A DNA stretch of 64,000 bases, taken from Frankiales bacterium (GTDB lineage Bacteria > Actinomycetota > Actinomycetes > Mycobacteriales > SCTD01). The stretch lies in the NCBI GenBank assembly GCA_025966135.1, contig JAOPVP010000043.1, positions 18,904-82,903 of the forward strand, given 5' to 3'. A program made the translations under genes and the position numbers. How positions within the stretch are numbered: the stretch's first letter is position 1; every line of letters starts with the position of its first letter. The notes under the pieces were generated by a model. The model was not told where the DNA came from. It was given only the letters and a program-made list of their open reading frames with translations, and ran no database searches. Shown here one piece after another: positions 1-64,000 of the stretch.

Positions 1-25
1 GGCGGCCCTCGCCCTCCTTGCCGGG

Positions 26-1435
26 TTGGTCTCGAGCGGGTTGGCCAGGGCCGTCCCTTCTCCTGTGCTTCTCGTGCTGCTCGTGCTGGCGGCCGCTGCC
101 GTGCTCGTGTCAGTGCTGGACCCCGAGGTGGGACTGGGGATCTTCGTCTTCCTCACGTACACCCGTCTGTCGGATGTCGCGGTGCAGTTCCACGGAGCGC
201 CGTCGCTGCTCCAACCGTTCGCCGTACTCCTCGTTGTCAGCGGGTACCTCCGAGGGCGGTCGCGCAGTCTGTCCACGCCCGCGCTGTGGCTCTGCACCCC
301 CTTGCTCCTGGCCTGGGCTGCGGTGCAGGCCCTTTCGTTGTTCTTCGCCCCAGATCCCGGGGCGACGGGAGCGTCCCTAGCCGGCTTCGCGAAGAACGCG
401 CTCGTCGTGCTGCTCGTGGCGACGCTGCTGAAGACGCGACGAGCGCTCGACATGGTGGAGTCCGCGCTGCTCGCTGCGGGGCTGCTGCTCTCCCTGATCA
501 GCGTCTACCAGTACTTCACGGACTCGCTGTCCTCAGACTTCGGGGGACTCGGGCAGGCCTCGTTGCTGAACATCACCGCTGCGCGGGAGGGCTACCGCGT
601 CGGAGGGCCGATCGGCGACGCGAACTACTACGCGCAGATCTTGCTGGTGCTCGTCCCGCTCGGGCTCCACCAGCTTCTCCGCGGGAGGTCCATGGGAAGA
701 CGGGCGCTCGCCGGATCGACCACGGGTTTGATGCTGCTCACCGTCGTCTTCACGTTCTCGCGCGGTGCGGCCATCGCCGCGGCTGTTGTCGCCGTCCTCG
801 TCGTGCTCCATGCCCGGCACCGACTCTTGCTGCTGACGGCCCTCGGCGTGGTCCTGTTGCTCCTCGTCCCACACCTGCCTGAGGGGTACGTCAGCCGGGT
901 CAGCAGCCTTGGACAGCTGTCCTCGTCAGGACGAGCGACCGACCCGTCCCTGCAGGACCGGACGCGCACGCTGGACGCTGGGCTGAGAATGCTGGCGGAC
1001 CACCCGGTCCTTGGGGTGGGCTCGGGCAACTACTCGGTGGTGGAGCCGAACTACGCGGGGCGCGCTTTCCTGACCACGCCGCGGCTCGGCACACCAGCGC
1101 ATGACATCTTCCTCGAGGTCGCTGCCGAGACAGGAGGGCTCGGACTCGCGGTCTACAGCGCCGTCGTGGTGGTCGTTCTCCGTAGCCTCAGGCGAACGCG
1201 GCGAAGGGCTCGGGCACAAGGCGACGTCCCACTTGCGGAGCTGATGTGGGCCCTCCAGGTCTCCGTGCTGGCGTACCTCGCTGCGTCCGTCTTCATCCAT
1301 GCCGCCTACCCGAGGTACATGTGGCTCTTGTTCGGAATCTGCCTGGCCGTCGTCAACCTGCAGGTGCCGCCCCTCGCCCCGGCCAGCAACCCCGGGCTGG
1401 TGGCTCCAAGCGCATCTCGGACCACCAGGAGGTGA
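26..1435 (+). CDS. O-antigen ligase/polymerase-like (Wzy_C-type) polytopic membrane protein; reading frame stays open to the window edge, so the true start may lie upstream
   Basis: 469-aa ORF with many hydrophobic spans and the FTFSRGAAIAAA segment typical of the Wzy_C/O-antigen-ligase family; 6 nt before the next gene. Confidence 0.7.
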   Translation: MVSSGLARAVPSPVLLVLLVLAAAAVLVSVLDPEVGLGIFVFLTYTRLSDVAVQFHGAPSLLQPFAVLLVVSGYLRGRSRSLSTPALWLCTPLLLAWAAVQALSLFFAPDPGATGASLAGFAKNALVVLLVATLLKTRRALDMVESALLAAGLLLSLISVYQYFTDSLSSDFGGLGQASLLNITAAREGYRVGGPIGDANYYAQILLVLVPLGLHQLLRGRSMGRRALAGSTTGLMLLTVVFTFSRGAAIAAAVVAVLVVLHARHRLLLLTALGVVLLLLVPHLPEGYVSRVSSLGQLSSSGRATDPSLQDRTRTLDAGLRMLADHPVLGVGSGNYSVVEPNYAGRAFLTTPRLGTPAHDIFLEVAAETGGLGLAVYSAVVVVVLRSLRRTRRRARAQGDVPLAELMWALQVSVLAYLAASVFIHAAYPRYMWLLFGICLAVVNLQVPPLAPASNPGLVAPSASRTTRR

Positions 1436-1441
1436 GGGCGG

Positions 1442-3340
1442 ATGTGCGGCGTCTACGGGTGGCTGGGTGAGCCCTTGAGCGGAGCGGCGGAGTTCTTGCG
1501 GCTGGGGGGGCAGCTGCTTCAGCACCGGGGACCTGACGATGAGGGCGAGGCATGCGGCAGCAGGTGGGCACTGGGCTTTCGTCGCCTGGCGATCCTGGAT
1601 CTCACCGAGGCTGGGCACCAGCCCATGACCACGCCGGATGGACGCGTCCACCTGGTGTTCAACGGCGAGGTCTACAACCACGTGGAGCTGCGTGAGGACC
1701 TGCTGCGCCGGGGCGTGCGACTGAGGGGAACGTCTGACACGGAGGTCGTCCTCTGGATGCTCGTGCTGGACGGCGCCGCGGCCCTCGAGACGTTCAACGG
1801 CATGTTCGCCCTCGCGCTGGTGGACGAGCGCACCAGGAGTTTTCTGCTCGCCCGCGATCGGCTTGGGGTCAAGCCGCTCTACCTACGGCGTGAACCGGGA
1901 CACCTGCGCTTCGCGTCGGAGCTGAAGGCGCTGTTGGGCTGGTCGGGTGCCTCGCGCGACCTGTCGCAGCAGGCGGTGGTGGAGTACCTGGCCTACGGCT
2001 ACCTCTCCAGCGACACGTGCATTCTGGACGGCTACGAGAAGCTCCGGCCAGGTCACGTGATGGTCGGCTCTCTGGACGATCCAGGGCGTGCCGTGCAGCG
2101 GGCGTACTGGAGCCTCGGGCTGTCACGAGGAGAGCCCTTCACGAGCGCGAGCGAGGTCGCGGAGCTGCTTCAAGACGCGGTGCGGATCCGTCTGCGCAGC
2201 GACGTCCCTGTCGGGGTGTTCCTCTCCGGCGGGCTCGACAGCGGCCTCGTCGCGGTCCTCGCCGCGCGGGCCGCGCGCGCCGAGGGCCGTGATCCGCCGG
2301 TGGCGCTGACAGTCGGCTTCGCCGAAGGCCAGTACGACGAGAGCCCGGCGGCGGCGGCGGCGGCCAAGGCGGCCGGAATGGAGCACGTCGTCGTGCAGCA
2401 GCGCGCCGATGCGCTCGAGGACCTCGACCGCCTGGCCTGGTTCTTCGACGAGCCGTTCGGGGACTCGAGCGCTTTGGCGATGTTCGCCCTGTCACGCGCA
2501 GCCGCCGAGGTCGGTACGGTCTTCCTCTCCGGCGACGGGGGAGACGAGGCGTTCGCGGGCTACCGCCGGTATGAGGCGGCCCTTCGCTACAGGCGACTGG
2601 ACCGGGTGCCACCCCTGGGCCGCCAGCTGGTCCGCGCAGCAGCGAGACGCTTCCCGCAGACGTCGAGCGCGCGCTACCGCCTGGTCAAGGCCACGGCACC
2701 GGACGGAGCGTTCGCGGCAGCCTTCGACGACACGCCGGAGGACCCGGTCGTCGCGCTGCTCCTTCACCCTCGGCTGCGTGGCGACCTGCCTGGTGTGGTG
2801 CGCTCGCAATGGGACAGGTGGGGGAGGTGGGCCGGCCTCGACCTCACGTCGCGGCAGCGCCGTCTGGACTACGAGCACTACCTGCCTGACGACGTCCTCG
2901 TGAAGGTGGACCGGGCCTCGATGGCGCACTCGCTGGAGGTCCGCTCCCCCTTTCTCGACCCTAGGCTCGTGGCACGTGCGGCTGCCACGCCGACGGAGCA
3001 GCTGCTGTCGGACGGGCTGGGGAAGCTGCCCCTGCGAGCGCTTGCCGCGGAGCTTCTCCCAGCAGCGGCGCGAACGGCCCCCAAGCGTGGCTTCGAGGTA
3101 CCGGTCGACGTCTGGTTCCGGCAGGCCAGCGGCCAGGCATTCCTCCGGGAGCGCCTATTGGGCCCGGAGGGCTTCCGACTGGGCCTGTGGGACACCACAG
3201 CGGTCGAACGCGTAGCGCTCGCGCACTGTCGTCGCGGGTCCCGGCAGTTCGGTCAGCTGCTGTGGCGGCTCTTGGTGCTCGAGGCATGGCAACGAACGCA
3301 CCTGGGGTCGGTCCGGCGGTCGGGGTTGCGATGCGCGTAG
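1442..3340 (+). CDS. Asparagine synthase (glutamine-hydrolysing) family amidotransferase, AsnB/WbpS-like
   Basis: N-terminal MCGV (class II glutamine amidotransferase Cys2), SGGLDSG PP-loop, full-length 632-aa ORF. Confidence 0.9.
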   Translation: MCGVYGWLGEPLSGAAEFLRLGGQLLQHRGPDDEGEACGSRWALGFRRLAILDLTEAGHQPMTTPDGRVHLVFNGEVYNHVELREDLLRRGVRLRGTSDTEVVLWMLVLDGAAALETFNGMFALALVDERTRSFLLARDRLGVKPLYLRREPGHLRFASELKALLGWSGASRDLSQQAVVEYLAYGYLSSDTCILDGYEKLRPGHVMVGSLDDPGRAVQRAYWSLGLSRGEPFTSASEVAELLQDAVRIRLRSDVPVGVFLSGGLDSGLVAVLAARAARAEGRDPPVALTVGFAEGQYDESPAAAAAAKAAGMEHVVVQQRADALEDLDRLAWFFDEPFGDSSALAMFALSRAAAEVGTVFLSGDGGDEAFAGYRRYEAALRYRRLDRVPPLGRQLVRAAARRFPQTSSARYRLVKATAPDGAFAAAFDDTPEDPVVALLLHPRLRGDLPGVVRSQWDRWGRWAGLDLTSRQRRLDYEHYLPDDVLVKVDRASMAHSLEVRSPFLDPRLVARAAATPTEQLLSDGLGKLPLRALAAELLPAAARTAPKRGFEVPVDVWFRQASGQAFLRERLLGPEGFRLGLWDTTAVERVALAHCRRGSRQFGQLLWRLLVLEAWQRTHLGSVRRSGLRCA

Positions 3341-4500
3341 CTGTGCTCATCCAGGGGTTCGCTCCGCGCATCGGCGGAGCCGAGCGCCAGCTCCTCGCGG
3401 TACTGCCACTGGTGCAGCGTCTCGGCGTCGAGGTCGTCGTGCTCACCCGGCGGTACCCGGGTCTGGCCGGCTACGAGGAGGTACGGGGGATCCCCGTCCA
3501 CAGGCTGCCCGTGCCTGGGCCGCGTCCGGCGGCCTCGCTGTCCTACACGATGACCGCACAGGGACTGCTGCGTCGTCTGCGCCCTGATGTCCTGCACTCG
3601 CACGAGCTGCTGTCCCCGACGACGACGGCGATGCTGGCGAAGACCCACTTGCACGTCCCGACCATCGCTAAGGTCTTGAGCGGCGGCGAGCTGGAGGCCC
3701 TCAAGCAGCGCCCGTTGGGCCGCAGCCGCCTGCAGCTGTGGCTCAGGCACGTGGACTACTTCCACGTGGTGAGCCGCGAGATAGACCAGGCTCTGGGCCG
3801 GCTGGGGGTGCCCGCGGAGCGACGGCTCTGCCTACCCAATGGCGTAGACGTCGAGCACTTCCGCCCCGTGACGGCTGCGGAGAAGCATGACCTGCGAGCC
3901 AGGCTCGGCCTGCCCGAGGCTGCGCCGGTCGCGGTCTACACCGGCCGGCTGTCGCCGGAGAAGGGCATCGAGCTTCTGCTCGAGGCATGGAAGGCCGTGG
4001 TGCAGCGGCGACCTGATGCCGTCCTCCTGGTCGTGGGGGAGGGTCCGGAGGCCCATCGGGTCCGGTCACACGACGGCGCGTCAGTGCGGTTCGTGGGGAC
4101 TGTTCAGGATGTGCGGCCCTGGCTGGCGGCGGCCGACCTGTTCGTACTCCCCTCATCGACGGAGGGAATGTCCAACTCGCTGTTGGAGGCCGTGGCATCA
4201 GGCCTTCGCGTCGTGGCCTCGTCGGTCGGTGGGACGGTGGAGATCGCCCAGGAGCACTCGCAGATCCATCTGGTGCGGCCTGCGGATGTCGCGGCTCTGA
4301 CTGCCGGCATTCTTGCTGGCCTCGGCCAACAGCACGCCGACGCGGTCTCCAGGCAGGCGCCGACCCTGCAGGTCGCCACCGTCCACACCGCCGCTCGCCG
4401 CTTGGTCGCGGCGTACCACCACGTCCTCGGCGGGCCTCCGCTCTCCGGCCAAGGGCATCACTGCGACTGGGTGCCCAGCTCACCGGAGCAGGCACGATGA
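3331..4500 (+). CDS. Glycosyltransferase family 4 (GT-B fold)
   Basis: MRVAVLIQGF..GGAERQ N-terminus and C-terminal EGMSNSLLEAVASG motif. ATG at 3331 overlaps the asnB-like stop by 10 nt; the longer 3187 start looks like an artifact. Confidence 0.85.
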   Translation: MRVAVLIQGFAPRIGGAERQLLAVLPLVQRLGVEVVVLTRRYPGLAGYEEVRGIPVHRLPVPGPRPAASLSYTMTAQGLLRRLRPDVLHSHELLSPTTTAMLAKTHLHVPTIAKVLSGGELEALKQRPLGRSRLQLWLRHVDYFHVVSREIDQALGRLGVPAERRLCLPNGVDVEHFRPVTAAEKHDLRARLGLPEAAPVAVYTGRLSPEKGIELLLEAWKAVVQRRPDAVLLVVGEGPEAHRVRSHDGASVRFVGTVQDVRPWLAAADLFVLPSSTEGMSNSLLEAVASGLRVVASSVGGTVEIAQEHSQIHLVRPADVAALTAGILAGLGQQHADAVSRQAPTLQVATVHTAARRLVAAYHHVLGGPPLSGQGHHCDWVPSSPEQAR

Positions 4501-5450
4501 AGGTCGTCGTCACGGGAGGCGCCGGTTTCATCGGAGCGCATCTCACCAGGGCGCTCGTGGACGAAGGCACTCGTGTGGTGGTGGTCGACGACATGTCGAG
4601 TGGCTGCAGGGCCAACCTCGAGGGGGTCGTGGGAGCAGACATCGAGGAGCTGAGCGTTCTGGAACCTGCACTCGCGCAGGTGTGCGTCGGCGCGGATGCG
4701 ATCGTGCACCTTGCGGCCCGGCCATCCGTGCCGCGCTCTCTTGTCGATCCGCGAGCGACCCATGACGCGAACGTCACCGGCACGCTGAACCTGCTCGAGG
4801 CGGCACGGCAGTCCGGGTGCCAGCACGTGGTGCTCGCCTCGTCCTCCTCCGTGTATGGAGACGACCCGACGCTGCCCAAGCACGAGGCCCTGCTGCCTCG
4901 ACCGCTGAGCCCGTACGCGGCCAGCAAGCTGGCGGGCGAGGCCTACACGCTTGCCTATGCCCGGTGCTTCGGTGTCCCGTCCCTGACCTTTCGCTTCTTC
5001 AACGTGTTCGGACCTCTGCAACCCGCCGACCACGCGTACGCCGCGGTCATCCCCTCGCTCCTGTCTCGCGCGATGGCTGGCCTTCCCGTCGTCCTTCACG
5101 GCGACGGACAGCAGACGCGCGACTTCACCTATGTCGGCAGCGTGACAGCAGTGATAGTGGAGGCACTGCGGCGCAGGGTCGTGCACGAGACACCCGTCAA
5201 CCTCGCCTTCGGTGGCCGGCACTCGCTCCTCGAGGTGGTCAGAGTGCTCGAGGGCATCCTGGGCGGCGACATCGTCGTCCGGCACGCGCCGGCGCGCGGG
5301 GGGGACGTCCGCCACTCGCAAGCATCGACCGAGCTGCTCGCGAGGCTGTTCCCGAGCTTGTCCCCGGTGACACTGGAGGATGGGCTCCGTCGGACGGTGT
5401 CGTGGTGGACCGCCGCCAGCGCCAGGGCCAGCGGCTCGGGGGCGTCATGA
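4497..5450 (+). CDS. NAD-dependent sugar-nucleotide epimerase/dehydratase (SDR; WbpP/TviC-like 4-epimerase type)
   Basis: VTGGAGFIGAHL Rossmann motif, YAASK catalytic YxxxK, ATGA overlap with the upstream GT. Confidence 0.9.
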   Translation: MKVVVTGGAGFIGAHLTRALVDEGTRVVVVDDMSSGCRANLEGVVGADIEELSVLEPALAQVCVGADAIVHLAARPSVPRSLVDPRATHDANVTGTLNLLEAARQSGCQHVVLASSSSVYGDDPTLPKHEALLPRPLSPYAASKLAGEAYTLAYARCFGVPSLTFRFFNVFGPLQPADHAYAAVIPSLLSRAMAGLPVVLHGDGQQTRDFTYVGSVTAVIVEALRRRVVHETPVNLAFGGRHSLLEVVRVLEGILGGDIVVRHAPARGGDVRHSQASTELLARLFPSLSPVTLEDGLRRTVSWWTAASARASGSGAS

Positions 5451-6238
5451 CCAGGCTGCTGCTTGTCGTCGCCGTTCTGTCGGGGGTGGCTGCCGCCGCG
5501 GCGCTGGGCAGCGCCTCCTGGTCACCCGAGAGCGAGACACCCGGATGTCTGCGCAGACCGCCCGCAGTCCAGCTGTCCTTCGAAGGCCCCTTCGCACCCG
5601 GGTTGGTCGACACCCGGCATGGCAGCGTGCGGAAGGTCCGACAGCCTTCGTACGACGGCGGGTGGGCCCTCCGAGCTGTCTACGACGCGAGCGGTGAGCT
5701 GGGTTACGCGAGGGTGGCGGCCGATGTGTCCTGGCACGAGGGTGACGACGTCTGGTTCGGTGGTGCGTTCTTGTTCCCTCGCGGTTTCCTGGCCTCGAAC
5801 GACGGCGTCATCGACATCATGCGGTGGGACAACCACGCGCTGGACCCGAGGCACCCGGACCACGGCGGTCTGACCTTGTGGAGCACGGATGGGCGGCTGC
5901 ACCTGATCGCCGAGCAGGAGGGCGGGCAGGTCTACCGCAGTCTGCTGGACGCCCCCCCGGTGGCCGAGGGGCGGTGGCTGTGGCTGGAGGTTCACCAGCG
6001 GCTGGCCACCTCCGCTGGTAACGCACTCAACGAGCTGTACGTCGACGGGCTTCTCGTCGGGCGGAACGGACGTCCCAACTACTTCGGACGGCCGGTGAGC
6101 CACCTGCGCTGGGGGTTGGTGGCCGTGGCGACAGGACGTCAGCAGGATCCCGCGGTGCTGTACCTGGATCGCGCGACGGCTTCTGGTTGTGAGGTCGGGC
6201 CGCGCGACTGGTCCCCGACCGGCACCCGGCTACGGTGA
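5447..6238 (+). CDS. Secreted ConA-like jelly-roll protein, polysaccharide-lyase-like; paralog of the N-terminal domain of 7162-8619
   Basis: Signal-peptide-like MTRLLLVVAVLSGVAAAAALGSAS. Shares W.WLEVHQ.L....G.A.NEL(Y/W)VDG....N(Y/F)(F/Y)G.PVS..R(W/Y)G block with 7162-8619. ATGA overlap with the epimerase stop. Confidence 0.6.
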   Translation: MTRLLLVVAVLSGVAAAAALGSASWSPESETPGCLRRPPAVQLSFEGPFAPGLVDTRHGSVRKVRQPSYDGGWALRAVYDASGELGYARVAADVSWHEGDDVWFGGAFLFPRGFLASNDGVIDIMRWDNHALDPRHPDHGGLTLWSTDGRLHLIAEQEGGQVYRSLLDAPPVAEGRWLWLEVHQRLATSAGNALNELYVDGLLVGRNGRPNYFGRPVSHLRWGLVAVATGRQQDPAVLYLDRATASGCEVGPRDWSPTGTRLR

Positions 6239-7099
6239 TCTGCGCGCCTCGAGGACGGTCATCCAGGCGTAGCGCCGTACCGCCGGAAGGGCGCGGAGCA
6301 GCCCGTCGTCCAGACGCTCGAGGACGGAGAGGGCAGGTTCGAGCAGCCGCGTGCCGCGCAGGGGTACAGAAGCAAGGCTCAGGAGGTGGAAGAAGCGAGC
6401 CTCGACGTGCTGGAAGTAGGCCTCCGCGAGACGGAGGTCCTGCACGAGCAGCGGGTGCTCGTCTGACGTCCTCATCCTGGGAGTCAACCGCCGGTAGAGC
6501 CGGATGGCGGGATTGTGCCCGAGGGGTTCGAGGAAGACAACCCGTCCACCGGGCTTGAGGACCCGCGCCAGCTCGGCGAAGGCGCGTGAGAGCTCGAGGT
6601 GATGGAGGATGCCGCTCCCGCAGACGAGGTCGAACGTCTGGTCGTCGTACGACAGCGCGTGGGCGTCCATCACCTGGAAGCGCACGCCGGTACGCCCACG
6701 CGCCGCCTCCTCCTCGCGAGCCTGCTCGATCGCCACGGGTGAGAGGTCCACCGCATCGACCCGCACGCCCCGGTCGGCGAGGTCGGAGGCGTGCGACCCG
6801 AGGCCGCATCCGTACTCCAAAGCGCGGGACCCTGCCGGTGCAGCAAGGACACGGTTGACGTAGAAGGACTCGCTCGCCCGTGTGGCGACGTAGTACTTGT
6901 CCGCCGCATCGCGCGTCCCGACGCTGAAGCGCCTGTCGTGGAAGGCCTGCTCCCGCGCAAGGCGGCCCGAGTCCCCGTTCACGCTCGCGGTCTGGTTCGC
7001 ATAGAGGCCTGCCTCCGCGTCACGGTGTGGTGCGCCTGTAAGCACAGGGCGGGACACCCGCCTGGTGGATACGTCGGTCCACGCGTGACACCCGGCCAC
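6230..7099 (-). CDS. Class I SAM-dependent methyltransferase
   Basis: LEYGCGLGSHASDLADRG (motif I) and LKPGGRVVFLEP; start uncertain. Confidence 0.8.
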   Translation of the reverse strand: MAGCHAWTDVSTRRVSRPVLTGAPHRDAEAGLYANQTASVNGDSGRLAREQAFHDRRFSVGTRDAADKYYVATRASESFYVNRVLAAPAGSRALEYGCGLGSHASDLADRGVRVDAVDLSPVAIEQAREEEAARGRTGVRFQVMDAHALSYDDQTFDLVCGSGILHHLELSRAFAELARVLKPGGRVVFLEPLGHNPAIRLYRRLTPRMRTSDEHPLLVQDLRLAEAYFQHVEARFFHLLSLASVPLRGTRLLEPALSVLERLDDGLLRALPAVRRYAWMTVLEARRSP

Positions 7100-7161
7100 G
7101 ACCTGGCTCGCCGTGCCGCCGGAGCGGAGCGAGCCAGGTCGTGCGTCGAGGCCGCGCCTCG

Positions 7162-8619
7162 TCAGCTCGTGCTGACCGCCACGATGTTCGAGGAGGCGGA
7201 CTTGTTGCCAGCCGCGTCGAAGGCCCGGATGGCGAAGGTGTAGCCCGTGCGCGACGCGAGTGAGCCGGACGTGAAGGTCCGCGTCCCGCTGGCCACGGAC
7301 CCGGCGAGGATCCAGTTCCCGTAGTTGGCGTCGCCTCGCCAGATCTCGTACCTCGACACGCCGACGTTGTCCGTGGCAGCGTTCCAGGCCAAGGACACGG
7401 AGGACTTTGTCTTCCCCGTGGCTGTCAACGACGACGGTGCTGATGGGGCCTGAGTGTCAGCCGACGATGCTGTGGTGGTCGCCGTCGGAATGTTCGAGGA
7501 GGCCGACGTGTTGCCGGCTGCGTCTCGCGCCCGGACGCTGAACGTGTAACCGGTACCCGGGTTCAAGGAGCCGACGGTGAAGCTGCTGGTGGTACCGCCC
7601 ACCGTCCCGGCGAGGACCCAGTTGGCGTAGTTGGCGTCGCCCCGCCAGACGTCGTAGGCGGTGACGCCGACGTTGTCCGAGGACCCGGCCCAACTGAGGC
7701 CGACCGAGGTGCTGGTCCGTGACGTCACCGTGGCGCTGGCCGGGGCGCTGGGCGCCTGCGTGTCGGCGCTGGTGGGCGGGCTGGTGGGCGGCGGGCTGCT
7801 GGGCGGCGGGCTGCTCGGCGGCGCGGAGCTCCCCACCGGTCCGATGTAGGAGTCCGACACCACGGCCCGGTCGTACCAGACCGTGAGGGGGTTGGTCTGC
7901 CGGTCCTGGTCGGTGGCGACCACGCCGTACCGAATGGCGCTGACTGGGGTCCCATAGAAGTTGCGCGCGGTCGAGCTGCCGATCTTGCTACCGTCCACCC
8001 AGAGCTCGTTGACGGCCTGTCCGTCTGTGGCGCTGAGCTTCTGGTGCACCTCGAGCCAGTGCCAGGTCCCCTCGGAGAGCCGGAACGTCGACGGCAGGAG
8101 ATTGGTCTGCGACTCCACGCCGTCACGCTCGCGAAAGAGCCGCCAGCTGCCGTCGCCGTACATCGCCAGACCGCCCCGACTGACGTTGCTGACCCCGTAG
8201 GTGTCCCATCGCATGGGTACGAAGTAGCTCTGCATCGAGGCGTTGAAGCCCTGCGGCAGGTAGAGGGCCATGCCGTAGTGGACATCCTTGCCCGCTCCCC
8301 AGTTGAGGCTTCCCGGCGTGCCGCTGGTGTCACCCCAGAGAGTGCGCGCGTACTGGATGCCCGGACCCGGGCCCGTGTGGGCCTTTGCTGCGTACGCGCC
8401 CTCATAGGTTCGGCTCGCGTCGACGCCGATGGTGGCGCCGTACGGGTTGGGGTTGGGGACGCTCGAGTACTGCCACTCGGAGAGGTTCCCGGCGTTGAAG
8501 TTTGCAGACTCGAGAACGGCCGCGTGGGCTGAAGGTGTCGGCAGCACCGCGGTCACACAGGCAACTGCCGCGCAAGCCAGAGCTACTGCTCCCGTCTTCG
8601 CTTGGATCTTGAAAGACAT
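7162..8619 (-). CDS. Secreted polysaccharide-lyase-like (ConA-like) enzyme with Pro/Ser linker and two fibronectin type III domains
   Basis: Signal peptide MSFKIQAKTGAVALACAAVACVTAVLPTPSAHA. N-terminal domain is paralogous to 5447-6238. Has a PPSSPPPSSPPPTSPPTS linker and two repeats of DTQAPSAP...DNVGV..Y..WRGD...GY.F..RA.DAAGN. Confidence 0.75.
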   Translation of the reverse strand: MSFKIQAKTGAVALACAAVACVTAVLPTPSAHAAVLESANFNAGNLSEWQYSSVPNPNPYGATIGVDASRTYEGAYAAKAHTGPGPGIQYARTLWGDTSGTPGSLNWGAGKDVHYGMALYLPQGFNASMQSYFVPMRWDTYGVSNVSRGGLAMYGDGSWRLFRERDGVESQTNLLPSTFRLSEGTWHWLEVHQKLSATDGQAVNELWVDGSKIGSSTARNFYGTPVSAIRYGVVATDQDRQTNPLTVWYDRAVVSDSYIGPVGSSAPPSSPPPSSPPPTSPPTSADTQAPSAPASATVTSRTSTSVGLSWAGSSDNVGVTAYDVWRGDANYANWVLAGTVGGTTSSFTVGSLNPGTGYTFSVRARDAAGNTSASSNIPTATTTASSADTQAPSAPSSLTATGKTKSSVSLAWNAATDNVGVSRYEIWRGDANYGNWILAGSVASGTRTFTSGSLASRTGYTFAIRAFDAAGNKSASSNIVAVSTS

Positions 8620-8732
8620 GCTTCTCTTCCTGTCGGCCGGCTCGCGTGACTGCCGGACTCGTCCGTGCAGGAGGGTTTCGCCCTTGCACACGGGGAGTCG
8701 CTGGCATGCGTATCTCCCCGACCAGAAGTACC

Positions 8733-8757
8733 TCGACGGCTGGCGAAAATTGCTGAA
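8733..8757 (-). promoter_or_regulatory. Copy 1 of shared bipartite upstream motif TTCAGCAA-N10-CCGTCGA (coding-strand orientation), 113 nt upstream of the lyase-like gene
   Basis: Plus strand reads TCGACGG-N10-TTGCTGAA; same words and identical spacing at 21551-21575 and 22994-23018. Confidence 0.4.
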
Positions 8758-8932
8758 GCGGAATGTCGGCATCGACGCGCCCATAGCGGGGCCGCCTCGC
8801 CTACCAGTCGGTGACCTGAAGGCAGGCGTCCGCACAAGCGAAGATTGTCCAGGATGCCAGGATTCCCATATTTGACAATGATGCTGCGGCCCGTTCCGCC
8901 CACCGTTGCGGCCGCGCCAGGTGTCGATACGG

Positions 8933-9670
8933 CTAGGACACCAGGTGCCGGCCTGCCTGACCTCGTTCCCGTGCGCGGTGTGGCGGATGGGCGATGCCGA
9001 CGCCTTCCCGGAGCGCGATGCTGACCGCCTCGAGGCTGGTGTGGACCTCCAGCTTGACGAGCAGGTGCTGGATGTGGGTGCGGACGGTGTTCACGGACAG
9101 GCACAGACACGTCGCGATCTCTGACCGCGGCATCCCCTCCGCCATCGCGGCCAGGACCTGCCGCTCGCGGAAGGTCAAGCTGTTGAGCCTCCCCATAGCG
9201 GCGCTCTCAGCCTCGCGGGAGAGCTGACGCACGACGTGGCCGAGCAGCGCTCGAGGCAGCCACCACTGCCCCGCGCCCACACCCGTCACCACGCGCGAGA
9301 GCCACTCCACCGAAGCGGTCTTCGGCACCCACCCCATCGCGCCGGCCTGGATGAGCACTGCCAGGTCCTCGATCGCCTCGGTCTCGGACATGACGACCAC
9401 CCCGATGCCCGGGTGCTCCCGCGCCACCTGTCGCAAGAAGCCGACCTGCCAGGTGCCGGGCTCAGCACCGACGATGAGGACCTTGGGGGTCTGTTGCTCG
9501 ATGACGTGCAAGGCCTCGAGGGCGCTCGACGCAGCGCGGGTAGATCCGATGGTCGGCTCGACCAACAACCGCAGCGCGAGCCCCTCTGCCATGGCTGGTT
9601 CGGGGTCGACCACCATGATTCCCAAGCGTTCGTGGTCAGGCTCCGGAGGTGGATCGGTACCTGCCCCCAT
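8933..9670 (-). CDS. LuxR/NarL-family response regulator with degenerate (pseudo-)receiver domain
   Basis: C-terminal LuxR HTH (FRERQVLAAMAEGMPRSEIATCLCLSVNTVRTHIQHLLVKL). Receiver-like N-terminus has VVDPEP and LIVGAEPG where the DD pair and phospho-Asp are expected. ATG 9670 overlaps the upstream stop (TGATG). Confidence 0.75.
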   Translation of the reverse strand: MGAGTDPPPEPDHERLGIMVVDPEPAMAEGLALRLLVEPTIGSTRAASSALEALHVIEQQTPKVLIVGAEPGTWQVGFLRQVAREHPGIGVVVMSETEAIEDLAVLIQAGAMGWVPKTASVEWLSRVVTGVGAGQWWLPRALLGHVVRQLSREAESAAMGRLNSLTFRERQVLAAMAEGMPRSEIATCLCLSVNTVRTHIQHLLVKLEVHTSLEAVSIALREGVGIAHPPHRARERGQAGRHLVS

Positions 9671-10323
9671 CAGGAGCACCTCGACGCGTCCGGCAGCACG
9701 AGTGAGTGCTGGGCTGCGTACGCGACGGCCTCCACCCGTGAGTGCACTCCCAACTTCTCCAGGACGGACTGGACGTAGCTCCGTGCTGTCGAGGTCGTGA
9801 TGTGCATCTCCTGGACGATGCTCTCCGTGGATCGTGCTTCGACCAGCAGGTCGAACGCCTGGCGCTCTCGGGCCGTCAGGAACCGCAGGTGCAGGCCATC
9901 GCCCACCCGTCGCGACACCCGATTGGGCGAGGTCGCCGCGGTGGGACTGGCGTCGGGAACCCACTGCGGGACGGAGGCGTGCACGGCTGCAACCAGGTCG
10001 GCCAGCGGGCCGGCGCGCACGACGATCTGGTCTGCGCCTGCCTCGATCGCCTGCCGTTCCAGCAGGTCGTCCCTGCTGGCGGTCAGGCAGACGATCCGGC
10101 ACTGCGGCTGATCCCGTCGCACGTGACAGATAGCGTCGAGGCCGGGGAGCGGCGTCGAGCGCAGGCTCATCACCAAGGTGGCGAGGCGCATTACCGAGGC
10201 GGCAAGAACTGCCTGTTCGGGCTGCGCCACCAGGTCCACCGCATCCGGGCTGTCCCGTTGGAGTGCGGCAGCCAGCGCCTCTGCGAAGAGGCGCTGCTCA
10301 TCACAGACCAGCGTGAACGTCAT
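9670..10323 (-). CDS. LuxR/NarL-family response regulator with degenerate (pseudo-)receiver domain
   Basis: LuxR HTH (LTARERQAFDLLVEARSTESIVQEMHITTSTARSYVQSVLEKL). Receiver has LVCDEQ and LVMSLRS (Ser at the phospho-Asp position) and Arg in place of the conserved Lys. The longer ORF to 11415 looks like an artifact. Confidence 0.75.
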   Translation of the reverse strand: MTFTLVCDEQRLFAEALAAALQRDSPDAVDLVAQPEQAVLAASVMRLATLVMSLRSTPLPGLDAICHVRRDQPQCRIVCLTASRDDLLERQAIEAGADQIVVRAGPLADLVAAVHASVPQWVPDASPTAATSPNRVSRRVGDGLHLRFLTARERQAFDLLVEARSTESIVQEMHITTSTARSYVQSVLEKLGVHSRVEAVAYAAQHSLVLPDASRCS

Positions 10324-10449
10324 GGTTTCCCCTGCCCGATCGGGTCCCGTTTCGTTGTGGTGAGCCGGGAGCCGCGGGCGTGATACATCCGCGCCGAACG
10401 GCGACGTAGTGCCTTTGCATGGTCCGGGGGGTCGTGGCTGGGTGCCATC

Positions 10450-11505
10450 GTGCAGCGGCTGAGGCAACACACGGAGGTGCGGATGGCGAGTGCGGACGGA
10501 TCCCGGGTATCGGTCATCATGCCTGTGCGACAGGAGGGTGCGGGTCTCCCGGACGTCCTCGCGGCCGTGACCTCGCAGGACTGCGTGCTCCTCGACCGGA
10601 TCGTCGTCGCCTTGGGTCCCAGCGAGGATGGCACCGCTGAGCTGGTCGACGAGTGGGCTCGGCGCGACGCCCGCGTGCTCGTCCTGCCCAATCCCGAGGG
10701 CATCGTCAGCACCGGCCTCAACCGGGCCGTTCAGGCAGTCAACAGCCGGTACGTCGTACGCATCGACGGGCACTGCCTGGTCCCGCGTGACTACGTCAGC
10801 TGCTTGCTGTCCTCGGCGGCGAGGACGGGAGCCGCGTGCGTCGGGCCACGGCTGCGCACCATCGGCGCCACCACTACCCAGCGGGCGATCGCTGCGGCCA
10901 TGAGCTCGGGCTTCGGGGTCGGTGGCTCGCGGTTCCGCACCAGCTCGCGGTCCGGCTACGTCGACACCGTGGCATTCGGGTTGTACGAACGAGACCGCCT
11001 GCTGCAACTGGGGGGCTTTCGCCCGGAGCTCGTCCGCAACCAGGACGACGAGCTCAACGCCCGGTTGCGGCGGGCAGGCGGCACGGTCTACCTCGACGCC
11101 GACGTCTGCGTGGACTACTACCCGCGTGGCTCCCTGCGCGGGCTCTGGAGGCAGTACTTCGAGTACGGCTACTGGCGCACGATCACTGCTCGCGCCTTCG
11201 GCGACCAGCTCAGGATCAGACAGCTGGTACCGGGACTGTTCGTCGTCGGTCTCACGGCCAGCATCGTGCTGGCAGCTCTCGGGCGGCCGTTGCTGCTGGC
11301 GGCGGGCCTGTCTGCCTACAGCCTGGTGCTCGGCCTGCTGATCCTGCAGACCGCACGGCGGACGTCGGACGTCCGGGTGGCCCTGCTGAGCGCGCCGGCA
11401 GCCGTGGTGCTCCACCTCTCCTACGGCTGCGGGCTGTGGCGTTCGCTGTTGCGTCCCAACGTCCTCCGACCTGGGCGGCTACGCGAAGAGCTGGCGAGCA
11501 CATGA
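10450..11505 (+). CDS. Glycosyltransferase family 2 (ExoA-like) with C-terminal membrane spans
   Basis: VSVIMPVRQE, RIDGHC and NQDDELN motifs; hydrophobic C-terminus; start could be ATG 10483. Confidence 0.85.
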   Translation: MQRLRQHTEVRMASADGSRVSVIMPVRQEGAGLPDVLAAVTSQDCVLLDRIVVALGPSEDGTAELVDEWARRDARVLVLPNPEGIVSTGLNRAVQAVNSRYVVRIDGHCLVPRDYVSCLLSSAARTGAACVGPRLRTIGATTTQRAIAAAMSSGFGVGGSRFRTSSRSGYVDTVAFGLYERDRLLQLGGFRPELVRNQDDELNARLRRAGGTVYLDADVCVDYYPRGSLRGLWRQYFEYGYWRTITARAFGDQLRIRQLVPGLFVVGLTASIVLAALGRPLLLAAGLSAYSLVLGLLILQTARRTSDVRVALLSAPAAVVLHLSYGCGLWRSLLRPNVLRPGRLREELAST

Positions 11506-12908
11506 GTATCGGGCTCTCGACCAACGGAGGAGGTACGCCGTCTCGTCTCTCCTCGCATCGCTCACGACTCGATTGGCTGGTGTTGCTCGTGCCGCTGATC
11601 GCCGTACCCGCTGTGTGTGTGGCGGTGCTGGTGTTGGCGGCTGCCCGGGAGCCGGTGGAGCAGCTGGCAATCGCGTTCTTGGCGGCTGCAGCCGTGGTGA
11701 TGCTGCTGGCCCCGCGCGGAGTGGTCTCTGCGCGGACCTGGGTGGTCGGGTATCTCGTCGTGCAGTTCCCGATCCGCGGCCTGTTCCTGCTCACCGCACC
11801 GAAGGAGCGACCGCCCATCTACGCCGAGTTCTCGCCGGGGGTGGGCCTGGAGGGCGCCCTCGGCCAGGCGCTCCTGCAGTCGCTCATCGGCCTGGGGGTG
11901 CTCACAGCGGCGTACCTGCTCGCGCTCCCGCGCGGCGTCGCCTCGAGGCCCGTCATCTCCGCGGCCGGCATCAGGACCTGGCGTGTGCTCGTCCTGCTGG
12001 GGGTGGCTGGGCTGCTCCTGCCCTTGGAGATCCACAGCGCCGGTGGCGGCTTCGCGGTCGGCGGCGGCTTCATGCTCAGTCTTCCTGGCTTGATGGCATC
12101 AGGTGCGGCAGCCGCGGTCTGCTATGCCTTCGTGCAGGCCCCTCGGCAGCACCTGATCACGCTCGTTCCGGCTCTGGCCTACACCGCGGCGCGCGTCAGC
12201 CTGCTGGGATCGAAGATGGCCGTCCTGGCGTGTGTGGTGGCGTTCGTGATCGGGCTGACGGGTCGGGCGCAGACCCGGCGTCCGGGGCGCTCACATGCCT
12301 TCGCTGGGCTGGCCGTCATCCTCGTAGGTGGGCTGGTCGGCACCTACATCTTCGCCCTGGCGAGCGGTGGGAACCGCAAGCAGGGGGTCGTCGACTCGGT
12401 GTCAGGGGGCGTGTCGGCGGCCATTTCCCGCAGCTACGGCGTCGACGCCCTGATGGCGTCGAACGCGCATCTCGAGGCGGGTGCGGCGCAGCTGCACGGC
12501 AGCACGTTCGTCGAGCTCGCCTACTCCTGGGTGCCGCGCGCCCTGTGGCCCGAGAAGCCGAAGTCGTTCTCCATCCGGTTCGGGGAGGACGTGTTCTCGT
12601 TCTCGCCGAGTGCGGGGAAGGAGTTCTTCGCACCGAGCTATTCGGGGGAGTGGGTGCTCAACTTCGGCACGATCGGGCTCCTGGTCGGCTGGATGCTGTT
12701 CGGGCTGGCTCTTGGCCGAGTCGATGCGATTCCGTCCCTGGCGCACCGGACCCTCTGGCTGGTCTCCATGGTCCACCTCGTGGAGGGCTCCTTAGTGGCG
12801 CAGTTCTGGCTGGCCGCCCCCTTCGTTGCGGGCGGCTACTGGGTTCTGCGGCGACAGCAACGCGCAAGCGGTCCCGTGCCCGCGCGCCATGTGCCCCGGG
12901 TGAACTGA
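11502..12908 (+). CDS. Polytopic membrane protein, oligosaccharide repeat-unit polymerase (Wzy)-like
   Basis: ATGA overlap with the GT2 stop; about 468 aa, more than 10 hydrophobic spans, no soluble domain. The 5-prime part of ORF 10836-12908 overlaps the GT2 gene and is discarded. Confidence 0.65.
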   Translation: MSIGLSTNGGGTPSRLSSHRSRLDWLVLLVPLIAVPAVCVAVLVLAAAREPVEQLAIAFLAAAAVVMLLAPRGVVSARTWVVGYLVVQFPIRGLFLLTAPKERPPIYAEFSPGVGLEGALGQALLQSLIGLGVLTAAYLLALPRGVASRPVISAAGIRTWRVLVLLGVAGLLLPLEIHSAGGGFAVGGGFMLSLPGLMASGAAAAVCYAFVQAPRQHLITLVPALAYTAARVSLLGSKMAVLACVVAFVIGLTGRAQTRRPGRSHAFAGLAVILVGGLVGTYIFALASGGNRKQGVVDSVSGGVSAAISRSYGVDALMASNAHLEAGAAQLHGSTFVELAYSWVPRALWPEKPKSFSIRFGEDVFSFSPSAGKEFFAPSYSGEWVLNFGTIGLLVGWMLFGLALGRVDAIPSLAHRTLWLVSMVHLVEGSLVAQFWLAAPFVAGGYWVLRRQQRASGPVPARHVPRVN

Positions 12909-12921
12909 CCCCAGAGCGTGC

Positions 12922-14187
12922 TCACAGGGCCTCGACGTTGTCGCCCTTCATGCGGTTGCGGGTGTCGAAGACGTACCGCGCATGGGCAGTGATGAGGTCG
13001 TAGTCGAAGCAGTCGTGATCGGTCACCAGGATCACGGCGTGTGCCGCACGAACCTCGTCGGCGGTCAGCTCCACGCGGGTCACGCCGTCCGAGACCTGCT
13101 GCTCGCGGACGTGCGGGTCGCAGGCGTGGACCTCGGCCCCGAGGCTGAGCAGGCGTTCGGCGATGACGGCGCCAGGCGCCTGGCGGGCGTCCCCGGTGTT
13201 GCGCTTGTAGGACAGCCCCAGCAACAGCACCCGGGCCCCGTTGAGCGCAGTGCGCCGCCTGTTCAAGCCCAGCATCACTCGGCGCACGACATGATCCGGC
13301 ATGTGGTCGTTGACGTCGTTCGCCAACTCCACGAACCGGAAGCTCTGGCCCAACGTACGCCGGACGCTCCACGACAGGTAGCACGGGTCGATCGGGAGGC
13401 AGTGCCCGCCGACCCCCGGTCCGGGGGTGAACGGCATGTACCCGAACGGCTTGGTCGAGGCCGCATCGATGGCTGCCCACACGTCGATCCCGAGATCGGC
13501 TGCGAACATCGCGAGCTCGTTCACCAGGGCGATGTTCACATGGCGGAAGGTGTTCTCGATGAGCTTGGCGAGCTCCGCCTCACGTGGGGAGGGGACCGCG
13601 ACGGTGCGGCAGACCAGGAGGTCGTAGAACTGACGCACCTGCTCGAGCGAGTGGTGGTCGACGCCGGAGATGATCTTCGGGGTGTTCTCGAGCCGCCACG
13701 TGGGATTACCAGGATCGATGCGCTCGGGGCTGTAACCGAGCGAGAAGTCCAGACCGGGGCGGAGCCCGCTACCTGCCTGAAGGATCGGTCCGACGACCTC
13801 CTCGGTCGTGCCCGGGTAGCTGGTGGACTCGAGTACGACGAGGGCGCCCGGTCGAAGGTGCCGGGACAGCGTCTCGGCGGCGGCCTCGACGTACGACAGG
13901 TCTGGCGCCCCATCCGCGAGCGGCGTGGGGACCGTCACCACGGCGACGTCGAACCCGGCGCACACGTCCGGGCTGGTCGAGGCTCTCAGGCGGCCGGTCG
14001 CGAGGCAGGAGTCGAGCAGCTCATCGCTGATGTCCTCGATGTAGGAGTGACCTGCGCACAGCGCGTCCACGCGCGCACCGGAGACGTCGTAACCCGCGAC
14101 CCGCCGGCCGGTCTGCACCGCGCGGACCGCAAGGGGAAGCCCGACGTAGCCGAGACCGACCACCACCACCTTGTCCTGTGTGCTCAT
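12922..14187 (-). CDS. Nucleotide-sugar 6-dehydrogenase (UDP-GlcNAc/UDP-ManNAc dehydrogenase type; WbpA/TviB/WecC family)
   Basis: VVVVGLGYVGLPLA Rossmann motif and GPGVGGHCLPIDP catalytic-Cys motif; ATGA overlap with the upstream PAP2 gene. Confidence 0.9.
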   Translation of the reverse strand: MSTQDKVVVVGLGYVGLPLAVRAVQTGRRVAGYDVSGARVDALCAGHSYIEDISDELLDSCLATGRLRASTSPDVCAGFDVAVVTVPTPLADGAPDLSYVEAAAETLSRHLRPGALVVLESTSYPGTTEEVVGPILQAGSGLRPGLDFSLGYSPERIDPGNPTWRLENTPKIISGVDHHSLEQVRQFYDLLVCRTVAVPSPREAELAKLIENTFRHVNIALVNELAMFAADLGIDVWAAIDAASTKPFGYMPFTPGPGVGGHCLPIDPCYLSWSVRRTLGQSFRFVELANDVNDHMPDHVVRRVMLGLNRRRTALNGARVLLLGLSYKRNTGDARQAPGAVIAERLLSLGAEVHACDPHVREQQVSDGVTRVELTADEVRAAHAVILVTDHDCFDYDLITAHARYVFDTRNRMKGDNVEAL

Positions 14188-14789
14188 GGCGACTGCGCCC
14201 TCTCGGTTCGGCGGCTGGGAGTGGTCCAGACGAGCAGCAGCAGCAGGCCCAACATCCACCCGGCGACGACATCGGTCAGCCAGTGCTGGTGGAGGAGCAG
14301 GATGGCCGCGCTCTCGACCGCTGAGACGGAGCCGCCCAGCACGAGAGCCTTGCCACGACCACCGGGGCTGCCGTCCGGTGCCACGGCCCACAGCGCCATG
14401 CCCGACACCACGAGCACGGAGATGACGTGCCCCGACGGGTAGGCACCCTGCCCGGGCTCGAGCTCCCCAGGCATGGTGTACGAGCCCGTCCGGTCGAGCG
14501 CCAGCTTCAGCACCCGGACCAGAACCGCGCTCGCCAGGCAGCCGCCCACGAGGCGCACGAGGTGGCCCAGCGGGCGTGCCAGCAGCACGCACAGCACCCC
14601 GGCGACCGATGCGGTGAAGACCATGACGTCGGCGTCACCGGCCCGCACGAGGGCGAGGAGCACCCGGTCTGGCACTCGCCAGTCGTGAGCAGCGATGAGC
14701 CTGCGGAAGGGCTCGTCCACGAGACGGTCCGCCAGGCCGGTGACGACCGCGGCCGTGACCACGACCATTCCGGCGGCCAGCAGCAGCAT
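14184..14789 (-). CDS. PAP2-family membrane phosphatase
   Basis: KLALDRTG, PSGH and HQHWLTDV correspond to the three PAP2 motifs; membrane spans; start uncertain (ATG 14789 chosen). Confidence 0.7.
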   Translation of the reverse strand: MLLLAAGMVVVTAAVVTGLADRLVDEPFRRLIAAHDWRVPDRVLLALVRAGDADVMVFTASVAGVLCVLLARPLGHLVRLVGGCLASAVLVRVLKLALDRTGSYTMPGELEPGQGAYPSGHVISVLVVSGMALWAVAPDGSPGGRGKALVLGGSVSAVESAAILLLHQHWLTDVVAGWMLGLLLLLVWTTPSRRTERAQSP

Positions 14790-14844
14790 GGCCAGCCTGG
14801 TGATCGAGCGCGCGGCCGCACGTGCTCGGTAGCTCGACGGTGGC

Positions 14845-15885
14845 TCACGCAAGGTCCGGCCACCGCCAATCGGGCCGGTCCCCTGCAGCCAGAGCGCGCA
14901 CCCGTCGCTGCCACGCGGAGAGTGCGAAGCCGGCGGCGAACCGTGCTGCAGCCTGACGTGCGTGATCCGTCGAGGTAAGCGCTGCGACTGCCTCTGCGAT
15001 GTCCTGTGTGCTCGCCTCGGGGGGAAGCACGATGCCGCTGCGTCCGTCTGCGACGCCGTAGCGGCTGCCGCCACAGTCGACCACGACAGCTGGGCAGCCA
15101 CGCGCCGCAGCCTCGAGCACCACCAGCCCGAGGCCTTCGTACTCGCCGGCTTCGGCGCGTGGAAGGAACAGCAGGGCATCGGCATCGGCGTACAGCTGAT
15201 CCTTGACGAGGTCCGTGACGGTGCCGTGGACGTGGATGGTGAGACCCGTGCAGGACGCGGCGGCGGCGAGCTCTTCCAGCCGCGAGATGTCTGGTCCTGG
15301 CCCGACCACGTCGAGTCGGACGGCCGCAGAGTCGGCCAGGAGGCGCGCCACCTCGATGGCACGGTCGTGACCCTTGCGGGCTACCGCCCTGCCGACCGAG
15401 AGCAACCGGAGGCCGCCGCTCCCTGGTGCCCGAGGATCGCGGCCATAGGCATGGGCGGCCGCATGGTCGGCAGCGGGCACGGGCGGGCCGACGAGCTGCA
15501 CGCGTTCCCGCAAGTGGGGCGGGAGCAGCTGCAGGGCCAGCGGGCTCACTGCGAGCAGCTGGTCTGTACCGTTCAGGACCCGGGAGCGCAGATACGTGTG
15601 GACGCGGCCGCTGTCACGTGTCAGCTCGGCACCGTGGAGCCAGAGCAGACCACGGTCGAGCACGCCTGGGTGCCGGAGCATGGCCGCGGCTTCGGTCTTC
15701 CACGTGAGGGCCATCCACCGTCCGCGGGGCCGCGCGGAACCCGCGATGCCGTGCAGCCCGACGTGCAGACGTGAGCAGCCGTCTCCGTCGGACAGGGCGG
15801 TGTACACCTGTCGTGCGACCATCTCGACGCCCCCGATCGACGCCGACGGCGTGAACACCGGGATGGGCGGCGAGCTACTGCTCAT
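14845..15885 (-). CDS. Glycosyltransferase family 4 (GT-B fold)
   Basis: EYEGLGLVVLEAAARGCPAVV C-terminal GT1/GT4 motif. Confidence 0.8.
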   Translation of the reverse strand: MSSSSPPIPVFTPSASIGGVEMVARQVYTALSDGDGCSRLHVGLHGIAGSARPRGRWMALTWKTEAAAMLRHPGVLDRGLLWLHGAELTRDSGRVHTYLRSRVLNGTDQLLAVSPLALQLLPPHLRERVQLVGPPVPAADHAAAHAYGRDPRAPGSGGLRLLSVGRAVARKGHDRAIEVARLLADSAAVRLDVVGPGPDISRLEELAAAASCTGLTIHVHGTVTDLVKDQLYADADALLFLPRAEAGEYEGLGLVVLEAAARGCPAVVVDCGGSRYGVADGRSGIVLPPEASTQDIAEAVAALTSTDHARQAAARFAAGFALSAWQRRVRALAAGDRPDWRWPDLA

Positions 15886-15898
15886 GCGAACGGGCTGG

Positions 15899-16714
15899 TC
15901 ATTCGTGGACGCGCTTCCTGACGGCCATCAGCGGCCAGGCCGGGCTCAGCCCGTTCCGTCGTACGGCGAAGGGCGAGTCACCGGGTGACATCCGACCCGG
16001 CAGTGCGCTGGCGCAGCTGCGGTAACCCGCCTCCATCACCACCTGCAGGTCGCGATCGGTGTAGTCGACGTCGGGCAGTCCGAAGGGGGCCGAGAAGTCC
16101 AGGACCGGCACGCCGAGTCGGCCTTCGAGCTCGTCCTTGGAGTCGAGTACCTCTCGCCGGGCCGCGCCGGCGCTGAGCAGAGCCAACCTGGCGTGCGTGA
16201 TGGTGTGGGACCCGATGTGCATGCCGGCCTCCAGCAAGCACGTGCAGTCGCGCCACGTGATCTGCTCCTGGCTTTCCCCGGTGACGACCTTGTTCGTGGT
16301 GATGAAGAACGTCGCAGGCACCTTCAGCTCGGCCAGCAGTGGTAGGACGGTGCTCGTCCACTCCTTGTGCCCGTCGTCGAACGACAGGCAGAACCGCGGA
16401 CCCGACAGCGGCACGTCGGAGGCGAGTGCGGACAGACCCTGTTCCCAGGTCAGGAAGTCACCACGGGCCTGCATGGCTGTCAGCTGCTTGCGGAGGCCGT
16501 TCGCGTGATTGTCCGGAACGCCGTGATAGAGCAGGAAGTAGACACCACCGACTGCGTGGGGGAGGCGGCGGGTGAGGCCAAGCGGAGCCAGGACGTACCC
16601 CTGCAACCGTGGTCGGGCTCGCAGCCAGGCTCGGGGACGGGGGAGCACGCCGCCTGCCATAAACGCGCTGGGGCCGTGCCAGTCGTGATCAGCGCTCTCA
16701 GATGCGGTGGACAT
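15899..16714 (-). CDS. Polysaccharide deacetylase (NodB homology domain)
   Basis: LSFDDGHKEW, ATFFITT and GSHTITH motifs. ATG 16714 chosen; the upstream extension to 17056 is Arg/Cys-rich junk. Confidence 0.85.
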   Translation of the reverse strand: MSTASESADHDWHGPSAFMAGGVLPRPRAWLRARPRLQGYVLAPLGLTRRLPHAVGGVYFLLYHGVPDNHANGLRKQLTAMQARGDFLTWEQGLSALASDVPLSGPRFCLSFDDGHKEWTSTVLPLLAELKVPATFFITTNKVVTGESQEQITWRDCTCLLEAGMHIGSHTITHARLALLSAGAARREVLDSKDELEGRLGVPVLDFSAPFGLPDVDYTDRDLQVVMEAGYRSCASALPGRMSPGDSPFAVRRNGLSPAWPLMAVRKRVHE

Positions 16715-16976
16715 GCGCTGGGTTCGTCCTTGTCTCGCTGGCCTGTCCCGCCGACAGGCTGGGCAATCGTCGCCTCGAGGTATCAGGAACGGATCCCCAA
16801 CGCGACGTAGTGCTACGGCCGCGTGCCTGCATGGCGCAGGGGATCGCCTACCTGGCAGCAGGTTGCGGTTTTGGCGGAGGATGTATTTCGGTGACACGGC
16901 TCCCCCTCTCCTCGGGGAAGGAAGCCGTTGGTCGAGCGTCTGGGGCGCTCGGCGGCACCGTCGTACGAGGAGTGAC

Positions 16977-17672
16977 ATGGCGTCAGGGGACGGGGCCCGC
17001 ATCTTGCAGAGGCACACGCTGGTCGTGCTGGCGTGCATCGCTGCAGGAGCCATCACGGCGCTGGTGGTCTCCTCCCAGACGTCACGGACCTACCAGTCCG
17101 AGGCCCAGGTCTTCGTCTCAGCGGGACACACTGCCAACGCCGGCGGCGCGCTCGACCGCGCCCGCTTTGCGCAGGAGCGCATCAAGTCCTACATCCCGCT
17201 CGTCACCAATCCAGCGGTGATGACCGCGGTGGCCAAGGACCTGAAGCTGCGCACGGCACCCGACCGCCTCGCGGAGCAGATCACGGCGAGCTCGCCCCCC
17301 GACACCGTCCTACTGCGGATCATCGCGCGGGATGGCAGTGCGAAGACGGCCCAGAGCCTCGCCAACGCCACCGCGACGCAGTTCTCGAGATACGCCGTCG
17401 CTCTGGAGGGCACGGACGCGGGAGCACCGGCCGTCGAGCTGAGGATCACCAAGCTTGCGGACCAGAGCGGTTCACCGGTGTCCCCGCGGCCGTTGTACAA
17501 CCTCGCGCTGGGGCTCCTCATCGGGGCCGCAGCGGGACTGGCTGTCGCCTCGTTGCGTCAGCGTTGGAGCCCCCTGCCGCGGACCCGTGAGGGGTTCGAG
17601 GAGACGAGCTGGGCACCGCCCACGTTCGTCAGCGCGCCGGAGCCACGTCGTGCGGTGCGCCCGCACCGCTGA
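16977..17672 (+). CDS. Polysaccharide chain-length determinant (Wzz/PCP-type) protein without kinase domain
   Basis: N-terminal TM (LVVLACIAAGAITALVV), then SQTSRTYQSEAQVFVS...PLVTNPAVMTAVAKDLKL, then a C-terminal TM (LALGLLIGAAAGLAVA). Confidence 0.7.
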   Translation: MASGDGARILQRHTLVVLACIAAGAITALVVSSQTSRTYQSEAQVFVSAGHTANAGGALDRARFAQERIKSYIPLVTNPAVMTAVAKDLKLRTAPDRLAEQITASSPPDTVLLRIIARDGSAKTAQSLANATATQFSRYAVALEGTDAGAPAVELRITKLADQSGSPVSPRPLYNLALGLLIGAAAGLAVASLRQRWSPLPRTREGFEETSWAPPTFVSAPEPRRAVRPHR

Positions 17673-17703
17673 GGCCCCACGTCCTTACGAGACTGGAGGT
17701 CGC

Positions 17704-18714
17704 ATGGCCCAGAGCGTTGGCCGAGTGCTCATCGTCGGCCCGTCGAGGGTGGGCGACATGGCCTGGTTCCTGGCCCTTGCCTACCGGCGGCTGCGGTGGC
17801 AGGTCGTGCAGTTCGACGACCGCGCTTTCGTGGGCAGGCGTCTGCCGGGCGTGGCCGGGACGGCGTTGCAGGTCCTGGAACGGGACCACCGCCTGACGGA
17901 CCGGACGCGGCGGCTCGGTCAACTCGTTCTGGCGAGAGCTGGGGACTGCGACCACGTGGTCACGGTCAAGGGTGAGTACTTCCTCCCGGAGGACGTGGCG
18001 GCCATCTCCTCGCGCGTGCCATTCCTCAACTGGCACCCCGACCACCCGGTCCTCGACCAGAGCTTTGCCTGCATCCCGCACTACACGTCCTTCTGCCCCA
18101 AGGACTCCTGGAGCACGCAGCGCCTGCGCAACATGGGTCACCTCAACGTGACGACGCTGCCGCACGCCTCGGACCCGACGCTGCTCGGTGGTCCGCAGCA
18201 GGAGGCAGCCGGGCCCTCGATGTCCGTCGTGGGCGGCATGTACCCCTACCGTCGGCACTGGATCGACCAGGCCAGGGGGCTCGGCCTGAACGTGCGCATC
18301 TGGGGGAACGACGGTGGGGCAGGCGATCCCGCGGTGATCGCCCGCAAGCGACAGGCGCTCGGTGTCGAGCAGGGCCGTGCCTTGCGGGCCGGCTGCTTCA
18401 CCCTGAACACGCACCACCCGCATGATGTCGCCGGTGGCAACCAGCGCCTGTTCGACGCCGCCGCGGCCTGCGCGCCGCAGCTCACCGAGCGCCTGCCCGA
18501 GTCGGTCAGGCACTTCAAGCCCGACACCGAGATCGCGACGTTCGAGGACCGCGATCAGTTCCTGAGCCAGGTGAGGGAGCTGGTTGCGAACCGACGTCTG
18601 CGCGAGAGTCTCGGACGCAACAGCCACGAACGAGTGCGCGAAGAGCACACCTACGAGCACCGGGTGCAGACCATCCTGACGCTGCTGGGACATCCGCTGG
18701 AGACCGCGTGCTGA
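17704..18714 (+). CDS. CgeB-like glycosyltransferase family protein
   Basis: C-terminal pattern NQRLFDAAAACAP.L......V..F.P..EIATFED..QF...V..L..N..LRE.LG.N..ERV..EHTYEHR typical of the CgeB/Glyco_trans_1_2 family. Confidence 0.6.
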   Translation: MAQSVGRVLIVGPSRVGDMAWFLALAYRRLRWQVVQFDDRAFVGRRLPGVAGTALQVLERDHRLTDRTRRLGQLVLARAGDCDHVVTVKGEYFLPEDVAAISSRVPFLNWHPDHPVLDQSFACIPHYTSFCPKDSWSTQRLRNMGHLNVTTLPHASDPTLLGGPQQEAAGPSMSVVGGMYPYRRHWIDQARGLGLNVRIWGNDGGAGDPAVIARKRQALGVEQGRALRAGCFTLNTHHPHDVAGGNQRLFDAAAACAPQLTERLPESVRHFKPDTEIATFEDRDQFLSQVRELVANRRLRESLGRNSHERVREEHTYEHRVQTILTLLGHPLETAC

Positions 18715-19742
18715 AGCTGGAACGACTTGCCTTCGAGGACGTCGACTGGGCGCGGCTCGACGCGCTCGAGGACCGGGTGCTGTTTCAGACGAGCGCCTGG
18801 CTCTCCTTCGTCGCGGAGACCCAAGGAGCAGAGCCTGTGGTCGCCGTTCTCCGGGAGGGTGGCGACGATCGCGGTTGGTTCACCGGGCTGGTGTGCCAGC
18901 GGTTCGGGGTGCGGGTCCTCGGTGCCCCCATGCCGGGGTGGAGCACGCAGTACCTGGGCTGCAACCTGCTTCCTGGCACGCCGCGCCGAGAAGCGCTTCA
19001 GGCTCTGGTCCCCTTCGCGTTCGGGGAGCTCCGGTGCAGTCATCTCGAGGTCTGCGACCGATGGGCCTCGGTGCCGGACCTGTCGGGCCTCGGTGGGCAG
19101 CACGACGACGTGCCGACGTTCGTGGTCGACCTGAGACCGAGTGAGGGGGAGATCCGCGCGCGCATGACCAGCGGGACTCGGCAGAACCTGCGCAAGGCGG
19201 TGCGCGGCGAGCTGGTGGTCGAGGACGCGGCGCCCGAGGGCTTTGCTGCGGAGTACTACGCCCAGCTGCAGGACGTCTTCGCCAAGCAACGGCTCGTCCC
19301 CACCTATCCGCTCCGGAGGGTGGAGAAGCTCATCGAGCACCTCCACCCGACGGGAAGGCTTCAGCTCATTCGGGTTCGTGCTCCGAACGGCAGGTCCATC
19401 GCCACCGCACTGGTCGCGGGCCTTGGCCAGACCGCGTACTTCTGGGGCGGCGCGAGCTGGCGCTCGCAGCAGCAGCTGCGTCCCAACGAGCTGTTGTTCT
19501 GGCATGCCTTCAGCACCTGGAAGAGTCGCGGCGCGCTGGAGTTCGACTTCGGCGGGGGCGGCGACTACAAGCGCAAGTACGGCGCCAGCGCCTTGTCCGT
19601 GCCCCACGCACGGGTGTCGAAGTGGCGGGTGCTGGCCCATCTGCGGGACGCAGCGAAGCGCTCGGTAGCTGTCCGGCAGCAGGCCGTGGGCGCGCTCCAC
19701 GGCACGTCGGCCAAGCGGGGGAGCAGCACAACGCCGGCGTGA
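18708..19742 (+). CDS. FemAB-like / Acetyltransf_6 (BioF2-like GNAT) acyl- or aminoacyl-transferase
   Basis: FQTSAWLSFV...YFWGGASWRSQQQLRPNELLFWHAFSTWKSRGALEFDFGGGGDYKRKYGA. GTG start overlaps the upstream stop. Confidence 0.7.
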   Translation: MLKLERLAFEDVDWARLDALEDRVLFQTSAWLSFVAETQGAEPVVAVLREGGDDRGWFTGLVCQRFGVRVLGAPMPGWSTQYLGCNLLPGTPRREALQALVPFAFGELRCSHLEVCDRWASVPDLSGLGGQHDDVPTFVVDLRPSEGEIRARMTSGTRQNLRKAVRGELVVEDAAPEGFAAEYYAQLQDVFAKQRLVPTYPLRRVEKLIEHLHPTGRLQLIRVRAPNGRSIATALVAGLGQTAYFWGGASWRSQQQLRPNELLFWHAFSTWKSRGALEFDFGGGGDYKRKYGASALSVPHARVSKWRVLAHLRDAAKRSVAVRQQAVGALHGTSAKRGSSTTPA

Positions 19743-19760
19743 CCTGAGGTCACGCCGGCG
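19732..19760. terminator. Perfect 12-bp hairpin between convergent genes (candidate bidirectional terminator)
   Basis: CGCCGGCGTGAC-ctgag-GTCACGCCGGCG; no T tract. Confidence 0.5.
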
Positions 19761-19799
19761 CTGTGGTCATGCATCAGCGGTTGTGGTGGTGCTGCTCTG

Positions 19800-21509
19800 C
19801 TAGTGGCCGCCCTCGTAGGCGCCGATGTCCACGGCCGGGCCCTGGGGTCGTGCGGCCAGGTCCATGTCGTAGGTCGGAGCGCCCTGGCTCGTGCCCTTGT
19901 TGATGGCCGGGCTGGCGGCGCGAAGGTGGTAGTCGCCACCGGTGCTCGCCTGGTAGTTGACGAACTGCGGGTCCCCGGTGATGGTGCCCGTCGGCGTGGA
20001 GCCACCGATGAGGCTGTAGCCGCCACTGGCGTTGCCGTTGAGCAGGTTGTCCGCGTAGGTGTTCTGGCCGGCGCGACCCATCTCCCGGATGCCGTAGTAC
20101 CCGTTGTTGACGACGATGTTGTTGGTCACGACGTTGTTGCTGGCGATGCCGGGGGCGATGTCGTTGCCCTCGAGCGAGCCGCCGATGACCATGCCGCCCT
20201 GCTTGTTCTCGAACACCGTGTTGTTGGAGATGGTGATCGTGTTGGCGTTGTGCCAGAGGTGAATGCCCCACCCGCTGGTCTGGTAGACGATGTTGTCCAG
20301 GATGCGGCCGCCGTTGGGGCCTTGGTAGTAGATGCCGTGGATGAGACCGCAGCCGCTCGTCGGCGCGAGGATGTCATTGACGACGTTGCCGATCGAGTCG
20401 TTGTTGTGCTCGGAGTAGTTCTGCAGCTCGATACCGGCACCGCCACGGCTGCAGCCCGGCGGGACCATGTGGTGGATGTGGTTGCCGAGGAACTTGCCGT
20501 TCGAGGCGGTCGACATGATCCCGCTGTACTGGGAGTCGGCGATGTCGAAGTTCTCGATGACGATCCAGTCACCGGTGTTGGTCCAGGCATTGGTGCTGCC
20601 CGGTGCACTGATCTTCGCGCCCCACTTGCTGCTGGACAGGAAGATGATCGGCGCGCTGGACGTGCCGCTGTTGCTGGAGGTGACAGCGCCGTAGGTCCCT
20701 GGGGCAACGTGGACGACGGTGCCCGCGCTGGCGACACTCGCGGCCTTCTGCACCTGCCGGAACGGCTGGCTGCTGGTGCCCGGGTTGCTGTCGCTACCTG
20801 TCGGCGAGACGTACAGCGCATGGGATCCCGTGGTGGGCCAGGGGTTTGTCGGCGTGCTGGTCGGCGCGGTGCTCGCCGTCGGTGCTGTGGTCGGGCTGGT
20901 GGTGGGCTTGGTAGTGGTTGCAGCGGTGGGACTGGAGGTCGGGGTGGCGGACGGCGCCGGTGCCGGGGTGCTCGTGGCCTGGACCTCGATGCCGTCGATC
21001 TTGGCGTTGTTCACCGCGGCACTGAAGCCCACATCGACCTTCGAGTCGGTGGTCCGGACCGGCACGCTGACGTCGTAGGCAGTCGTCGCCCCGATCGTCT
21101 TGACGAGGTCCAGGTTCGCCACGACTGTCTGTCCCTCCGCCGTGACCGAGAACACACGCTGGCCAGGCCTGTTGGCCCAGTTCTCGGTGAAGTGCAGCTT
21201 GAGGTCGTAGATGCCCGGGGCCGGTACCGGGATGGTGTACCCGCTCATGCCGTACCGCTCGTCCTGGTAGGCGGTCTGGTCGGTGGTGTTGGCGACCGTC
21301 CGGTGGTTCGTGGCCGCGGTGCCACCGACGAAGTAGCGATCGGCGAGCCACTGCTTGCCTTGGGAGTCGGTGAAGCCGGGACCGCCCGAGTTGATGCGGA
21401 CGCTCCATGGCCCGCTCGTGGCGGCCGAGGCGGACGCGGTGTGTAGCGCTGCTGCCGCTGGCACCAAGGCCAACGGCAGCAGAGCGAGTGCAGTCTTCTT
21501 GAGACGCAT
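19800..21509 (-). CDS. Secreted malectin-domain + Thr/Pro linker + right-handed parallel beta-helix protein (paralog 1)
   Basis: Signal peptide MRLKKTALALLPLALVPAAAALHTASASA. Malectin-like INSGG...QWLADRYF...LHFTENW...RVFSV. TP-rich linker. Beta-helix repeats (NNTVFENKQGGMVIGG, VTNNIVVNNG). C-terminus DIGAYEGGH. Confidence 0.85.
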   Translation of the reverse strand: MRLKKTALALLPLALVPAAAALHTASASAATSGPWSVRINSGGPGFTDSQGKQWLADRYFVGGTAATNHRTVANTTDQTAYQDERYGMSGYTIPVPAPGIYDLKLHFTENWANRPGQRVFSVTAEGQTVVANLDLVKTIGATTAYDVSVPVRTTDSKVDVGFSAAVNNAKIDGIEVQATSTPAPAPSATPTSSPTAATTTKPTTSPTTAPTASTAPTSTPTNPWPTTGSHALYVSPTGSDSNPGTSSQPFRQVQKAASVASAGTVVHVAPGTYGAVTSSNSGTSSAPIIFLSSSKWGAKISAPGSTNAWTNTGDWIVIENFDIADSQYSGIMSTASNGKFLGNHIHHMVPPGCSRGGAGIELQNYSEHNNDSIGNVVNDILAPTSGCGLIHGIYYQGPNGGRILDNIVYQTSGWGIHLWHNANTITISNNTVFENKQGGMVIGGSLEGNDIAPGIASNNVVTNNIVVNNGYYGIREMGRAGQNTYADNLLNGNASGGYSLIGGSTPTGTITGDPQFVNYQASTGGDYHLRAASPAINKGTSQGAPTYDMDLAARPQGPAVDIGAYEGGH

Positions 21510-21550
21510 ACGAGAGAACTCCTGAGTTATCGGGGGCTACCTCCCGTGTT

Positions 21551-21575
21551 TCGACGGTCACGCAAAGTTGCTGAA
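21551..21575 (-). promoter_or_regulatory. Copy 2 of bipartite motif TTCAGCAA-N10-CCGTCGA, 41 nt upstream of the paralog 1 start
   Basis: Plus strand TCGACGG-tcacgcaaag-TTGCTGAA. Confidence 0.4.
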
Positions 21576-21649
21576 CCGATGTGTACCGAGTTTCTGTCAC
21601 TCCATGTAGCCCCAAGATCACCAACAGTGGTCGATCTCAGAGTGCACAC

Positions 21650-21681
21650 CGGCGGCGTGACCCTGTGAGGCCACGCCGCCG
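21650..21681 (-). terminator. 10-bp GC hairpin downstream of beta-helix paralog 2, sequence-related to the hairpin at 19732-19760
   Basis: CGGCGGCGTG-(12 nt)-CACGCCGCCG. Confidence 0.4.
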
Positions 21682-21697
21682 CTGAGGTGCTGTCCGT

Positions 21698-21780
21698 GTT
21701 GCGACATCGCTCGTTGCGACGTTGCAGGTTGCGACCGTGCTGAATGCGACCGTGCTGACGGCATTCGTGCCGGTTGCGAC
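21698..21780. repeat. 15-bp tandem repeat, six units, core octamer GTTGCGAC
   Basis: GTTGCGAC at 21698, 21713, 21728 and 21773. AATGCGAC at 21743; degenerate unit at 21758. Exact 15-nt phasing; abuts the stop of paralog 2. Confidence 0.8.
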
Positions 21781-22950
21781 TCAGTGGCCGCCCTCGAAGG
21801 CGCCGATGTCCATGGCTCCGGCCTGGGGCCGAGGCGCCAGCATGAGGTCGTAGCGGGGTGCACGTAGCGTGGTTCCCCTGTTGACTGCCGGACTGGTGCG
21901 GCGCAGGCGGTAGTCACCACCGCCGGCGGCCCGGTAGTTCACGAACTGCGGGTTCTTGGCGATGGTGCCCGTGGGCCGGCCTCCGCCGATCAGGCTGTAG
22001 CTGCCGTTCGAGTTGCCGTAGACCAGGTTGTTCGCGTAGGTGTTCTTGCCGGCGCGACCCATCTCCCGGATGCCGTAACGCCCGTTGTAGACGGCGATGT
22101 TGTTGGTCACGACGACGCCTCGCACGATGCCAGGGGCGATGTCGTTGCCCTCGAGCGAGCCGCCGATGACCATGCCGCCCTGCTTGTTCTGGAAGACCGT
22201 GTTGTTGGAGATGGTGATGTTGTTGGCGTTATGCCACAGATGGATCCCCCACCCGCTGGTCTGGTAGACCAGGTTGTTCAGGATCCGACCGGCGTTCGGG
22301 CTCTGGTAGTAGATGCCGTGGATGCGGGCGCAGTCACCGGGCGCCATGATGTTGTGGATCACGTTGCCGATGCTGTCGTTGTTGTGGGCCGAGTAGTTCT
22401 CGGCCACGATGCCGGCGCCACCCCTGTCGCAGGTCGGAGCGGCGAGGTGGTGGATGTGGTTGCCGAGGAACTTGCCGTTGGAGCTCGTGGTCATGATGCC
22501 GTTGTAGTCGGCGCCCGTGATGTTGAACTTCTCGATCACGACCCACTCGCCGGTGTTCGTCCAGGCGCTCGTGTTGTGGGGCGCGCTGATAGTGGCCCGC
22601 CACTTGCTGTCGGACAGGAAGATGATCGGTGCCCTGGAGGTTCCGTTCCTGGTCGACGTGACGGGACCGTACGTGCCCGGGCGGACGTGCACGATGGTGC
22701 CCGCGGCGGCGACGCTGGCGGCCTTGTTGACCTGCCGGAAAGGCCGGGCCTGGGTGCCCGGGTTGCCGTCGCTCCCGGTGGGGGAGACGAAGAGCTGTCG
22801 CTTTCCGGTGGTGGGCCAGGGGTGCGTCGTGGCGGTGGTGACGCTGGCCGAGAGGCTGGTAGCCGAGGCTGTGGAGCCGGTAGGCAGGACTGCGGTAGCT
22901 GCCAGTAGCGTCAAGGGCAACGCCGCAAGGGCTGTCTTGGTGAGGTGCAT
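21781..22950 (-). CDS. Secreted right-handed parallel beta-helix protein (paralog 2)
   Basis: Signal peptide MHLTKTALAALPLTLLAATAVLP; about 70% identical by eye to the beta-helix part of 19800-21509; ends MDIGAFEGGH. Confidence 0.85.
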   Translation of the reverse strand: MHLTKTALAALPLTLLAATAVLPTGSTASATSLSASVTTATTHPWPTTGKRQLFVSPTGSDGNPGTQARPFRQVNKAASVAAAGTIVHVRPGTYGPVTSTRNGTSRAPIIFLSDSKWRATISAPHNTSAWTNTGEWVVIEKFNITGADYNGIMTTSSNGKFLGNHIHHLAAPTCDRGGAGIVAENYSAHNNDSIGNVIHNIMAPGDCARIHGIYYQSPNAGRILNNLVYQTSGWGIHLWHNANNITISNNTVFQNKQGGMVIGGSLEGNDIAPGIVRGVVVTNNIAVYNGRYGIREMGRAGKNTYANNLVYGNSNGSYSLIGGGRPTGTIAKNPQFVNYRAAGGGDYRLRRTSPAVNRGTTLRAPRYDLMLAPRPQAGAMDIGAFEGGH

Positions 22951-22993
22951 GCGAGGAGGTCTCCTGCGTGTTCGGGGGTACCTCCTTTCGTTG

Positions 22994-23018
22994 TCGACGA
23001 CCTCGCGTCATTGCTGAA
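22994..23018 (-). promoter_or_regulatory. Copy 3 of bipartite motif TTCAGCAA-N10-TCGTCGA, 43 nt upstream of the paralog 2 start
   Basis: Plus strand TCGACGA-cctcgcgtca-TTGCTGAA. Confidence 0.4.
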
Positions 23019-23080
23019 ACGATGTGCACACGCTCGGAGCTGGGCGCACCCTCGAGCGCGGCCGAGCAGCCTCGCTGGGG

Positions 23081-24205
23081 TCAGTGACCGCCCTCATAGG
23101 CGCCGATGTCCACGGCAGGACCTTGTGGCCGAGGGGCCTCGAGAAGGTCGTAACCGGGTGCCCCCAACGTGGTCCCCGCGTCGAGTGCCGGACTGGTGGA
23201 GCGCAGCCGGAAGTCGCCGCCATCAGACTGGTAGTCCACGAACTGCGGGTTCTGTGTGATGGTGCCCGAACGCGCGGCCCCGCGCCTGAGGCGGTAGCCG
23301 CCCTTGCTGTTGCCGTAGACCAGGTTGTCCGCGTAGGTGTTGTGGCCGACGCGACCGCTCTCACCGATGCCGTAGTGCCCGTTGTAGGCCGCGATGTTGT
23401 TGGTCACGAGGATGTTGCTGGCGAGGCCTGGGGCAACGTCGTTGCCCTCCATCGACCCGCCGATGAGCATGCCGCCCTGCCGGTTCTGGACGAGGGTGTT
23501 GTTGGAGATGGTGATGTTGCTCGCGTTGTGCCACAGGTGGATGCCCCACCCGCTGGTCTGGTAGATCACGTTGTTCAGGATCCGACCGGCGTTCGGGCTC
23601 TGGTAGTAGATGCCGTGGATGCGGGCGCAGTCACCAGGCGCGAGGATGTTGTGGATCACGTTGCCGATGGCGTCGTTGTTCTGAGACGTGTAGCTCTCGG
23701 CCACGATGCCGGCGCCACCGCGCGAGCAGGTCGGAGCGGCCAGGTGGTGGATGTTGTTGCCCAGGAAGGTGCCGTTGGAGCTCGTGGTCACGATGCCGTT
23801 GTAGTCGGCCCGCGTGATCGAGAACTCCTGGATCACGACCCACTGGCCGGAGTTGCTCCACGCGCTCGTGTGCCCAGGCGCGCTGATGATCGCCTGCCAC
23901 CTGCTGTCGGATCGGAAGGTGATCGGCGCGCTGGACGTACCGCTTCGGCTGGAGGTCACCGGGCCATACGTGCCAGGAGCGACGTGTACGACGGTGCCGG
24001 CGCCGGCGACCTGGGCGGCCTTGTTGACCTGCCGGAAGGGTCGGCTGCGGGTGCCTGGGTTGCTGTCGCTCCCCGACGGGGCGACGAACAGCTGCCGTGT
24101 TCCCGTGGTGGCGGTCCCTGGGCCTCCTGTCTTCGAGGGCAGTGTCAAGACCGCGGCCAAGATCACCAGTGGCAACGCGGCAAGGGCTGTCTTGGTGAGG
24201 TGCAT
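23081..24205 (-). CDS. Secreted right-handed parallel beta-helix protein (paralog 3)
   Basis: MHLTKTALAALPLVILAAVLTLPS signal peptide (ATG 24205); same architecture; ends VDIGAYEGGH. Confidence 0.85.
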   Translation of the reverse strand: MHLTKTALAALPLVILAAVLTLPSKTGGPGTATTGTRQLFVAPSGSDSNPGTRSRPFRQVNKAAQVAGAGTVVHVAPGTYGPVTSSRSGTSSAPITFRSDSRWQAIISAPGHTSAWSNSGQWVVIQEFSITRADYNGIVTTSSNGTFLGNNIHHLAAPTCSRGGAGIVAESYTSQNNDAIGNVIHNILAPGDCARIHGIYYQSPNAGRILNNVIYQTSGWGIHLWHNASNITISNNTLVQNRQGGMLIGGSMEGNDVAPGLASNILVTNNIAAYNGHYGIGESGRVGHNTYADNLVYGNSKGGYRLRRGAARSGTITQNPQFVDYQSDGGDFRLRSTSPALDAGTTLGAPGYDLLEAPRPQGPAVDIGAYEGGH

Positions 24206-24272
24206 CCGGGTAGATCTCCTGTGCCCGGAGCGTACCTCCGAGGGCTCGCGGGGCTCGCGCGCCACGGTCGCG

Positions 24273-25493
24273 CTATCTGGTTGGCTCGACATCCGGCACC
24301 TTCAGCTCGGGCACGGTCCGACGTCGAAGCAGCGCGTACCCGACCACCGCAGCCAGACCTTCGCCGCACAGGAGTGCGGTAGGCATGGCCCAGCTACGAC
24401 CGGTCTGCAGACCGGTGAGGACGGCGGCGACCACCAGCACCGGTGGGACGATGTTCATGACGATCCGTTGCGCGTCACCGAACGTTGCTACGAGCCCGAT
24501 CTCGATGACGTACTTGGGGCCCCAGACGACGAGCAACAGCGCGCCCAGGGCTGCGTAGCCACCGGCCTGCGCGTAGCTCGAGCCCAGTGCCGGCGCCAGC
24601 AGCGGGTGCCACAGGAGAACGGCCACACCGACCCCGAGCAGCGGTGGCATGGCCGCCCCGATCGCGGTACGGGCCGTGACAGGGCGGGTGCCGGTGAGCA
24701 GGTGGGGCAGCGCGTTCTGGAGCAGGAGCCACAGGGCGTTGGCGGCCGCTGCGGAAGCCCGCATACCGAGTGCGAACGCCCCGGCCGCCCGCGGGTTGCC
24801 GGTGGAGGCCATGGTCGCGAGCGCCAGAGGCACGGAGATCTGGCCCCCCACACCTGCCGCACCGAACATCAAGGACGTCCTGAGGTGCCGCAGCCAGGCG
24901 GTCCAGGACGGTGTCCAGGTGGGTAGGGACCCATGCCGGGCGAGGATGTACATCGCGACGGTGGCTCCTGCCAGGGGGGACAGCCCGTACCCGAGGGCAT
25001 ACGCGACGCCGTCTCCCGACGGCACCAGGATCCAGGCCACCACAAGGGTGACGACGGCCGCCCAGTTGGCAGCACCTAGCTGCAGCAGCTGGCCCCTGGC
25101 GCGCAACCACCAGTCCGGAAACAGCGCGTACGCCAGCAGGTAGGGGCTCATCGCCAGGAGGAGCCGCCCATCAGGGGCGTGGTAGGCCCGGGTGAGGAGC
25201 AGCACGGCGACGAGTCCGGCGCTGACGACCGCGGCAAGGGCCAGGTAGAGGCTGAAGATCTCGCTGCCCAGCCGTTGTTGCGCAGCCCCGCTGCTGGCAG
25301 CGAGGGTGCGGATGGAGTAGCCGGCCTGGCCAAGGTCAATGGCCCACCAGGCATAGCCGGTCCAGCTGAGGGCTACCGCGAAGAAGGCGAACTCCGAGGC
25401 ACCCAGCCGCCTGGCTACGAGCAAGACACCAAGGAAGGCGACCAGCTTTGGCAGCCAGTCGGACATCACGGTCAACAGCACGGTTCGCCGCAC
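24273..25493 (-). CDS. Wzx-type polysaccharide flippase (MOP superfamily)
   Basis: About 12 hydrophobic spans and N-terminal LPKLVAFLGVLLVARRLGASEFAFFAVA typical of Polysacc_synt. Start uncertain (GTG 25493 chosen; ATG 25466 or 25649 possible). Confidence 0.75.
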   Translation of the reverse strand: MRRTVLLTVMSDWLPKLVAFLGVLLVARRLGASEFAFFAVALSWTGYAWWAIDLGQAGYSIRTLAASSGAAQQRLGSEIFSLYLALAAVVSAGLVAVLLLTRAYHAPDGRLLLAMSPYLLAYALFPDWWLRARGQLLQLGAANWAAVVTLVVAWILVPSGDGVAYALGYGLSPLAGATVAMYILARHGSLPTWTPSWTAWLRHLRTSLMFGAAGVGGQISVPLALATMASTGNPRAAGAFALGMRASAAAANALWLLLQNALPHLLTGTRPVTARTAIGAAMPPLLGVGVAVLLWHPLLAPALGSSYAQAGGYAALGALLLVVWGPKYVIEIGLVATFGDAQRIVMNIVPPVLVVAAVLTGLQTGRSWAMPTALLCGEGLAAVVGYALLRRRTVPELKVPDVEPTR

Positions 25494-25746
25494 CAGGCTG
25501 CTCAGCCCTCTTTGGGCAGTGCCGGGTGGTCGGGTCGGCCTTTCCGCTGCGTCACAGTGGGTTGCCCTCGTCCGGCGTGGGTGGCGGCACCTGTGCCGTC
25601 GTACAACAGGGCAGGTGGTCCGCTGCCTGATACACGCGAAAGCGGCCATCTCGGCGGTCCTCGTCGCGGGTGTATCTGCATCCTTCGAACCCACCTCTCC
25701 TGGGGAAGGTTGTGCTTGGGGTGGCGTGCTGAGTGGGTGAGGCGAC

Positions 25747-27015
25747 ATGAAGACCCTGAGTCGGGTCTCCCGTCGTGCGCTCCTCCGCGCGGGGTCGAGC
25801 GAAGCCGAGTCGCGCGAACCGGCAGGTGACCTCGATGCCGTCCTGCTGGGCGAGAACATGGACATGGCTCACGCGCTTCGAGCCACCGGAGCGCGCGTCA
25901 CGGTCGTCGGTGGGCGGCACACTCCCGCGAGGTTCTCCCGCTACGACTTCCGCTGGCGGGCGGATCCGCGCCCGGGCGATGCGCGGCTCGTGGGTCGACT
26001 CATCGAGCTGGCCGCTGCCCGACCCGCGGCGCTCTTCTACGAGACGGACCGGGACCTGCTGTTCGTCTCCCGGAACCGACATCTGCTGGGCGACGGGCTG
26101 AGGCTCGTGCTTCCTCCCGCCGGCCTCATCGAGCAGCTGGTGGACAAGGGAGCGTTCGAGGCCCTGGCCCAGCGGTTGGACCTCTGCGTCCCGCCGAGCT
26201 GGGTGATCCGCACGGGCCGCCCGCGAAGAGCCCTCGACGTGCAGTTCCCGGTGTTGGTGAAGCCGTGCATGCGGGATGCGCTCTGGGCGGGGAGGGCGCA
26301 TGGGCAGAAGGCCTTCGTCGTGCATGACGCCGCTCAGCTGGATGAGTTCCTCGGGGGGCTGGCCGGGACCTACGACACGGTGGTCGTGCAGACCTACGTT
26401 CCCGGCTCGGAGACACGGGTGGAGAGCTATCACGTCTACATCAACGCAGCGGGCCACATCGCTGCAGAGTTCACCGGACGCAAGATCCGCACCTGTCCGT
26501 CGGAGAACGGCTTCTCGACGGCGCTCATCACCACGGACAGCGCGGATGTCAGGGAGCTCGGCAGGTCGGTCGTACGTGCCCTGAACCTCGTCGGAGTCGC
26601 GAAGCTCGACTTCAAACGAGACCCGGACGGGAAGCTGTGGCTGCTCGAGGTCAACCCCCGGTTCAACCTCTGGCACCGGATCGGGGCCAAGGCAGGCGTC
26701 AACATCCCTCAGATCGTGATGGCCGACCTGTGCGGACGTCCGCGCCCGCCAACGCCCGCCGCGCGTCCCGGGGTCGCTTGGTGTCATGTGCCGAAGGACC
26801 TTCTGGCGGCGCGCGAAGCCGGGCTCACGTGCCGTCAGTGGCTCAGCTGGGCGCGAAAGTGCGACACCACCACGGGTCTCGACGTCACCGACCCGCTTCC
26901 CTTCCTCGCGGGCAGGCTCTGGCCACTCGTCGCGGCAAGGGTCCGACCGACCACCGCGGTCCGTGGTCACGCGAGCCCGCCATCCTCCGACGGCACGCAA
27001 CCGCTTGCAGGCTAA
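25747..27015 (+). CDS. ATP-grasp domain protein (predicted carboxylate-amine ligase, COG3919-like)
   Basis: FPVLVKP, VVVQTYVPG and AKLDFKRDPDGKLWLLEVNPRFNLWH match ATP-grasp core elements. Confidence 0.8.
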   Translation: MKTLSRVSRRALLRAGSSEAESREPAGDLDAVLLGENMDMAHALRATGARVTVVGGRHTPARFSRYDFRWRADPRPGDARLVGRLIELAAARPAALFYETDRDLLFVSRNRHLLGDGLRLVLPPAGLIEQLVDKGAFEALAQRLDLCVPPSWVIRTGRPRRALDVQFPVLVKPCMRDALWAGRAHGQKAFVVHDAAQLDEFLGGLAGTYDTVVVQTYVPGSETRVESYHVYINAAGHIAAEFTGRKIRTCPSENGFSTALITTDSADVRELGRSVVRALNLVGVAKLDFKRDPDGKLWLLEVNPRFNLWHRIGAKAGVNIPQIVMADLCGRPRPPTPAARPGVAWCHVPKDLLAAREAGLTCRQWLSWARKCDTTTGLDVTDPLPFLAGRLWPLVAARVRPTTAVRGHASPPSSDGTQPLAG

Positions 27016-27018
27016 GAC

Positions 27019-27825
27019 ATGCGCTACGCCGTTCTCTCCGACATCCACGCGAACCTGCACGCCCTCCGAGCAGTGCTGACAGCACTTGAAAGCCGCGGTG
27101 TCGAGAGCTACGTGTGCGCCGGTGACATCGTGGGCTATGGACCCTTCCCGAACGAGTGCGTCGAGCTGGTCGCAGGGCTGGGAGCGCAGTGCGTGGCAGG
27201 CAACCATGACCTCATCGCGGCGGGGGCCCTGAGTGAGGCACGTTCCGGCACGCTCGCGCGGCAGACGCTGGCCTGGACCCGTGACGTCATGACGGCACAG
27301 ACGCGCTGCTACCTCGCCGGACTGCCCCGTACCCGCACGTTCGGCGGCCTCCTGGTCGCGCACGGCTCACCGCACGACCCGGAGGAGTACGTGCGCACCC
27401 CCGAGCGGGCGCGTGAGCTGATGAACGAGGTCGCTGACCCGAGGGTGCATGCGCTCGTCCTTGGTCACACCCACCACCAGTGGGCAGTCAGCGCGCGGGA
27501 CGGGCAGCTGCTGCACCGCCATCCCGGCAGCGTCTCGCTGCGACCCGAAGGGCGATACGTGCTCAACCCGGGCAGCGTCGGCCAGTCACGTGACGGCGAC
27601 ACACTGGCTCGGTTCCTCGTCCTCGACACGACCGCGTGGACCGCTGAGTTCTGCACCGTGCAGTACGACGCCATCGCGTCCGCCGGCGCGTTGCGGCGGG
27701 CGGGCCTCCCCGTGCGGAGCCTGCACGCAGGCGACCGGTCGCTGCGAGAAATCGCGCTGGGAGCCCGGCGACGGGTCTCGGGCTGGCGCGGGCGCGTGCC
27801 ACCCCTCAGCGGCCGGCACAGCTAG
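27019..27825 (+). CDS. Metallophosphoesterase (calcineurin-like, YfcE-type)
   Basis: LSDIHAN, GDIVGYGP, GNHD and GHTH motifs; 3 nt after the ATP-grasp stop. Confidence 0.85.
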   Translation: MRYAVLSDIHANLHALRAVLTALESRGVESYVCAGDIVGYGPFPNECVELVAGLGAQCVAGNHDLIAAGALSEARSGTLARQTLAWTRDVMTAQTRCYLAGLPRTRTFGGLLVAHGSPHDPEEYVRTPERARELMNEVADPRVHALVLGHTHHQWAVSARDGQLLHRHPGSVSLRPEGRYVLNPGSVGQSRDGDTLARFLVLDTTAWTAEFCTVQYDAIASAGALRRAGLPVRSLHAGDRSLREIALGARRRVSGWRGRVPPLSGRHS

Positions 27826-27919
27826 CTCGCACTGACGTATCAAGCCCTGTCGCGAAGGGCTCATACGGGGGTCACCTGGGGCCCGCCGCGCGTCGGGCTA
27901 CCGACCGGAGGTTGGGTTC

Positions 27920-29095
27920 GTGGAGTTCGGCTGGAGCGAAGAGCAGTCAGCCCTGCGTGAGCAGGCGGTGCGATTCGGCCGCGAGATGCTCGACGGCGGC
28001 GTCCTCGAGGACGACCTGTCCGGCCGCTTTCCCGCCGAGAAGTGGCGGTTGCTCGCTGACTGGGGCTACTTCGGGCTCGCGGTGCCGGAGGAGCTCGGGG
28101 GACCCGGACTGGACCCCATGACCGGACTGCTCGTCACCGAGGGCTTGGCCGAGGGCTGCCAGGACTTTGGCCTGCTCTTCTCGGCAAGCGTGCAGGCATG
28201 GGTCGTGATCGGCGCGCTGCTCCGCTTCGGCACCGAGGACCAGCTGGACCGGCACCTGCCCGGGCTCGCCGACGGCACGACGGTCGGTGCGCTCGCGATC
28301 ACGGAGCCCGACTGCGGGTCCGATGCCCTGTCCCTCCGCACCACCGCCCGCGAGGTCCACGGCGGCTGGCTCCTCCGAGGTCGCAAGGCGTACGTCACCA
28401 ACGCGCCCATCGCCGATCTGGTGCTCTGCTTCGCGTCCTCCGGGGCAACGCAGCTGCTCGGAGGCATGAGCGCCTTCCTCGTCGAGACGTCGCGCGAAGG
28501 TGTCCACCGCGGCTCGGTCGAGCCGAAGATGGGCCTGCGCACGTCGCCCTTGGGCGAGCTCGGTCTCGATGACGTCTTCGTGCCCACCGGGGAGCTGCTC
28601 GGCAAGCTCGGCCGCGGCGTCGCCGTCTTCCACGACGCGATGGCCTGGGAGCGCACCTGGCTGACCGCCCTGCAGGTCGGGACCCTGCAGCGCCAACTGG
28701 ACGAGACCAGGGCTTACGCGTGCGAGCGCCGGGCCTTCGGCATCCCCATCGCCGGCCACCAGTCGGTGGCCCACCGGATCGTCGACATGCACCTGCGGCT
28801 GGAGTGCGGCCGGTTGCTCGTCTACCGCGCCGCCGCCGCCATCGCCGCCGGTCGCCCGGCGGGGACCGAGGCCGCGCTCGCGAAGCTGTGGATGAGCGAG
28901 AGCGCGCTCGCCAGCAGCCTGGACAGCCTGCAGGTGCACGGCGGCAACGGCTACCTCAGCTGTAGCGGTGTGGAGCGCCAGGTGCGCGACGCCGCAGGCG
29001 GCCAGATCTACTCCGGTACCTCCGAGATGATGCGCAACCTGGTCGCGGACAGCCTCGGTCTGCACGCACGACCCACAACTGTGGCCGTGGAGTGA
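27920..29095 (+). CDS. Acyl-CoA dehydrogenase-family flavoprotein (candidate acyl/aminoacyl-S-carrier-protein dehydrogenase)
   Basis: Full-length ACAD architecture (GALAITEPDCGSD, WITNA-like YVTNAP, C-terminal QIYSGTSEMMRNLVA); GTG start with GGAG 10 nt upstream. Confidence 0.9.
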   Translation: MEFGWSEEQSALREQAVRFGREMLDGGVLEDDLSGRFPAEKWRLLADWGYFGLAVPEELGGPGLDPMTGLLVTEGLAEGCQDFGLLFSASVQAWVVIGALLRFGTEDQLDRHLPGLADGTTVGALAITEPDCGSDALSLRTTAREVHGGWLLRGRKAYVTNAPIADLVLCFASSGATQLLGGMSAFLVETSREGVHRGSVEPKMGLRTSPLGELGLDDVFVPTGELLGKLGRGVAVFHDAMAWERTWLTALQVGTLQRQLDETRAYACERRAFGIPIAGHQSVAHRIVDMHLRLECGRLLVYRAAAAIAAGRPAGTEAALAKLWMSESALASSLDSLQVHGGNGYLSCSGVERQVRDAAGGQIYSGTSEMMRNLVADSLGLHARPTTVAVE

Positions 29096-29099
29096 CGGG

Positions 29100-30650
29100 G
29101 TGGCCTTCCGCGTCGAGCACCTGCTGAGGGACGCAGCGGCTGCCCGGCCTCTGGCGACGGCCCTGCGTGCCGGGGACGCCGAGGTCACGTGGGCCGAGCT
29201 CGACGCCGCCTCCGACCGCGTCGCCAGCTGCCTGGTGGGCCAGGGCATCGGTGTCGGGGACCGGGTGGGCCTCTACCTCGACAAGGGCGTGGAGGCCGTC
29301 GCCGCGCTCTACGGCACGATGCGCGCCGGCGCAGCGTATGTCCCCATCGATCCTGATGGCCCCGTGGTACGCGCGGCTGCGATCGCGACCGACTGCGCGC
29401 TTGCGGCGATCATCTCGGACCCCAGGCGGGTCGCGGCGCTCCGGGCGGTCGCCCCGGCGGCGGCGCCCGGCGGCATCGTGTGCGGCGACGCCATCGAGGG
29501 GTTCGTCTCCTGGACGCAGGTCCAGGAGAGCCAGCCCCGGGAGCCTGCGCGCCCGGTCGTAGAGACGGACCTGGCGTACGTCCTGTACACGTCCGGCTCC
29601 ACCGGACGGCCGAAGGGCGTGGCGATCACCCACCGCAACGCGCTCACCTTCGTGAGCTGGGCACGCGACGTGCTCGGGCTCCAACCTGACGACGTGCTGT
29701 CCAATCACGCGCCGCTCCACTTCGACCTGTCGACGCTCGATCTGTTCGGCGCAGCGTCGGTCGGCGCAACCACGTGTCTGGTGCCCGAGGCGGCCGCCAG
29801 CTTCCCGGCGCAGCTGGCCCGTTGGATCGACGACTCGGGAATCACGGTCTGGTACTCCGTGCCCACGGCGCTGTCCATGCTGGTGCGCTACGGCAACCTG
29901 GCGTCGGTTCCCTTCTCCGCCCTCCGGCTCGTCCTGTTCGCAGGCGAGGTCTTCCCCAACCGTTACCTGTCCGAGTTGATGCGTCTTGTTCCAGATCCCC
30001 GGTACTTCAACCTGTTCGGTCCGACAGAGAGCAACGTCTGCACCTACTACGAGGTCACCGAGCCGCCGACCCTGCACAGCTGCCTCCCGATCGGTACGGC
30101 CTGCGCCAATAGCCGGTGCGAGGTCGTGGACGAGGCGGGCGTCGTACGCCACGGCATCGGCGTACAGGGCGAGCTGGTTGTCACGGGCCCAGGGGTGGCG
30201 CAGGGCTACTGGGGCAACCCCGAGCTGACCGCGGAGCGCTTTCCGGCTCCCCACACCTACCGCACCGGCGATGTCGTCGAGGTCATGGACGACTCCCACA
30301 ACCCGTCCTTCCGCTTCCTCGGTCGTCGGGACCAGCTCGTGAAGACCCGCGGGTACCGGGTGGAGCTCGGCGAGGTCGAAGCGGCGCTGTACGCCCACCC
30401 GCATGTTCGCGAGTGCGTCGCGGTGCCTGTCCCCGACGAGGCCGTCGGCAACCGCATCCTTGCGTTCTGCGCCCCGGCGGGCACCGTGTCCGAGGGGGAC
30501 CTGGCTGAGGCGTGTCGAGGGCGCTTGCCCGCCTACATGGTTCCGGAGCGGATCGTCTTCGTGGACGCCCTCCCCACGACACCGAACGGCAAGTACGACC
30601 GGAAGCGGCTGGCGGAGAGTGCCGCTGGTCTGACAGGAGTGTCCAGGTGA
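29100..30650 (+). CDS. Stand-alone amino-acid adenylation enzyme (ANL superfamily, NRPS A-domain type)
   Basis: Core motifs MRAGAAYVPID, LAYVLYTSGSTGRPKGV, FDLS, NLFGPTE, GELVVTGPGVAQGYWGNPELT, YRTGD, GRRDQLVKTRGYRVELGEVE, LPAYMVP and NGKYDRKRL. Confidence 0.9.
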   Translation: MAFRVEHLLRDAAAARPLATALRAGDAEVTWAELDAASDRVASCLVGQGIGVGDRVGLYLDKGVEAVAALYGTMRAGAAYVPIDPDGPVVRAAAIATDCALAAIISDPRRVAALRAVAPAAAPGGIVCGDAIEGFVSWTQVQESQPREPARPVVETDLAYVLYTSGSTGRPKGVAITHRNALTFVSWARDVLGLQPDDVLSNHAPLHFDLSTLDLFGAASVGATTCLVPEAAASFPAQLARWIDDSGITVWYSVPTALSMLVRYGNLASVPFSALRLVLFAGEVFPNRYLSELMRLVPDPRYFNLFGPTESNVCTYYEVTEPPTLHSCLPIGTACANSRCEVVDEAGVVRHGIGVQGELVVTGPGVAQGYWGNPELTAERFPAPHTYRTGDVVEVMDDSHNPSFRFLGRRDQLVKTRGYRVELGEVEAALYAHPHVRECVAVPVPDEAVGNRILAFCAPAGTVSEGDLAEACRGRLPAYMVPERIVFVDALPTTPNGKYDRKRLAESAAGLTGVSR

Positions 30651-30913
30651 AGGACCACCAGGAGCAGACGCCGGTGGACGCGGTCAGGCAGGTGCTGTCC
30701 TCCGTGGTGGGTGCGAACCGCGTGCAGCAGGTGCGCGACGACGACCTCATCTTCGAGCACCGGGTCATCGACTCACTGCACGTGGTCGAGTTCGTGGAGA
30801 GGATCGAGACGACCTTCGGTCTCGAGGTGGACGGCGCCGACCTCACCTCGGAGAACTTCTCCTCGCTACAAGCGATCGCGCGGTTCGTCGAGGCCCGGCA
30901 GGCGGTGTCGTGA
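30647..30913 (+). CDS. Acyl/peptidyl carrier protein (88 aa)
   Basis: GTGA overlap with the adenylation gene; VIDSLHVVEFVERIETTFG carries the phosphopantetheinyl-Ser motif. Confidence 0.8.
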   Translation: MKDHQEQTPVDAVRQVLSSVVGANRVQQVRDDDLIFEHRVIDSLHVVEFVERIETTFGLEVDGADLTSENFSSLQAIARFVEARQAVS

Positions 30914-31692
30914 CGCGGGGGGAGGCCGAGCGGAGTCGGTGCTCCACCCTCCTGGCCAAGGCGCGCAAGGTCGGAGGGGCGATGCTGCGGAGGCTCGTCT
31001 GCATCCACACGATTGATGTCGTGGGGCGCTCTACGGCGACGGCTCCTCCCACCGTGCGCTGCGACCCGCAGCTCGTCCTGCACCAGGTGACGAGCCTCGA
31101 CAGCGTCGTTGGAGCTGCCCCTGGGCAGCGTGACTGGCCGATCATCGACCTGGTGGCACGGATCCGACCCCTCGGCCGGCGGTTGCGCGCCCGCCGCAGG
31201 GAGCGGAACGCCGAGCGGCTTGCGAAGGGCGACCTGGCCTACGTGGCCACGGCTGGCGCGGACGTGGCGGCGTGGATCTGGGTCAGCCGTGAGCCGTCGG
31301 TCCACTGCCGCTGGAGCGGGCTGCACTTCTCCCTGGAGCCCGACGAGGCCTACATCTACGACCTGTGGTCCTTCCCTGCTCATCGAGCGACGGGTGCCGG
31401 CGCCTTCGTCATGCAGGGCCTGCTCGAGGACCTGCGCCGCCGCGGCGAGGTCAGCAGGGTCTACGGCTACATCCTGCGGGACAACCGACCCAACCAGGTG
31501 CTGACCCGCGTCGTCTTCGGCTTCGAGCAGGTGCAGCGCGTCAAGGACCTGCGCGTCCTGAGCCGGCTGGCGTGGCAGCTGCCCTTCACCGAGGACCCCC
31601 GCGTCGGGCCGTGCTCGCGTCCGCCCCTGGCCTCCCGACGGCGACCACGTGGCGGCGCGGTGTACTCGGCGGATTCTGCGCGCCTGTCCTGA
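30910..31692 (+). CDS. GNAT-fold acyltransferase-like protein
   Basis: GTGA overlap with the carrier protein gene. IYDLWSFPAHRATGAGAFVMQGLLEDLRRRG resembles GNAT motif A (R/Q-x-x-G-x-G/A), followed by RDNRPNQVLTRVVFGFE. Confidence 0.55.
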   Translation: MTRGEAERSRCSTLLAKARKVGGAMLRRLVCIHTIDVVGRSTATAPPTVRCDPQLVLHQVTSLDSVVGAAPGQRDWPIIDLVARIRPLGRRLRARRRERNAERLAKGDLAYVATAGADVAAWIWVSREPSVHCRWSGLHFSLEPDEAYIYDLWSFPAHRATGAGAFVMQGLLEDLRRRGEVSRVYGYILRDNRPNQVLTRVVFGFEQVQRVKDLRVLSRLAWQLPFTEDPRVGPCSRPPLASRRRPRGGAVYSADSARLS

Positions 31693-31796
31693 AGCGGGCC
31701 GGAGGCTCCTCGAACGGTGTGACCTGGCTCACTTACCGGCGGTAACACCTGGTCGGTAGGCTGATCGTCCGCAACACCCCCGAGACAGGAGCGCCG

Positions 31797-33089
31797 GTGC
31801 TGGACCCCCAGGTGGCCGCCGACGGCGGTCGACCGCTCCGCATCGTCCTCCTGTCCTATCGGAGCAAACCGCACTGCGGCGGGCAGGGCGTCTATGTCCG
31901 CCACCTCTCCCGCGAGCTGGCAGTCCTCGGCCACGAGGTCGAGGTGCTCAGCGGACCGCCGTACCCGGAGCTGGATCCCGGGGTGACGCTGACGGTGATC
32001 CCGTCGCTGGACCTGTACCGCGAGCCCGACCCATTCCGGGTGCCGTGGCCCAAGGAGTTCAAGACCTCCATCGACGTGCTGGAGTTCGCCCTCATGTGCA
32101 CGGCGGCGTTCCCCGAGCCGCTGACGTTCAGCTTGCGCGCGCACCGCGAGCTGCGTCGTCGCACGGTCATGCCGGACGTCATCCACGACAACCAGACGCT
32201 CGGCTACGGGATGCTCCGGATGCAGCGCGACGGGATGCCGATCATCGCCAACGTCCACCATCCGATCACGGTGGACAGGACCCTCGACCTGGCTGCGGCG
32301 CCGTTGCGTAAGAAGTTCTCGACCCGGCGCTGGTACTCCTTCCTGCGCATGCAGAGGCGCGTCATCCAGCGGATGCCCACCCTCGTCACGGTCAGTGAGA
32401 ACTCCCACGACGACATCGTGCGCGACTTCGGCGTCGACCCGGCGAAGATGCGCGTCATCCCCGTCGGGGTGGAGCACGACGTGTTCGTCCCCCCGGCACT
32501 GCCGCGCGTGCCGGGGCGCATCGTCGCCACGGCCAGCGCCGACGTCCCGCTCAAGGGCATCGTCCCGCTGCTCGAGGCGGTGGCGAAGCTCCGCACCGAG
32601 CGTGATGTCGAGCTCGTCGTGGTCGGGAGGGCCAAGGAGGGCGGCGCCGCGGCGCGCACGATCGAGCGCCTGGGGCTCGAGGACTCGGTGCGGTTCGTCA
32701 CCGGGGTCAGTGAGGCCGAGCTCGTGCAGGTCTTCGGCTCCGCCCACGTAGGGGTGGTGCCGTCGCTCTACGAGGGCTTCAGCCTCCCGGCGATCGAGCT
32801 GATGGCCTGCGCGACGCCGCTCGTGGCCACCACCGCCGGGGCCCTGCCCGAGGTGGTGGGCGACGCCGCCCTCACCGTCCCGCCGGGTGACACCGAGGCG
32901 CTGGCCGCCGCCATCGCGCGGGTGCTCGACGACGACGACCTGGCGGCTGCGCTCGGCGCTGCCGGGCGCGAGCGGGTCATGGCGAACTACACCTGGACCT
33001 CGGTCGCCGAGCAGACCGTGCAGTGGTACCGCGACTACCTCGGCGAGGCCGTCCCTGCCTCCCCGCAGCCCAAACAGAAGGGGGCCTAG
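31797..33089 (+). CDS. Glycosyltransferase family 4 (GT-B fold)
   Basis: LRIVLLSYRSKPHCGGQGVYVRHLSRELAVLGHEV N-terminus and PSLYEGFSLPAIELMACATPLVAT motif; GTG start with AGGAG upstream. Confidence 0.85.
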   Translation: MLDPQVAADGGRPLRIVLLSYRSKPHCGGQGVYVRHLSRELAVLGHEVEVLSGPPYPELDPGVTLTVIPSLDLYREPDPFRVPWPKEFKTSIDVLEFALMCTAAFPEPLTFSLRAHRELRRRTVMPDVIHDNQTLGYGMLRMQRDGMPIIANVHHPITVDRTLDLAAAPLRKKFSTRRWYSFLRMQRRVIQRMPTLVTVSENSHDDIVRDFGVDPAKMRVIPVGVEHDVFVPPALPRVPGRIVATASADVPLKGIVPLLEAVAKLRTERDVELVVVGRAKEGGAAARTIERLGLEDSVRFVTGVSEAELVQVFGSAHVGVVPSLYEGFSLPAIELMACATPLVATTAGALPEVVGDAALTVPPGDTEALAAAIARVLDDDDLAAALGAAGRERVMANYTWTSVAEQTVQWYRDYLGEAVPASPQPKQKGA

Positions 33090-33823
33090 TGCTCACGGTC
33101 GACTTCGAGCAGTTCCCGGTCGGCCCCGGGGACCGCGTCCTCGATATGGGCTGCGGCGGTGGGCGGCACGCGTTCGCGCTCTACCGCCGCGGCGCCGACG
33201 TGGTCGCGTTGGACATGAGCCAGAAGGACCTTCTCGAGGTCGAGACGATGTTCCGCGCGATGGAGCTCGAGGGCGAGGTACCGGCAGGCGCCAGTGCCAC
33301 GGCGGTGCGCGCAAACGCCTACGCGTTGCCGTTCGAGGACGCCTCCTTCGACCGGATCATCGCCGCGGAGGTCCTGGAGCACCTGCCTGCGGACACCGAC
33401 GCGATGGCCGAGCTCACCCGGGTCCTCAAGCCGGGCGGCCTCATTGCCGTCACCGTCCCGCGGTGGTTGCCCGAGAAGGTCTGCTGGGCGTTGTCCGACG
33501 ACTACCACGAGGTCGAGGGCGGGCACGTCCGGATCTACAAGGGCTCCCAGCTGCGGACCCGCCTCGAGAGGACCGGCCTGGTCCACCAGGGCGGGCACCA
33601 CGCGCACGGGTTGCACGCGCCGTACTGGTGGCTCAAATGCGCCGTCGGCGTGACCAACGACAAGAACCCCCTCGTGCGGGCGTACCACTCGTTGCTCGTG
33701 TGGGACATGGTCAAGCAACCGCTCGTGACCCGCGTCGCCGAGAAGGTGCTGCAGCCGCTGGTCGGGAAGTCCCTGGTCGTCTACCTGCGCAAGCCGACGA
33801 AGAGTGCCAGTGCGGCGGCCTGA
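33089..33823 (+). CDS. Class I SAM-dependent methyltransferase (Methyltransf_11 type)
   Basis: VLDMGCGGGRHAF, FDRIIAAEVLEHL and LKPGGLIAVTVP; GTG 33089 overlaps the upstream TAG by 1 nt. Confidence 0.85.
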   Translation: MLTVDFEQFPVGPGDRVLDMGCGGGRHAFALYRRGADVVALDMSQKDLLEVETMFRAMELEGEVPAGASATAVRANAYALPFEDASFDRIIAAEVLEHLPADTDAMAELTRVLKPGGLIAVTVPRWLPEKVCWALSDDYHEVEGGHVRIYKGSQLRTRLERTGLVHQGGHHAHGLHAPYWWLKCAVGVTNDKNPLVRAYHSLLVWDMVKQPLVTRVAEKVLQPLVGKSLVVYLRKPTKSASAAA

Positions 33824-34898
33824 GCTGCGCGGGCTGCCGGGCGTGCTCACGCAGGTCCAGCTCCAGCAGACCGTGGAGGCCATCGCGGCCGCTCAGCAGC
33901 GCTCCGGGTCCCTGCCCTGGCCGGACGGCCACACCGACGCCTGGGACCACGTCGAGTGCGCGATGGTCCTGACCCTCGGCGGCCGACTCGACGAGGCGCA
34001 GCGTGCCTATGCCTGGCTGCGCCGCACCCAGGCCACCGACGGCTCGTGGGCCACGTCCTACGACGAGCTCCAGATCCTCGACCCCATGGTCGACGTCAAC
34101 CAGTGCGCCTACGTCGCCGTCGGCACGTGGCAGTGGTGGACCGTCACGGGCGACCGCGTGCTGCCGGAGAAGATGTGGCCACACGTGCGCCGCGCCCTCG
34201 ACCTGGTCTGCGACATGCAGGCGCCATCAGGGGAGATCTGGTGGGCGCGCGACGGACTGGTGCCCCGCAAGGAAGCCCTGCTCACCGGGTCCGCGTCGAT
34301 GTACCAGTCGTTGCGCTGCGGGATCGCCCTCGCCGCGCTGATGGGGGAGCCGCAGCCCGAGTGGGAACTGGCCGCCGGCCTGCTGCAGCACGCCGTCGCG
34401 CACCATCCTGACGTCTTCATGGACAAGAGCCGGTTCTCGATGGACTGGTACTACCCGGTCCTGGGGGGCTCGGTTCGCGGCCGGATGGCCCAGGAGCTGT
34501 TCGCGGCCCGGTGGGACGAGTTCGTGGTCCCGGGTCTCGGCTGCCGTTGCGTCTCGGACCGACCCTGGGTGACAGGAGCCGAGACCGCGGAGCTCGCACT
34601 CTCGCTGCTCGTCACCGGTGACCCGGACGGTGCCCGCCAGCTCCTGGCGGACGCCCAGCACCTCCGTCACGACGACGGCTCCTACTGGACCGGCCTGGTG
34701 TACGACGAGGACGTCCGCTGGCCAGCTGAGCGCAGCTCGTGGACTGCAGCGGCCATGGTGCTGGCGGCCGACGCGCTCGCGGGCGGCCCGTCGCTGGCGC
34801 TGTTCGCCGCGGACGACCTTCCCACCGGCGTGCTCCTCCCCGCCGACGCCTGCCACGAAGAGGGCGCCCCCTGCGCCGGCGGTGCCCTCCGCGGCTGA
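33804..34898 (+). CDS. Alpha/alpha-toroid protein (prenyltransferase / terpene-cyclase-like repeat fold); function unknown
   Basis: Repeated DGSW/DGSYW-type motifs (TQATDGSWAT, HDDGSYWTG) spaced as in squalene-cyclase/prenyltransferase beta-subunit repeats; overlaps the upstream MTase end. Confidence 0.55.
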   Translation: MPVRRPELRGLPGVLTQVQLQQTVEAIAAAQQRSGSLPWPDGHTDAWDHVECAMVLTLGGRLDEAQRAYAWLRRTQATDGSWATSYDELQILDPMVDVNQCAYVAVGTWQWWTVTGDRVLPEKMWPHVRRALDLVCDMQAPSGEIWWARDGLVPRKEALLTGSASMYQSLRCGIALAALMGEPQPEWELAAGLLQHAVAHHPDVFMDKSRFSMDWYYPVLGGSVRGRMAQELFAARWDEFVVPGLGCRCVSDRPWVTGAETAELALSLLVTGDPDGARQLLADAQHLRHDDGSYWTGLVYDEDVRWPAERSSWTAAAMVLAADALAGGPSLALFAADDLPTGVLLPADACHEEGAPCAGGALRG

Positions 34899-35043
34899 CC
34901 CGCCCCGACCCGACGGCCCACCCCTTCGCCGCGCTCCGACTTCCCTCTCTCGGCCCTGATCCACCAGGACCGGCTGAGCGTGCGGAGGGCCCGGTGCACA
35001 GGGCCACGGGAGGGAAGTGGGCAGAGGCGCGCGCGGTCGGTGA

Positions 35044-35667
35044 TCACGAATCAGAGGACCGTCGCAGGACGCGCAGCGAGCCGGTGACAGAGACCTCCTC
35101 GAAGGCACCGCTGTCGATGGCGCGGCAGACGACGTTCCACGGCGGGCGACCACCGTCGGCAGGGTCAGGGAAGACGTCGTGGACGGCCAGCAGGCCGCCG
35201 ACGACCACGTGCGGCGCGAAGGCGGCGTAGTCGTGCTGGGCCACCTCCTCGGTGTGGTTGCCGTCGAGGAACAGGAACGCCAGCGGGCTGCTCCACCAGC
35301 GGCCGACCTGCTGGGTGGTCCCGACGATCGCGGTGACCACGTCGTCCAGGCCGGCGTCCCAGAGGGTGCGACGTAGCGACGGCAGCGTCTCGAGGCGACC
35401 GGTGTGGGGATCGACGAGCGACGTGTCGTGCCACTCCCATCCGGGCTGGTTCTCCTCGGAGCCCCGGTGGTGGTCGAGGGTCGCGAGCTGCGCGCCGACC
35501 GCGCGGGCGGCCGCGCCGACGTGCACGGTCGACTTCCCGCAGTACGTCCCGACCTCGAGCCACAGCCCTGGGCCGGCTGACAGGGCAGCGTCGTGGAGGG
35601 CGGCGGCCTCGTCATCGGGCAGGAAGCCCTTGGTGGCGGAGGCGACGGCTAGCAGGTCGGGTGTCAC
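35044..35667 (-). CDS. Class I SAM-dependent methyltransferase (Methyltransf_24 / O-methyltransferase-like)
   Basis: LEVGTYCGKSTVHVG and FLFLDGNHTEE. GTG 35667 is preferred over 35724 because the latter would overlap the riboswitch-like element. Confidence 0.7.
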   Translation of the reverse strand: MTPDLLAVASATKGFLPDDEAAALHDAALSAGPGLWLEVGTYCGKSTVHVGAAARAVGAQLATLDHHRGSEENQPGWEWHDTSLVDPHTGRLETLPSLRRTLWDAGLDDVVTAIVGTTQQVGRWWSSPLAFLFLDGNHTEEVAQHDYAAFAPHVVVGGLLAVHDVFPDPADGGRPPWNVVCRAIDSGAFEEVSVTGSLRVLRRSSDS

Positions 35668-35694
35668 GCACTGTCCTTTGGCGATAGGGTGGAA

Positions 35695-35821
35695 CGGTCG
35701 GAGGGGAGTATCCCCGTCGCACACGGCTCGTCAGCACGGCGTCCTCCTCGGATGCCCGGTCCGTGTGGCCCACCAGGGTGGGAGAGACCTCCGGTCGGAC
35801 AGTTGTGTCCAGACCGGAGGA
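35695..35821 (+). promoter_or_regulatory. Probable yybP-ykoY (Mn2+) riboswitch leader of the TerC gene
   Basis: GGGGAGUA at 35703-35710 and GGGAGAGACC at 35780-35789 match the two conserved loops as I recall them. CCUCCGGUC (35788-35796) can pair with GACCGGAGG (35812-35820, contains the SD) or with CGGAGG at 35699-35704. Confidence 0.55.
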
Positions 35822-35827
35822 GTGCTC

Positions 35828-36796
35828 GTGCTCGACGTTTCCCTGTACACCTGGGTCGCCACGATCGGCGGCCTGATCCTGGTGCTCGGCTATGACCAGC
35901 TCGTGGCCCATCGCAAGGGCGAGCACGAGTTCAGCGTGGGGGAGGCCCTGCGCTGGGTCGGCTTCTACGTCGGCCTGGCCGTCGCGTTCGGGATCGGCCT
36001 ATGGGTCGTCGGCGGCCACCAGGCAGGCGCGGAGTTCTTCGCCGGCTACCTGACCGAGTACTCCCTCAGCGTCGACAACCTGTTCGTCTTCGTGATCATC
36101 ATGAGCAGCTTCGGGGTGCCGCGGGCGTACCAGCACAAGGTGCTGCTGCTCGGGATCGCCCTGGCGCTCGTGCTCCGCGGCGGGTTCATCGCGGTCGGCG
36201 CGGCCGCCATCAACGCCTTCGTCTGGGTGTTCTTCCTCTTCGGCGCTTTCCTCGTCTACACCGCCTGGAAGCTGGCCGTCGCCGAGGACCACGACGAGCC
36301 GCAGGAGCGCGAGAGCCTGCTCGCGCGGCTGGTGGCCCGGGTCCTGCCGACCGTCGACACCTACGACGGCGCCAAGATCGTCACCAAGGTCGCGGGCAAG
36401 CGGCACGTCACCCCGATGCTGCTCGTGATGATCGCGATCGGGTCCACCGACCTGCTGTTTGCGCTCGACTCGATCCCGGCGATCTTCGGGCTCACCAAGG
36501 AGCCGTACATCGTCTTCACCGCCAACGCGTTCGCCCTCATGGGGCTGCGCCAGCTCTACTTCCTGCTGGACGGGCTGCTGGACCGTCTGGTCTACCTGTC
36601 CAAGGGCCTGGCCGTCATCCTCGGCTTCATCGGCATCAAGCTGGTCCTCCACGCCTTCCACGAGTACGGCGCGAGCTGGGCCCCTGACATCGGCATCGCC
36701 GTGTCCCTCGGCGTGATCATCGCCAGCCTGGCCGTCACGACCGTGCTGTCCCTGAGGGCCACCAGGGACCGCGGGACGGTCCGAGTCGCGGACTGA
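35828..36796 (+). CDS. TerC-family integral membrane protein (putative Mn2+/metal exporter)
   Basis: FFAGYLTEYSLSVDNLFVF and STDLLFALDSIPAIFG are the paired TerC motifs. GTG 35828 sits 7 nt after GGAGG; GTG 35822 is an alternative. Confidence 0.85.
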   Translation: MLDVSLYTWVATIGGLILVLGYDQLVAHRKGEHEFSVGEALRWVGFYVGLAVAFGIGLWVVGGHQAGAEFFAGYLTEYSLSVDNLFVFVIIMSSFGVPRAYQHKVLLLGIALALVLRGGFIAVGAAAINAFVWVFFLFGAFLVYTAWKLAVAEDHDEPQERESLLARLVARVLPTVDTYDGAKIVTKVAGKRHVTPMLLVMIAIGSTDLLFALDSIPAIFGLTKEPYIVFTANAFALMGLRQLYFLLDGLLDRLVYLSKGLAVILGFIGIKLVLHAFHEYGASWAPDIGIAVSLGVIIASLAVTTVLSLRATRDRGTVRVAD

Positions 36797-36838
36797 CCGC
36801 CGTACCCGGCCCTTGCCGGCCGCGATCGGAGCGGAGCG

Positions 36839-37492
36839 CTACCAGCCGCGGGTGCGCCACTCGGGAAGCGAGGGGCGCTCCCTGCCCAGGGTGGTGTCGC
36901 TGCCATGGCCCGGGTAGACCCAGGTCGAGTCCGGATAGGGCCCGAACAGTTTGCGCTCCACGTCGTCGATGAGCGTCCCGAACCGCACCGGGTCCTTCTC
37001 GGTGTTGCCGACCCCCCCGGGGAACAGGGAGTCACCGGTGAACAGGTGGCCGCCCTCCGGCTGGTAGTGCAGGGCCACTGAGCCGGGGGTGTGGCCCACG
37101 AGGGTGATCGCCGTCAGCCGGTGCGACCCGACCTCGACGACGTCGCCGTCCTCCAGCACGCGCGCGGGCGCGACCGGCAGGTCACCGGCGTCGTCCGCGG
37201 TGGCCAGCACGGGTGCGCCGGTGGCCTCGACCAGGGCCACCAGGGCCTGCTGGTGGTCCCAGTGGCCGTGGGTCTCCACGATCCCGACCAGCCGGCCGTC
37301 GCCCAGGGCCTCGAGGAGCCGCTCCGGGTCGCCCGCGGCGTCGACGAGCAGCGTGTCCCCGCTGGCGTCGTCGCGCAGCAGGTAGCAGTTGTTGTTGAAG
37401 GGGTTGGTCGCGACCTTGGTGATCGTCAGCCCGGGCAGCTTCCGTACGTCGAACGCGCCGCCGACCTCAACCTCACCTGTGTAACCGCTCAC
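36839..37492 (-). CDS. MBL-fold metallo-hydrolase (glyoxalase II-like)
   Basis: THGHWDH (HxHxDH) motif, 217 aa. Confidence 0.85.
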   Translation of the reverse strand: MSGYTGEVEVGGAFDVRKLPGLTITKVATNPFNNNCYLLRDDASGDTLLVDAAGDPERLLEALGDGRLVGIVETHGHWDHQQALVALVEATGAPVLATADDAGDLPVAPARVLEDGDVVEVGSHRLTAITLVGHTPGSVALHYQPEGGHLFTGDSLFPGGVGNTEKDPVRFGTLIDDVERKLFGPYPDSTWVYPGHGSDTTLGRERPSLPEWRTRGW

Positions 37493-37599
37493 TTTCGCTC
37501 CTCACCGGATGACATTGCCTCGACGTTAGGTCACTCGCGGTGCTGGATGCGCGAAGGCGCCGCCCGTCGAGGGGTGAGCGATGCCACGTCGGGAAGGTC

Positions 37600-37622
37600 T
37601 TGTCGGAGGGCCCGGTTAGCAT
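37600..37622 (+). promoter_or_regulatory. RecA-NDp-like (RecA/LexA-independent, PafBC-type) DNA-damage promoter upstream of uvrA
   Basis: TTGTCGGAG-N8-TAGCAT fits the recalled tTGTCRgtg-N8-TAnnnT consensus; ends 39 nt before the uvrA GTG. Confidence 0.5.
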
Positions 37623-37661
37623 CGACAGCCCCCTGCACCAACACCGACTCGAAGGCAGCTT

Positions 37662-40643
<2,982 letters not shown>

Positions 40644-40746
40644 CCTCGCGCAACCTTTCAGGTGTCGAGTGCGTCTTGAGGTTGCGGCGCGCATGCGCCC
40701 GGTACCGTATGTGACGGCTTGGTCACTTTCGCCGAAGGGCAACCGG

Positions 40747-42315
40747 ATGTCCCGCTCGGTTCTCAGCACGCTGTCCCTGCGCTCGGCGCTGGTCGCCTCT
40801 GGCACCGCGCTGCTTGTCGTGCTGCCGTCGCTACCCGCGTTCGCGGCGACGCCGCCCAGTCCGGCATCCGCCCTGAGCGTCACGGTCGGTGACCGCTTCG
40901 CCGACCTCACCTGGACCGACGGTGACGGAGCCGGTGCGATCGTCCGCGACGTGACAGGTGTCGCCGCCCCGTACACCCCGACGTCGGGTCGCAGCGTCAC
41001 CGCGAGCAGTGCCTCGACGGCGCAGGACACCGGTTTCCGCAACGTAGGGACCACGACCTACGCGATCTGGTCGACGGCGAGCGACGGCACGCCGAGCGAC
41101 ACGCCGCTCGTCCAGGACGTCGCCGCGGCGGCGCTGGTGCCGACCACCCTGGCCCTGGACGTCTCGCACACGGTCGGTGCGTACGGCCTGCCCGTCACCG
41201 TCACCGGATCGCTGACCCGGCCCGGGAGCGTTCCCGTCGCCAACCAGCGAGTGGACCTCTACGGACGGTACGGCGGCACGACCGCCAACGTCCTGCTGCG
41301 GCACCTGACCTCGGCCTCCGACGGCGGCGTGCATGCCACGTTGTTGCCGAGCCGCACGCTCGCGCTGACTCTCAGCTTCGCCGGGGACGCCTTCTCCGCC
41401 GCTTCGACCAGCGTCGCCAGAAATGTCAGGTTGGTGCCGCGCATCTCGGCGAGGCTGAACCCGCCGGCCATCGTTCGCTCCGAGACCAGCGTGCTCTCCG
41501 GTGCGGTGGCACCGCAGTACGGCGGCGCGCGGGTCGTTCTCCAGCGCTGGACGAGCAAGGGCTGGAGCAGCATCGCCGCCACCAAGACCAACGTGAGGGG
41601 TGCGTACAGCTTCCGGCTGAGTCCCGCCGTCGGTGTGTACCGGCACCGCGCGGTGCTGGCGGGGACGGCGGCCTGGGTCATGGCCGGCTCCGCGCCTGTG
41701 GTGCTCCGTGTCGACACGCGTGATCTCGCGAGCGGCCTCCGGGGTAACGACGTGCTCGCGCTGCAGCGCCGCCTTGCCGCGCTCCACTACCTCGTCGGGG
41801 CGCAGGACGGCGTGTTCGGCTACAACCTCACGCACGCCGTGATGACCTTCCAGAAGGTCGAGCACCTGCCGGTCACCGGCCGCTGGACCAAGGCCGAGCG
41901 CGTCCGGGCGGGGCACCCGACGGCCTGGAGGCTGCGCTACAGGACCGCCGGACTGGCTGCCGAGGTCGACATCACCCGGCAGGTGCTCGTGCTGTCCAAG
42001 GCGGGCGTCGTCCAGCGCATCGTGGACGTCTCCAGCGGCAGCGAGCGCGTCTACTACCAGAGCGGTCAGCGCAACATCGCCCACACGCCGCGCGGCCGGT
42101 ACGCGATCACGTGGCGGATCAACGGCATGCACGAGAGCGAGCTGGGGCTGCTCTACCGGCCGGTGTTTTTCTTCCAGGGCTACGCGATCCACGGCAGCGG
42201 CAGCGTGCCTGCCTACCCGGCCAGCCACGGATGCGTTCGCGTCACGAACCCGGTGATGGACATGCTGTTCCCGATCCTCGTCAAGGGCGTGCCGGTCAGC
42301 GTCTACGACGAGTAG
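40747..42315 (+). CDS. Secreted L,D-transpeptidase (YkuD) with peptidoglycan-binding domain and N-terminal Ig-like region
   Basis: Signal peptide MSRSVLSTLSLRSALVASGTALLVVLPSLPAFA. PG_binding_1 (VLALQRRLAALHYL...DGVFG..T..AVMTFQ). Catalytic HGS...SHGCVRV. Confidence 0.85.
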   Translation: MSRSVLSTLSLRSALVASGTALLVVLPSLPAFAATPPSPASALSVTVGDRFADLTWTDGDGAGAIVRDVTGVAAPYTPTSGRSVTASSASTAQDTGFRNVGTTTYAIWSTASDGTPSDTPLVQDVAAAALVPTTLALDVSHTVGAYGLPVTVTGSLTRPGSVPVANQRVDLYGRYGGTTANVLLRHLTSASDGGVHATLLPSRTLALTLSFAGDAFSAASTSVARNVRLVPRISARLNPPAIVRSETSVLSGAVAPQYGGARVVLQRWTSKGWSSIAATKTNVRGAYSFRLSPAVGVYRHRAVLAGTAAWVMAGSAPVVLRVDTRDLASGLRGNDVLALQRRLAALHYLVGAQDGVFGYNLTHAVMTFQKVEHLPVTGRWTKAERVRAGHPTAWRLRYRTAGLAAEVDITRQVLVLSKAGVVQRIVDVSSGSERVYYQSGQRNIAHTPRGRYAITWRINGMHESELGLLYRPVFFFQGYAIHGSGSVPAYPASHGCVRVTNPVMDMLFPILVKGVPVSVYDE

Positions 42316-42710
42316 AGCACCCGGTCGAGCAGGGCGTCGACAGCCGGCCCGCCGGCCTCCTGCCCATACGGCACGTGCCCCTCGGTCTCGGCGAGAAAGT
42401 CGGCGACGACCCGACGGGGGACCGAGATGCAGGCGGCCCTGCCGGGTCGGTCCAGCTCGAGCCAGATCCGGTCGCGCACGTCGTCGGGACCGATCTTCAC
42501 CAGGCCGTCCCCGGTCGGCGTCCGGAGCCCCTCGCGCAGGGAATCGCGCAGCACGACCCACCTGCCGCGGGGCAGGGCAGGGTGCTCCGGCAACGCCGTC
42601 AGGTGCAGTCTGACGGCGTACGGATCGGCCGGCATCCAGCACAGCCGGAGCACCGTGTGCCGACGCGGACCGTCGTCGATGACGACCTCGACCGTCACCT
42701 CGATCGTCAT
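42303..42710 (-). CDS. SsgA/SsgB-family (SALP) cell-division/sporulation protein
   Basis: ADPYAVRLHL, WVVLRDSLREGLRTPTGDGLVKIGP and VPRRVVADFLAETEGHVPYGQE align with S. coelicolor SsgB as I remember it. Confidence 0.85.
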   Translation of the reverse strand: MTIEVTVEVVIDDGPRRHTVLRLCWMPADPYAVRLHLTALPEHPALPRGRWVVLRDSLREGLRTPTGDGLVKIGPDDVRDRIWLELDRPGRAACISVPRRVVADFLAETEGHVPYGQEAGGPAVDALLDRVLYSS

Positions 42711-42789
42711 GCGGGCAGGGTCGCACGGACGGTTCCGGGGCCGCCAATCGCCGCTCCGGGCGGACGCTCCCGAGACGTAGTGTTGGGGG

Positions 42790-44772
42790 GTGGCCGACCC
42801 GTCGACGTACCGTCCCGCGGCGGGGACGATCCCCGTCGCGCCAGGCGTCTACCGGTTCCGCGACGAGCGCGGCCGGGTGATCTATGTCGGCAAGGCGAAG
42901 AGCCTGCGCCCACGGCTGTCGTCGTACTTCCAGGACGTGCAGGGGTTGCACCCGCGCACCCGGCAGCTGGTGACCACCGCGGCCTCGGTCGAGTGGACCG
43001 TGGTGAGCACCGAGGTCGAGGCGCTGCAGCTCGAGTACTCCTGGATCAAGGAGTTCGACCCGCGCTTCAACGTGAAGTACCGGGACGACAAGAGCTACCC
43101 GTCGTTGGCCGTGACGCTGTACGAGGACTTCCCGCGGCTGCAGGTGATGCGCGGCCCGAAGAAGAAGGGCGTCCGCTACTTCGGCCCCTACTCGCACGCC
43201 TGGGCGATCCGGGAGACGCTCGACCTGCTGCTGCGCGTGTTTCCGGCGCGCACCTGCAGCCCGGGGGTGTTCAAGCGCGCCGGCCAGGTCGGCCGCCCGT
43301 GTCTGCTCGGGTACATCGACAAGTGCTCCGCGCCCTGTGTCGGCAAGGTGTCGCAGGAGGAGCACCGGGCGATCGTCGACGACTTCTGTGACTTCATGGC
43401 CGGCTCGTCGGCGACGTTCGTCAAGCGCCTCGAGCAACAGATGACCGAGGCGGCGGAGCAGCAGGACTACGAGCGGGCCGCCCGGCTCCGTGACGATGTC
43501 GCAGCCATGAAGAAGGCGCTCGAGAAGCAGACGGTGGTGCTGGCGGACGGCACCGACGCGGACGTCGTGGGGATCGCCGAGGACGCGCTCGAGGCGGCTG
43601 TGCAGGTCTTCCACGTGCGCGGCGGTCGGATTCGCGGTCAGCACGGCTACGTCGTCGACAAGGTCGAGGACCTCACCACCGGTGACCTGGTCGCGCAGTT
43701 CCTCACCCAGGTCTACGGCGAGGACGAGGACGAGTACAGCGCGATCGACCGGCGCCTCGCCCCCGGTGCCGGTGTGCAGGCCGGAGTCGACATCCCGCGT
43801 GAGGTGCTGGTCCCGGCGCTTCCCCCTGACGCTGAGGCGATCACGAACTGGATGCGACAGCTGCGGGGCACCAACGTGTCGCTGCGGATCCCGCAGCGCG
43901 GCGACAAGAAGACCCTCATGGAGACCGTCGAGCGCAACGCCCAGCAGGCCTTCGCGTTGCACAAGACCAAGCGAGCCAGCGACCTCACGGCGCGGTCCAA
44001 GGCCATCGCCGAGATCCAGGAGGCGCTCGAGCTCGACGACGCCCCTCTGCGCATCGAGTGCTTCGACATCTCCAACCTGCAGGGCACCTCGGTGGTGGCG
44101 TCGATGGTCGTCTTCGAGGACGGGCTGGCCAGGAAGTCCGAGTACCGCCGCTTCGCCGTGAAGGGCGTGGACGGGCAGGACGACGTGGCGTCGATGCACG
44201 AGGTGGTGACGCGACGCTTCGCGCGCTACCTCGAGGAGGCGCCCAAGGCCGAGCTCGACGAGGAGACCGGCAGGCCCCGCCGGTTCGCCTACCCGCCCAA
44301 CCTGGTCGTCGTCGACGGGGGTGCGCCGCAGGTGGCTGCGGCGCAGCGGGCCCTCGACGAGCTCGGCGTCAACGATGTCGCGGTCTGTGGGCTGGCCAAG
44401 CGGCTCGAGGAGGTCTGGCTGCCCGGGCAGGACGACCCGGTGATCATGTCGAGGACCAGCGAGGGCCTCTACCTGCTGCAGCGGATCCGGGACGAGGCGC
44501 ACCGGTTCGCGATCACCTATCACCGGCAGAAGCGGTCCAAGGCGATGACCACCAGCGTGCTGGACGAGGTCGTCGGGTTGGGTGACACCCGTCGCAAGGC
44601 GTTGCTGCGACACTTCGGTTCCCTCAAGAAGCTCAAGGCGGCGACCGTCGAGGAGGTCATGGAAGTGCCGGGCATCGGACGTCGTACGGCGGAAGTGGTC
44701 GTGACCGCGCTCGCCGGGGACGCCACGGCTGTACCGGCCTTCGACCCGGTGACCGGCGAGGTGATCGCATGA
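42790..44772 (+). CDS. uvrC: Excinuclease ABC subunit C
   Basis: GIY-YIG ([23 protein letters not shown]), UVR domain, endonuclease V-like domain and (HhH)2 C-terminus. Confidence 0.97.
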
Positions 44773-45632
44773 CGCTGCGGCTCGTGGTCGTCACCGGCCT
44801 GTCCGGCGCTGGCCGGTCGACCGCCGCCAAGTGCCTCGAGGACCTGGGTTGGTTCGTCGTCGACAACCTGCCGCCTTCCCTGCTGGGGACGATGGTCGAC
44901 CTCGGGACCCGCTCGCAGGGCGCCGTCAGCAAGATCGCCGTCGTCGCCGACGTCCGGTCGCGAGCGTTCTCCTCCGACCTGCGGACCGCGCTGGAGGAGC
45001 TGGAGCGGCGCGACATCCACGCCCGGGTCCTGTTCCTCGAGGCCTCCGACGAGGCCCTGGTGCGGCGGTTCGAGTCGGTGCGTCGCCCCCACCCGATGCA
45101 GGGCGAGGGCCGGCTGGTCGACGGGATCGAACGGGAGCGTGCGCTGCTGCGCGAGCTGCGCGGCGACGCGGACCTCGTCCTCGACACCAGCGTCCTCAAC
45201 GTCCACGAGCTGCGCAGCAAGGTCACGGCGGCCTTCGGCGACGAGGACCTGTCCGACGCGCTGCAGCTGACGGTGATGTCCTTCGGCTACAAGTACGGCC
45301 TGCCGGTGGATGCCGACCTCGTCGTGGACTGCCGCTTCCTCCCCAACCCGCACTGGATCCCCGAGCTGCGGCCACACAGCGGCAAGGACCAGGACGTTCG
45401 CGACTACGTCCTGGCGCAGGCCGGCGCGATCGAGTTCCTGGACCGCTATGAGGACGTGGTGCACCTGATGGCCGACGGCTACCGTCGAGAGGGCAAGCGC
45501 TACGTCCTGCTCGCGGTGGGCTGCACGGGCGGCAAGCACCGTAGCGTCGCGATGTCCGAGCAGCTGGCTCAGCGCCTGGCCGGGCCGGGCATCGACGTGC
45601 AGGTGCAGCATCGCGATCTGGGACGCGAGTGA
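44769..45632 (+). CDS. rapZ: RNase adapter protein RapZ (YvcJ)
   Basis: [30 protein letters not shown] and CTGGKHRSV; ATGA overlap with uvrC. Confidence 0.95.
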
Positions 45633-46609
45633 GTCTCAAGGTCGTCGCCCTCGGAGGCGGCCACGGGCTCGCAGCTTCGCTGCAAGCATTGACCGGCGTG
45701 ACTCCCGAGCTGACGGCGATCGTCACGGTCGCGGACGACGGCGGGTCCAGCGGCCGGCTTCGTGACGAGCTCGACGCGCTGCCCCCTGGCGACCTGCGCA
45801 TGGCGCTGGCCGCTCTCGCCGGTGACGACGACTGGTCGCGCACCTGGGAACGGGTCCTGCAGCACCGCTTCGGCGGCACCGGGCCGCTGGCGGGTCACGC
45901 GGTCGGCAACCTGCTCCTGGCAGGGCTGGCCGAGACCACCTCGGGGGTCGTGGAGGCGCTCGACCTGGTGGGGCGCCTCGTCGGTGCGCGGGGTCGGGTC
46001 CTACCGGCCAGCGTCACGCCCCTTGAGATCGTGGCCGAGGTCGTCGGGCTGGACGCGGCCGACCCGGGCGCGGTCTCGCAGGTCGTCGGGCAGGTCGCCG
46101 TGGCCAGCACCTCCGGGTCGGTGTGTGCGCTCTGGCTGCAGCCGGAGCACCCCCCGGCCTGTGCCCAGGCGGTCCAGGCGGTGCTCGACGCCGACTTCGT
46201 GGTGCTCGGCCCGGGCTCCTGGTTCACGAGCGTCCTGACCCACTTGCTGGTACCTGATCTGCGTGAGGCGCTCGCCAAGACGGAGGCTCAGCGGGTGGTC
46301 GTGCTGAACCTCGCACCGCAGGTGGGGGAGACCGACGGGTTCTCGCCCGAGGCGCACCTGGAGGTGCTGGCAACGTACGCACCGGAGCTCACCTTGGACG
46401 TCGTGCTGGCCGATGAGGCAGCGGTCGTGGACAGCCGTGGTCTGATGTCGTCTGTCGAGTCGGCTGGGGGGAGGCTGGTGCTGGCCGCCGTCGCTCTCGG
46501 GGACGGTACGCCGCGGCACGACCCGCAGCGGTTGGCCGAGGCCTACGCCGGGATCATGGGTACGCACGTGAAGGGTGGCAGCGTGAAAGGTGATGGGGCA
46601 TGGCGATGA
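45629..46609 (+). CDS. yvcK: Gluconeogenesis factor YvcK/CuvA (CofD-like, UPF0052)
   Basis: [23 protein letters not shown] and LGPGSWFTS; GTGA overlap with rapZ. Confidence 0.92.
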
Positions 46610-47580
46610 CGGGTGCCGTCAAAGATGAGCTCTCCCGGCTGACGATCACGAAGCCGTGCTGCCGAAAGGCGGAGATGGCCTCGCTCCTGCGCTTCGCCGG
46701 GGGGCTGCACCTGGTCTCGGGGAAGATCGTCATCGAGGCCGACCTCGACGCTGGTAGCACCGCCCGACGCCTGCGCAAGGAGATCGCCGAGGTCTACGGC
46801 CACGCCAGTGACGTGCACGTCGTGGCTCCAGGTGGGCTGCGGAAGGGCAACCGCTGGGTCGTCCGAGTCTCCAAGGACGGCGACGGCCTGGCGCGTCAGT
46901 CCGGTCTCGTGGACGGCAACGGACGTCCCGTCCGCGGCCTCCCCCCGGCCGTCGTCAGCGGGGGTACCTGCGACGCCGCGGCAGCCTGGCGGGGCGCGTT
47001 TCTCGCGCACGGCTCCCTCACCGAGCCTGGCCGCTCCTCCTCGCTGGAGATCAGCTGCCCGGGCCCAGAGGCCGCGCTGGCGCTGGTGGGTGCCGCCCGG
47101 CGACTCGGAGTGCAGGCGAAGGCGCGCGAGGTGCGCGGGGTGGATCGGGTGGTCGTCCGTGACGGCGACGCCATCGCCGTGCTGCTGACCCGGCTGGGCG
47201 CCCACGAGGCCCTCATCGCGTGGGAGGACCGGCGGATGCGCCGCGAGGTCCGAGCCACAGCCAACCGGCTGGCCAACTTCGACGACGCCAACCTGCGCCG
47301 CTCCGCCCGGGCGGCGGTGGCGGCGGGCGCCCGCGTCGCCCGCGCGCTCGAGATCCTCGGCGTGGACGCCCCCGAGCACCTGCTGTCGGCCGGGCGCCTG
47401 CGCATCGAGCACTCCAACGCCTCGCTCGAGGAGCTCGGTGCGCTGGCCGACCCGCCGATGACCAAGGACGCCGTAGCCGGCCGGATCCGCCGCCTGCTGG
47501 CCATGGCCGACAAGCACGCGGCCGACTTGGGCATCCCCGACACCGAGGCCTCGGTGACCGCGGACATGCTCGCCCCTTGA
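46600..47580 (+). CDS. whiA: DNA-binding sporulation/cell-division regulator WhiA
   Basis: [35 protein letters not shown]-like middle domain and C-terminal HTH; conserved rapZ-yvcK-whiA order. Confidence 0.95.
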
Positions 47581-47662
47581 CCACTTCTCCCGCCGATCAT
47601 GGGGTTGTTGCCCGCCCCCTGAGCGTGGCCGGCGGGCAAGAGGTCCATGATCGGCGGGGTGG

Positions 47663-48676
47663 GTGAGCGCGGCGATCGCCCTGGCCGGGGCGGTCGACGG
47701 GGCGGTCCTGAGGGCCGCCGGCTGGCAGGTCCGCGGGGCACTGCACCTCACGCCGTACGACGACGTGCGGGACGTGCCCTCCTACGCCGGCCTCGAGGAC
47801 CTGCTGGCTGACGCGTCCCTGGACGCGGTGGTCCTCGACGGCGATGACCCCCTCCTCAGCCGGCACCTCCCGATCCTGCTCGAGCACGGCCTGCACGTGC
47901 TGCTGCCGTCCCCGGCGCCCCTGGACCCCGAGCTCCTGCGGGCGGCGCGCTCGGTGGAGGAGCCGGGCTGGGACGGCGAGCGCACGGATCGGGTCCGGCT
48001 CGCGGACCCCTTGCGGCCGGCCCGCTCAGGGACCGCACCGGCCGACGTGGCGGCCGCACTGGTGCAGCGCTGGGAGCCGTGGGCGCTCACCGCTGCGGCC
48101 GCGATCCCCCTCGTGGGAACACCCGTCCTGCAGGCGACCGTCCGGGGCTGGCCCCGCGGGGTGGCTGCCGCCGCGGAGCTCGTTGACCTGGCGCGGGCCT
48201 GGTGCGGCGACGTCGTGTCGGTGTCGGCGGCGCCGGCACCGCTGCCGGCCGCCGAGCTGGGGGAGGGCCTCCGCGTCGCCTGGTCCCTGTTGCACGCCTC
48301 GGGCGCCACCACCCTCGTCAGCCACGAAGGCGCGCCACCGTTGGCGCGGCTGTCGTTCGACACCGCCCGGCTCGAGGCCGGGCCCCTCGGCGCCCGCTGG
48401 GTCGGTGGCATGGAGCTCCCGTTGCTGCCCACCCCCGACCGCCGCGAGCTGCCCGACGACAGTCCCGATGCACCGCGGCGTCTCCCCGTACCTCCGGGCA
48501 CGCCCGCAGGGCTGCTCGCCAGCGCGGTGGCCCTCCTGCACGCCGTGCCCCTCGGCGAGGTCGACACCCACGCCTGGCCCTGGCCGGCCGACCTCGGCGA
48601 TCTCCAGGCCGTCAGCCGGGTGCTTGCGGCCCTCCGGGAGTCGGCCCGCGCCGAAGCCCCCGCCCGGGTGGCCTGA
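47663..48676 (+). CDS. Hypothetical protein, remote Gfo/Idh/MocA-like N-terminus without a clear GxGxxG
   Basis: 337-aa ORF filling the whiA-gap gap on the same strand. YAGLEDLLADASLDAVVLDG...LEHGLHVLL resembles the oxidoreductase N-terminal half. Competing out-of-frame ORFs look like artifacts. Confidence 0.5.
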   Translation: MSAAIALAGAVDGAVLRAAGWQVRGALHLTPYDDVRDVPSYAGLEDLLADASLDAVVLDGDDPLLSRHLPILLEHGLHVLLPSPAPLDPELLRAARSVEEPGWDGERTDRVRLADPLRPARSGTAPADVAAALVQRWEPWALTAAAAIPLVGTPVLQATVRGWPRGVAAAAELVDLARAWCGDVVSVSAAPAPLPAAELGEGLRVAWSLLHASGATTLVSHEGAPPLARLSFDTARLEAGPLGARWVGGMELPLLPTPDRRELPDDSPDAPRRLPVPPGTPAGLLASAVALLHAVPLGEVDTHAWPWPADLGDLQAVSRVLAALRESARAEAPARVA

Positions 48677-48747
48677 CGGGCGCCGGCGCCACCAGCGGCC
48701 TGACAATTCGGGAGGGGTGGTTCCGGAGCTGCCGCGCGGGTCGGTAG

Positions 48748-49812
<1,065 letters not shown>

Positions 49813-49825
49813 CGGGCGGCGCAGC

Positions 49826-51007
49826 TTGAGGCTCGCAGAGGACCTGCAGGTCAAGGGGAAGCGGGTCCTGGTCCGCTCTGACCTCAACGTCCCGCTCGAC
49901 GGTTCCAGCATCACCGACGACGGCCGCATCCGTGCGTCGCTGCCGCTGCTGCGCTCGCTCGCCGAACAGGGCGCGAAGGTCGTGGTAACGGCCCACCTCG
50001 GACGCCCGAAAGGCACCGCGAACCCGGCGTTCAGCCTGGCGCCGGTGGTCAGGCGCCTCGAGGAGCTGCTCGGGCGTCCGGTCCGGTTCGCCCGTGACGT
50101 CGTCGGCCCGGATGCGCAGTCCTCCGTGGCTGAGCTGCGCGAGGGCGGTGTCCTGGTACTCGAGAACGTCCGCTTCGAGGCCGCTGAGACGTCCAAGGAC
50201 GACGCCGTGCGTGGCGCGTTCGGCGACCGGCTGGCCGCCTTCGGTGAGCTCTACGTCAACGACGCCTTCGGCGCGGTGCACCGCAAGCACGCCAGCGTGT
50301 ACGACGTCGCGCTGCGGTTGCCCCACGCGGCCGGTCCGCTCGTCGCGGCCGAGGTGGACGTCCTGCGCCGGCTTGAGGTCGAGCCGGAGCGGCCGTACGT
50401 CGTCGTCCTCGGCGGCTCGAAGGTCAGCGACAAGATCCAGGTCATCGCGGCGCTGCTCCCCAAGGTCGACAAGCTCCTGGTCGGCGGAGGGATGTGCTTC
50501 ACCTTCCTGAAGGCCCAGGGCCATGACGTGGGCAGCAGCCTGCTCGAGGACGAGATGCTCGAGCAGTCCCGCACGCTGCTGGAGTCCGGCAAGATCGTGC
50601 TGCCGGTCGACGTGGTAGCGGCGACGGCCTTCAGCGCCGACGCCGAGCACGACGTGGTCGACGCCGACAAGATCCCGGCTGACCGGATGGGCCTCGACAT
50701 CGGGCCCAGGAGCGTCGCGCTGTTCAGCGAGGCGCTCGCCGGTGCCCGGACCGTGTTCTGGAACGGTCCGATGGGCGTCTTCGAGATGGCGCCTTACGCC
50801 GAGGGCACGCGCGGCGTGGCCGAGGCCGTCGCGTCCCTCAAGGGCGCGCTCACCGTCGTCGGCGGGGGCGACAGCGCTGCCGCCGTCCGTGCGCTCGGCA
50901 TCGGCGAGGACCGCTTCAGCCACATCAGCACCGGTGGGGGTGCGAGCCTGGAGCACCTGGAGGGCAAGGTCCTCCCCGGGCTCAGCGTCTTGGAGGACCA
51001 GCAGTGA
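49826..51007 (+). CDS. pgk: Phosphoglycerate kinase
   Basis: [21 protein letters not shown] and GGGDSAAA. Confidence 0.95.
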
Positions 51008-51056
51008 GCTCTTCTTGCGGCAGCCGATCAGTCGGCTCGGGCGGGGAGGAGCAGTA

Positions 51057-51839
51057 ATGCCGCGGAAACCGCTCATGGCGGGTAACTGGAAGATGAACCT
51101 CAACCACCTCGAGGCCATCGCGCTGGTCCAGAAGCTCGCCTTCTCGTTGTCGGACAAGGACCACGACGCGGTCGAGTGCGCGGTCCTGCCGCCCTTCGTC
51201 GACCTGCGCAGCGTCCAGACCCTGGTCGACGGCGACAAGCTCCGCATCGGGTACGGCGGACAGGACCTGTCCCAGTTCGACTCCGGCGCCCACACCGGCG
51301 ACATCAGCGGGGGCATGCTTGCGAAGCTTGCCTGCACCTACGTGATCGTGGGCCACTCAGAACGCCGTAGCGCGCACTTCGAGACCGACGAGGTGGTCCG
51401 AGCGAAGGTGCTCGCCGCGGGCCGGCATGGCCTGGTGCCGATCCTGTGCGTCGGCGAAGGTCTCGAGGTTCGGCAGGCCGGCAACCATGTGACGCACTGC
51501 CTGACGCAGTTGGACGCCGCGCTCGCGGATGTCCCGGGAAGCGTCCTGAAGACCATCGTGGTCGCGTACGAACCGGTCTGGGCGATCGGGACGGGTGAGG
51601 TCGCCACCCCAGAGGACGCGCAAGAGGTCTGCGCCGCTCTCCGCACCAGGCTCGCCGAGCTCGCGGGTGGCGACGTCGCGGACGGTATCCGGGTGCTCTA
51701 CGGCGGGTCGGTGACGTCCTCCAACGTCGCCGCGATCATGGCCCAGCCGGACGTCGACGGGGCTCTGGTGGGCGGTGCGTCACTCGACGCGGTCGAATTC
51801 GCCAAGATAGTCCGGTTTCCCGCCCTTGAGCCCGCCTGA
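51057..51839 (+). CDS. tpiA: Triose-phosphate isomerase
   Basis: [28 protein letters not shown] and YGGSV. Confidence 0.95.
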
Positions 51840-51851
51840 GGCGCTCTGTCG

Positions 51852-51870
51852 CGCCGGCGCACCGGCGTTT
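51852..51870 (+). terminator. Candidate intrinsic terminator after tpiA
   Basis: CGCCGG-cgca-CCGGCG followed by TTT. Confidence 0.45.
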
Positions 51871-52054
51871 GAGTTGTGACAGGGTTTGGCACTGAGGTCA
51901 CCGGTTGGTCACGATCTCGGCTCAGGCGCGTGTCCTGCCTTCCATCTGGCTCCCTGACGGATCTACAGTCCGCTCACAGCCCTGTGTCAGGGACGCATGC
52001 CCTGACCAGGGGCCCGCGACCCTGGTCCACCCGACCGACCGGAGAAGAGAACTC

Positions 52055-53062
52055 GTGACGGCTCCGCTCGACGTCGACAGCTCGGCAACCACGGCGACGC
52101 CGGAGGCCGTGCTGCGGGGGCAGAAGGCCAAGAGCATCGAGGGCCGGTCACTCGGGCAGATCGCGTGGATGCGGCTGAAGCGCGACAAGGTCGCGCTCGG
52201 CGGCTTCGTGGTGATCGTGGTGCTCATCCTCATGGCGGTGCTCGCCCCTGTGCTCGTCAAGCTGTTCGGACACCCGCCGGACGAGTTCCACCAGGACCTC
52301 ATCGACCCGACCTTCCAGGTCCCGAAGGGGAAGTTCGGCGGGATCAGCTCCAGCTACCTCCTCGGCATCGAGCCCGGCAACGGTCGCGACGTCTTCAGCC
52401 GGATCGTCTACGGAGCCCGCATCTCGCTGCTGGTGGCATTCCTCGCGACGTTCGTGTCGGTCGGGATCGGCACGGTCCTGGGCGTCACGGCGGGCTTCTT
52501 CGGCGGCTGGATCGACGGGCTCATCAGTCGGGTGATGGACATCCTGCTTGCCTTCCCCCTGCTGCTGTTCGCGATCGGCCTCGGTGCGGTGCTGCAGAGC
52601 GGTAATGGCCTGCTGGGGCTGTCGGGCACCTCGCTGAGCGTCGCCGTGCTGGTCTTCATCATCGGCTTCTTCAACTGGCCCTACATCGGACGCATCGTCC
52701 GGGGCCAGACGCTGTCCCTGCGCGAGAAGGAGTTCGTCGACGCAGCGCGAAGCCTTGGCGCGACGAACGCGCACATCCTGTTCAAGCAGCTGCTTCCGAA
52801 CCTGGTTGCGCCCGTGCTGGTCTACTCCACGCTCATCATCCCTTCCAACATCTTGTTCGAGGCGGCCCTGTCCTTCCTCGGCGTCGGCGTCCGGCCACCC
52901 ACACCGTCGTGGGGCAGCATGCTGTCGGACGCCGTCGCGACCTACTCGATCGATCCGACCTTCATGGTCGTCCCGGGCACGGCGCTGTTCATCACGGTGC
53001 TCGCCTTCAACCTGCTGGGCGACGGACTGCGCGATGCGCTGGATCCGAAGGCCGGCCGCTGA
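52055..53062 (+). CDS. Peptide/nickel ABC transporter permease (DppC/OppC type)
   Basis: BPD transmembrane signature REKEFVDAARSLGA and six hydrophobic spans; GTG 52055 after GGAGAAG. Confidence 0.85.
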   Translation: MTAPLDVDSSATTATPEAVLRGQKAKSIEGRSLGQIAWMRLKRDKVALGGFVVIVVLILMAVLAPVLVKLFGHPPDEFHQDLIDPTFQVPKGKFGGISSSYLLGIEPGNGRDVFSRIVYGARISLLVAFLATFVSVGIGTVLGVTAGFFGGWIDGLISRVMDILLAFPLLLFAIGLGAVLQSGNGLLGLSGTSLSVAVLVFIIGFFNWPYIGRIVRGQTLSLREKEFVDAARSLGATNAHILFKQLLPNLVAPVLVYSTLIIPSNILFEAALSFLGVGVRPPTPSWGSMLSDAVATYSIDPTFMVVPGTALFITVLAFNLLGDGLRDALDPKAGR

Positions 53063-53168
53063 CCCGACGTGTCGAGCCGTCCACGCGACGGCTGGCTCGT
53101 CGTGCACCAAACGGAGCGGGTCGCCGACCCGTCCGGCGCTCAACACTTTGAAGGGAGCACCGCCCACG

Positions 53169-54926
53169 ATGTCCCGAAGTCACCTGTTAAGGGCCGGTAC
53201 TGTCGTAGCCGCCCTCGCTCTGGGTGCCGCCGCTTGCGGCGGCGGCAGCAGCGGCAGCAAAGCACCTAAGACGACCGGGGTCGCGGCGGCCTACAACGCT
53301 GCCGTCAACGGCGTGGTCAACGCCTCGTCCAAGAAGGGCGGGACGCTCAACTACGTGGCGGCGTCGGACTTCGACTCCCTCGACCCCGCCCGTACGTACT
53401 ACGCCTACAGCTGGAACTTCCAGCGCATCTACCAGCGCACTCTGATGATGTTCCAGACCAAGCCTGGTGCGGAGGGCGCGCAGGTCACCTCTGACCTCGC
53501 GACGGCGCCGGGCGTGGTGACCAACAGTGGCAAGACGGTCACCTACAAGCTCCGCGACGGGATCACGTTCGAGGACGGCACGGCGATCACCTCTGCCGAC
53601 ATCAAGTACGCCCTTGAGCGCTCGTTCGCCGAGGACGTCATCAACGGTGGCCCCGGTGCCACCTACCTCAAGCCCGTCCTGGTCGGCGGCACGGCGTACA
53701 AGGGTCCGTACAAGGACAAGGCGGGTCTGGCCTCCATCAAGACCCCGGACACCAAGACGATCAGCTTCGACCTGGTAAAGCCGTTCTCGGACTTCGACTA
53801 CCTGATGGCGCTTCCCATCAGCACACCGGTGCCGCAGAAGAAGGACACCGGCGCGCGGTACCAGTTCCACCCCGTCGCGAGCGGTCCGTACAAGATCGAC
53901 ACCTACCAGCCCAACAAGCTGCTCAAGCTCGTCCGCAACGACAAGTGGAACGCGGCCAGCGACCCCAACCGCAAGGCCCTGCCGGACCAGATCATCCTGA
54001 CCGAGGGGCTGCAGTCCGATGACATGGACGCGCGCCTGCTGAACGGGTCCGCTGACCTGGAGATCGAAGGCACCGGCGTCCAGCCGACCGCCGTGTCGAA
54101 GATCCTCACCAACCCTGAGCTCAAGAAGGCGGCCGACGACCCGTCGACCGGCTTCACGCGCTACATCTCCATCCAGGAGAAGGTTGCTCCCTTCGACAAC
54201 ATCCACTGCCGCAAGGCCGTGCAGTACGCCGCGGACAAGGTGGCACTGCAGTTCGCGCGTGGCGGCCCCATCGCCGGTGGTGACTTCGCCGGCCAGATGA
54301 TGCCGCCGACACTGCCGGCCTACAAGCAGTTCGACGCCTACCCGAGCGGTCCCGACCACAAGGGCGACCTCACCAAGGCGAAGGACGAGCTGAAGCTGTG
54401 CGGCAAGCCGAGCGGCTTCACGACCAAGATCGCGACCACCAACAAGGGCAAGGGCCCGAAGGTCGCGGTGGCGCTGCAGCAGGGCCTGGCGAGGGTTGGC
54501 ATCAAGGCCGACATCATCCAGGTGGACAGCTCGACCTACTACAGCGGCTTCATCGGTGTCCCGGACAACGTGCACAAGCGTGGCCTCGGCCTCGCGGTGG
54601 CCGGCTGGGGTCCTGACTTCCCGACTGAGTACGGCTTCTTCGAGTCCATCGTGGACGGCCGTGCCATCAAGCAGCAGGGCAACAGCAACTACTCCGAGTT
54701 CAACGACCCGACGGTCAACAGCCTGATCGACCAGGCGCAGGCAACCAGCGACGTGGCCAAGCGCAACGACCTCTGGAACCAGATCGACCACAAGGTCATG
54801 GACGGCGCGGACTACCTGCCGTTCGTGGCGGACAAGGCGCTGGACTACCGCGCACCGCGGCTGAGCAACGTGTACATCACTGGTGCCTTCGGCATGTACG
54901 ACTACGTCAACATCGGTATTGCCTAG
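53169..54926 (+). CDS. ABC transporter substrate-binding lipoprotein, family 5 (peptide/nickel)
   Basis: Lipobox LALGAAAC|GGGSSGS; SBP_bac_5-like length (585 aa) and motifs. Confidence 0.9.
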   Translation: MSRSHLLRAGTVVAALALGAAACGGGSSGSKAPKTTGVAAAYNAAVNGVVNASSKKGGTLNYVAASDFDSLDPARTYYAYSWNFQRIYQRTLMMFQTKPGAEGAQVTSDLATAPGVVTNSGKTVTYKLRDGITFEDGTAITSADIKYALERSFAEDVINGGPGATYLKPVLVGGTAYKGPYKDKAGLASIKTPDTKTISFDLVKPFSDFDYLMALPISTPVPQKKDTGARYQFHPVASGPYKIDTYQPNKLLKLVRNDKWNAASDPNRKALPDQIILTEGLQSDDMDARLLNGSADLEIEGTGVQPTAVSKILTNPELKKAADDPSTGFTRYISIQEKVAPFDNIHCRKAVQYAADKVALQFARGGPIAGGDFAGQMMPPTLPAYKQFDAYPSGPDHKGDLTKAKDELKLCGKPSGFTTKIATTNKGKGPKVAVALQQGLARVGIKADIIQVDSSTYYSGFIGVPDNVHKRGLGLAVAGWGPDFPTEYGFFESIVDGRAIKQQGNSNYSEFNDPTVNSLIDQAQATSDVAKRNDLWNQIDHKVMDGADYLPFVADKALDYRAPRLSNVYITGAFGMYDYVNIGIA

Positions 54927-55013
54927 CTAGACCGCTCACACCTCATCCTGAAGGGCAGGTGACGGCCGCTGCGGCCGGGAAGCACAGCTCCCCGGCCGCA
55001 GCGGCCACCACAT

Positions 55014-56015
55014 ATGGGTCGATTCATCATCCGACGGTCGATCGGCGTTGTCGTACTGATGGTGATCGTCAGCATGGCGACCTTCACGATCTTCTTCCTC
55101 GCGCCAAAGCTGGTCGGCACCAATCCGGCGACCTTGTTCGCGGGACGCGTTGCGGACGCCGCGACCATCAAGCAGGTGGAGATCAAGCTCGGCCTCGACA
55201 AGCCCATCCTCGTGCAGTACGAGCACTACCTGGTGGGCATCGTCGCGGGACGGCACTTCAACAACGGGCCGGACCAGACCTACTGTCCACCGCCGTGCCT
55301 GGGCTACTCCTTCAAGAACGACCAGGCGGTGTGGCCGCTGATGCTCGACCGCCTGCCGGTAACGGTGTCGCTGGCCATCGGCGCCGCAGTGCTCTGGCTG
55401 GTGGCGGGGACTCTGATCGGCATCCTGTCGGCTCTGCGACGAGGGAGCCTGTTCGACAGGGCCGCCATGACGGTCGCCCTTGCGGGCGTGTCACTGCCGG
55501 TCTACTTCACCGGGCTGCTCGCCCTCTCCCTGCTGAGCTATCAGTTCGATGTCCTCCCGAACGTGCACTACGTCGGCTTCACCGCCGACCCTGTCCAATG
55601 GGCACGCAACCTGCTCCTGCCCTGGATCTGCCTCGCGTTCCTCTACTCAGCGACCTATGCGCGCCTCACCCGCGCGAACATGCTGGAGACCATGGGTGAG
55701 GACTACATCCGTACCGCGCGGGCCAAGGGGCTGCCGGAGCGCACCGTCATCGCACGGCACGGGTTCCGTGCTGCCCTCACGCCGATCGTCACGATCTTCG
55801 GTCTCGACCTCGGCGGCCTGCTCGGGGGCGCCGTCCTCACCGAGACCGTCTTCGGCTTCCCGGGCGTCGGCAAGCTGGCCGTCGACGCCATCGCGGCCTC
55901 GGACCTGCCGATCATCCTCGGCGTCACCCTGTTCGCCGCCTTCTTCATCATCGTGGCCAACCTGGTCGTCGACGTCCTGTACGCGTACGTCGACCCGCGC
56001 GTCCGGTTCAACTGA
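55014..56015 (+). CDS. Peptide/nickel ABC transporter permease (DppB/OppB type)
   Basis: MGRFIIRRSIGVVVLMVIVSMATFTIFFL N-terminus and EDYIRTARAKGL signature. Confidence 0.9.
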   Translation: MGRFIIRRSIGVVVLMVIVSMATFTIFFLAPKLVGTNPATLFAGRVADAATIKQVEIKLGLDKPILVQYEHYLVGIVAGRHFNNGPDQTYCPPPCLGYSFKNDQAVWPLMLDRLPVTVSLAIGAAVLWLVAGTLIGILSALRRGSLFDRAAMTVALAGVSLPVYFTGLLALSLLSYQFDVLPNVHYVGFTADPVQWARNLLLPWICLAFLYSATYARLTRANMLETMGEDYIRTARAKGLPERTVIARHGFRAALTPIVTIFGLDLGGLLGGAVLTETVFGFPGVGKLAVDAIAASDLPIILGVTLFAAFFIIVANLVVDVLYAYVDPRVRFN

Positions 56016-56083
56016 TCGTCGGGCGTTCGGCGCGTACCCTTGAACCGGCCCTCCCAGCCCCTCGACTCGACCAAGGAAGCCCT

Positions 56084-57148
56084 GTGACTGCAGTCACCCT
56101 GGAAGGCACGCAGGCGCCGCGGCCCGCGCCGACGGCCTTCCTGGAGGTCCGTGATCTCCAGATCCACTTCCCCACCGATGACGGTCTCGTCAAGGCTGTC
56201 GACGGATTGTCGTTCCAGCTCGAGAAGGGCAAGACGCTCGGGATCGTCGGCGAGTCCGGCTCGGGGAAGAGCGTCACCAGCCTGGGGATCCTCGGCCTGC
56301 ACAAGGGCACCCGCGCCCGGCTCGGGGGTGAGGTGTGGCTGGACGGCAGCGAGCTGGTCTCGGCCACCAAGGAGGAGGTCCGCAAGCTCCGCGGCCTCAA
56401 GATGGCCATGATCTTCCAGGACCCGCTGTCGGCCCTGCACCCCTACTTCACGGTCGGTTCGCAGATCTCCGAGGCCTACCGCGTCCACAACAACGTCTCG
56501 AGGAAGGCCGGCCGGGCTCGTGCCGTCGAGATGCTCGACCGCGTCGGCATCCCGACCCCCGACAAGCGCGTGGACGACTACCCGCACCAGTTCTCCGGCG
56601 GCATGCGCCAGCGCGCCATGATCGCGATGGCGCTGTCCTGCAACCCTGAGTTGCTGATCGCCGACGAGCCGACCACGGCACTCGACGTGACGGTGCAAGC
56701 CCAGATCCTCGACCTGATGCGCGACCTCCAGAAGGAGTTCGGCTCGGCGATCATCATGATCACCCACGACCTCGGGGTCGTCGCGGAGTTCGCCGACGAC
56801 ATCCTGGTCATGTACGCCGGAAAGGCCGTGGAGTACGGCCCGGTCAACGAGGTCTTCTACCAGCCGCAGCACCCCTACACCTGGGGCCTGCTCTCCTCGG
56901 TGACGCGTCTGGACCGGCTCCGGCAGGAACGCCTCAAGCCCATCGCCGGCGCGCCGCCCAGCCTCATCAACGTCCCGAGCGGCTGTGCCTTCCACCCTCG
57001 CTGCCCCTACGAGCCGCAGACCAACGGCAAGGGTGCCACCGAGGTGCCGCCGCTCGTGGACTCGGGCGGAGGGCACCTGGTGCGCTGCCACCTGTCCGCC
57101 GAGGAGCGCAAGAGCATCTTCCTCGAACAGGTCAAGCCCACGCTGTGA
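56084..57148 (+). CDS. ABC transporter ATP-binding protein (DppD/OppD type)
   Basis: GESGSGKS Walker A, FSGGMRQR signature, [12 protein letters not shown] Walker B, oligopeptide C-terminal domain (CAFHPRCP). Confidence 0.9.
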
Positions 57149-57197
57149 CAGGCACAGTGACAGTCGCCGTGACCCTCATGACTCTGGAGACCCACGC

Positions 57198-58232
57198 ATG
57201 ACCGCCGTCGACGAGAGCACCACGGGGGCACCCGCGACGGGCAAGGAACCGCTGCTGGAGGTCGAGGGCCTTCAGAAGTACTTCCCGGTGACCCGCGGGA
57301 TCATCTTCCAGAAGCAGGTCGGGGCAGTGAAGGCCGTAGACGGCCTGAGCTTCACCGTCAACAAGGGGGAAACCCTCGGCCTGGTCGGCGAGACGGGCTG
57401 CGGCAAGTCGACCACCGGGCGGCTCCTGACCCGCCTGCTCGAGCCGAGCGACGGGCGCATCACCTTCGAGGGCAAGGACATCACCCACCTGTCCCGCTCG
57501 GCCATGCGGCCGCTGCGCAAGGACATCCAGATCATCTTCCAGGACCCCTACAGCTCGCTGAACCCACGGCACACCATCGGGTCCATCGTCGGCGCCCCGT
57601 TCCGGATGCAGAAGGTCAAGACCGACAACGGCATCAAGAAGGCGGTCCAGGACCTGCTGGCGCTGGTGGGTCTGAACCCCGAGCACTACAACCGCTACCC
57701 GCACGAGTTCTCCGGCGGCCAGCGGCAGCGCATCGGCATCGCCCGCGCCCTGGCGCTGCGGCCCAAGCTCATCGTCTGTGACGAGCCTGTCTCCGCACTC
57801 GACGTGTCGATCCAGGCCCAGGTCATCAACCTGCTGGACGACCTGCAGAGCGAGTTCGACCTCACCTACGTCTTCATCGCGCACGACCTGTCGGTCGTCC
57901 GGCACATCTCCGACCGGGTGGCCGTGATGTACCTCGGCAAGATCGTCGAGATCGGTGACCGGGTGTCGCTCTACGAGCACCCGATGCATCCCTACACGCA
58001 CGCTCTGCTCTCGGCCGTCCCCGTGCCGGACCCGGTCAAGGAGAGCAAGCGCGAGCGCATCCTGCTCAGCGGCGACGTCCCCAGCCCACTCAACCCGCCC
58101 CCCGCCTGTCGCTTCCACACCCGGTGCTGGAAGGCTCAGTCCATCTGCAAGCAGGTTGAGCCACCCTTGGTCGAGATCCAGCCGGGTCACGAGGTGGCCT
58201 GCCACTTTCCCGAGGAGCGCGTGCTCGTCTGA
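57198..58232 (+). CDS. ABC transporter ATP-binding protein (DppF/OppF type)
   Basis: [29 protein letters not shown] and CRFHTRC. Confidence 0.9.
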
Positions 58233-58465
58233 TGATCACCTTTCTTTCCGTCGTACTCGTGCTCGCCAGTCTTGGCATGATCGTGCTCGTGCTGCTCCAC
58301 AAGGGGAAGGGTGGCGGCTTGTCGAACATGTTCGGCGGCGGCGTGTCCTCCTCGCTCGGTGGCAGCGCGGTGGTGGAGAAGAACCTCGACCGCCTCACGA
58401 TCATCTGCGGGCTGGTGTGGTTCGTCTGCATCGTCGCGCTTGGCCTGCTTCTCAAGACGGCCTAG
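58232..58465 (+). CDS. secG: Preprotein translocase subunit SecG
   Basis: 77 aa, two TM segments flanking LLHKGKGGGLSNMFGGG; ATG shares 1 nt with the upstream TGA. Confidence 0.9.
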   Translation: MITFLSVVLVLASLGMIVLVLLHKGKGGGLSNMFGGGVSSSLGGSAVVEKNLDRLTIICGLVWFVCIVALGLLLKTA

Positions 58466-58561
58466 CGGCCGCTTCACCGGCACCAGCGCGTAGACTGCGC
58501 CTGTTCGGTACGGCGTAGTCGGTTCGACCAGTCTTCGGTAATACGAGCTTCAGGAGTCAAC

Positions 58562-58894
58562 GTGGCAGGCGGCAACGCGATCCGAGGCAGCCGCGTCGGC
58601 GCCGGTCCGATGGGGGAGGCCGAGCGCGGCGAGGCAGCTCCTCGGCGTCGGATCTCCTTCTGGTGCGCCAACAAGCACGAAACGCGTCCCTCCTTCGCGG
58701 AGGAGGCGGCGATCCCCGACACCTGGGACTGTCCGCGGTGCGGCTTCCCCGCCGGGCGTGACAAGGACGCGCCGCCTGCGCCTCCGAAGACCGAGCCCTA
58801 CAAGACGCACCTCGCGTACGTGCGCGAGCGCCGCAACCAGGAGGACGGCGAGGCCATCCTCGCTGAGGCCCTCGCCAAGCTCCGCGGCAAGTAG
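58562..58894 (+). CDS. rbpA: RNA polymerase-binding protein RbpA
   Basis: RISFWCANKHETRPSFA...WDCPRCG...KTHLAYVRERR, characteristic of actinobacterial RbpA. Confidence 0.9.
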   Translation: MAGGNAIRGSRVGAGPMGEAERGEAAPRRRISFWCANKHETRPSFAEEAAIPDTWDCPRCGFPAGRDKDAPPAPPKTEPYKTHLAYVRERRNQEDGEAILAEALAKLRGK

Positions 58895-58907
58895 CCCCGC
58901 ACATCCC

Positions 58908-58939
58908 ACGCCCCGCCCCCCTCCCGGGAGGCGGGGCGT
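58908..58939 (+). terminator. 10-bp GC hairpin after rbpA (candidate terminator)
   Basis: ACGCCCCGCC-(12 nt C-rich loop)-GGCGGGGCGT. Confidence 0.45.
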
Positions 58940-58991
58940 CGTGCTCCCGAGGGAAGCGCCGCTCCCACCCGCGACCTCGTCCGGTCGCGCA

Positions 58992-59069
58992 TCGATGCAC
59001 GCGAGCCACGGCGTGTCGCACGCCGATGCACGAGAGCGCCGCGGCAACCTCCCAGCTCTCGTGCATCGG
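58992..59069 (+). other. Three-part element: two direct copies of a 15-mer and one inverted copy (mutually exclusive hairpins)
   Basis: TCGATGCACGCGAGC (58992-59006), CCGATGCACGAGAGC (59023-59037), GCTCTCGTGCATCGG (59055-59069). The latter two form a perfect 15-bp stem. Confidence 0.6.
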
Positions 59070-59153
59070 TGCGCGGAAGGGGGCGCTGGCCGAGCGAGCA
59101 CACACAGGAACCTCCTCGTTGACCGCGACCCGGGGAGGGCGCACGCTCCGGGC

Positions 59154-59438
59154 ATGAATGTCATCCCGCTGGCGACGCCAGGACGCTGGATCCACGACAC
59201 GCGGGGCCCGGAGCGGGCACTGCGCGTCTCGGCGCACCCGGCTGCCGGTTTCCTGGTGCTGAGCACCTGGCGGGACGGCGCGTGCGTCGGCACCGTGCGC
59301 GTGAGGCCTGCCGAGGCAGCGGAGCTGGTGTCGGGCCTGGTGCACGGACTGGCAGACCTTGCCGAGCACGGGGACGTCGCCGAGCAGATCGGCCCCGGCG
59401 CGGCGACGGCGGCGACCGTCGAGCTTCCACCGGTCTAG
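59154..59438 (+). CDS. Small hypothetical protein (94 aa)
   Basis: ATG preceded by GGGGAGGG; plausible globular sequence; no family recognised. The longer ORF from 58758 spans the hairpin region and is discounted. Confidence 0.4.
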   Translation: MNVIPLATPGRWIHDTRGPERALRVSAHPAAGFLVLSTWRDGACVGTVRVRPAEAAELVSGLVHGLADLAEHGDVAEQIGPGAATAATVELPPV

Positions 59439-59517
59439 CCCGCGCGAACGGTCAGACTCACCGGGCAGGAATCTCCCGTGAGGTGGCGAATCAGGCAGCA
59501 CGCCCTGCCCCTCGCCC

Positions 59518-62169
59518 TTGCCGGAGACTGCGTTGACCCGACGGCCCATGGCCCTGCTCGCTGTTGCTGCTGTGCTCGGGGGCGTTGGCCTTCTCCAGGC
59601 CAGCGCCTCCACGCCGCCGAGCGCCACCCTCACGACGCCCTCACAGCCGGGCGCGGTGACCGCTAAGTGGACCGGGACCATCCCTGTGGGCAGCAACCCG
59701 CAGAGCACCTGCGCCACCCCCGGCACCGACGACCAGCACGCCCTCAAGGTCGTGGTGCCGAGCGGCGCGAGCCGCTTGGTACGTCGGCTCGCGATCGCGA
59801 TCACCTGGACGCCGACCGGCACCGAGACCGTGCACGACGAGGTCCTGACCGTGCTCGGCCCGGACGGCAAGGATGCCGGTGACTCTGACGGCGGTTCGAC
59901 GACGGAGACGGTGGTGCTCAACAACCCCAAGGTGGGCACCTACACCGCCATCGCGTGCGGCTACGCCAACATCTCGCCTCAGACCTACACGGGTACGGCG
60001 ACGCTGTCGGCCGCCGCACCGGCGGCACAGCGCTCCCTGCCCACGGTCGACCAGGGCCTCGGTTTCGGGCCGAGCACGCCCAGCGACGTGCAGCGCGACA
60101 TCGGTGAGCCGGCGGTCACCACCGACCGCGCCGGCAATATCTACACCTGCGGGCCGTCGGGCTTCAGCAACGTGGCTGACTACGCCAACGTCTCGACGGA
60201 CGGCGGCGACCAGTTCCACCTGCTCGGCCAGCCGCCGCGCGGGCAGATCTCCGGAGGTGAGGGTGGCGGTGACTGCGCGCTCGCGACGGCGGTGACCAAG
60301 AACTCCCAGGGCAAGTACGCGCTTGCCTACGCCGGTCTCGGCCCGTTGACCAACTTCTCGACGGCGACCTCGGCGGACACCGGCCGCACCCTCTCGGTCA
60401 GCCCGGTCAGCGAGTCGGTGCCAGGCGTAGACCGGCAGTGGATCGCCTTCCTCGACGACAAGACCGCGTTCTTCACCTACAACCAGCAGGCGCTCAACAA
60501 GGTCGTGCAGAAGTCGACCGATGGTGGCCTGACCTACGACACCCCCGGAGTCCAGGCGGCCGACGAGGCCGGCCGGATCGGCCAGATCCGCGCCTTCACC
60601 CCGCCGGGCAAGCAGACCGCGACCCAGGGCGTCGTCTACTTCCCGTACAGCAGCGGCACCAAGGTCAAGCTGGCCGTGAGCCGGGACAGCGGGAAGAGCT
60701 TCACCACGTGCACCCTCGCCGACGCCCATGTCAGCCCCGACGCGGGCTTCGTCGGAGCCGACAACGACGACGCGGGCAACATCTACGCCGTCTGGGCCGA
60801 GTCAGGCGGCGGCCACGACAGCTACCTCGTGACGCTCCCGGTCAACCGCTTCAGCAGTTGCGCGGCTGGCAAGCAGGCCATGACGAGCAAACCGCTGCTG
60901 CTCAACCGGGAGGGGATCGACACCGTCGTGATGCCCTGGGTGGCGGCCAGCGGCGCCCCTGGCCGGGTGGCGGTCGCCTTCTACGGGACCCGCTCGGTGG
61001 GCGACCCGAACCAGAGCACCTTCAAGGGCAGCTGGAACGTCTTCGTGACGCAGAGCACCGATGCGCTCTCGGCAACGCCGCACTTCGACCAGGTGCAAGC
61101 GACCACGCACCCGTTCCACTACGACTCGATCTGCCTCAACGGCTTGGGCTGCGACCTCTCCGGAGGCGACCGCAGCCTCGTCGACTACTTCACGATGGAG
61201 TACAACCGGGGCTCGGGGAAGCTCAACATCGTCTACAGCAACGCCGCCAAGAAGCCCGGTGACGCCGCCGGGTACGTCTCACAACCCACGGTTGTCGTGC
61301 AGACCAGTGGCCCCAGCAACGGCGGCGGGGTCGTCCACAGCAGCCGCAAGGTCCTCGCCACCGGCAGCACCGACCCGGCGGGTGATGCCCTCTCGCAGTA
61401 CTCCGCCATCGGGACCCGGACCCAGCCGTCGGTGAACTCCGCGGCCCTCGACATCCGGTCGGTCGACGTCACGCCATCGCAGACGGACTTCACCGTCCGG
61501 CTGAAGCTGTCGGACCTGTCGGCAACCGCCCTGCAGCAGGCCCTGCAGGATAACGCGCCGGCCAGCAGCCTGGCATGGATCTTCCGTTGGGTGGACGGCT
61601 ACCAGCCGGTCGCGGTGTCGATGCACTGGAACCCGGCCGAGGGCTTCCGCGGGGGCTTCGACGGCTACCTCACGGACCGGACCGCGGGCGGCACCATCCA
61701 GAAGTACCCCGGTTCGGTCTCCCTCCCGGACCCGATCAAGGTCTCGCAGAGCGACGGGACGATCACCTTCCGCGTGCCGAACAGCCTGCTCCACAGCCTG
61801 GTCGGCCCGCAGGGCGACGGGCAGCGCCCGCAGCTCGAGAAGGCCGTGCCCGGAACCCGGTTCTACGACGGCTACGCCGGGTCGTTCGCCGACCTCACGA
61901 CGAGCGTCGCGGTCGGGACGACCACCAGCACCGAGTCCTACCTGTACCCCGCCGACAACGCCCCGACGTTCGACTTCACCTTGCTCCCGCGCACGGTGAC
62001 CCCGGAGCAGACCCGGGGCGCGTCAGCGGCAGCGCTCACCTTCGAACCCAGGACCGGGGGCGTCGGGGGCAGCCTGGCGGCAACCGGACTCGAGACGACC
62101 CTGCCGTGGCTCGCAGCGCTGGCCCTCGCCATGCTCTTCGTCCTGCGGCGGCAGGTGGTCCGAGCTTAG
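59518..62169 (+). CDS. Cell-wall-anchored BNR/Asp-box (sialidase-like beta-propeller) protein with LAxTG sortase signal
   Basis: Signal peptide. Asp-box repeats STDGGDQF, STDGGLTY and SRDSGKSF. C-terminal SLAATG + hydrophobic span + RRQVVRA. Confidence 0.8.
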   Translation: MPETALTRRPMALLAVAAVLGGVGLLQASASTPPSATLTTPSQPGAVTAKWTGTIPVGSNPQSTCATPGTDDQHALKVVVPSGASRLVRRLAIAITWTPTGTETVHDEVLTVLGPDGKDAGDSDGGSTTETVVLNNPKVGTYTAIACGYANISPQTYTGTATLSAAAPAAQRSLPTVDQGLGFGPSTPSDVQRDIGEPAVTTDRAGNIYTCGPSGFSNVADYANVSTDGGDQFHLLGQPPRGQISGGEGGGDCALATAVTKNSQGKYALAYAGLGPLTNFSTATSADTGRTLSVSPVSESVPGVDRQWIAFLDDKTAFFTYNQQALNKVVQKSTDGGLTYDTPGVQAADEAGRIGQIRAFTPPGKQTATQGVVYFPYSSGTKVKLAVSRDSGKSFTTCTLADAHVSPDAGFVGADNDDAGNIYAVWAESGGGHDSYLVTLPVNRFSSCAAGKQAMTSKPLLLNREGIDTVVMPWVAASGAPGRVAVAFYGTRSVGDPNQSTFKGSWNVFVTQSTDALSATPHFDQVQATTHPFHYDSICLNGLGCDLSGGDRSLVDYFTMEYNRGSGKLNIVYSNAAKKPGDAAGYVSQPTVVVQTSGPSNGGGVVHSSRKVLATGSTDPAGDALSQYSAIGTRTQPSVNSAALDIRSVDVTPSQTDFTVRLKLSDLSATALQQALQDNAPASSLAWIFRWVDGYQPVAVSMHWNPAEGFRGGFDGYLTDRTAGGTIQKYPGSVSLPDPIKVSQSDGTITFRVPNSLLHSLVGPQGDGQRPQLEKAVPGTRFYDGYAGSFADLTTSVAVGTTTSTESYLYPADNAPTFDFTLLPRTVTPEQTRGASAAALTFEPRTGGVGGSLAATGLETTLPWLAALALAMLFVLRRQVVRA

Positions 62170-62933
62170 AGGCGTCGCAGGTCGTGGGGCAGTTGTGAGG
62201 CCGCGGCCTCGTCGAGCAGCCAGAGGGTCTGCTGACGTCCGATGGCTCCGGCAGCAGGTACCTGGACCCTGCCGGCACCTGAGAGGGCGAGGGCGACAGC
62301 CCGCGCCTTGTCCTGGCCCGTCACCAGTAACCACACCGCCCGCGCGGCCTGGATGGCCGAGAAGCCCATCGTGATGCGGGCCGGGGGTGGTTTGGGACAC
62401 CCGTGCACGCCGATCACTGTCCGCTCGTCGTAGGCCGCGGGCGACTCGGGGAAAATCGAGGCGATGTGGCCCTCCGGACCCATCCCCAGCATCAGGACGT
62501 CGAAGGAGGGGACAGCGGCAGTGCCGGGCCCGGCGCCCGCGAGCTCGCGGGCATAGCGGGCTGCGGCAGCGTCGACGTCGTCGCCGTCTGGGCCGCCGAG
62601 GGCGCCCATGGGGTGGACGCGGGCCGGTTCGAGGTCGACGGCATCCAGCAGGGCCTGGCGTGCTTGCAGCTCGTTGCGGTCAGGGCTGTCCGCCGGCACG
62701 AAGCGCTCGTCGCCCCACCAGACGTCGACGCGCCGCCAGTTGATCGCCGGTCGGGCGGGGGAGTCTCGCAAGGCCTCCAGCGAGGCGATGCCGATGCGAC
62801 CTCCGGTCAGGACGAGCGACGCCACGCCGCCGTAGGCCTGCGCGTCCACGACCGCCGTCACGAGCCTGGCTGCGACAGCGTTCGCCAGGACGGTGGGGTC
62901 GCGGTGGACGACGACCGTCGGTGTGCTGCTCAC
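62166..62933 (-). CDS. pgl: 6-phosphogluconolactonase
   Basis: LVLTGGRIG and VDVWWGDERFVP; position after opcA. Confidence 0.9.
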   Translation of the reverse strand: MSSTPTVVVHRDPTVLANAVAARLVTAVVDAQAYGGVASLVLTGGRIGIASLEALRDSPARPAINWRRVDVWWGDERFVPADSPDRNELQARQALLDAVDLEPARVHPMGALGGPDGDDVDAAAARYARELAGAGPGTAAVPSFDVLMLGMGPEGHIASIFPESPAAYDERTVIGVHGCPKPPPARITMGFSAIQAARAVWLLVTGQDKARAVALALSGAGRVQVPAAGAIGRQQTLWLLDEAAASQLPHDLRRL

Positions 62934-63922
62934 GTGGTGGTCAGCGCCGGGTCTGGGTCCGCATCGAGCGCCGGGTCCTGCCAGATGTGCGCCCGGTTCG
63001 GAGGACGCAGTGACAGCCCGCTGGTACCGGTCGTGGCCTCCAAGGCCTCGGCGAAGGTCTCATCCGCGTCAAGGCGGCGGAGCTCCTCGGCGAGCAGGTC
63101 CCCGAGCTCACGGCGCGGCAACGGCATCGCTCGGTCCGGGTGGCCGGTACGGGAGAGCGTCGCGGTGCGCCCATCACTGCGGGTGATGGTGACCGTGTCG
63201 GCTCCGACCTGCATCTCCACGCCGGTCACGCCGGGGCCACGGGTGTCCTCGAGTGCCACGTTGACACCGAGCCGGCTCTTCAGCCAGCCCGCGAGCAGCG
63301 CGCGGCTCGGGTTGTTCGGCTCCCCGCTCACCGTCAGCGTGTGCACGGGGCCGTGCAGCGAGTCGAACGCCGAGGCGCACAGGCCGCGCCAGAGCGTGGT
63401 GCGGGTCCACGCCAGGTCGGTGTCGCCGGGTGCGTAGTCGTCGGCGCGACGGCCCAGGGACGCGATCGGGTCCGCCCCGGCCATGGTGTCGGTGATACGG
63501 CGACCGGCGATGACACCCAGCGGGTCGTGCGCGATCAGGTGCGGCGGGTCGCCGAACCACCACGTGACGACCGGGGCGTCCGGTGCCAGCAACGGGAGCA
63601 CGACCGACTCGGCGTGCAGGGCGAGCCGACCGTACATCCGCATGACGATGGCCTCGCCCGGACCGAGGCGGCCGCCGACGGACACCTCGGCGTCCAGGCG
63701 GGGTTCGGGGGAGTCAGGGCGTCGCCGTACGACGACGAGCAGCCGGCAGGGGTGCTGGGCGGCGGCGTGCGTGGCCGCCTGCTCGGCCTCGGTGACGAGG
63801 CGCTCGTCCACGACGGCGACCAGCGTCAGTGCCAGCCCCGACGAGACCGAGCCCGCCTGCCTACGCTCGGCCGCCAGTGCCTTGATGACCGCCGAGCCCG
63901 ACGTGTCCCACAGTGCCGTCAT
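62930..63922 (-). CDS. opcA: Glucose-6-phosphate dehydrogenase assembly protein OpcA
   Basis: Length, zwf-opcA-pgl order, ATGA-type overlap with pgl, and N-terminal IEKAL-like pattern (VIKALAAERR...LTLVAVVDE). Confidence 0.88.
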   Translation of the reverse strand: MTALWDTSGSAVIKALAAERRQAGSVSSGLALTLVAVVDERLVTEAEQAATHAAAQHPCRLLVVVRRRPDSPEPRLDAEVSVGGRLGPGEAIVMRMYGRLALHAESVVLPLLAPDAPVVTWWFGDPPHLIAHDPLGVIAGRRITDTMAGADPIASLGRRADDYAPGDTDLAWTRTTLWRGLCASAFDSLHGPVHTLTVSGEPNNPSRALLAGWLKSRLGVNVALEDTRGPGVTGVEMQVGADTVTITRSDGRTATLSRTGHPDRAMPLPRRELGDLLAEELRRLDADETFAEALEATTGTSGLSLRPPNRAHIWQDPALDADPDPALTTT

Positions 63923-63947
63923 CTGCGCGCCTCCGACGCCACCGACC

Positions 63948-64000
63948 TCATGGTCGCCTCCAGGTCCGTCCGTCGCGGGCCAGCATCTCGTCGGCGCCCC
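63948..64000 (-). CDS. zwf: Glucose-6-phosphate dehydrogenase, C-terminal 17 codons only (truncated by the window edge)
   Basis: Reverse translation reads GADEMLARDGRTWRRP-stop, the usual actinobacterial Zwf C-terminus; 25 nt upstream of opcA. Confidence 0.7.
   Translation of the reverse strand, partial: GADEMLARDGRTWRRP

Follow-up and report, generated by a model that had tools for sequence, protein, structure and literature searches.

A lineage-specific two-box promoter or activator motif upstream of secreted glycan-enzyme genes in a Frankiales exopolysaccharide cluster

What switches on the secreted glycan enzymes that are encoded within a bacterial exopolysaccharide cluster? The question is raised by 64 kb of a 'Frankiales bacterium' metagenome-assembled genome (MAG), hereafter the window, in which a Wzx/Wzy exopolysaccharide cluster is the genomic setting of a lyase gene and several beta-helix genes. 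Three of these genes are preceded by the same pair of short words, TTCAGCAA-N10-YCGTCGA, which an initial annotation of the region had considered a plausible activator site. Our analysis indicates that this is a real, lineage-specific promoter or activator motif.

The first target gene (7162..8619, minus strand) encodes a secreted polysaccharide lyase of 485 aa in which a domain search identified PF14099 and two fibronectin type III (Fn3) domains; its start coincides with that of the public annotation (P0121, 100% identity and coverage). The second (19800..21509, minus strand) encodes a secreted protein of 569 aa with malectin and right-handed beta-helix domains, and the third (21781..22950, minus strand) a secreted right-handed beta-helix protein (Pel9A-like/DUF1565) of 389 aa. 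All three products have an N-terminus that, judged by eye from the sequence, resembles a signal peptide. The beta-helix proteins carry PF13229, PF22842 and PF07602, with or without a malectin domain, and by domain content have no homology to the lyase. A third beta-helix paralogue (23081..24205, minus strand, annotated at 374 aa) is located directly 3' of the Wzx flippase gene, with which it presumably shares a transcript. Its leader (AGGTAC...AGGAG...ATGCACCTCACC) is homologous to those of the other beta-helix genes and lacks the motif, and this gene is an internal negative control.

The two-word pattern has exactly three matches in the window, all on the minus strand, whereas dinucleotide-preserving shuffles predict 0.00. 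Site W1 (TTCAGCAA ttttcgccagc CGTCGA, 8733..8757) lies 113 nt 5' of the lyase ATG and has a weight-matrix score of 40 bits. W2 (TTCAGCAA ctttgcgtgac CGTCGA, 21551..21575; 46 bits) is 41 nt 5' of the malectin/beta-helix gene, and W3 (TTCAGCAA tgacgcgaggt CGTCGA, 22994..23018; 36 bits) is 43 nt 5' of beta-helix paralogue 2. Both the positions and the distances reported initially are thus exact. The octamer TTCAGCAA alone occurs five times in the window, compared with 0.35 expected; the two orphan copies (563-570, minus strand, and 60163-60170, plus strand) fall within coding sequence and, as had been noted, lack the partner word. An ACAT(T)C(C)G word had also been described immediately 5' of the motif, and we recovered it at all three sites as gACATTCCGc, cACATCGg and cACATCGt. 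The initial annotation had recommended a weight-matrix scan of the whole genome and relatives; our scan of the window and ten related loci (~155 kb) returned no match of 12 bits or more beyond the known sites. In particular, none was found 5' of the regulator genes or the biosynthetic operons.

We identified seven additional sites 5' of beta-helix orthologues on six related contigs, for a total of ten sites across seven contigs and a consensus of cGG-T(T/A)CAGCA(A/C)-N11-CG(T/A)CGA. Below, the upstream element is termed box A and the downstream hexamer box B. Pairwise identity between sites is 0.92 in box A and 0.90 in box B, compared with 0.25-0.48 in the flanks and spacer. Conservation in relatives was assessed for the beta-helix sites, and the lyase site was compared from the window alone. 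That site is 0.95 and 0.94 identical to the others in the two boxes and 0.16-0.42 elsewhere, which bears out the earlier argument that the motif is not simply duplicated flanking DNA. The distance between TTCAGCAA and CGWCGA is 11 nt in nine of the ten sites and 10 nt in the remaining one (L012). The fixed 10-nt gap before YCGTCGA claimed for the window therefore holds at its three sites and is not absolute among relatives. Box B is CG(T/A)CGA in nine sites and GGTCGA in one, and only (C)ATC-n-CGG is retained of the adjoining 5' word. The motif also accompanies a beta-helix gene that does not belong to a polysaccharide cluster (L014-L017). A variant in MAG GCA_046723735.1 (L013: ATCACGG-GTCGCGGG-N9-GGTCGA) is not repeated in L140 and was rejected. 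Lyase homologues from other taxa (L003, L004, L005/L006) carry no motif, and a metagenome contig search with beta-helix paralogue 2 retrieved only motif-free relatives at 32-38% identity. A literature search for the octamer TTCAGCAA returned unrelated matches only.

All copies of the motif are identically oriented and placed relative to their genes. The end of box B is separated from the ATG by 40-43 nt, and from a conserved AGGAG by 22-28 nt, in nine of nine beta-helix genes. Transcription must therefore start between box B and AGGAG, and from this we infer that CGWCGA occupies the -10 position and that the upstream box lies over the -35 region. The leader of the malectin/beta-helix gene (21510..21550, minus strand) consists of a GGGAGG purine block 5 nt after the box, a C-rich block, AGGAG, CTCTC and the ATG, and that of paralogue 2 (22951..22993, minus strand; z = -3.2) reads AGGAGG ... 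CCCCC ... AGGAG ... CCTCCT ... ATG. Between W2 and the paralogue 2 stop lies a 14-bp GC-rich hairpin (21651..21680, minus strand; region z = -4.3) that resembles a terminator, and W2 therefore appears to open its own transcription unit. An equivalent hairpin is found 5' of the second site on one related contig (L001), so that strong hairpins stand ahead of two sites. The 113-nt lyase leader (8620..8732, minus strand) shows no sequence relationship to the leaders of the beta-helix genes, has predicted hairpins (GGGGAG-N16-CTCCCC at 8692-8719) and has no Rfam match.

A housekeeping sigma-70/sigma-A promoter would have a TATAAT-like TANNNT -10 element, sometimes together with a TTGACA-like -35 element at 16-18 bp. 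No sigma-70-type promoter was detected in 21400-23300 or 8400-9100, and no TANNNT sequence is conserved from box B to AGGAG. Because neither box resembles a housekeeping promoter, a dedicated factor would have to read them. Several other promoter assignments were considered and rejected. The initial annotation suggested that GTCGA(C/A) might be a weak -35 element; this cannot be upheld, since a -10 element placed 17 nt downstream puts the start within or after AGGAG, and the pairing of CGWCGA as -35 with GATAMC as -10 fails likewise, with a start within or after the ribosome-binding site. TAGCCC/TACCCC as -10 does not end in T and is missing from four sites, and the distance of a SigB/SigF-type GGGTAC from the boxes varies. 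The TAAA-like part of a WhiG/FliA-type promoter (CGAAA-N14-CCCGATAA in W2) is not conserved across sites. A sigma-54 promoter on the opposite strand would have 12 rather than 10 nt from GG to GC and the wrong orientation; to our knowledge, Actinobacteria lack sigma-54. PHO-box or SARP direct repeats were dismissed for want of a periodic repeat.

The only regulators in the cluster are two NarL/GerE-family proteins with pseudo-receiver domains, RR1 (8933..9670, minus strand), a candidate reader of the motif, and RR2 (9670..10323, minus strand), whose stop overlaps the RR1 start. The earlier suggestion that these adjacent LuxR-type proteins act on the motif stands to the extent that both are genuine NarL/GerE-type regulators and a conserved part of the cluster in relatives, which makes them legitimate candidates. 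They are, however, atypical, since both lack the phospho-acceptor Asp: Gly replaces it in nine of nine RR1 orthologues and Ser in four of four RR2 orthologues. The pair is kept at the same cluster position in three relatives (L137, L139 and L140), all of them lacking the lyase gene. A population sampled together with one of the motif sites has an RR1 whose recognition helix is the same (L138 and L015, from a single sample). Motif and regulator pair occur on one contig in this window only, and related contigs have one or the other; in a tblastn search of the contigs bearing beta-helix sites, which end too early, neither RR1 nor RR2 was detected. RR1 also exceeds the Pfam threshold for Sigma70_r4_2 (26.4 versus 25.7 bits) and has a weak PDB match to VpsT (3kln, E = 1.5e-5).

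We tentatively favour the reading that the three sites are core promoters for a few secreted exopolysaccharide-processing enzymes that are regulated together, with box A read by RR1 and RR2. Box B (CG[T/A]CGA) would form the -10 element, with transcription starting approximately 5-9 nt further 3', at the purine block with which the leader begins, and box A (cGG-T[T/A]CAGCAA-yTT) would span roughly -35 to -22. As a committed guess, the cluster-encoded, phosphorylation-independent pair would bind box A, possibly as a heterodimer like BldM-WhiI, substitute for -35 recognition and recruit RNA polymerase, while CGWCGA would be read by the sigma factor of the polymerase, probably an alternative, ECF-like one. 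The lyase and the beta-helix enzymes would then be co-expressed, separately from the operons for biosynthesis in the cluster. Which protein binds is the part of this explanation that we put forward most weakly. The known sites of GerE/NarL dimers are compact (16-20 bp) and usually symmetric. Here the element consists of two unlike boxes with centres approximately 18 bp apart, and inspection of the ten aligned sites revealed no conserved dyad such as a GerE dimer operator would have; GCAA-n-TTGC is present in W2 and L012 only. A pair of unlike boxes at constant spacing and a constant distance from the gene is classically the mark of a sigma factor, not of an activator. A CGTC-type -10 element points to an ECF sigma factor, which normally reads its own -35 element and needs no activator. 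Finally, the absence of the motif from the regulator genes and the biosynthetic operons is unexpected for a typical cluster regulator, though possible.

Several known regulators share features with this scheme. A precedent comes from Streptomyces venezuelae, in which BldM and WhiI, atypical NarL-type regulators, form a heterodimer that alone recognizes a non-palindromic, contiguous 16-bp site, TGnnCCGnnCGGGTGA (PMC4125116). RR1 and RR2 are likewise an atypical, orphan actinobacterial pair of the NarL/FixJ response-regulator type with no need for phosphorylation, and the motif is similarly non-palindromic. In contrast, the motif comprises two boxes (25 bp) around 11 unconserved bases, its sequence is unrelated to that of the BldM-WhiI site, and bldM and whiI are unlinked whereas the genes for RR1 and RR2 are adjacent and overlapping. 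On sequence grounds, box A plus the bases flanking it (about 14-16 bp) could by itself be a site of the BldM-WhiI type. VpsT/CsgD-type LuxR-family regulators of biofilm matrix share with RR1 and RR2 the GerE helix-turn-helix and a phosphorylation-independent, receiver-like domain, and they control extracellular polysaccharide functions, the candidate role of the pair here. However, they are proteobacterial, have different binding sites and are homologous at the family level only, and no sign of c-di-GMP binding was seen for RR1 and RR2. SARP activator sites, which are heptamer direct repeats, resemble the motif in overlapping the -35 region of a promoter that has no -35 consensus. The SARP heptamer is TCGAGXX, similar to the TCGA core of box B. 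Unlike SARP sites, the motif has no 11-bp direct-repeat periodicity, and no SARP gene is present in the cluster; boxes A and B have only 2-3 bases in common and are separated by unconserved sequence, which does not fit the SARP/OmpR kind of site, with two or more similar direct repeats at 10-11 bp periodicity.

The initial annotation considered the spacing too short for a -35/-10 pair. This is correct if it is counted between the two words, but GGTTC-N16-CGWC equals the geometry of ECF sigma promoters, in which the canonical AAC-to-CGT distance is 16-17 bp and the spacing rigid (PMC6767563, PMC6411747). A sigma-factor promoter, dismissed at that time, is therefore a serious rival, and we regard it as possible, if somewhat doubtful, that GGTTC(AGCAA) and CG(T/A)C, with 16 bp between them, are the -35 and -10 elements of a sigma factor of the ECF type (or another of group 3/4) whose gene lies elsewhere in the genome, without involvement of the RR pair. 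The near-invariant spacing and the fixed distance to the ATG fit this reading, as do the dissimilarity of the boxes, the missing TANNNT and the occurrence of the motif at a gene outside the cluster (L014), as for a genome-wide regulon. The -10 element of ECF promoters is usually CGTC or CGAC, which CGWC matches. Promoters of S. coelicolor sigma-E, M. tuberculosis sigma-H and B. subtilis sigma-M/W/X likewise have two short, dissimilar boxes at rigid spacing, with a CGTC-type downstream box at -10 (the predicted position of box B) and an upstream box in which GCAAC/T precedes a run of T, and they govern cell-envelope or extracellular functions. However, the ECF-looking GCAAy-TTT as -35 leaves 10-11 bp before CGWC, which the rigid ECF spacing excludes, and the fit depends on GGTTC, a non-canonical -35 without AAC in which the GG shows only weak conservation (0.5-1.1 bits of information content). 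Conservation is highest at TTCAGCAA (about -32 to -25), 3-5 nt 3' of the ECF -35 pentamer position, and the conserved upstream box of approximately 14 nt exceeds the contact of sigma region 4. An ECF promoter normally has a cognate sigma factor, usually paired with an anti-sigma factor, whose own gene is preceded by that promoter; neither a sigma nor an anti-sigma gene was found in the window or in any related locus.

It is unlikely, in our estimation, that a repressor, or an unrelated factor encoded elsewhere, uses the motif as its operator and keeps the enzymes off until a glycan signal arrives. Its position does overlap the inferred core promoter, and substrate-responsive repressors commonly control secreted glycan-degrading enzymes. 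However, LacI, GntR, ROK and TetR operators are typically palindromic, the ten sites contain neither a conserved dyad nor a direct repeat, and no separate promoter is recognizable beneath the motif. We consider speculative, and rather improbable, a stronger form of the two-regulator reading in which the RR1/RR2 heterodimer would be a promoter-specificity module for a bipartite promoter that is otherwise unreadable, with one subunit on TTCAGCAA over the -35 region and the other on CGWCGA, lending RNA polymerase a recognition like that of sigma region 4 and giving the enzymes that remodel or disperse exopolysaccharide a dedicated switch made of two regulators.

Purine and pyrimidine blocks in the beta-helix leaders can pair around the ribosome-binding site, and the lyase leader has its hairpin folds, as would be expected if the motif belonged to a structured element in a 5' RNA, such as a riboswitch, attenuator or thermometer, with a promoter further upstream. 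That reading is very improbable: the boxes are complementary neither to each other nor to any conserved partner, Rfam gave no match at the gathering score in the whole window and none even at E <= 1 in the three motif regions, leader folds are significant in only three of nine cases, the lyase and beta-helix leaders share nothing except the boxes, and terminator-like hairpins directly precede two sites. Although W2 and W3 do precede paralogous genes with homologous leaders, it is scarcely credible, and was already disfavoured, that the motif is without function and left over from duplication of flanking DNA or from a small dispersed repeat, given boxes far better conserved than their surroundings, a copy at the non-homologous lyase gene, uniform orientation and position, and a third paralogue that kept the leader without the motif.

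If the promoter reading is correct, the motif marks out a small regulon of uncultured soil Frankiales/Mycobacteriales and places a polysaccharide lyase together with several beta-helix glycan enzymes under a single switch, apart from the genes that build the polymer. It would also offer a testable link between a conserved, phosphorylation-independent regulator pair (or an ECF sigma factor) and remodelling of the exopolysaccharide matrix. General principles of bacterial transcription are unchanged; the signal is real but ordinary in kind.

The motif would also be a specific 25-bp signature with which to find more members in metagenomes. A scan of genome contigs for CGNTTCAGCAA-N11-CGTCGA listed at least 119 stretches; among the matches listed, only L027 (on the same contig as L001) and L109 are true sites, and the other 117 are chance occurrences, mostly in apparent coding DNA of unrelated phyla. 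Many of these chance matches read as the reverse complement of ...LLK...-type codons.

The window has three copies of the bipartite motif TTCAGCAA-N10-YCGTCGA, each on the minus strand (8733-8757, 21551-21575 and 22994-23018) and as claimed in the initial annotation; dinucleotide-preserving shuffles lead to an expectation of no copies. The octamer TTCAGCAA by itself is found five times against 0.35 expected. Its two isolated copies (563 and 60163) lie within coding sequence and, as had been noted, without the partner box. The distances from the motif end to the ATG on the minus strand likewise stand at 113, 41 and 43 nucleotides for the three genes. Eight motif sites served to build a weight matrix, which gives them 31-46 bits, and a scan of the window plus ten related loci (~155 kb) returned no further match of at least 12 bits. 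In a motif scan of a genome-contig collection the matches listed were mostly chance matches, and a metagenome scan for relatives found distant ones only. The motif sequence is without description in the literature searched.

The window has a G+C content of ~69%, and a Wzx/Wzy-type exopolysaccharide cluster spans positions 1 to about 27,000. This cluster encodes a Wzy_C protein, a Wzx-like flippase, several glycosyltransferases, an asparagine synthase, an epimerase, a UDP-glucose dehydrogenase, a polysaccharide deacetylase, and an acetyltransferase. The genes behind the motif encode a PF14099 polysaccharide lyase with two Fn3 domains (7162-8619), a malectin and right-handed beta-helix protein (19800-21509), and a beta-helix protein, paralogue 2 (21781-22950). 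All three products carry a signal-peptide-like N-terminus, in agreement with their earlier description as secreted. A third beta-helix paralogue (23081-24205), which directly follows the flippase gene, keeps a homologous leader and lacks the motif, is a useful internal control. Searches of the window for a sigma-factor gene, a tRNA gene and an Rfam match found none. Four long high-GC3 ORFs on the plus strand, at 59518-62169 (883 aa), 47663-48676 (337 aa), 11573-13003 (476 aa) and 33804-34898 (364 aa), are without Pfam matches at E <= 1e-4. Related clusters carry syntenic counterparts of the 476-aa ORF, and these likewise show no Pfam match.

We identified seven additional motif sites in related contigs, defined as those encoding close homologues of the beta-helix proteins. 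Two are in a Mycobacteriales MAG (L001), with TTCAGCAA-N11-CGTCGA at the first site and TTCAGCAA-N11-CGACGA at the second. Frankiales MAGs contribute TACAGCAC-N11-GGTCGA (L002) and, in RYN_111, TTCAGCAA-N11-CGTCGA (L109). The others are TTCAGCAA-N10-CGACGA in a farmland metagenome (L012), TTCAGCAA-N11-CGACGA in the Logan sequencing-run assembly SRR30681656 (L141), and TACAGCAA-N11-CGTCGA in four contigs of one population (L014-L017). In this population the motif-bearing gene lies outside any polysaccharide cluster, and the motif therefore tracks the gene rather than the cluster. So far, the motif has been found in a few uncultured Frankiales and Mycobacteriales MAGs and in soil metagenome contigs.

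Conservation was measured without gaps over nine sites of ten, all but L012, whose spacer has 10 nucleotides. Mean pairwise identity is 0.92 for box A (the upstream octamer word) and 0.90 for box B (the downstream CGWCGA word), whereas the spacer (11 nt) and the adjoining sequence (20 nucleotides upstream, 25 downstream) reach 0.25-0.48. In the sequences compared, this is a clear phylogenetic footprint. The lyase site had been proposed not to be a copied beta-helix flank, and this view holds, as only its boxes match the other sites (0.95 and 0.94 identity, with 0.16-0.42 in the surroundings). The motif is absent from the lyase homologues of more distant clusters (L003-L006) and from a beta-helix gene that is 48% identical (L013, MAG GCA_046723735.1). 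The promoter-like region before the latter gene (9935-9964) keeps ATCACGG and GGTCGA, with GTCGCGGG where TTCAGCAA is expected and a spacer of 9 nucleotides.

In all nine beta-helix genes the end of box B is 40-43 nucleotides from the ATG, and a conserved AGGAG lies 8-12 nucleotides before the ATG and 22-28 nucleotides after box B. If this AGGAG is used as the ribosome-binding site, transcription would therefore have to start between box B and AGGAG. CGWCGA is the sole block kept across all ten sites in the possible -10 region. Relative to start sites whose positions we infer from the sequence, box B would thus span about -13 to -8 and TTCAGCAA about -32 to -25. The weaker words CGG and (C)ATC lengthen the conserved stretch to about -40. 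Strong GC hairpins, with z about -4 for both regions, precede the second L001 site and the site of the malectin/beta-helix gene (hairpin at 21651-21680), and thus each of these sites probably heads its own transcription unit. No sigma-70-type promoter was detectable at the sites, and the element has no match to a known RNA family in Rfam. Together with the start-site geometry and the hairpins, these results are best read as a dedicated promoter, and it is highly probable that the motif co-regulates the enzymes as a dedicated promoter or as a dedicated activator element.

Functionally, the element resembles a promoter of the alternative-sigma or class-II-activated kind. It does not have the spacing that defines a canonical ECF (alternative sigma factor) promoter, nor the symmetry of a GerE-dimer operator. 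The motif is a new, lineage-restricted instance of a familiar type of signal, solid as an observation and in principle unsurprising.

The sole regulators of the cluster are two NarL/GerE proteins, RR1 (8933-9670) and RR2 (9670-10323), whose minus-strand genes overlap at stop and start and lie just upstream of the lyase gene. As for the protein that we infer to bind the motif, we tentatively propose that this pair reads box A. Aligned with NarL and VraR, RR1 has Gly and RR2 has Ser where the phospho-acceptor aspartate would stand, and each residue is kept in every orthologue compared (nine of RR1, four of RR2). RR1 and RR2 are therefore phosphorylation-independent, atypical regulators. Their receiver domains are degenerate, with the acidic DD pair altered in all orthologues examined. 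The atypical Streptomyces NarL-type regulators BldM and WhiI bind a non-palindromic site as a heterodimer; that site, unlike the bipartite motif, is a contiguous 16-mer (PMC4125116). An alternative of slightly lower probability is that an ECF-type sigma factor encoded elsewhere reads both boxes unaided. The boxes look ECF-like, with GCAAy followed by a T-run, plus CGTC; however, GCAAy and CGTC are 10-11 bp apart, whereas ECF sigma factors require a rigid spacer of 16-17 bp (PMC6411747, PMC6767563), and the geometry suits an ECF sigma factor only with a non-canonical GGTTC as the -35.

The RR pair is conserved in three related loci (L137, L139 and L140), at the same place and divergent from a GT2 gene. 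There the pair forms the cluster end, followed by unrelated genes (hyp/NiFe hydrogenase genes, or uvrB), and thus the lyase gene and its motif promoter look like a lineage-specific addition beside the regulators. Among the related contigs compared, only the window carries the motif and the RR pair on one contig. Relatives of RR1 are few (30 proteins at E <= 1e-10). The RR1 recognition helix in MAG GCA_046723735.1 is THAQNVLAKL versus THIQHLLVKL, and the single case of L013 hints that regulator and box A co-vary.

Between RR2 and the divergent GT2 gene, the shared upstream region shows conserved blocks of its own in four loci: the window (10381-10419, minus strand), L137 (about 8005-8050), L139 (about 3290-3330) and L140 (about 9300-9345). 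They read cTGCAA-nn-GCACTACGTCG with GTATCA 15-16 nucleotides on. The words GCAA and CGTCG are 7-8 nucleotides apart here versus 11 in the motif, and the region has no weight-matrix match.

All nine beta-helix leaders (window 21510-21550 and 22951-22993; L001, L002, L012, L014, L109 and L141) share one layout: a GGAGG purine block 5-7 nucleotides after box B, a C-rich block, AGGAG, and CCUCC or CCCCC directly before the AUG. In minimum-energy folds of seven of the nine, the pre-AUG block is paired to the purine block at the 5' end, enclosing or pairing the ribosome-binding site; three of the nine folds beat shuffles (z = -3.2, -3.2 and -2.1). The layout may serve translational control, or merely reflect G/C-rich low complexity. 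In the 113-nt lyase leader (8620-8732, minus strand) hairpins are predicted at three places, one of them a perfect GGGGAG-N16-CTCCCC (8692-8719); none is followed by a U-run, and the leader has no Rfam match.

The octamer GTCGCAAC occurs four times in the window, always within one 83-nt stretch (21698-21780, minus strand) between the paralogue 2 stop codon and the terminator-like hairpin. Three copies are spaced exactly 15 nucleotides, the variants GTCGCATT and GTCAGCAC adjoin, and the period given by Tandem Repeats Finder is 15. The stretch may be a repeat array of the 3'-UTR, or else a series of protein-binding sites placed about 120-230 nucleotides upstream of the motif site of the malectin/beta-helix gene.

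Follow-up and report, generated by a model that had tools for sequence, protein, structure and literature searches.

Accessory beta-helix enzymes are an established theme in exopolysaccharide (EPS) loci, and the findings given here do not overturn current understanding. AlgG and AlgE1-7 are periplasmic or secreted beta-helix enzymes whose substrate is an already polymerised uronate chain; tandem paralog arrays and multi-A-module proteins occur in the AlgE family, and Azotobacter has seven AlgE epimerases. For the PL9 enzyme Pel9A of Dickeya (1ru4), Jenkins et al. are said to have described in 2004 a Ca2+ cluster of D209, D233, D234 and D237, with Lys273 as the catalytic base. RbmB of Vibrio cholerae, which is encoded beside the vps clusters, is a lyase for Vibrio polysaccharide (VPS) that uses Lys227 as base, aided by Ca2+; in the polymer it cuts, an amide bond joins an amino acid to a uronic acid (PMC12993940, PMC11637428). 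WceF/AmsF is the tailspike-like glycanase of the stewartan/amylovoran cluster (Pantoea stewartii, Erwinia), for which the title of the report names a bacteriophage tailspike-like fold (PMC7949094). It is a beta-helix glycan-modifying enzyme encoded in a Wzx/Wzy EPS cluster, and acts on the producer's own polymer.

The window, i.e. the whole stretch of 64,000 nucleotides that was analysed, lies on a Frankiales MAG contig and holds genes for Wzy_C, Wzz, Wzx, GT2, three GT4 proteins, UDP-glucose dehydrogenase (UGDH), polysaccharide deacetylase, AsnB, ATP-grasp, FemAB-like GNAT, AMP-binding and ACP proteins. Beyond wzx lie three genes annotated as hypothetical, here called bH1, bH2 and bH3 (Table 1). 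Their open reading frames (ORFs) are exactly those given in the preliminary description, all on the minus strand and directed the same way as wzx, and its reading of the products as secreted right-handed beta-helix paralogs in a Wzx/Wzy-type locus agrees with the computed fold and domains and with N-termini that look Sec-like on inspection. The location resembles that of RbmB, a secreted beta-helix enzyme in or near the locus of the polymer that it cleaves, and the chemistry of the RbmB substrate matches the ATP-grasp, FemAB, AsnB and UGDH content found here; RbmB, however, is a single gene with no tandem array. Two PF14099 lyase-like proteins are encoded in the same locus. Thus, the trio is not its sole candidate glycan-cleaving activity, and there would be less need for another depolymerase.

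Table 1. Features of the beta-helix gene region, with positions in the window.
Feature	Position	Strand	Description
bH1	23081..24205	-	proximal paralog, 374 aa, JWM02_1850; putative signal peptide, short Gly/Thr linker, beta-helix, choice-of-anchor-Q cap
bH2	21781..22950	-	middle paralog, 389 aa, JWM02_1849; putative signal peptide, ~20-aa Ser/Thr linker, helix, cap
bH3	19800..21509	-	distal paralog, 569 aa, JWM02_1848; putative signal peptide, malectin, Thr/Pro linker, helix, cap
bH3 malectin (CBM57-type) carbohydrate-binding domain, aa 37-168	21006..21401	-	PF11721
bH3 Thr/Pro/Ser/Ala-rich linker, aa ~179-222	20844..20975	-	read from translation
bH3 choice-of-anchor-Q C-terminal cap, aa 514-566, end VDIGAYEGGH	19812..19970	-	NF041518, 45.9 bits
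wzx-type flippase	24273..25493	-	directly upstream of bH1; PF01943, 33.4 bits
promoter-like motif TTCAGCAA-N12-GTCGA	21551..21575	-	in conserved ~75-nt leader of bH3
promoter-like motif TTCAGCAA-N12-GTCGA	22994..23018	-	in bH2 leader
FemAB-like GNAT (Acetyltransf_6)	18708..19742	+	convergent neighbour of bH3; adjacency kept in syntenic loci and distant L078

All three proteins match PF13229 Beta_helix above the Pfam gathering threshold (42–54 bits, cutoff 25.9) and NCBIfam TIGR03804 repeats; bH1 has Pfam Beta_helix, DUF1565 and Pel9A-like N-cap matches. The shared DIGAYEGGH-type C-terminus noted earlier corresponds to NF041518 choice_anch_Q, which is above cutoff in each protein (36.2–46.1 bits versus 25, profile positions 1–56 of 58). 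bH1 and bH2 each encode an equivalent cap at the 3' end, and no sorting signal follows the cap in bH1-3, which stop at GGH. PF11721 Malectin was found in bH3 only (E=6.7e-26, 91.6 bits versus a cutoff of 23, profile positions 3–145 of 163); orthologs have the same N-terminal domain, fused here to an uncharacterised helix instead of a known GH. Each N-terminus begins with M(H/R)L(T/K)KTALA..LPL, includes K/R within the first 6 residues and continues into a 12-aa hydrophobic core (mean Kyte-Doolittle 2.1–2.8). This start pattern is conserved among orthologs and appears Sec-like, so judged by inspection; bH1-3 are putative exported proteins. The two conserved Cys residues in each protein, exactly two in every case, would fit an extracytoplasmic disulfide. 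bH1 is a 100% match to protein P0001, and bH2 and bH3 correspond to P0002 and P0006.

The copies had been judged about 70% identical, and 66–74% was measured (66–70% overall to bH3, 68–74% pairwise over the trimmed helix). As they diverge by ~20–25% at the nucleotide level, the copies are no assembly duplicate, and the artefact that the preliminary description named as grounds for refutation is rejected by protein differences of 26–34%, dS of 0.42–0.63 and the two-copy syntenic relatives. The dN/dS it had called for is 0.37–0.42 pairwise, hence all three copies are maintained. A dip in GC over the trio (65.5% versus 69–71%) is due to a first-position GC of 0.55 that stems from the Asn/Ile/Thr/Ser-rich composition of the helix; horizontal import was rejected as its cause, since GC3 is 0.87–0.90, equal to or above that of the neighbours. 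Long antisense ORFs (19803–21446 and 23024–24382, both on the plus strand, and others) were taken as high-GC artefacts because their GC profile over the three codon positions does not suit a coding sequence.

The orthologs of bH3 in L001, L002, L004 and L005 (66–72% full-length identity) always lie beside the FemAB-like gene, and the malectin copy occupies this place in every one of four syntenic actinobacterial MAG loci. Between it and wzx, relatives have 0, 1 and 1 short copies, and there are 2 here. Beta-helix copies per syntenic locus number 1, 2, 2 and at least 2, compared with 3 in this locus; a fixed single copy is not the case, and copy number at the wzx/FemAB-like slot is evolutionarily fluid. 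In a neighbour-joining (NJ) tree of the trimmed helix (Kimura, with bootstrap), bH1 and bH2 form a sister pair (91% bootstrap) outside the malectin clade. The malectin-less copies L001a and L003 nest within that clade (99% bootstrap), which indicates malectin loss in duplicates. The malectin domain and Thr/Pro linker reported for the distal copy were found, but not as a gain by that copy: since the malectin copy is conserved in all four syntenic loci, malectin gain is ancient and outside this triplication, and bH3 is the conserved ortholog of the locus. Nor is triplication special, as arrays of 2–6 copies occur in 38 of 76 related loci.

The wzx product is a modest Polysacc_synt match (cutoff 28 bits) with syntenic homologs 58–78% identical, and start analysis places its true start at ~25466–25493, not 25865. 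A gap of 67 nt between the stop of wzx (24273) and the ATG of bH1 (24205) was confirmed. Translation of bH1 from the alternative start at 24292 is unlikely, since every paralog and ortholog opens with MxLxKTALA. Given this gap, the lack of any terminator-like site on the minus strand, and the absence before bH1 of the promoter-like motif that precedes bH2 and bH3, the co-transcription of bH1 with wzx suggested earlier is plausible. Read-through from wzx probably serves bH1, and bH2 and bH3 would each use their own conserved promoter-like leader. The bH3 leader recurs upstream of the orthologs in L001 and L002. A sigma-70 promoter scan found nothing, and an Rfam scan of the leaders and region gave no match.

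The AF2 model of bH1 (pLDDT 91, pTM 0.87) is an all-beta solenoid with strand triplets at residues 95–334, and residues 1–34 are disordered or of low pLDDT; membership of the right-handed beta-helix class is supported by profile and by this model. An Asn ladder (N150, N182, N212, N236, N270 and N294) is 96–100% conserved. The model matched 53 PDB beta-helices at E<=1e-3, and the best global fold matches are polysaccharide-active: 1ru4 (TMq 0.67/TMt 0.63), the PL6 protein 7dmk (0.60) and BT_1002 5mqp (0.58). The Bacteroides PL9 rhamnogalacturonan (RG) lyase 5olq gave TMq 0.56–0.59, and 5olr 0.59–0.61. RbmB 9ozl was also matched, though weakly (TMq 0.30) and with no conserved Lys here equivalent to its Lys227, and WceF/AmsF was absent from the sequence matches and top fold matches.

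PL9 is thus the best global structural match, with the N-cap motif 'yV.p.GsD.npGt...Pf.t...A......pG..v.v.pGtY' common to both and the same solenoid register over ~270 residues, but identity is only 16–19%. The PF22842 Pel9A-like profile covers positions 5–55 of 370, i.e. the N-cap, so that full-length profile similarity to PL9 is lacking, and a phmmer search of PDB sequences matched the N-cap only (aa 53–95). In a weak profile alignment (domain E=5e-4; Pel9A numbering offset checked against the 1ru4 sequence), 'SDDGFDLFD' stands against 'sgWGIHLWH' and 'NGFKLGG' against 'nddaPgg'. There, D233/D234/D237 of Pel9A fall on G/S-W-..-H of 'sgWGIHLWH', D209 on a position that is Asp in 65% of the family and Asn in bH1 and bH2, and Lys273 on Ala/Ser; a DDG[FY]D motif is absent from bH1-3. 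The NTD, G(D/Q)D, G(x)HG and RIK motifs of GH28 are likewise absent, and residue and motif tests did not place the proteins in PL1.

Across 295 family modules, no helix-body carboxylate is conserved above ~74%. The conserved functional-site residues are H153 (93%), Y200 (96%), H226 (88%), W225 (82%), H223 (79%), Y172 (77%) and Y215 (74%), and the cap residues D353, R359, D366 and G368 are kept in at least 92%. In place of the PL9 calcium and lysine residues, a His/Tyr/Trp set is conserved, which all three copies retain, and from coil periodicity the His/Tyr residues would lie on one face. As neither a conserved carboxylate nor a catalytic motif is present, catalysis itself is something that we infer. 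Of the domain assignments proposed in the preliminary description, Beta_helix, DUF1565 and malectin were matched, and PL9 (by residues), GH28 and AlgG motifs were not. Among the lyase, hydrolase and C5-epimerase roles that it named, the motifs single out none: the PL9, AlgG/AlgE and GH28 signatures are all absent.

At 50% identity the family falls into at least 2,841 clusters, with members in Actinomycetota, Oxalobacteraceae and Acidobacteriota, and it occurs in Wzx/Wzy polysaccharide loci across phyla. Literature on DUF1565 with exopolysaccharide or on choice-of-anchor Q yielded no characterised member. In Massilia a homolog lies between Wzx and Wzc/Wza; in L078 one follows the FemAB-like gene and precedes AMP-binding/PP-binding genes; in L079 three copies follow Wzy-GT-Wzx. 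Like EPS-locus-encoded self-glycanases (RbmB, WceF, AlgL-like roles), the trio is encoded within the locus of its candidate substrate, and it may cleave the cognate polymer.

With moderate confidence, bH1-3 are proposed to be secreted enzymes whose substrate is the uronate-containing polymer of their own locus. They would be Sec-exported members of an uncharacterised beta-helix family that is a regular accessory of Wzx/Wzy-dependent loci, and most likely bind the locus-made polymer, which probably contains uronic acid and is probably aminoacylated or acylated, so as to cut or remodel this polymer on the outer side of the membrane. By analogy with RbmB for Vibrio polysaccharide and WceF for stewartan, this processing may control chain length, release or matrix turnover. 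The ancestral, polymer-tethered member would be bH3, with the two short copies as later duplicates. All three paralogs keep 41–42 of the 42 positions conserved at >=90% across the family; the short copies diverge mainly at family-variable positions and thus probably differ in fine specificity or expression. The coils with GN(H/N)IHH, IHGIYY and WGIHLWH are the probable place of the active site, whose mechanism is probably His/Tyr acid-base catalysis and not of the calcium/lysine or two-carboxylate type.

The tandem arrays and multi-module giants are also compatible with pattern-forming epimerases, or with adhesins. Polymer-level modification, e.g. by C5-epimerases acting on exported uronate residues with paralogs writing patterns as the seven AlgE do, is unlikely. 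With its arrays of as many as 6 copies and its multi-module polypeptides the family resembles AlgE1-7, UDP-glucose dehydrogenase is encoded in this locus and near family members in ~15 others, the conserved set is His/Tyr-rich like the residues of epimerases and lyases, and the PF14099 genes could do the cutting. The AlgE6 A-module 5lw3 and the alginate epimerase/lyase 8ja4 are among the fold matches, but the TMq to 5lw3 is low (0.25), the DPH(D/E) / YG(F/I)DPH signature is absent from all three proteins, and neither an AlgG-type profile (E<=0.01) nor RTX-type R-modules occur among the Pfam/NCBIfam matches.

It is distinctly unlikely that the proteins are non-catalytic glycan-binding or structural proteins of the surface or secreted matrix (adhesins, scaffolds) that organise the polysaccharide layer. 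The absence of an invariant carboxylate is in keeping with such a role, as are the choice-of-anchor-Q domain, weak partial NCBIfam matches of the N-terminal ~40–45 residues to the Leptospira LIC10774/LIC10365 surface family, and adhesin-like relatives with SLH, Calx-beta, PKD and fn3 domains or with as many as 22 fused modules in 6,359 aa. However, conserved polar His/Tyr residues at apparently solvent-facing positions on three consecutive coils are unusual for a pure scaffold, and the closest folds are all enzymes. Modules swapped within the family include malectin, F5/8-C, WSC, DUF4214, dockerin, SLH, fn3 and PKD, and swapping of carbohydrate-binding modules is typical of carbohydrate-active enzymes (CAZymes).

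Secreted depolymerases directed against foreign polysaccharides (plant or microbial glycans, competitor matrices), placed in the locus by chance or co-regulation, are improbable. Malectin/CBM57 and other modules, PL9- and GH-like folds, occurrence in polymer-degrading soil lineages (Frankiales, Massilia, Acidobacteriota) and solo copies away from EPS loci (L003, L006) would agree with this role, but biosynthesis genes are strongly and repeatedly adjacent across phyla and four actinobacterial loci keep the placement between wzx and the FemAB-like gene. The 119 flanking ORFs of 32 non-actinobacterial loci include 16 GT4, 8+6 Wzx-type, 7 DegT, 5 Wzy_C, 4 AsnB and 4 AMP-binding members, with no sugar-uptake or catabolic family among the 25 most frequent. 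A phage arms race, in which the triplicated copies are decoys for or competitors of tailspike depolymerases, had also been raised and is very improbable: copy number varies and the fold has a generic likeness to phage beta-helix tail proteins, the extent of the support for phage escape, but the matches to viruses do not surpass the cellular matches in closeness (TMq <=0.62, 11–20% identity), no phage genes are nearby, dN/dS of ~0.4 gives no whole-gene sign of positive selection, and the family is chromosomal and locus-embedded across phyla.

A more specific form of the enzymatic reading is offered tentatively, as a possibility we consider doubtful: the 'WGIHLWH' proteins may be a new metal-independent His/Tyr lyase/epimerase family for Wzx/Wzy polymers of aminoacylated or amidated uronic acids, whose tandem and fused forms diversify pattern like AlgE1-7 and share the dedicated promoter TTCAGCAA-N12-GTCGA.

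Three 'hypothetical proteins' gain a well-supported structural and contextual annotation, with the malectin copy as anchor ortholog. Were the family shown to be enzymatic, carbohydrate-active enzymes would gain a class not yet catalogued, one that soil bacteria have very commonly and that goes with the making of their matrix and capsule polymers. It could then supply specific depolymerases, and help to explain how Actinomycetota, Acidobacteriota and Oxalobacteraceae control the size, release or pattern of their exopolysaccharides.

The three β-helix genes bH1, bH2 and bH3 are colinear reading frames on the minus strand, as the preliminary description of this DNA had held and as was borne out by an ORF check and alignment. 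Long plus-strand ORFs overlying them (19803–21446 and 23024–24382) were rejected as antisense artefacts of high GC content. The bH1 and bH2 proteins share 66–70% overall identity with bH3, and pairwise identity within the trio is 68–74% over the trimmed helix. Among the Pfam families suggested earlier, Beta_helix is matched above cutoff by all three proteins and DUF1565 only through the ~50-residue N-terminal cap, to which Pel9A-like matches are also confined. A Malectin match was found in bH3 only (E=7e-26, aa 37–168). The C-terminal (A/M/V)DIGA(Y/F)EGGH, previously described as common to all copies, is indeed shared and corresponds to the NCBIfam 'choice-of-anchor Q' domain. The N-termini (M-H/R-L-T/K-K-T-A-L-A...LPL and a hydrophobic core) are kept in orthologs and are disordered in the AF2 model; they look like Sec signals, and export is predicted. 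Each protein has exactly two Cys residues, located on adjacent loops (C160 and C193 in bH1) at sites conserved in 82% and 78% of the family, respectively, which suggests one disulfide.

The GC content of 19800–24300 is 65.5%, compared with 69–71% around it and ~69% for the window. This dip is due to amino acid composition, the proteins being rich in Asn, Ile, Thr and Ser (first codon position GC 0.55); GC3 stays high at 0.87–0.90, and hence the dip is no evidence of foreign origin.

Features of the polysaccharide locus in window coordinates, with flanking genes identified by Pfam scans
Feature	Position	Strand	Remarks
Wzy_C	2–1435		
AsnB-type amidotransferase	1442–3340		
GT4	~3340–4500		
NAD epimerase/dehydratase	~4500–5450		
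PF14099 (Pfam Polysacc_lyase) polysaccharide-lyase-like ORF	~5500–6238	+	
Methyltransferase	6230–7099		
Second PF14099 lyase-like protein (PF14099/fn3 gene)	7162–8618	minus	~485 aa; ATG at 8618
TTCAGCAA-N12-GTCGA	8733–8757	minus	upstream of PF14099/fn3 gene
LuxR-type response regulator (Response_reg + GerE)	8933–10297	minus	directly upstream of the PF14099/fn3 gene bearing the shared motif, in the same orientation
FemAB-like GNAT	18708–19742		
bH3	19800–21509	minus	569 aa; JWM02_1848 in the 88.6-kb 'Frankiales bacterium' MAG contig identical with the window, 'hypothetical protein'
TTCAGCAA-N12-GTCGA	21551–21575	minus	upstream of bH3
bH2	21781–22950	minus	389 aa; JWM02_1849, 'hypothetical protein'
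TTCAGCAA-N12-GTCGA	22994–23018	minus	upstream of bH2
bH1	23081–24205	minus	374 aa; JWM02_1850, 'hypothetical protein'
wzx, real start	near 25466–25493		
Decoration module (AsnB-type amidotransferase, FemAB-like GNAT, ATP-grasp ligase, acyl-CoA dehydrogenase, AMP-binding enzyme, carrier protein)	1442–3340, 18708–19742, 25747–27015, 27920–30913		
Protein at locus edge	33804–34898	+	364 aa; no Pfam match; 85% identity with L004:2597–3664 (syntenic Actinomycetota MAG)

Given a 52-sequence alignment, AF2 predicts bH1 with confidence (pLDDT 91, pTM 0.87) as a solenoid that is capped by a helix at its N-terminus. Foldseek against the PDB gave the lowest E-values for the GH136 lacto-N-biosidases 7v6i, 7v6m and 5gqc, with poor coverage (TMq 0.32–0.36). 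The best global match was the PL9 enzyme Pel9A (1ru4; TMq 0.67, 19% identity), others being the PL9 rhamnogalacturonan lyase 5olq/5olr, the PL6 alginate lyase 7dmk and the glycoside hydrolase BT_1002 (5mqp). Lower scores were obtained for PL31, GH120, RbmB, AlgE6 and pectin methylesterase, and the viral matches were generic tail-fibre helices. A sequence search of the PDB matches the trio only via the N-cap; in a profile search, the alignment reaches across 1ru4.

In Pel9A, the Ca2+ ligands are four Asp residues (D209, D233, D234 and D237) and the catalytic residue is Lys273; with a numbering offset of 25, all five literature residues fall on Asp or Lys in the 1ru4 chain. In the profile alignment, the Pel9A strand SDDGFDLFD, which carries D233, D234 and D237, is aligned with sgWGIHLWH of the family, and Lys273 (NGFKLGG) with Ala or Ser. 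At the D209 position, 65% of the family have Asp; bH1 and bH2 have Asn there. With the ligand and Lys273 positions thus changed, PL9 chemistry is not conserved. A motif check found AlgG/AlgE, GH28 and PL1 motifs absent from the trio. The preliminary description had proposed lyases, hydrolases or C5-epimerases; by the features tested (residues and motifs), the class of the trio is not PL9, AlgG/AlgE or GH28.

Among 295 modules, the conserved polar residues (bH1 numbering) are Y200 (96%), H153 (93%), H226 (88%), W225 (82%), H223 (79%), Y172 (77%), Y215 (74%), H185 (67%) and H197 (54%, with Gln in 38%), and the best carboxylates, D178, D186 and D257, are only 59–74% conserved. As judged by strand periodicity in the model, the polar set would lie on two adjacent sheets in three consecutive coils (GN.IHH, IHGIYY and WGIHLWH). 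This pattern favours, without proving, His/Tyr acid-base chemistry of the kind used by uronate-active lyases and epimerases that need no metal; a Ca2+/Lys lyase and a hydrolase with two carboxylates fit it less well. Polymer-level, epimerase-like modification by the trio is a rival reading considered unlikely. At positions at least 90% conserved, each paralog keeps 41–42 of 42 residues, and differences within the trio are concentrated at family-variable positions (95/156 vs 6/78); H185N and N186D occur in bH3 alone. The reading of the trio as non-catalytic glycan-binding surface proteins is likewise considered unlikely and is rated slightly below epimerase-like modification.

The locus is of the Wzx/Wzy type. 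The LuxR-type gene is followed by genes for GT2, UDP-glucose dehydrogenase, GT4, a polysaccharide deacetylase, a Wzz-like protein and Glyco_trans_1_2, and then come the FemAB-like gene, the trio and Wzx. Beyond Wzx lie genes for an ATP-grasp protein, a metallophosphoesterase, an acyl-CoA dehydrogenase, an AMP-binding enzyme, a carrier protein, GT4 and a methyltransferase. Judging by this gene content, a uronic acid is probably a component of the polymer, which would also bear amino-acyl or acyl decorations. The PF14099 pair are further candidate polysaccharide lyases, of a fold different from that of the trio; the protein of the PF14099/fn3 gene has two fn3 domains, an Ig-like domain and a signal-like N-terminus (MSFKIQAKTGAVALACAAVA). 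Together with the trio, the locus has up to five candidate secreted glycan-active proteins.

A scan with one genome per species gave 76 loci, and tblastn with the window genes found four syntenic actinobacterial ones. L001 (Mycobacteriales MAG) has the order Wzx, short malectin-less copy, malectin copy (the bH3-type ortholog), FemAB-like gene, and L002 (Frankiales RYN_111), also with two copies, is arranged likewise. L005 (Frankiales RYN_184) has at least two copies at a contig end, and L004 (Actinomycetota MAG) only the malectin copy, short copies being found singly on further contigs (L003 and L006). Therefore, the malectin copy is the constant member, always adjoining the FemAB-like gene. 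The slot on its wzx side is occupied by 0, 1, 1 or 2 short copies, the window having two. Copy number is variable across these loci, with no fixed single copy.

An NJ analysis of the helix region (331 columns, 200 bootstraps) groups the malectin orthologs with 99% support; the malectin-less L001a and L003 fall inside this clade and are therefore duplicates from which the domain was lost. Outside it, bH1 pairs with bH2 (91%), and this pair is the sister group of the clade (91%). The short copies of L002, L005 and L006 form a separate, older clade (100%). Thus, the slot was filled independently by copies differing in age. The malectin fusion is older than the divergence of these lineages and no part of the triplication in the window; by synteny and the tree, the malectin copy is ancestral, not a derived copy that gained the domain, as had been supposed. 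Pairwise dN/dS in the trio, also suggested earlier as a check, is 0.37–0.42 (dS 0.42–0.63). Between bH1 and bH2, pS is 0.15–0.17 in alignment columns 325–425 vs 0.40–0.45 in flanking windows, and between bH2 and bH3 it is 0.14 in columns 425–475 vs 0.38–0.49. This mosaic, seen in small windows, is suggestive of gene conversion between neighbouring copies, and such tracts could distort the paralog tree.

A ~75-nt leader, shared by the two paralogs, precedes bH2 and bH3; its conservation extends to L001 and L002 and, less strongly, to L003, L004 and L005. Its pattern is (C/T)GGTTCAGCAA..N..GTCGA..GGGAGGTA.CCCC..AGGAG..ATG. Across the 64 kb of the window, there are exactly three copies of the core TTCAGCAA-N12-GTCGA, all of them on the minus strand. 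If as many as two mismatches are tolerated, the count rises to five; the shuffles predict 0.82, and not one of the 100 gave five. Exact cores also lie upstream of copies in L001 (3649–3673) and L002 (9201–9225). The end of wzx, 67 nt before the bH1 ATG, leaves bH1 with just the proximal half of the leader. This gap, described earlier together with co-transcription, is confirmed; bH1 would be read through from wzx. In the leaders and trio region, searches for Rfam families, sigma-70 matches and minus-strand terminator-like sites gave nothing. bH2, bH3 and the PF14099/fn3 gene would share a dedicated promoter or operator. The shared motif suggests a small dedicated regulon of secreted, putative glycan-active genes, controlled perhaps by an ECF sigma factor or by the LuxR-type regulator encoded next to the PF14099/fn3 gene.

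A search with a profile of 52 members (E≤1e-30, clusters at 50% identity) revealed a family of at least 2,841 clusters, including proteins with 2–22 modules. Accessory domains are SLH, fn3, PKD and Calx-beta, and also malectin, F5/8-C, WSC, dockerin or DUF4214. Two or more copies within 10 kb are present in 38 of the 76 loci (two in 29, three in 6, four in 1 and six in 2). Triplication is thus ordinary and multiplication the family norm, and the special significance first attached to the triplicated set is not upheld. The six-copy tandems are in the Oxalobacteraceae-type loci L037 (Massilia eurypsychrophila, 5695–13824) and L042 (5698–13853); P0121, P0141 and P0170 are single polypeptides of ~4,900–6,400 aa with 8–22 matched module stretches.

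The family neighbourhood is consistently one of polysaccharide biosynthesis. Among 119 flanking ORFs at 32 non-actinobacterial loci were 16 GT4, 8+6 Wzx-type, 7 DegT, 5 Wzy_C, 4 AsnB, 4 AMP-binding and 2 Poly_export. In Massilia R2A-15, Wzx and a copy are followed by Wzc and Wza, with four more Pel9A-like genes, and another contig (L079) has Wzy_C, GT, Wzx and then three copies. That the trio are enzymes for foreign glycans is considered unlikely, to about the same degree as the two rival readings above.

The observation made in the preliminary description is confirmed and its interpretation partly supported, with corrections on malectin origin, multiplication and catalytic class. The best-supported explanation, with about an even chance of being right, is that the trio are secreted processing enzymes for the polymer of their own locus. 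No characterised member of the family was found in the literature searched; RbmB (PMC12993940; PMC11637428) and WceF (PMC7949094) are close functional analogues of the trio.

In the distant locus L078 (JGI contig), Wzy_C and GTs come before the FemAB-like gene, which is followed by a copy, an uncharacterised gene, AMP-binding/PP-binding and Condensation genes and, further on, Poly_export, so that the adjacency of FemAB-like and β-helix genes is seen again together with AMP-binding/PP-binding genes. AsnB with AMP-binding recurs in the Acidobacteriota loci L007, L009, L010 and L020. These genes suggest a uronate polymer, aminoacylated or acylated, that would be common to several phyla.

What the first reader, a model, noticed from the sequence alone, without database searches (positions are those of the whole stretch)
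27920..31692. Dehydrogenase / adenylation enzyme / carrier protein / GNAT cassette inside a glycan locus: predicted carrier-protein-dependent pyrrolyl-2-carboxyl (Pro-derived) decoration of a polysaccharide
Seen in sequence:
- Four consecutive + strand genes are joined by a 4-nt gap and then two GTGA overlaps. They are an ACAD-family flavoprotein, a stand-alone adenylation enzyme with all ten A-domain core motifs, an 88-aa carrier protein (Ser in VIDSLHVVEF), and a GNAT-like protein (HRATGAGAF).
- Hand alignment to GrsA-PheA numbering is gap-free from FDLS through ITV..PT. It gives D235 L236 L239 Y278 L299 A301 L322 V330 C331 K517, that is DLLYLALVCK.

Established knowledge:
- The order ACAD, A, PCP is that of the L-Pro to pyrrolyl-2-carboxyl-S-PCP triads (CloN3/N4/N5; also PltE/F/L and RedW/M/O).
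- To my recollection (unverified here) DLLYLALVCK is the code of those stand-alone Pro-activating enzymes, not the DVQ..AHV code of NRPS Pro modules.

Inference:
- No KS, C domain, thioesterase or halogenase is nearby. The neighbours are Wzx, Wzy, GTs and sugar-nucleotide enzymes, so the likely acceptor is a sugar or glycan, with the GNAT as transferase.
- As far as I know, sugar-linked pyrrole-2-carboxylate is known only in small molecules such as clorobiocin, so a polysaccharide version would be new.
Basis: partly seen in the sequence, partly recalled or inferred. Interest (0 to 1): 0.85.

Follow-up and report, generated by a model that had tools for sequence, protein, structure and literature searches.

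The report
Proline-to-pyrrole acyl cassette beside glycan genes
Four tightly linked genes in a soil actinobacterium almost certainly load proline onto a small carrier protein, oxidise it, and hand it to an uncharacterised acyltransferase; the target is probably, but not provably, a cell-surface sugar polymer, and no such decoration has been described.

Summary
At 27920-31692 (+) lie an ACAD flavoprotein, a stand-alone adenylation enzyme, an 88-aa carrier protein and a GNAT-fold protein. They are joined by a 4-nt gap and two GTGA overlaps.

- **Proline call:** the A-domain code DLLYLALVCK equals that of PltF at all nine residues I could compare. It also fits the published stand-alone L-Pro consensus L(L/F)YLALVC.
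- **Flavoprotein:** its best matches are prolyl-carrier-protein dehydrogenases (PigA, RedW, AnaB), though below curated cut-offs. Pyrrole versus pyrroline product is unresolved.
- **Conserved unit:** the four genes recur in about 15 loci of Actinomycetota (Frankiales, Geodermatophilus, Solirubrobacterales, Acidimicrobiia). At about 49% identity the context becomes an ordinary NRPS cluster without the GNAT.
- **Glycan link:** 12 of 18 unique loci carry a FemAB-like GNAT (often adjacent), a cytoplasmic CE4 deacetylase, ATP-grasp, GT4 or Wzx genes. Six loci, including the two closest relatives, have the cassette alone among unrelated genes.
- **GNAT family:** it also pairs with a different carrier protein and adenylation set, again in a glycan locus.

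Verdict: the proline activation and oxidation steps are well supported. GNAT off-loading is inferred. A glycan acceptor is plausible but unproven. This is a new variant of known kinds.

The parts
27920..29095 (+). ACAD-family flavoprotein, 391 aa; predicted (dehydro)prolyl-S-carrier-protein dehydrogenase
   Evidence: Pfam Acyl-CoA_dh_N/M/1. NCBIfam best hits are PigA at 345 bits and RedW at 326 bits, both below cut-off, with the next model at 263 bits. PDB best hits are AnaB 4irn at 264 bits, TcsD at 257 and PigA at 257. Glu244 in AWERT aligns with the Glu that is changed to Ala in the PigA entry 6af6. Ser replaces the MCAD-type Glu in IYSGTSE.
29100..30650 (+). Stand-alone adenylation enzyme, 516 aa; predicted L-proline--[carrier protein] ligase
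   Evidence: TIGR01733 at 362 bits, above its 317-bit cut-off. PltF 6o6e is the best single-domain PDB hit at 344 bits, against about 225 bits for DltA and NRPS A domains. The code DLLYLALVCK equals the PltF code. It fits the literature consensus. All ten core motifs are present.
30647..30913 (+). Carrier protein, 88 aa, phosphopantetheine site Ser43 in IDSL
   Evidence: PP-binding at 30.6 bits, above cut-off. It has a GTGA overlap with both neighbours. It is conserved in all cassette loci.
30910..31692 (+). GNAT-fold protein, 260 aa, member of an uncharacterised family; predicted acyl-carrier-protein-dependent N-acyltransferase
   Evidence: Acetyltransf_1 at 25.5 bits. The AF2 model has pLDDT 88.6 and a GNAT fold. 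Foldseek hits are GNAT N-acyltransferases at TM 0.4-0.5. R159 and G162 of motif A are invariant. The protein is conserved next to the carrier protein in all loci.
25747..27015 (+). ATP-grasp enzyme, same-strand upstream neighbour; possible amino-acid ligase of the same pathway
   Evidence: ATPgrasp_Ter at 29.9 bits plus a Dala_Dala_lig_C match. ATPgrasp_Ter genes recur next to the cassette in L004, L005 and L019.
27019..27825 (+). Metallophosphoesterase, between the ATP-grasp gene and the cassette; role unknown
   Evidence: Metallophos_2 at 73 bits. It was not found in related loci.
31797..33089 (+). GT4 glycosyltransferase, 104 bp downstream of the GNAT
   Evidence: Glycos_transf_1 at 103 bits. 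L020 has GNAT, AcT6 and GT4 with overlapping starts and stops.
18708..19742 (+). FemAB-like GNAT (Acetyltransf_6), the most frequent partner of the cassette elsewhere
   Evidence: PF13480 at 56 bits. Homologues lie directly beside the cassette in L004, L005, L012, L019, L020, L021, L022 and L036.
15899..17056 (-). CE4 polysaccharide deacetylase; its true start is probably internal and it has no signal peptide; candidate provider of a free sugar amine
   Evidence: Polysacc_deac_1 at 73 bits. It gives weak NodB and PdaB hits. The small CE4 genes next to the cassette in L004, L005, L019 and L020 lack a signal peptide or TM segment.
24273..25865 (-). Wzx-like flippase, divergent from the ATP-grasp/cassette run
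   Evidence: Polysacc_synt at 33 bits. Wzx genes lie near the cassette in L004, L005, L020 and L029.

Best explanation
The four genes form a self-contained acyl-supply and transfer module. The steps below are marked as inferred or speculative.

1. The adenylation enzyme activates L-proline and thioesterifies it to Ser43 of the holo carrier protein. This step is strongly inferred from sequence.
2. The FAD flavoprotein oxidises prolyl-S-CP. The most likely outcome is two successive two-electron steps to pyrrolyl-2-carboxyl-S-CP, as with PltE, RedW, PigA and CloN3. The alternative is a single step to a pyrroline-carboxyl thioester, as with AnaB. This step is inferred and the extent of oxidation is open.
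3. The GNAT uses the acyl-S-CP, not acetyl-CoA, as donor and transfers the acyl group to an amine, regenerating holo-CP. This is inferred from strict gene coupling and from the absence of any other release enzyme.
4. In this genome the acceptor is most likely an amino sugar of the Wzx/Wzy-dependent glycan encoded around the cassette. One possible route is that the cytoplasmic CE4 deacetylase de-N-acetylates a HexNAc of the lipid-linked repeat unit, following NodB/NodA/NodF logic, which would give an N-(pyrrole-2-carbonyl)hexosamine. This step is the most speculative. The amine could instead belong to an amino-acid side branch added by the FemAB-like or ATP-grasp enzymes.
For: **Proline activation**
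- The code equals that of PltF, and the pocket segment scores 116.8 bits to PltF against 49 bits to DltA.
- PMC3874040 gives the consensus for stand-alone L-Pro A domains.
- All 120 closest homologues keep DL(L/F)Y(L/I/V)A(L/F)V(C/I)K.
- JGI names many of them L-proline--[L-prolyl-carrier protein] ligase.

**Oxidation on the carrier protein**
- PigA and RedW are the top two of 22 ACAD-family NCBIfam models.
- AnaB, TcsD and PigA are the top PDB hits.
- The flavoprotein shares the Glu244 position and lacks the MCAD-type Glu.
- JGI names several family members L-prolyl-PCP dehydrogenase.

**GNAT as off-loader**
- The order ACAD-A-CP-GNAT is conserved in about 15 loci across at least four orders.
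- The overlapping start and stop codons are seen in the window and, by called-gene coordinates, in L001 and L020.
- In the stand-alone loci L001 and L003 it is the only possible release enzyme.
- GNAT homologues also pair with a different CP and adenylation set. The CP-GNAT pair is therefore the constant element.
- Carrier-protein-dependent GNATs are documented: SbzI, FeeM and GdvG/AprG (PMC11685415).

**Glycan acceptor**
- The window is a Wzx/Wzy locus.
- A FemAB-like GNAT is directly adjacent in 8 loci.
- A CE4 deacetylase is nearby in 7 loci. Those checked (L004, L005, L019 and the 308-aa one of L020) lack a signal peptide.
- GT4, Wzx or Wzy genes occur in several loci.
- In L020 the GNAT, AcT6 and GT4 genes overlap start to stop.
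- The variant cassette in L036 sits in a glycan locus too.
Against: - The two closest cassettes (L001, L003) and L009, L010, L011 and L013 have no glycan genes within 10 kb.
- The flavoprotein is below the PigA and RedW equivalog cut-offs.
- In trimmed-alignment identity the flavoprotein is no closer to PigA (37%) than to a generic ACAD, 4m9a (38%).
- The GNAT matches only generic GNAT models. It shows no specific similarity to NodA, FeeM, SbzI or MbtK-type enzymes.
- Use of acetyl-CoA by the GNAT cannot be excluded.
- In the window the CE4 and FemAB-like genes are 9-12 kb away rather than adjacent.
- No chemistry or expression data exist.
Confidence: 0.45

Rival explanations
1. The cassette makes a soluble small molecule. 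The GNAT transfers the Pro-derived acyl group from the carrier protein to a free amine, such as an amino acid, polyamine or thiol-sugar. This resembles N-acyl amino acid synthases (FeeM) or MbtK. On this reading the nearness to glycan genes is incidental or reflects co-regulation.
For: Six of 18 unique loci, including the two closest relatives, carry the four genes alone among unrelated genes. The four genes are sufficient for a complete activate-modify-transfer route. Known CP-dependent GNATs act on small molecules.
Against: The rare FemAB-like PF13480 gene is directly adjacent in 8 loci. CE4, GT4, Wzx or Wzy genes occur in 12 loci spread over distant lineages. In L020 the GNAT, AcT6 and GT4 genes overlap start to stop. 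No exporter or regulator is consistently linked.
Confidence: 0.25
2. The acceptor is the N-terminus of an amino-acid or short peptide branch that FemAB-like and ATP-grasp enzymes build on the glycan, or on a peptidoglycan-like precursor. The pyrrole-carbonyl group would then be an N-cap on a glycopeptide polymer rather than a direct sugar substituent.
For: The commonest partners are peptide-bond-forming enzyme types: PF13480 FemAB-like and ATPgrasp_Ter with a D-Ala-D-Ala-ligase-like C-terminus. Several copies occur in L005 and L019.
Against: No donor or acceptor of these enzymes is known. The ATP-grasp gene is absent from many cassette loci.
Confidence: 0.15
3. The GNAT is an ordinary acetyl-CoA-dependent acetyltransferase. 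The carrier-protein thioester is released by hydrolysis or by an unlinked enzyme, giving free pyrrole-2-carboxylate or dehydroproline.
For: Only generic GNAT models match, and the R-x-x-G-x-G/A CoA-pyrophosphate loop is intact.
Against: There is strict synteny and start/stop overlap with the carrier-protein gene across phyla. The same GNAT family is coupled to a second, unrelated CP and A set. The same loop binds the phosphopantetheine phosphate in SbzI.
Confidence: 0.1
4. The cassette is a Dlt-like D-alanylation system, or another amino-acid or fatty-acid system, rather than a proline system.
For: DltA models score 268-274 bits. Some database homologues are named D-alanine--poly(phosphoribitol) ligase.
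Against: The DltA code DLMTLCTVA differs at five of nine positions, while PltF is identical. No MBOAT/DltB or DltD was found in the window scans. An ACAD has no role in D-alanylation.
Confidence: 0.03

Closest known systems
L-Pro to pyrrolyl-2-carboxyl-S-PCP triads (PltF/PltL/PltE, RedM/RedO/RedW, PigI/PigG/PigA, CloN4/N5/N3)
   Same: Both have a stand-alone Pro-specific A enzyme with the same specificity code as PltF, a discrete carrier protein and an ACAD-type flavoprotein in one operon.
   Different: Here no KS, C domain, halogenase or CloN2/CloN7-type transferase follows. Instead a GNAT is coupled to the carrier protein, and the setting is a Wzx/Wzy glycan locus. The flavoprotein is below the PigA and RedW equivalog cut-offs. 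At about 49% identity (L023) the usual NRPS context returns, with a different gene order and no GNAT.
AnaC/AnaD/AnaB of anatoxin-a biosynthesis
   Same: It uses the same three protein types. AnaB is the best PDB hit of the flavoprotein at 264 bits.
   Different: From my own knowledge, AnaB performs a single two-electron oxidation to pyrroline-5-carboxyl-ACP, which then feeds a PKS. No PKS is present here.
Mycobactin mbtK-mbtL-mbtM-mbtN set (GNAT, ACP, fatty acyl-AMP ligase, acyl-ACP dehydrogenase). This comparison is from my own knowledge.
   Same: It has the same four protein types and the same logic: adenylate, load on a carrier protein, desaturate on the carrier protein, then GNAT transfers the acyl group to an amine.
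   Different: Its substrate is a fatty acid and its acceptor is a lysine of a siderophore. Here the MbtN model scores only 69 bits against a 700-bit cut-off, and the A enzyme is an amino-acid adenylation domain.
Carrier-protein-dependent GNATs (SbzI, FeeM, GdvG/AprG)
   Same: They show that a GNAT fold can take its acyl donor from a carrier protein (PMC11685415).
   Different: No specific sequence or fold similarity was detected, and none of them is among the top 50 Foldseek hits. They act on small molecules.
Nod factor NodB/NodA/NodF, and the cytoplasmic CE4 HfsH (from my own knowledge)
   Same: A cytoplasmic CE4 deacetylase frees a sugar amine, which is then N-acylated from an acyl carrier protein. 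CE4 genes without signal peptides lie next to the cassette.
   Different: The transferase here is not a NodA-family protein. The acyl group is proline-derived and the acceptor is unknown.
Lincosamide LmbC/CcbC, carrier protein and LmbD/CcbD
   Same: A stand-alone proline-type A enzyme and a carrier protein deliver a prolyl unit that is amide-linked to an amino sugar (PMC3874040; the Mori et al. 2023 reference listed).
   Different: That condensation enzyme is not a GNAT, there is no ACAD, and the product is a small-molecule antibiotic.
DltABCD D-alanylation of teichoic acids
   Same: It is the one well-known system in which an A enzyme and a carrier protein decorate a cell-wall glycopolymer.
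   Different: It uses D-Ala, and transfer is extracytoplasmic through the MBOAT DltB and DltD. The code differs and those partners are absent here.

Membership tests
Pro-to-pyrrolyl-S-PCP triad (PltF/L/E type) | Stand-alone A enzyme with the L-Pro code L(L/F)YLALVC | tested here: met
   The code DLLYLALVCK equals that of PltF 6o6e in a gap-free alignment. It matches the consensus in PMC3874040. It is conserved in 120 homologues.
Pro-to-pyrrolyl-S-PCP triad (PltF/L/E type) | Discrete carrier protein with a phosphopantetheinyl serine, encoded next to the A enzyme | tested here: met
   PP-binding at 30.6 bits against a 20.8-bit cut-off. Ser43 lies in IDSL. The gene overlaps the A gene through GTGA.
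Pro-to-pyrrolyl-S-PCP triad (PltF/L/E type) | Flavoprotein belonging to the prolyl-PCP dehydrogenase equivalogs (PigA, RedW) | tested here: inconclusive
   PigA and RedW are the best two models at 345 and 326 bits, but both are below their cut-offs of 500 and 650 bits. The flavoprotein shares the Glu244 position and lacks the MCAD-type Glu. The NJ tree places the cassette clade beside AnaB, PigA and TcsD, but with only two outgroups and unreliable support values.
Pro-to-pyrrolyl-S-PCP triad (PltF/L/E type) | Four-electron oxidation of prolyl-S-PCP to pyrrolyl-2-carboxyl-S-PCP | not testable with these tools
   This needs intact-protein MS. AnaB, which performs a two-electron oxidation, is an equally close relative.
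Dlt D-alanylation system | DltA-type D-Ala code, plus DltB (MBOAT) and DltD partners | tested here: not met
   The DltA 3dhv code is DLMTLCTVA against DLLYLALVC here. The pocket segment scores 49 bits to DltA against 117 bits to PltF. No MBOAT or DltD domain was found in the window scans.
Carrier-protein-dependent GNAT acyltransferases | GNAT fold with an intact pyrophosphate-binding loop | tested here: met
   The AF2 model has pLDDT 88.6. Foldseek E-values against GNAT structures reach 2e-7. R159 and G162 are invariant.
Carrier-protein-dependent GNAT acyltransferases | The acyl donor is an acyl-S-carrier protein rather than an acyl-CoA | not testable with these tools
   Only genetic coupling supports this. 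The GNAT lies next to a CP gene in every locus with enough sequence, including the variant cassettes.
mbtK-N type cassette | FAAL-type adenylating enzyme and MbtN-type acyl-ACP dehydrogenase | tested here: not met
   The A enzyme passes the amino-acid adenylation model TIGR01733 at 362 bits against a 317-bit cut-off. MbtN scores 69 bits against a 700-bit cut-off.
NodB/NodA/NodF-type sugar N-acylation | Cytoplasmic CE4 deacetylase associated with the transferase | tested here: inconclusive
   CE4 genes lie near the cassette in 7 loci. Those checked (L004, L005, L019 and the 308-aa one of L020) lack a signal peptide or TM segment. In the window the CE4 gene is 11 kb away, and six loci have none.
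NodB/NodA/NodF-type sugar N-acylation | NodA-family N-acyltransferase | tested here: not met
   No NodA (PF02474) match was found in any of the 45 family members, even at E up to 1.

The most novel reading that the evidence does not exclude
This GNAT family would be the transferase of a previously unrecognised cytoplasmic 'glycan acylation' system of soil Actinomycetota. A carrier protein presents an acyl group made by a swappable supply module. One module is Pro-specific A plus ACAD, giving pyrrole-2-carbonyl. The other is a non-amino-acid adenylating enzyme plus an AsnB-like amidotransferase. The GNAT installs that group on a de-N-acetylated amino sugar, or on an amino-acid branch, of a Wzx/Wzy polysaccharide. 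This would be the first heteroaromatic (pyrrole) substituent on a bacterial cell-surface polymer.
Probability: 0.35. Interest if true: 0.8.

Novelty: new variant of a known kind. Interest (0 to 1): 0.65.

Why it matters
The Pro-to-pyrrole carrier-protein triad is a textbook element of antibiotic and pigment pathways. Finding it conserved with a dedicated GNAT, outside any NRPS/PKS setting and often inside polysaccharide loci of widespread soil Actinomycetota, points to a new use.

- If the acceptor is a glycan, the known chemical repertoire of bacterial surface polymers gains a pyrrole or dehydroproline acyl group.
- The Dlt system would gain a cytoplasmic counterpart.
- The short list of carrier-protein-dependent GNATs would gain a new family.
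- The hypothesis is directly testable with four small soluble proteins and one cultured carrier, Geodermatophilus sp. CPCC 205506.

Tried and rejected
- **Literature on the code.** A search for the exact string DLLYLALVCK found nothing. A substring search found the LmbC/CcbC paper that gives the consensus.
- **Literature on the product.** Searches for a pyrrole-2-carboxyl polysaccharide, or for a GNAT coupled to a prolyl/pyrrolyl carrier protein, found no description. The Actinoplanes EPS paper is unrelated.
- **Sensitive Pfam scan.** A scan of 45 GNAT family members found no NodA, FeeM-type, LuxI or HlyC relationship.
- **ACAD tree.** An NJ tree was built to decide two-electron versus four-electron chemistry. 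The cassette clade is roughly equidistant from AnaB, PigA and TcsD. The bootstrap figures from the rooted comparison are not trustworthy, so it gave no decision.
- **Promoter and terminator scan.** It gave nothing above shuffles, so operon limits are not defined.
- **Rfam.** No family reached its gathering score in the window.
- **D-alanylation and fatty-acid readings.** Both were rejected on the specificity code.
- **Metagenome scan with the 45-sequence alignment.** I repeated it with the 6-sequence alignment.

Full report
**What is in the sequence**

The window is high-GC, about 69%. The A-protein is 100% identical to a protein of a 'MAG: Frankiales bacterium' on an 88.6-kb contig.

Four + strand ORFs lie at these coordinates:

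| Coordinates | Length | Pfam result |
|---|---|---|
| 27920-29095 | 391 aa | Acyl-CoA_dh_N/M/1 (ACAD) |
| 29100-30650 | 516 aa | AMP-binding + AMP-binding_C |
| 30647-30913 | 88 aa | PP-binding, 30.6 bits |
| 30910-31692 | 260 aa | Acetyltransf_1, 25.5 bits |

- They are joined by a 4-nt gap and then two GTGA overlaps.
- All ten A-domain core motifs are present.
- The carrier-protein serine is Ser43 in VIDSLHVVEF, and the GNAT loop HRATGAGAF is present.

**Substrate of the adenylation enzyme**

- Among single-domain PDB chains, PltF (6o6e, L-proline--[L-prolyl-carrier protein] ligase) is the best hit at 344 bits. DltA and NRPS A domains score about 225 bits.
- A 117-residue pocket segment aligns without gaps to PltF at 116.8 bits. 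The next family scores 49 bits.
- Reading the Stachelhaus positions from that alignment gives DLLYLALVC for both proteins. Lys517 was not part of the PltF segment I compared.
- The second Pro ligase in the PDB, 7thn, reads DLFYIAWVC. DltA reads DLMTLCTVA.
- All 120 nearest homologues keep DL(L/F)Y(L/I/V)A(L/F)V(C/I)K.

D-Ala, fatty-acid and aryl-acid substrates are very unlikely.

**The flavoprotein**

- Of 22 ACAD-family NCBIfam models that match, the top two are PigA (345 bits) and RedW (326 bits), both prolyl-PCP dehydrogenases. The next model is acryloyl-CoA reductase at 263 bits. Both top scores are under the equivalog cut-offs of 500 and 650 bits.
- In the PDB the best hits are AnaB (prolyl-ACP dehydrogenase, 264 bits), TcsD (an acyl-ACP dehydrogenase, 257 bits) and PigA (257 bits). 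Ordinary ACADs start at 229 bits.
- Glu244 (AWERT) aligns with the Glu of AnaB (EWERG), PigA (IWEKG) and TcsD (DWERC). That residue is Ala in the PigA entry 6af6.
- The MCAD-type Glu (YEG in 4m9a) is Ser in the window protein and in AnaB, PigA and TcsD.
- This base position also occurs in some ordinary ACADs, for example the L003 generic ACAD, which reads QER/YGG. It is supportive but not diagnostic.
- A small NJ tree puts the cassette ACADs next to the AnaB/PigA/TcsD/L023 group and away from two generic ACADs. It has few outgroups, and its support values are unreliable.
- JGI names several family members 'L-prolyl-PCP dehydrogenase'.

I conclude that oxidation of prolyl-S-CP is likely. Whether it stops at a pyrroline (AnaB-like) or goes on to the pyrrole (PigA/RedW-like) cannot be told from sequence. 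I favour the pyrrole, at roughly 60:40. A pyrroline thioester is normally an intermediate for chain extension, and nothing here could extend it.

**The GNAT**

- A profile search found 61 relatives, all strong (E below 1e-43). All are unnamed or generically named.
- The AlphaFold model built from 45 sequences is confident at pLDDT 88.6. It shows a GNAT core with an N-terminal helix and strand extension.
- Foldseek against the PDB returns VipF, mycothiol synthase MshD, the tandem GNAT of the clavulanate pathway, glucosamine N-acetyltransferase, WecD and glycine N-acyltransferase. TM-scores are only 0.4-0.5.
- Sensitive Pfam scans of all 45 members hit only generic GNAT models. Acetyltransf_8, which from my own knowledge is the MbtK/IucB type, appears weakly in 14 members. 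There is no NodA, FeeM-type, LuxI or HlyC match.
- Motif A (R159, G162) is invariant.

**Conservation and context**

The order ACAD-A-CP-GNAT recurs in Frankiales, Geodermatophilus sp. CPCC 205506 (GNAT inverted), Solirubrobacterales, Acidimicrobiia and other Actinomycetota MAGs and soil metagenome contigs. At about 49% A-protein identity (Streptomyces hokutonensis, L023) the context is an ordinary NRPS cluster. That cluster has C domains and MbtH, the order ACAD-CP-A, and no GNAT. The GNAT-linked cassette is therefore a distinct clade.

The tally covers unique loci with usable flanks.

- **With glycan-type neighbours, 12 loci:** the window, L002, L004, L005, L012, L019, L020, L021, L022, L029, L035 and the variant L036.
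- **Without, 6 loci:** L001 and L003, which are the closest relatives and are flanked by pst/phoU, sugar ABC and miscellaneous genes. Also L009, L010, L011 and L013, where a Pfam scan of 43 flanking ORFs found no glycan family.

The most specific partners are these.

- **PF13480 FemAB-like GNAT.** It is directly adjacent in L004, L005, L012, L019, L020, L021, L022 and L036. In the window it lies 9 kb upstream, at 18708-19742.
- **CE4 deacetylases.** They lie near the cassette in 7 loci. The small ones in L004, L005, L019 and L020 have no signal peptide or TM segment. One of them gives a weak match to the HfsH model.
- **L020.** The GNAT, AcT6 and GT4 genes overlap start to stop.
- **The window.** The cassette sits inside a run made up of ATP-grasp, metallophosphoesterase, the cassette, GT4, a methyltransferase and an unknown gene. 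This run is divergent from a Wzx gene. It lies in a 35-kb locus with Wzy, an AsnB-like amidotransferase, GT2 and GT4 genes, an epimerase, a UDP-sugar dehydrogenase, a CE4, lyases and beta-helix proteins.
- **Downstream of 35 kb.** This part is housekeeping: TerC, uvrA, an L,D-transpeptidase, an SsgA-like gene, uvrC, rapZ, yvcK, whiA, gap, pgk, tpi, opp, pgl and opcA.

**A variant that informs the mechanism**

In L007, L016, L026, L036 and L038 a GNAT of the same family is linked to a different supply set.

- That set is an AsnB-like amidotransferase, a carrier protein and a different adenylating enzyme. Its code is TYYPTAMR(A/V)K, which lacks Asp235, so it is not an alpha-amino-acid activator. 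There is no ACAD.
- L036 places this variant between an AcT6 gene and Wzy, CE4, GT2 and epimerase genes.

The constant pair is carrier protein plus GNAT, and the acyl-supply genes are interchangeable. This is the best available argument that the GNAT takes its acyl group from the carrier protein. Such GNATs are documented (SbzI, FeeM, GdvG/AprG) but rare (PMC11685415).

**Most likely mechanism**

1. L-Pro is adenylated and loaded on Ser43 of the carrier protein.
2. The flavoprotein oxidises it on the carrier to pyrrolyl-2-carboxyl-S-CP, or to a pyrroline.
3. The GNAT transfers the acyl group to an amine.
4. In this genome the likeliest amine is a de-N-acetylated hexosamine of the lipid-linked repeat unit, freed by the CE4 enzyme. 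It could also be an amino-acid branch made by the FemAB-like or ATP-grasp enzymes. Wzx flipping and Wzy polymerisation would follow.

My confidence by step is as follows.

| Step | Confidence |
|---|---|
| 1. Proline activation and loading | about 0.9 |
| 2. Oxidation on the carrier protein | about 0.75 |
| 3. GNAT off-loading from the carrier protein | about 0.65 |
| 4. Glycan acceptor | about 0.5 |

Step 1 is strongly inferred. Steps 2 to 4 carry decreasing confidence. Nothing is shown experimentally.

**Comparison with known systems**

- The first three genes work like the PltF/L/E, RedM/O/W and CloN4/5/3 triads. They meet two of the three sequence criteria for membership. The flavoprotein criterion is inconclusive.
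- From my own knowledge, the four-gene logic matches mbtK-L-M-N of mycobactin (GNAT, ACP, adenylating enzyme, ACAD). The component families differ.
- The proposed acceptor chemistry resembles NodB/NodA/NodF and the lincosamide prolyl-S-CP-to-amino-sugar condensation. The transferase is of a different family in each case.
- It is not a Dlt system.
- Weak NCBIfam parallels to XrtA/PEP-CTERM EPS loci were noted: an amidotransferase, an acyl-CoA ligase and a FemAB-like protein, all below cut-off.

**Novelty and verdict**

I found no paper describing a pyrrole-2-carbonyl or Pro-derived acyl substituent on a polysaccharide, or a GNAT coupled to a prolyl/pyrrolyl carrier protein. The searched library is incomplete. 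The finding is real and the family is uncharacterised. The glycan acceptor remains a hypothesis, and six stand-alone loci count against a strict link.

- Novelty class: new variant of a known kind.
- Interest: 0.65.

Noticed in passing
L007:442-6096, L016:6869-11987, L036:8773-15288, L026, L038: A variant cassette exists. A GNAT of the same family is linked to an AsnB-like amidotransferase, a carrier protein and a different adenylating enzyme. That enzyme's code is TYYPTAMR(A/V)K, with no Asp235, so it does not activate an alpha-amino acid. There is no ACAD. In L016 the CP and A parts lie in one ORF. L036 is embedded in a glycan locus.
   Followed up: partly
window 33804-34898 (+): This 364-aa protein is the last gene of the run after the GT4 and methyltransferase genes. 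It has no Pfam match beyond faint TPR hits, it carries repeated DGSW/DGSY motifs, and it is absent from all related loci.
   Followed up: partly
window 19800-24292 (-): Three paralogous right-handed beta-helix proteins lie here, the first with an N-terminal Malectin domain. Two Polysacc_lyase proteins lie at 4817-6238 (+) and 7162-8835 (-). These look like secreted enzymes that would cut or remodel the polymer.
   Followed up: no
L019:4361-6817; L004:14513-16955: In L019 an ATPgrasp_Ter enzyme is fused to a Lys/Orn-N-monooxygenase-like flavoprotein (818 aa). In L004 the same two parts are separate adjacent genes, right next to the cassette.
   Followed up: no
window 1442-3340, 29100-30650, 18708-19742: NCBIfam parallels to XrtA/PEP-CTERM exopolysaccharide loci appear. 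The amidotransferase matches TIGR03108 at 419 bits. The A enzyme's second-best model is the exosortase-A-associated ligase TIGR03098 at 286 bits. The FemAB-like protein matches TIGR03019 at 23.5 bits. All are below cut-off.
   Followed up: partly
L009, L010, L011, L013 flanks: In the stand-alone loci, two flanking genes are X-Pro dipeptidyl-peptidases (Peptidase_S15 with PepX_C). I did not record which loci carry them. They could relate to proline supply or could be coincidence.
   Followed up: no
window 15899-17056 (-) and 17455-18714 (+): The longest ORFs of the CE4 deacetylase and of the GT-like gene have long Arg/Pro-rich N-terminal stretches. For the CE4 gene this stretch has no counterpart in homologues, so its true start is probably internal (the catalytic domain begins near residue 219). 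For the GT-like gene this rests on the look of the N-terminus only.
   Followed up: partly
window 59518-62169 (+) and 47663-48676 (+): Two sizeable ORFs with coding-like GC3, of 883 aa and 337 aa, have no Pfam match. They lie in the housekeeping part of the window.
   Followed up: no
window 42303-42848 (-): An SsgA-family sporulation and cell-division protein lies between an L,D-transpeptidase gene and uvrC. This fits a sporulating actinomycete.
   Followed up: no
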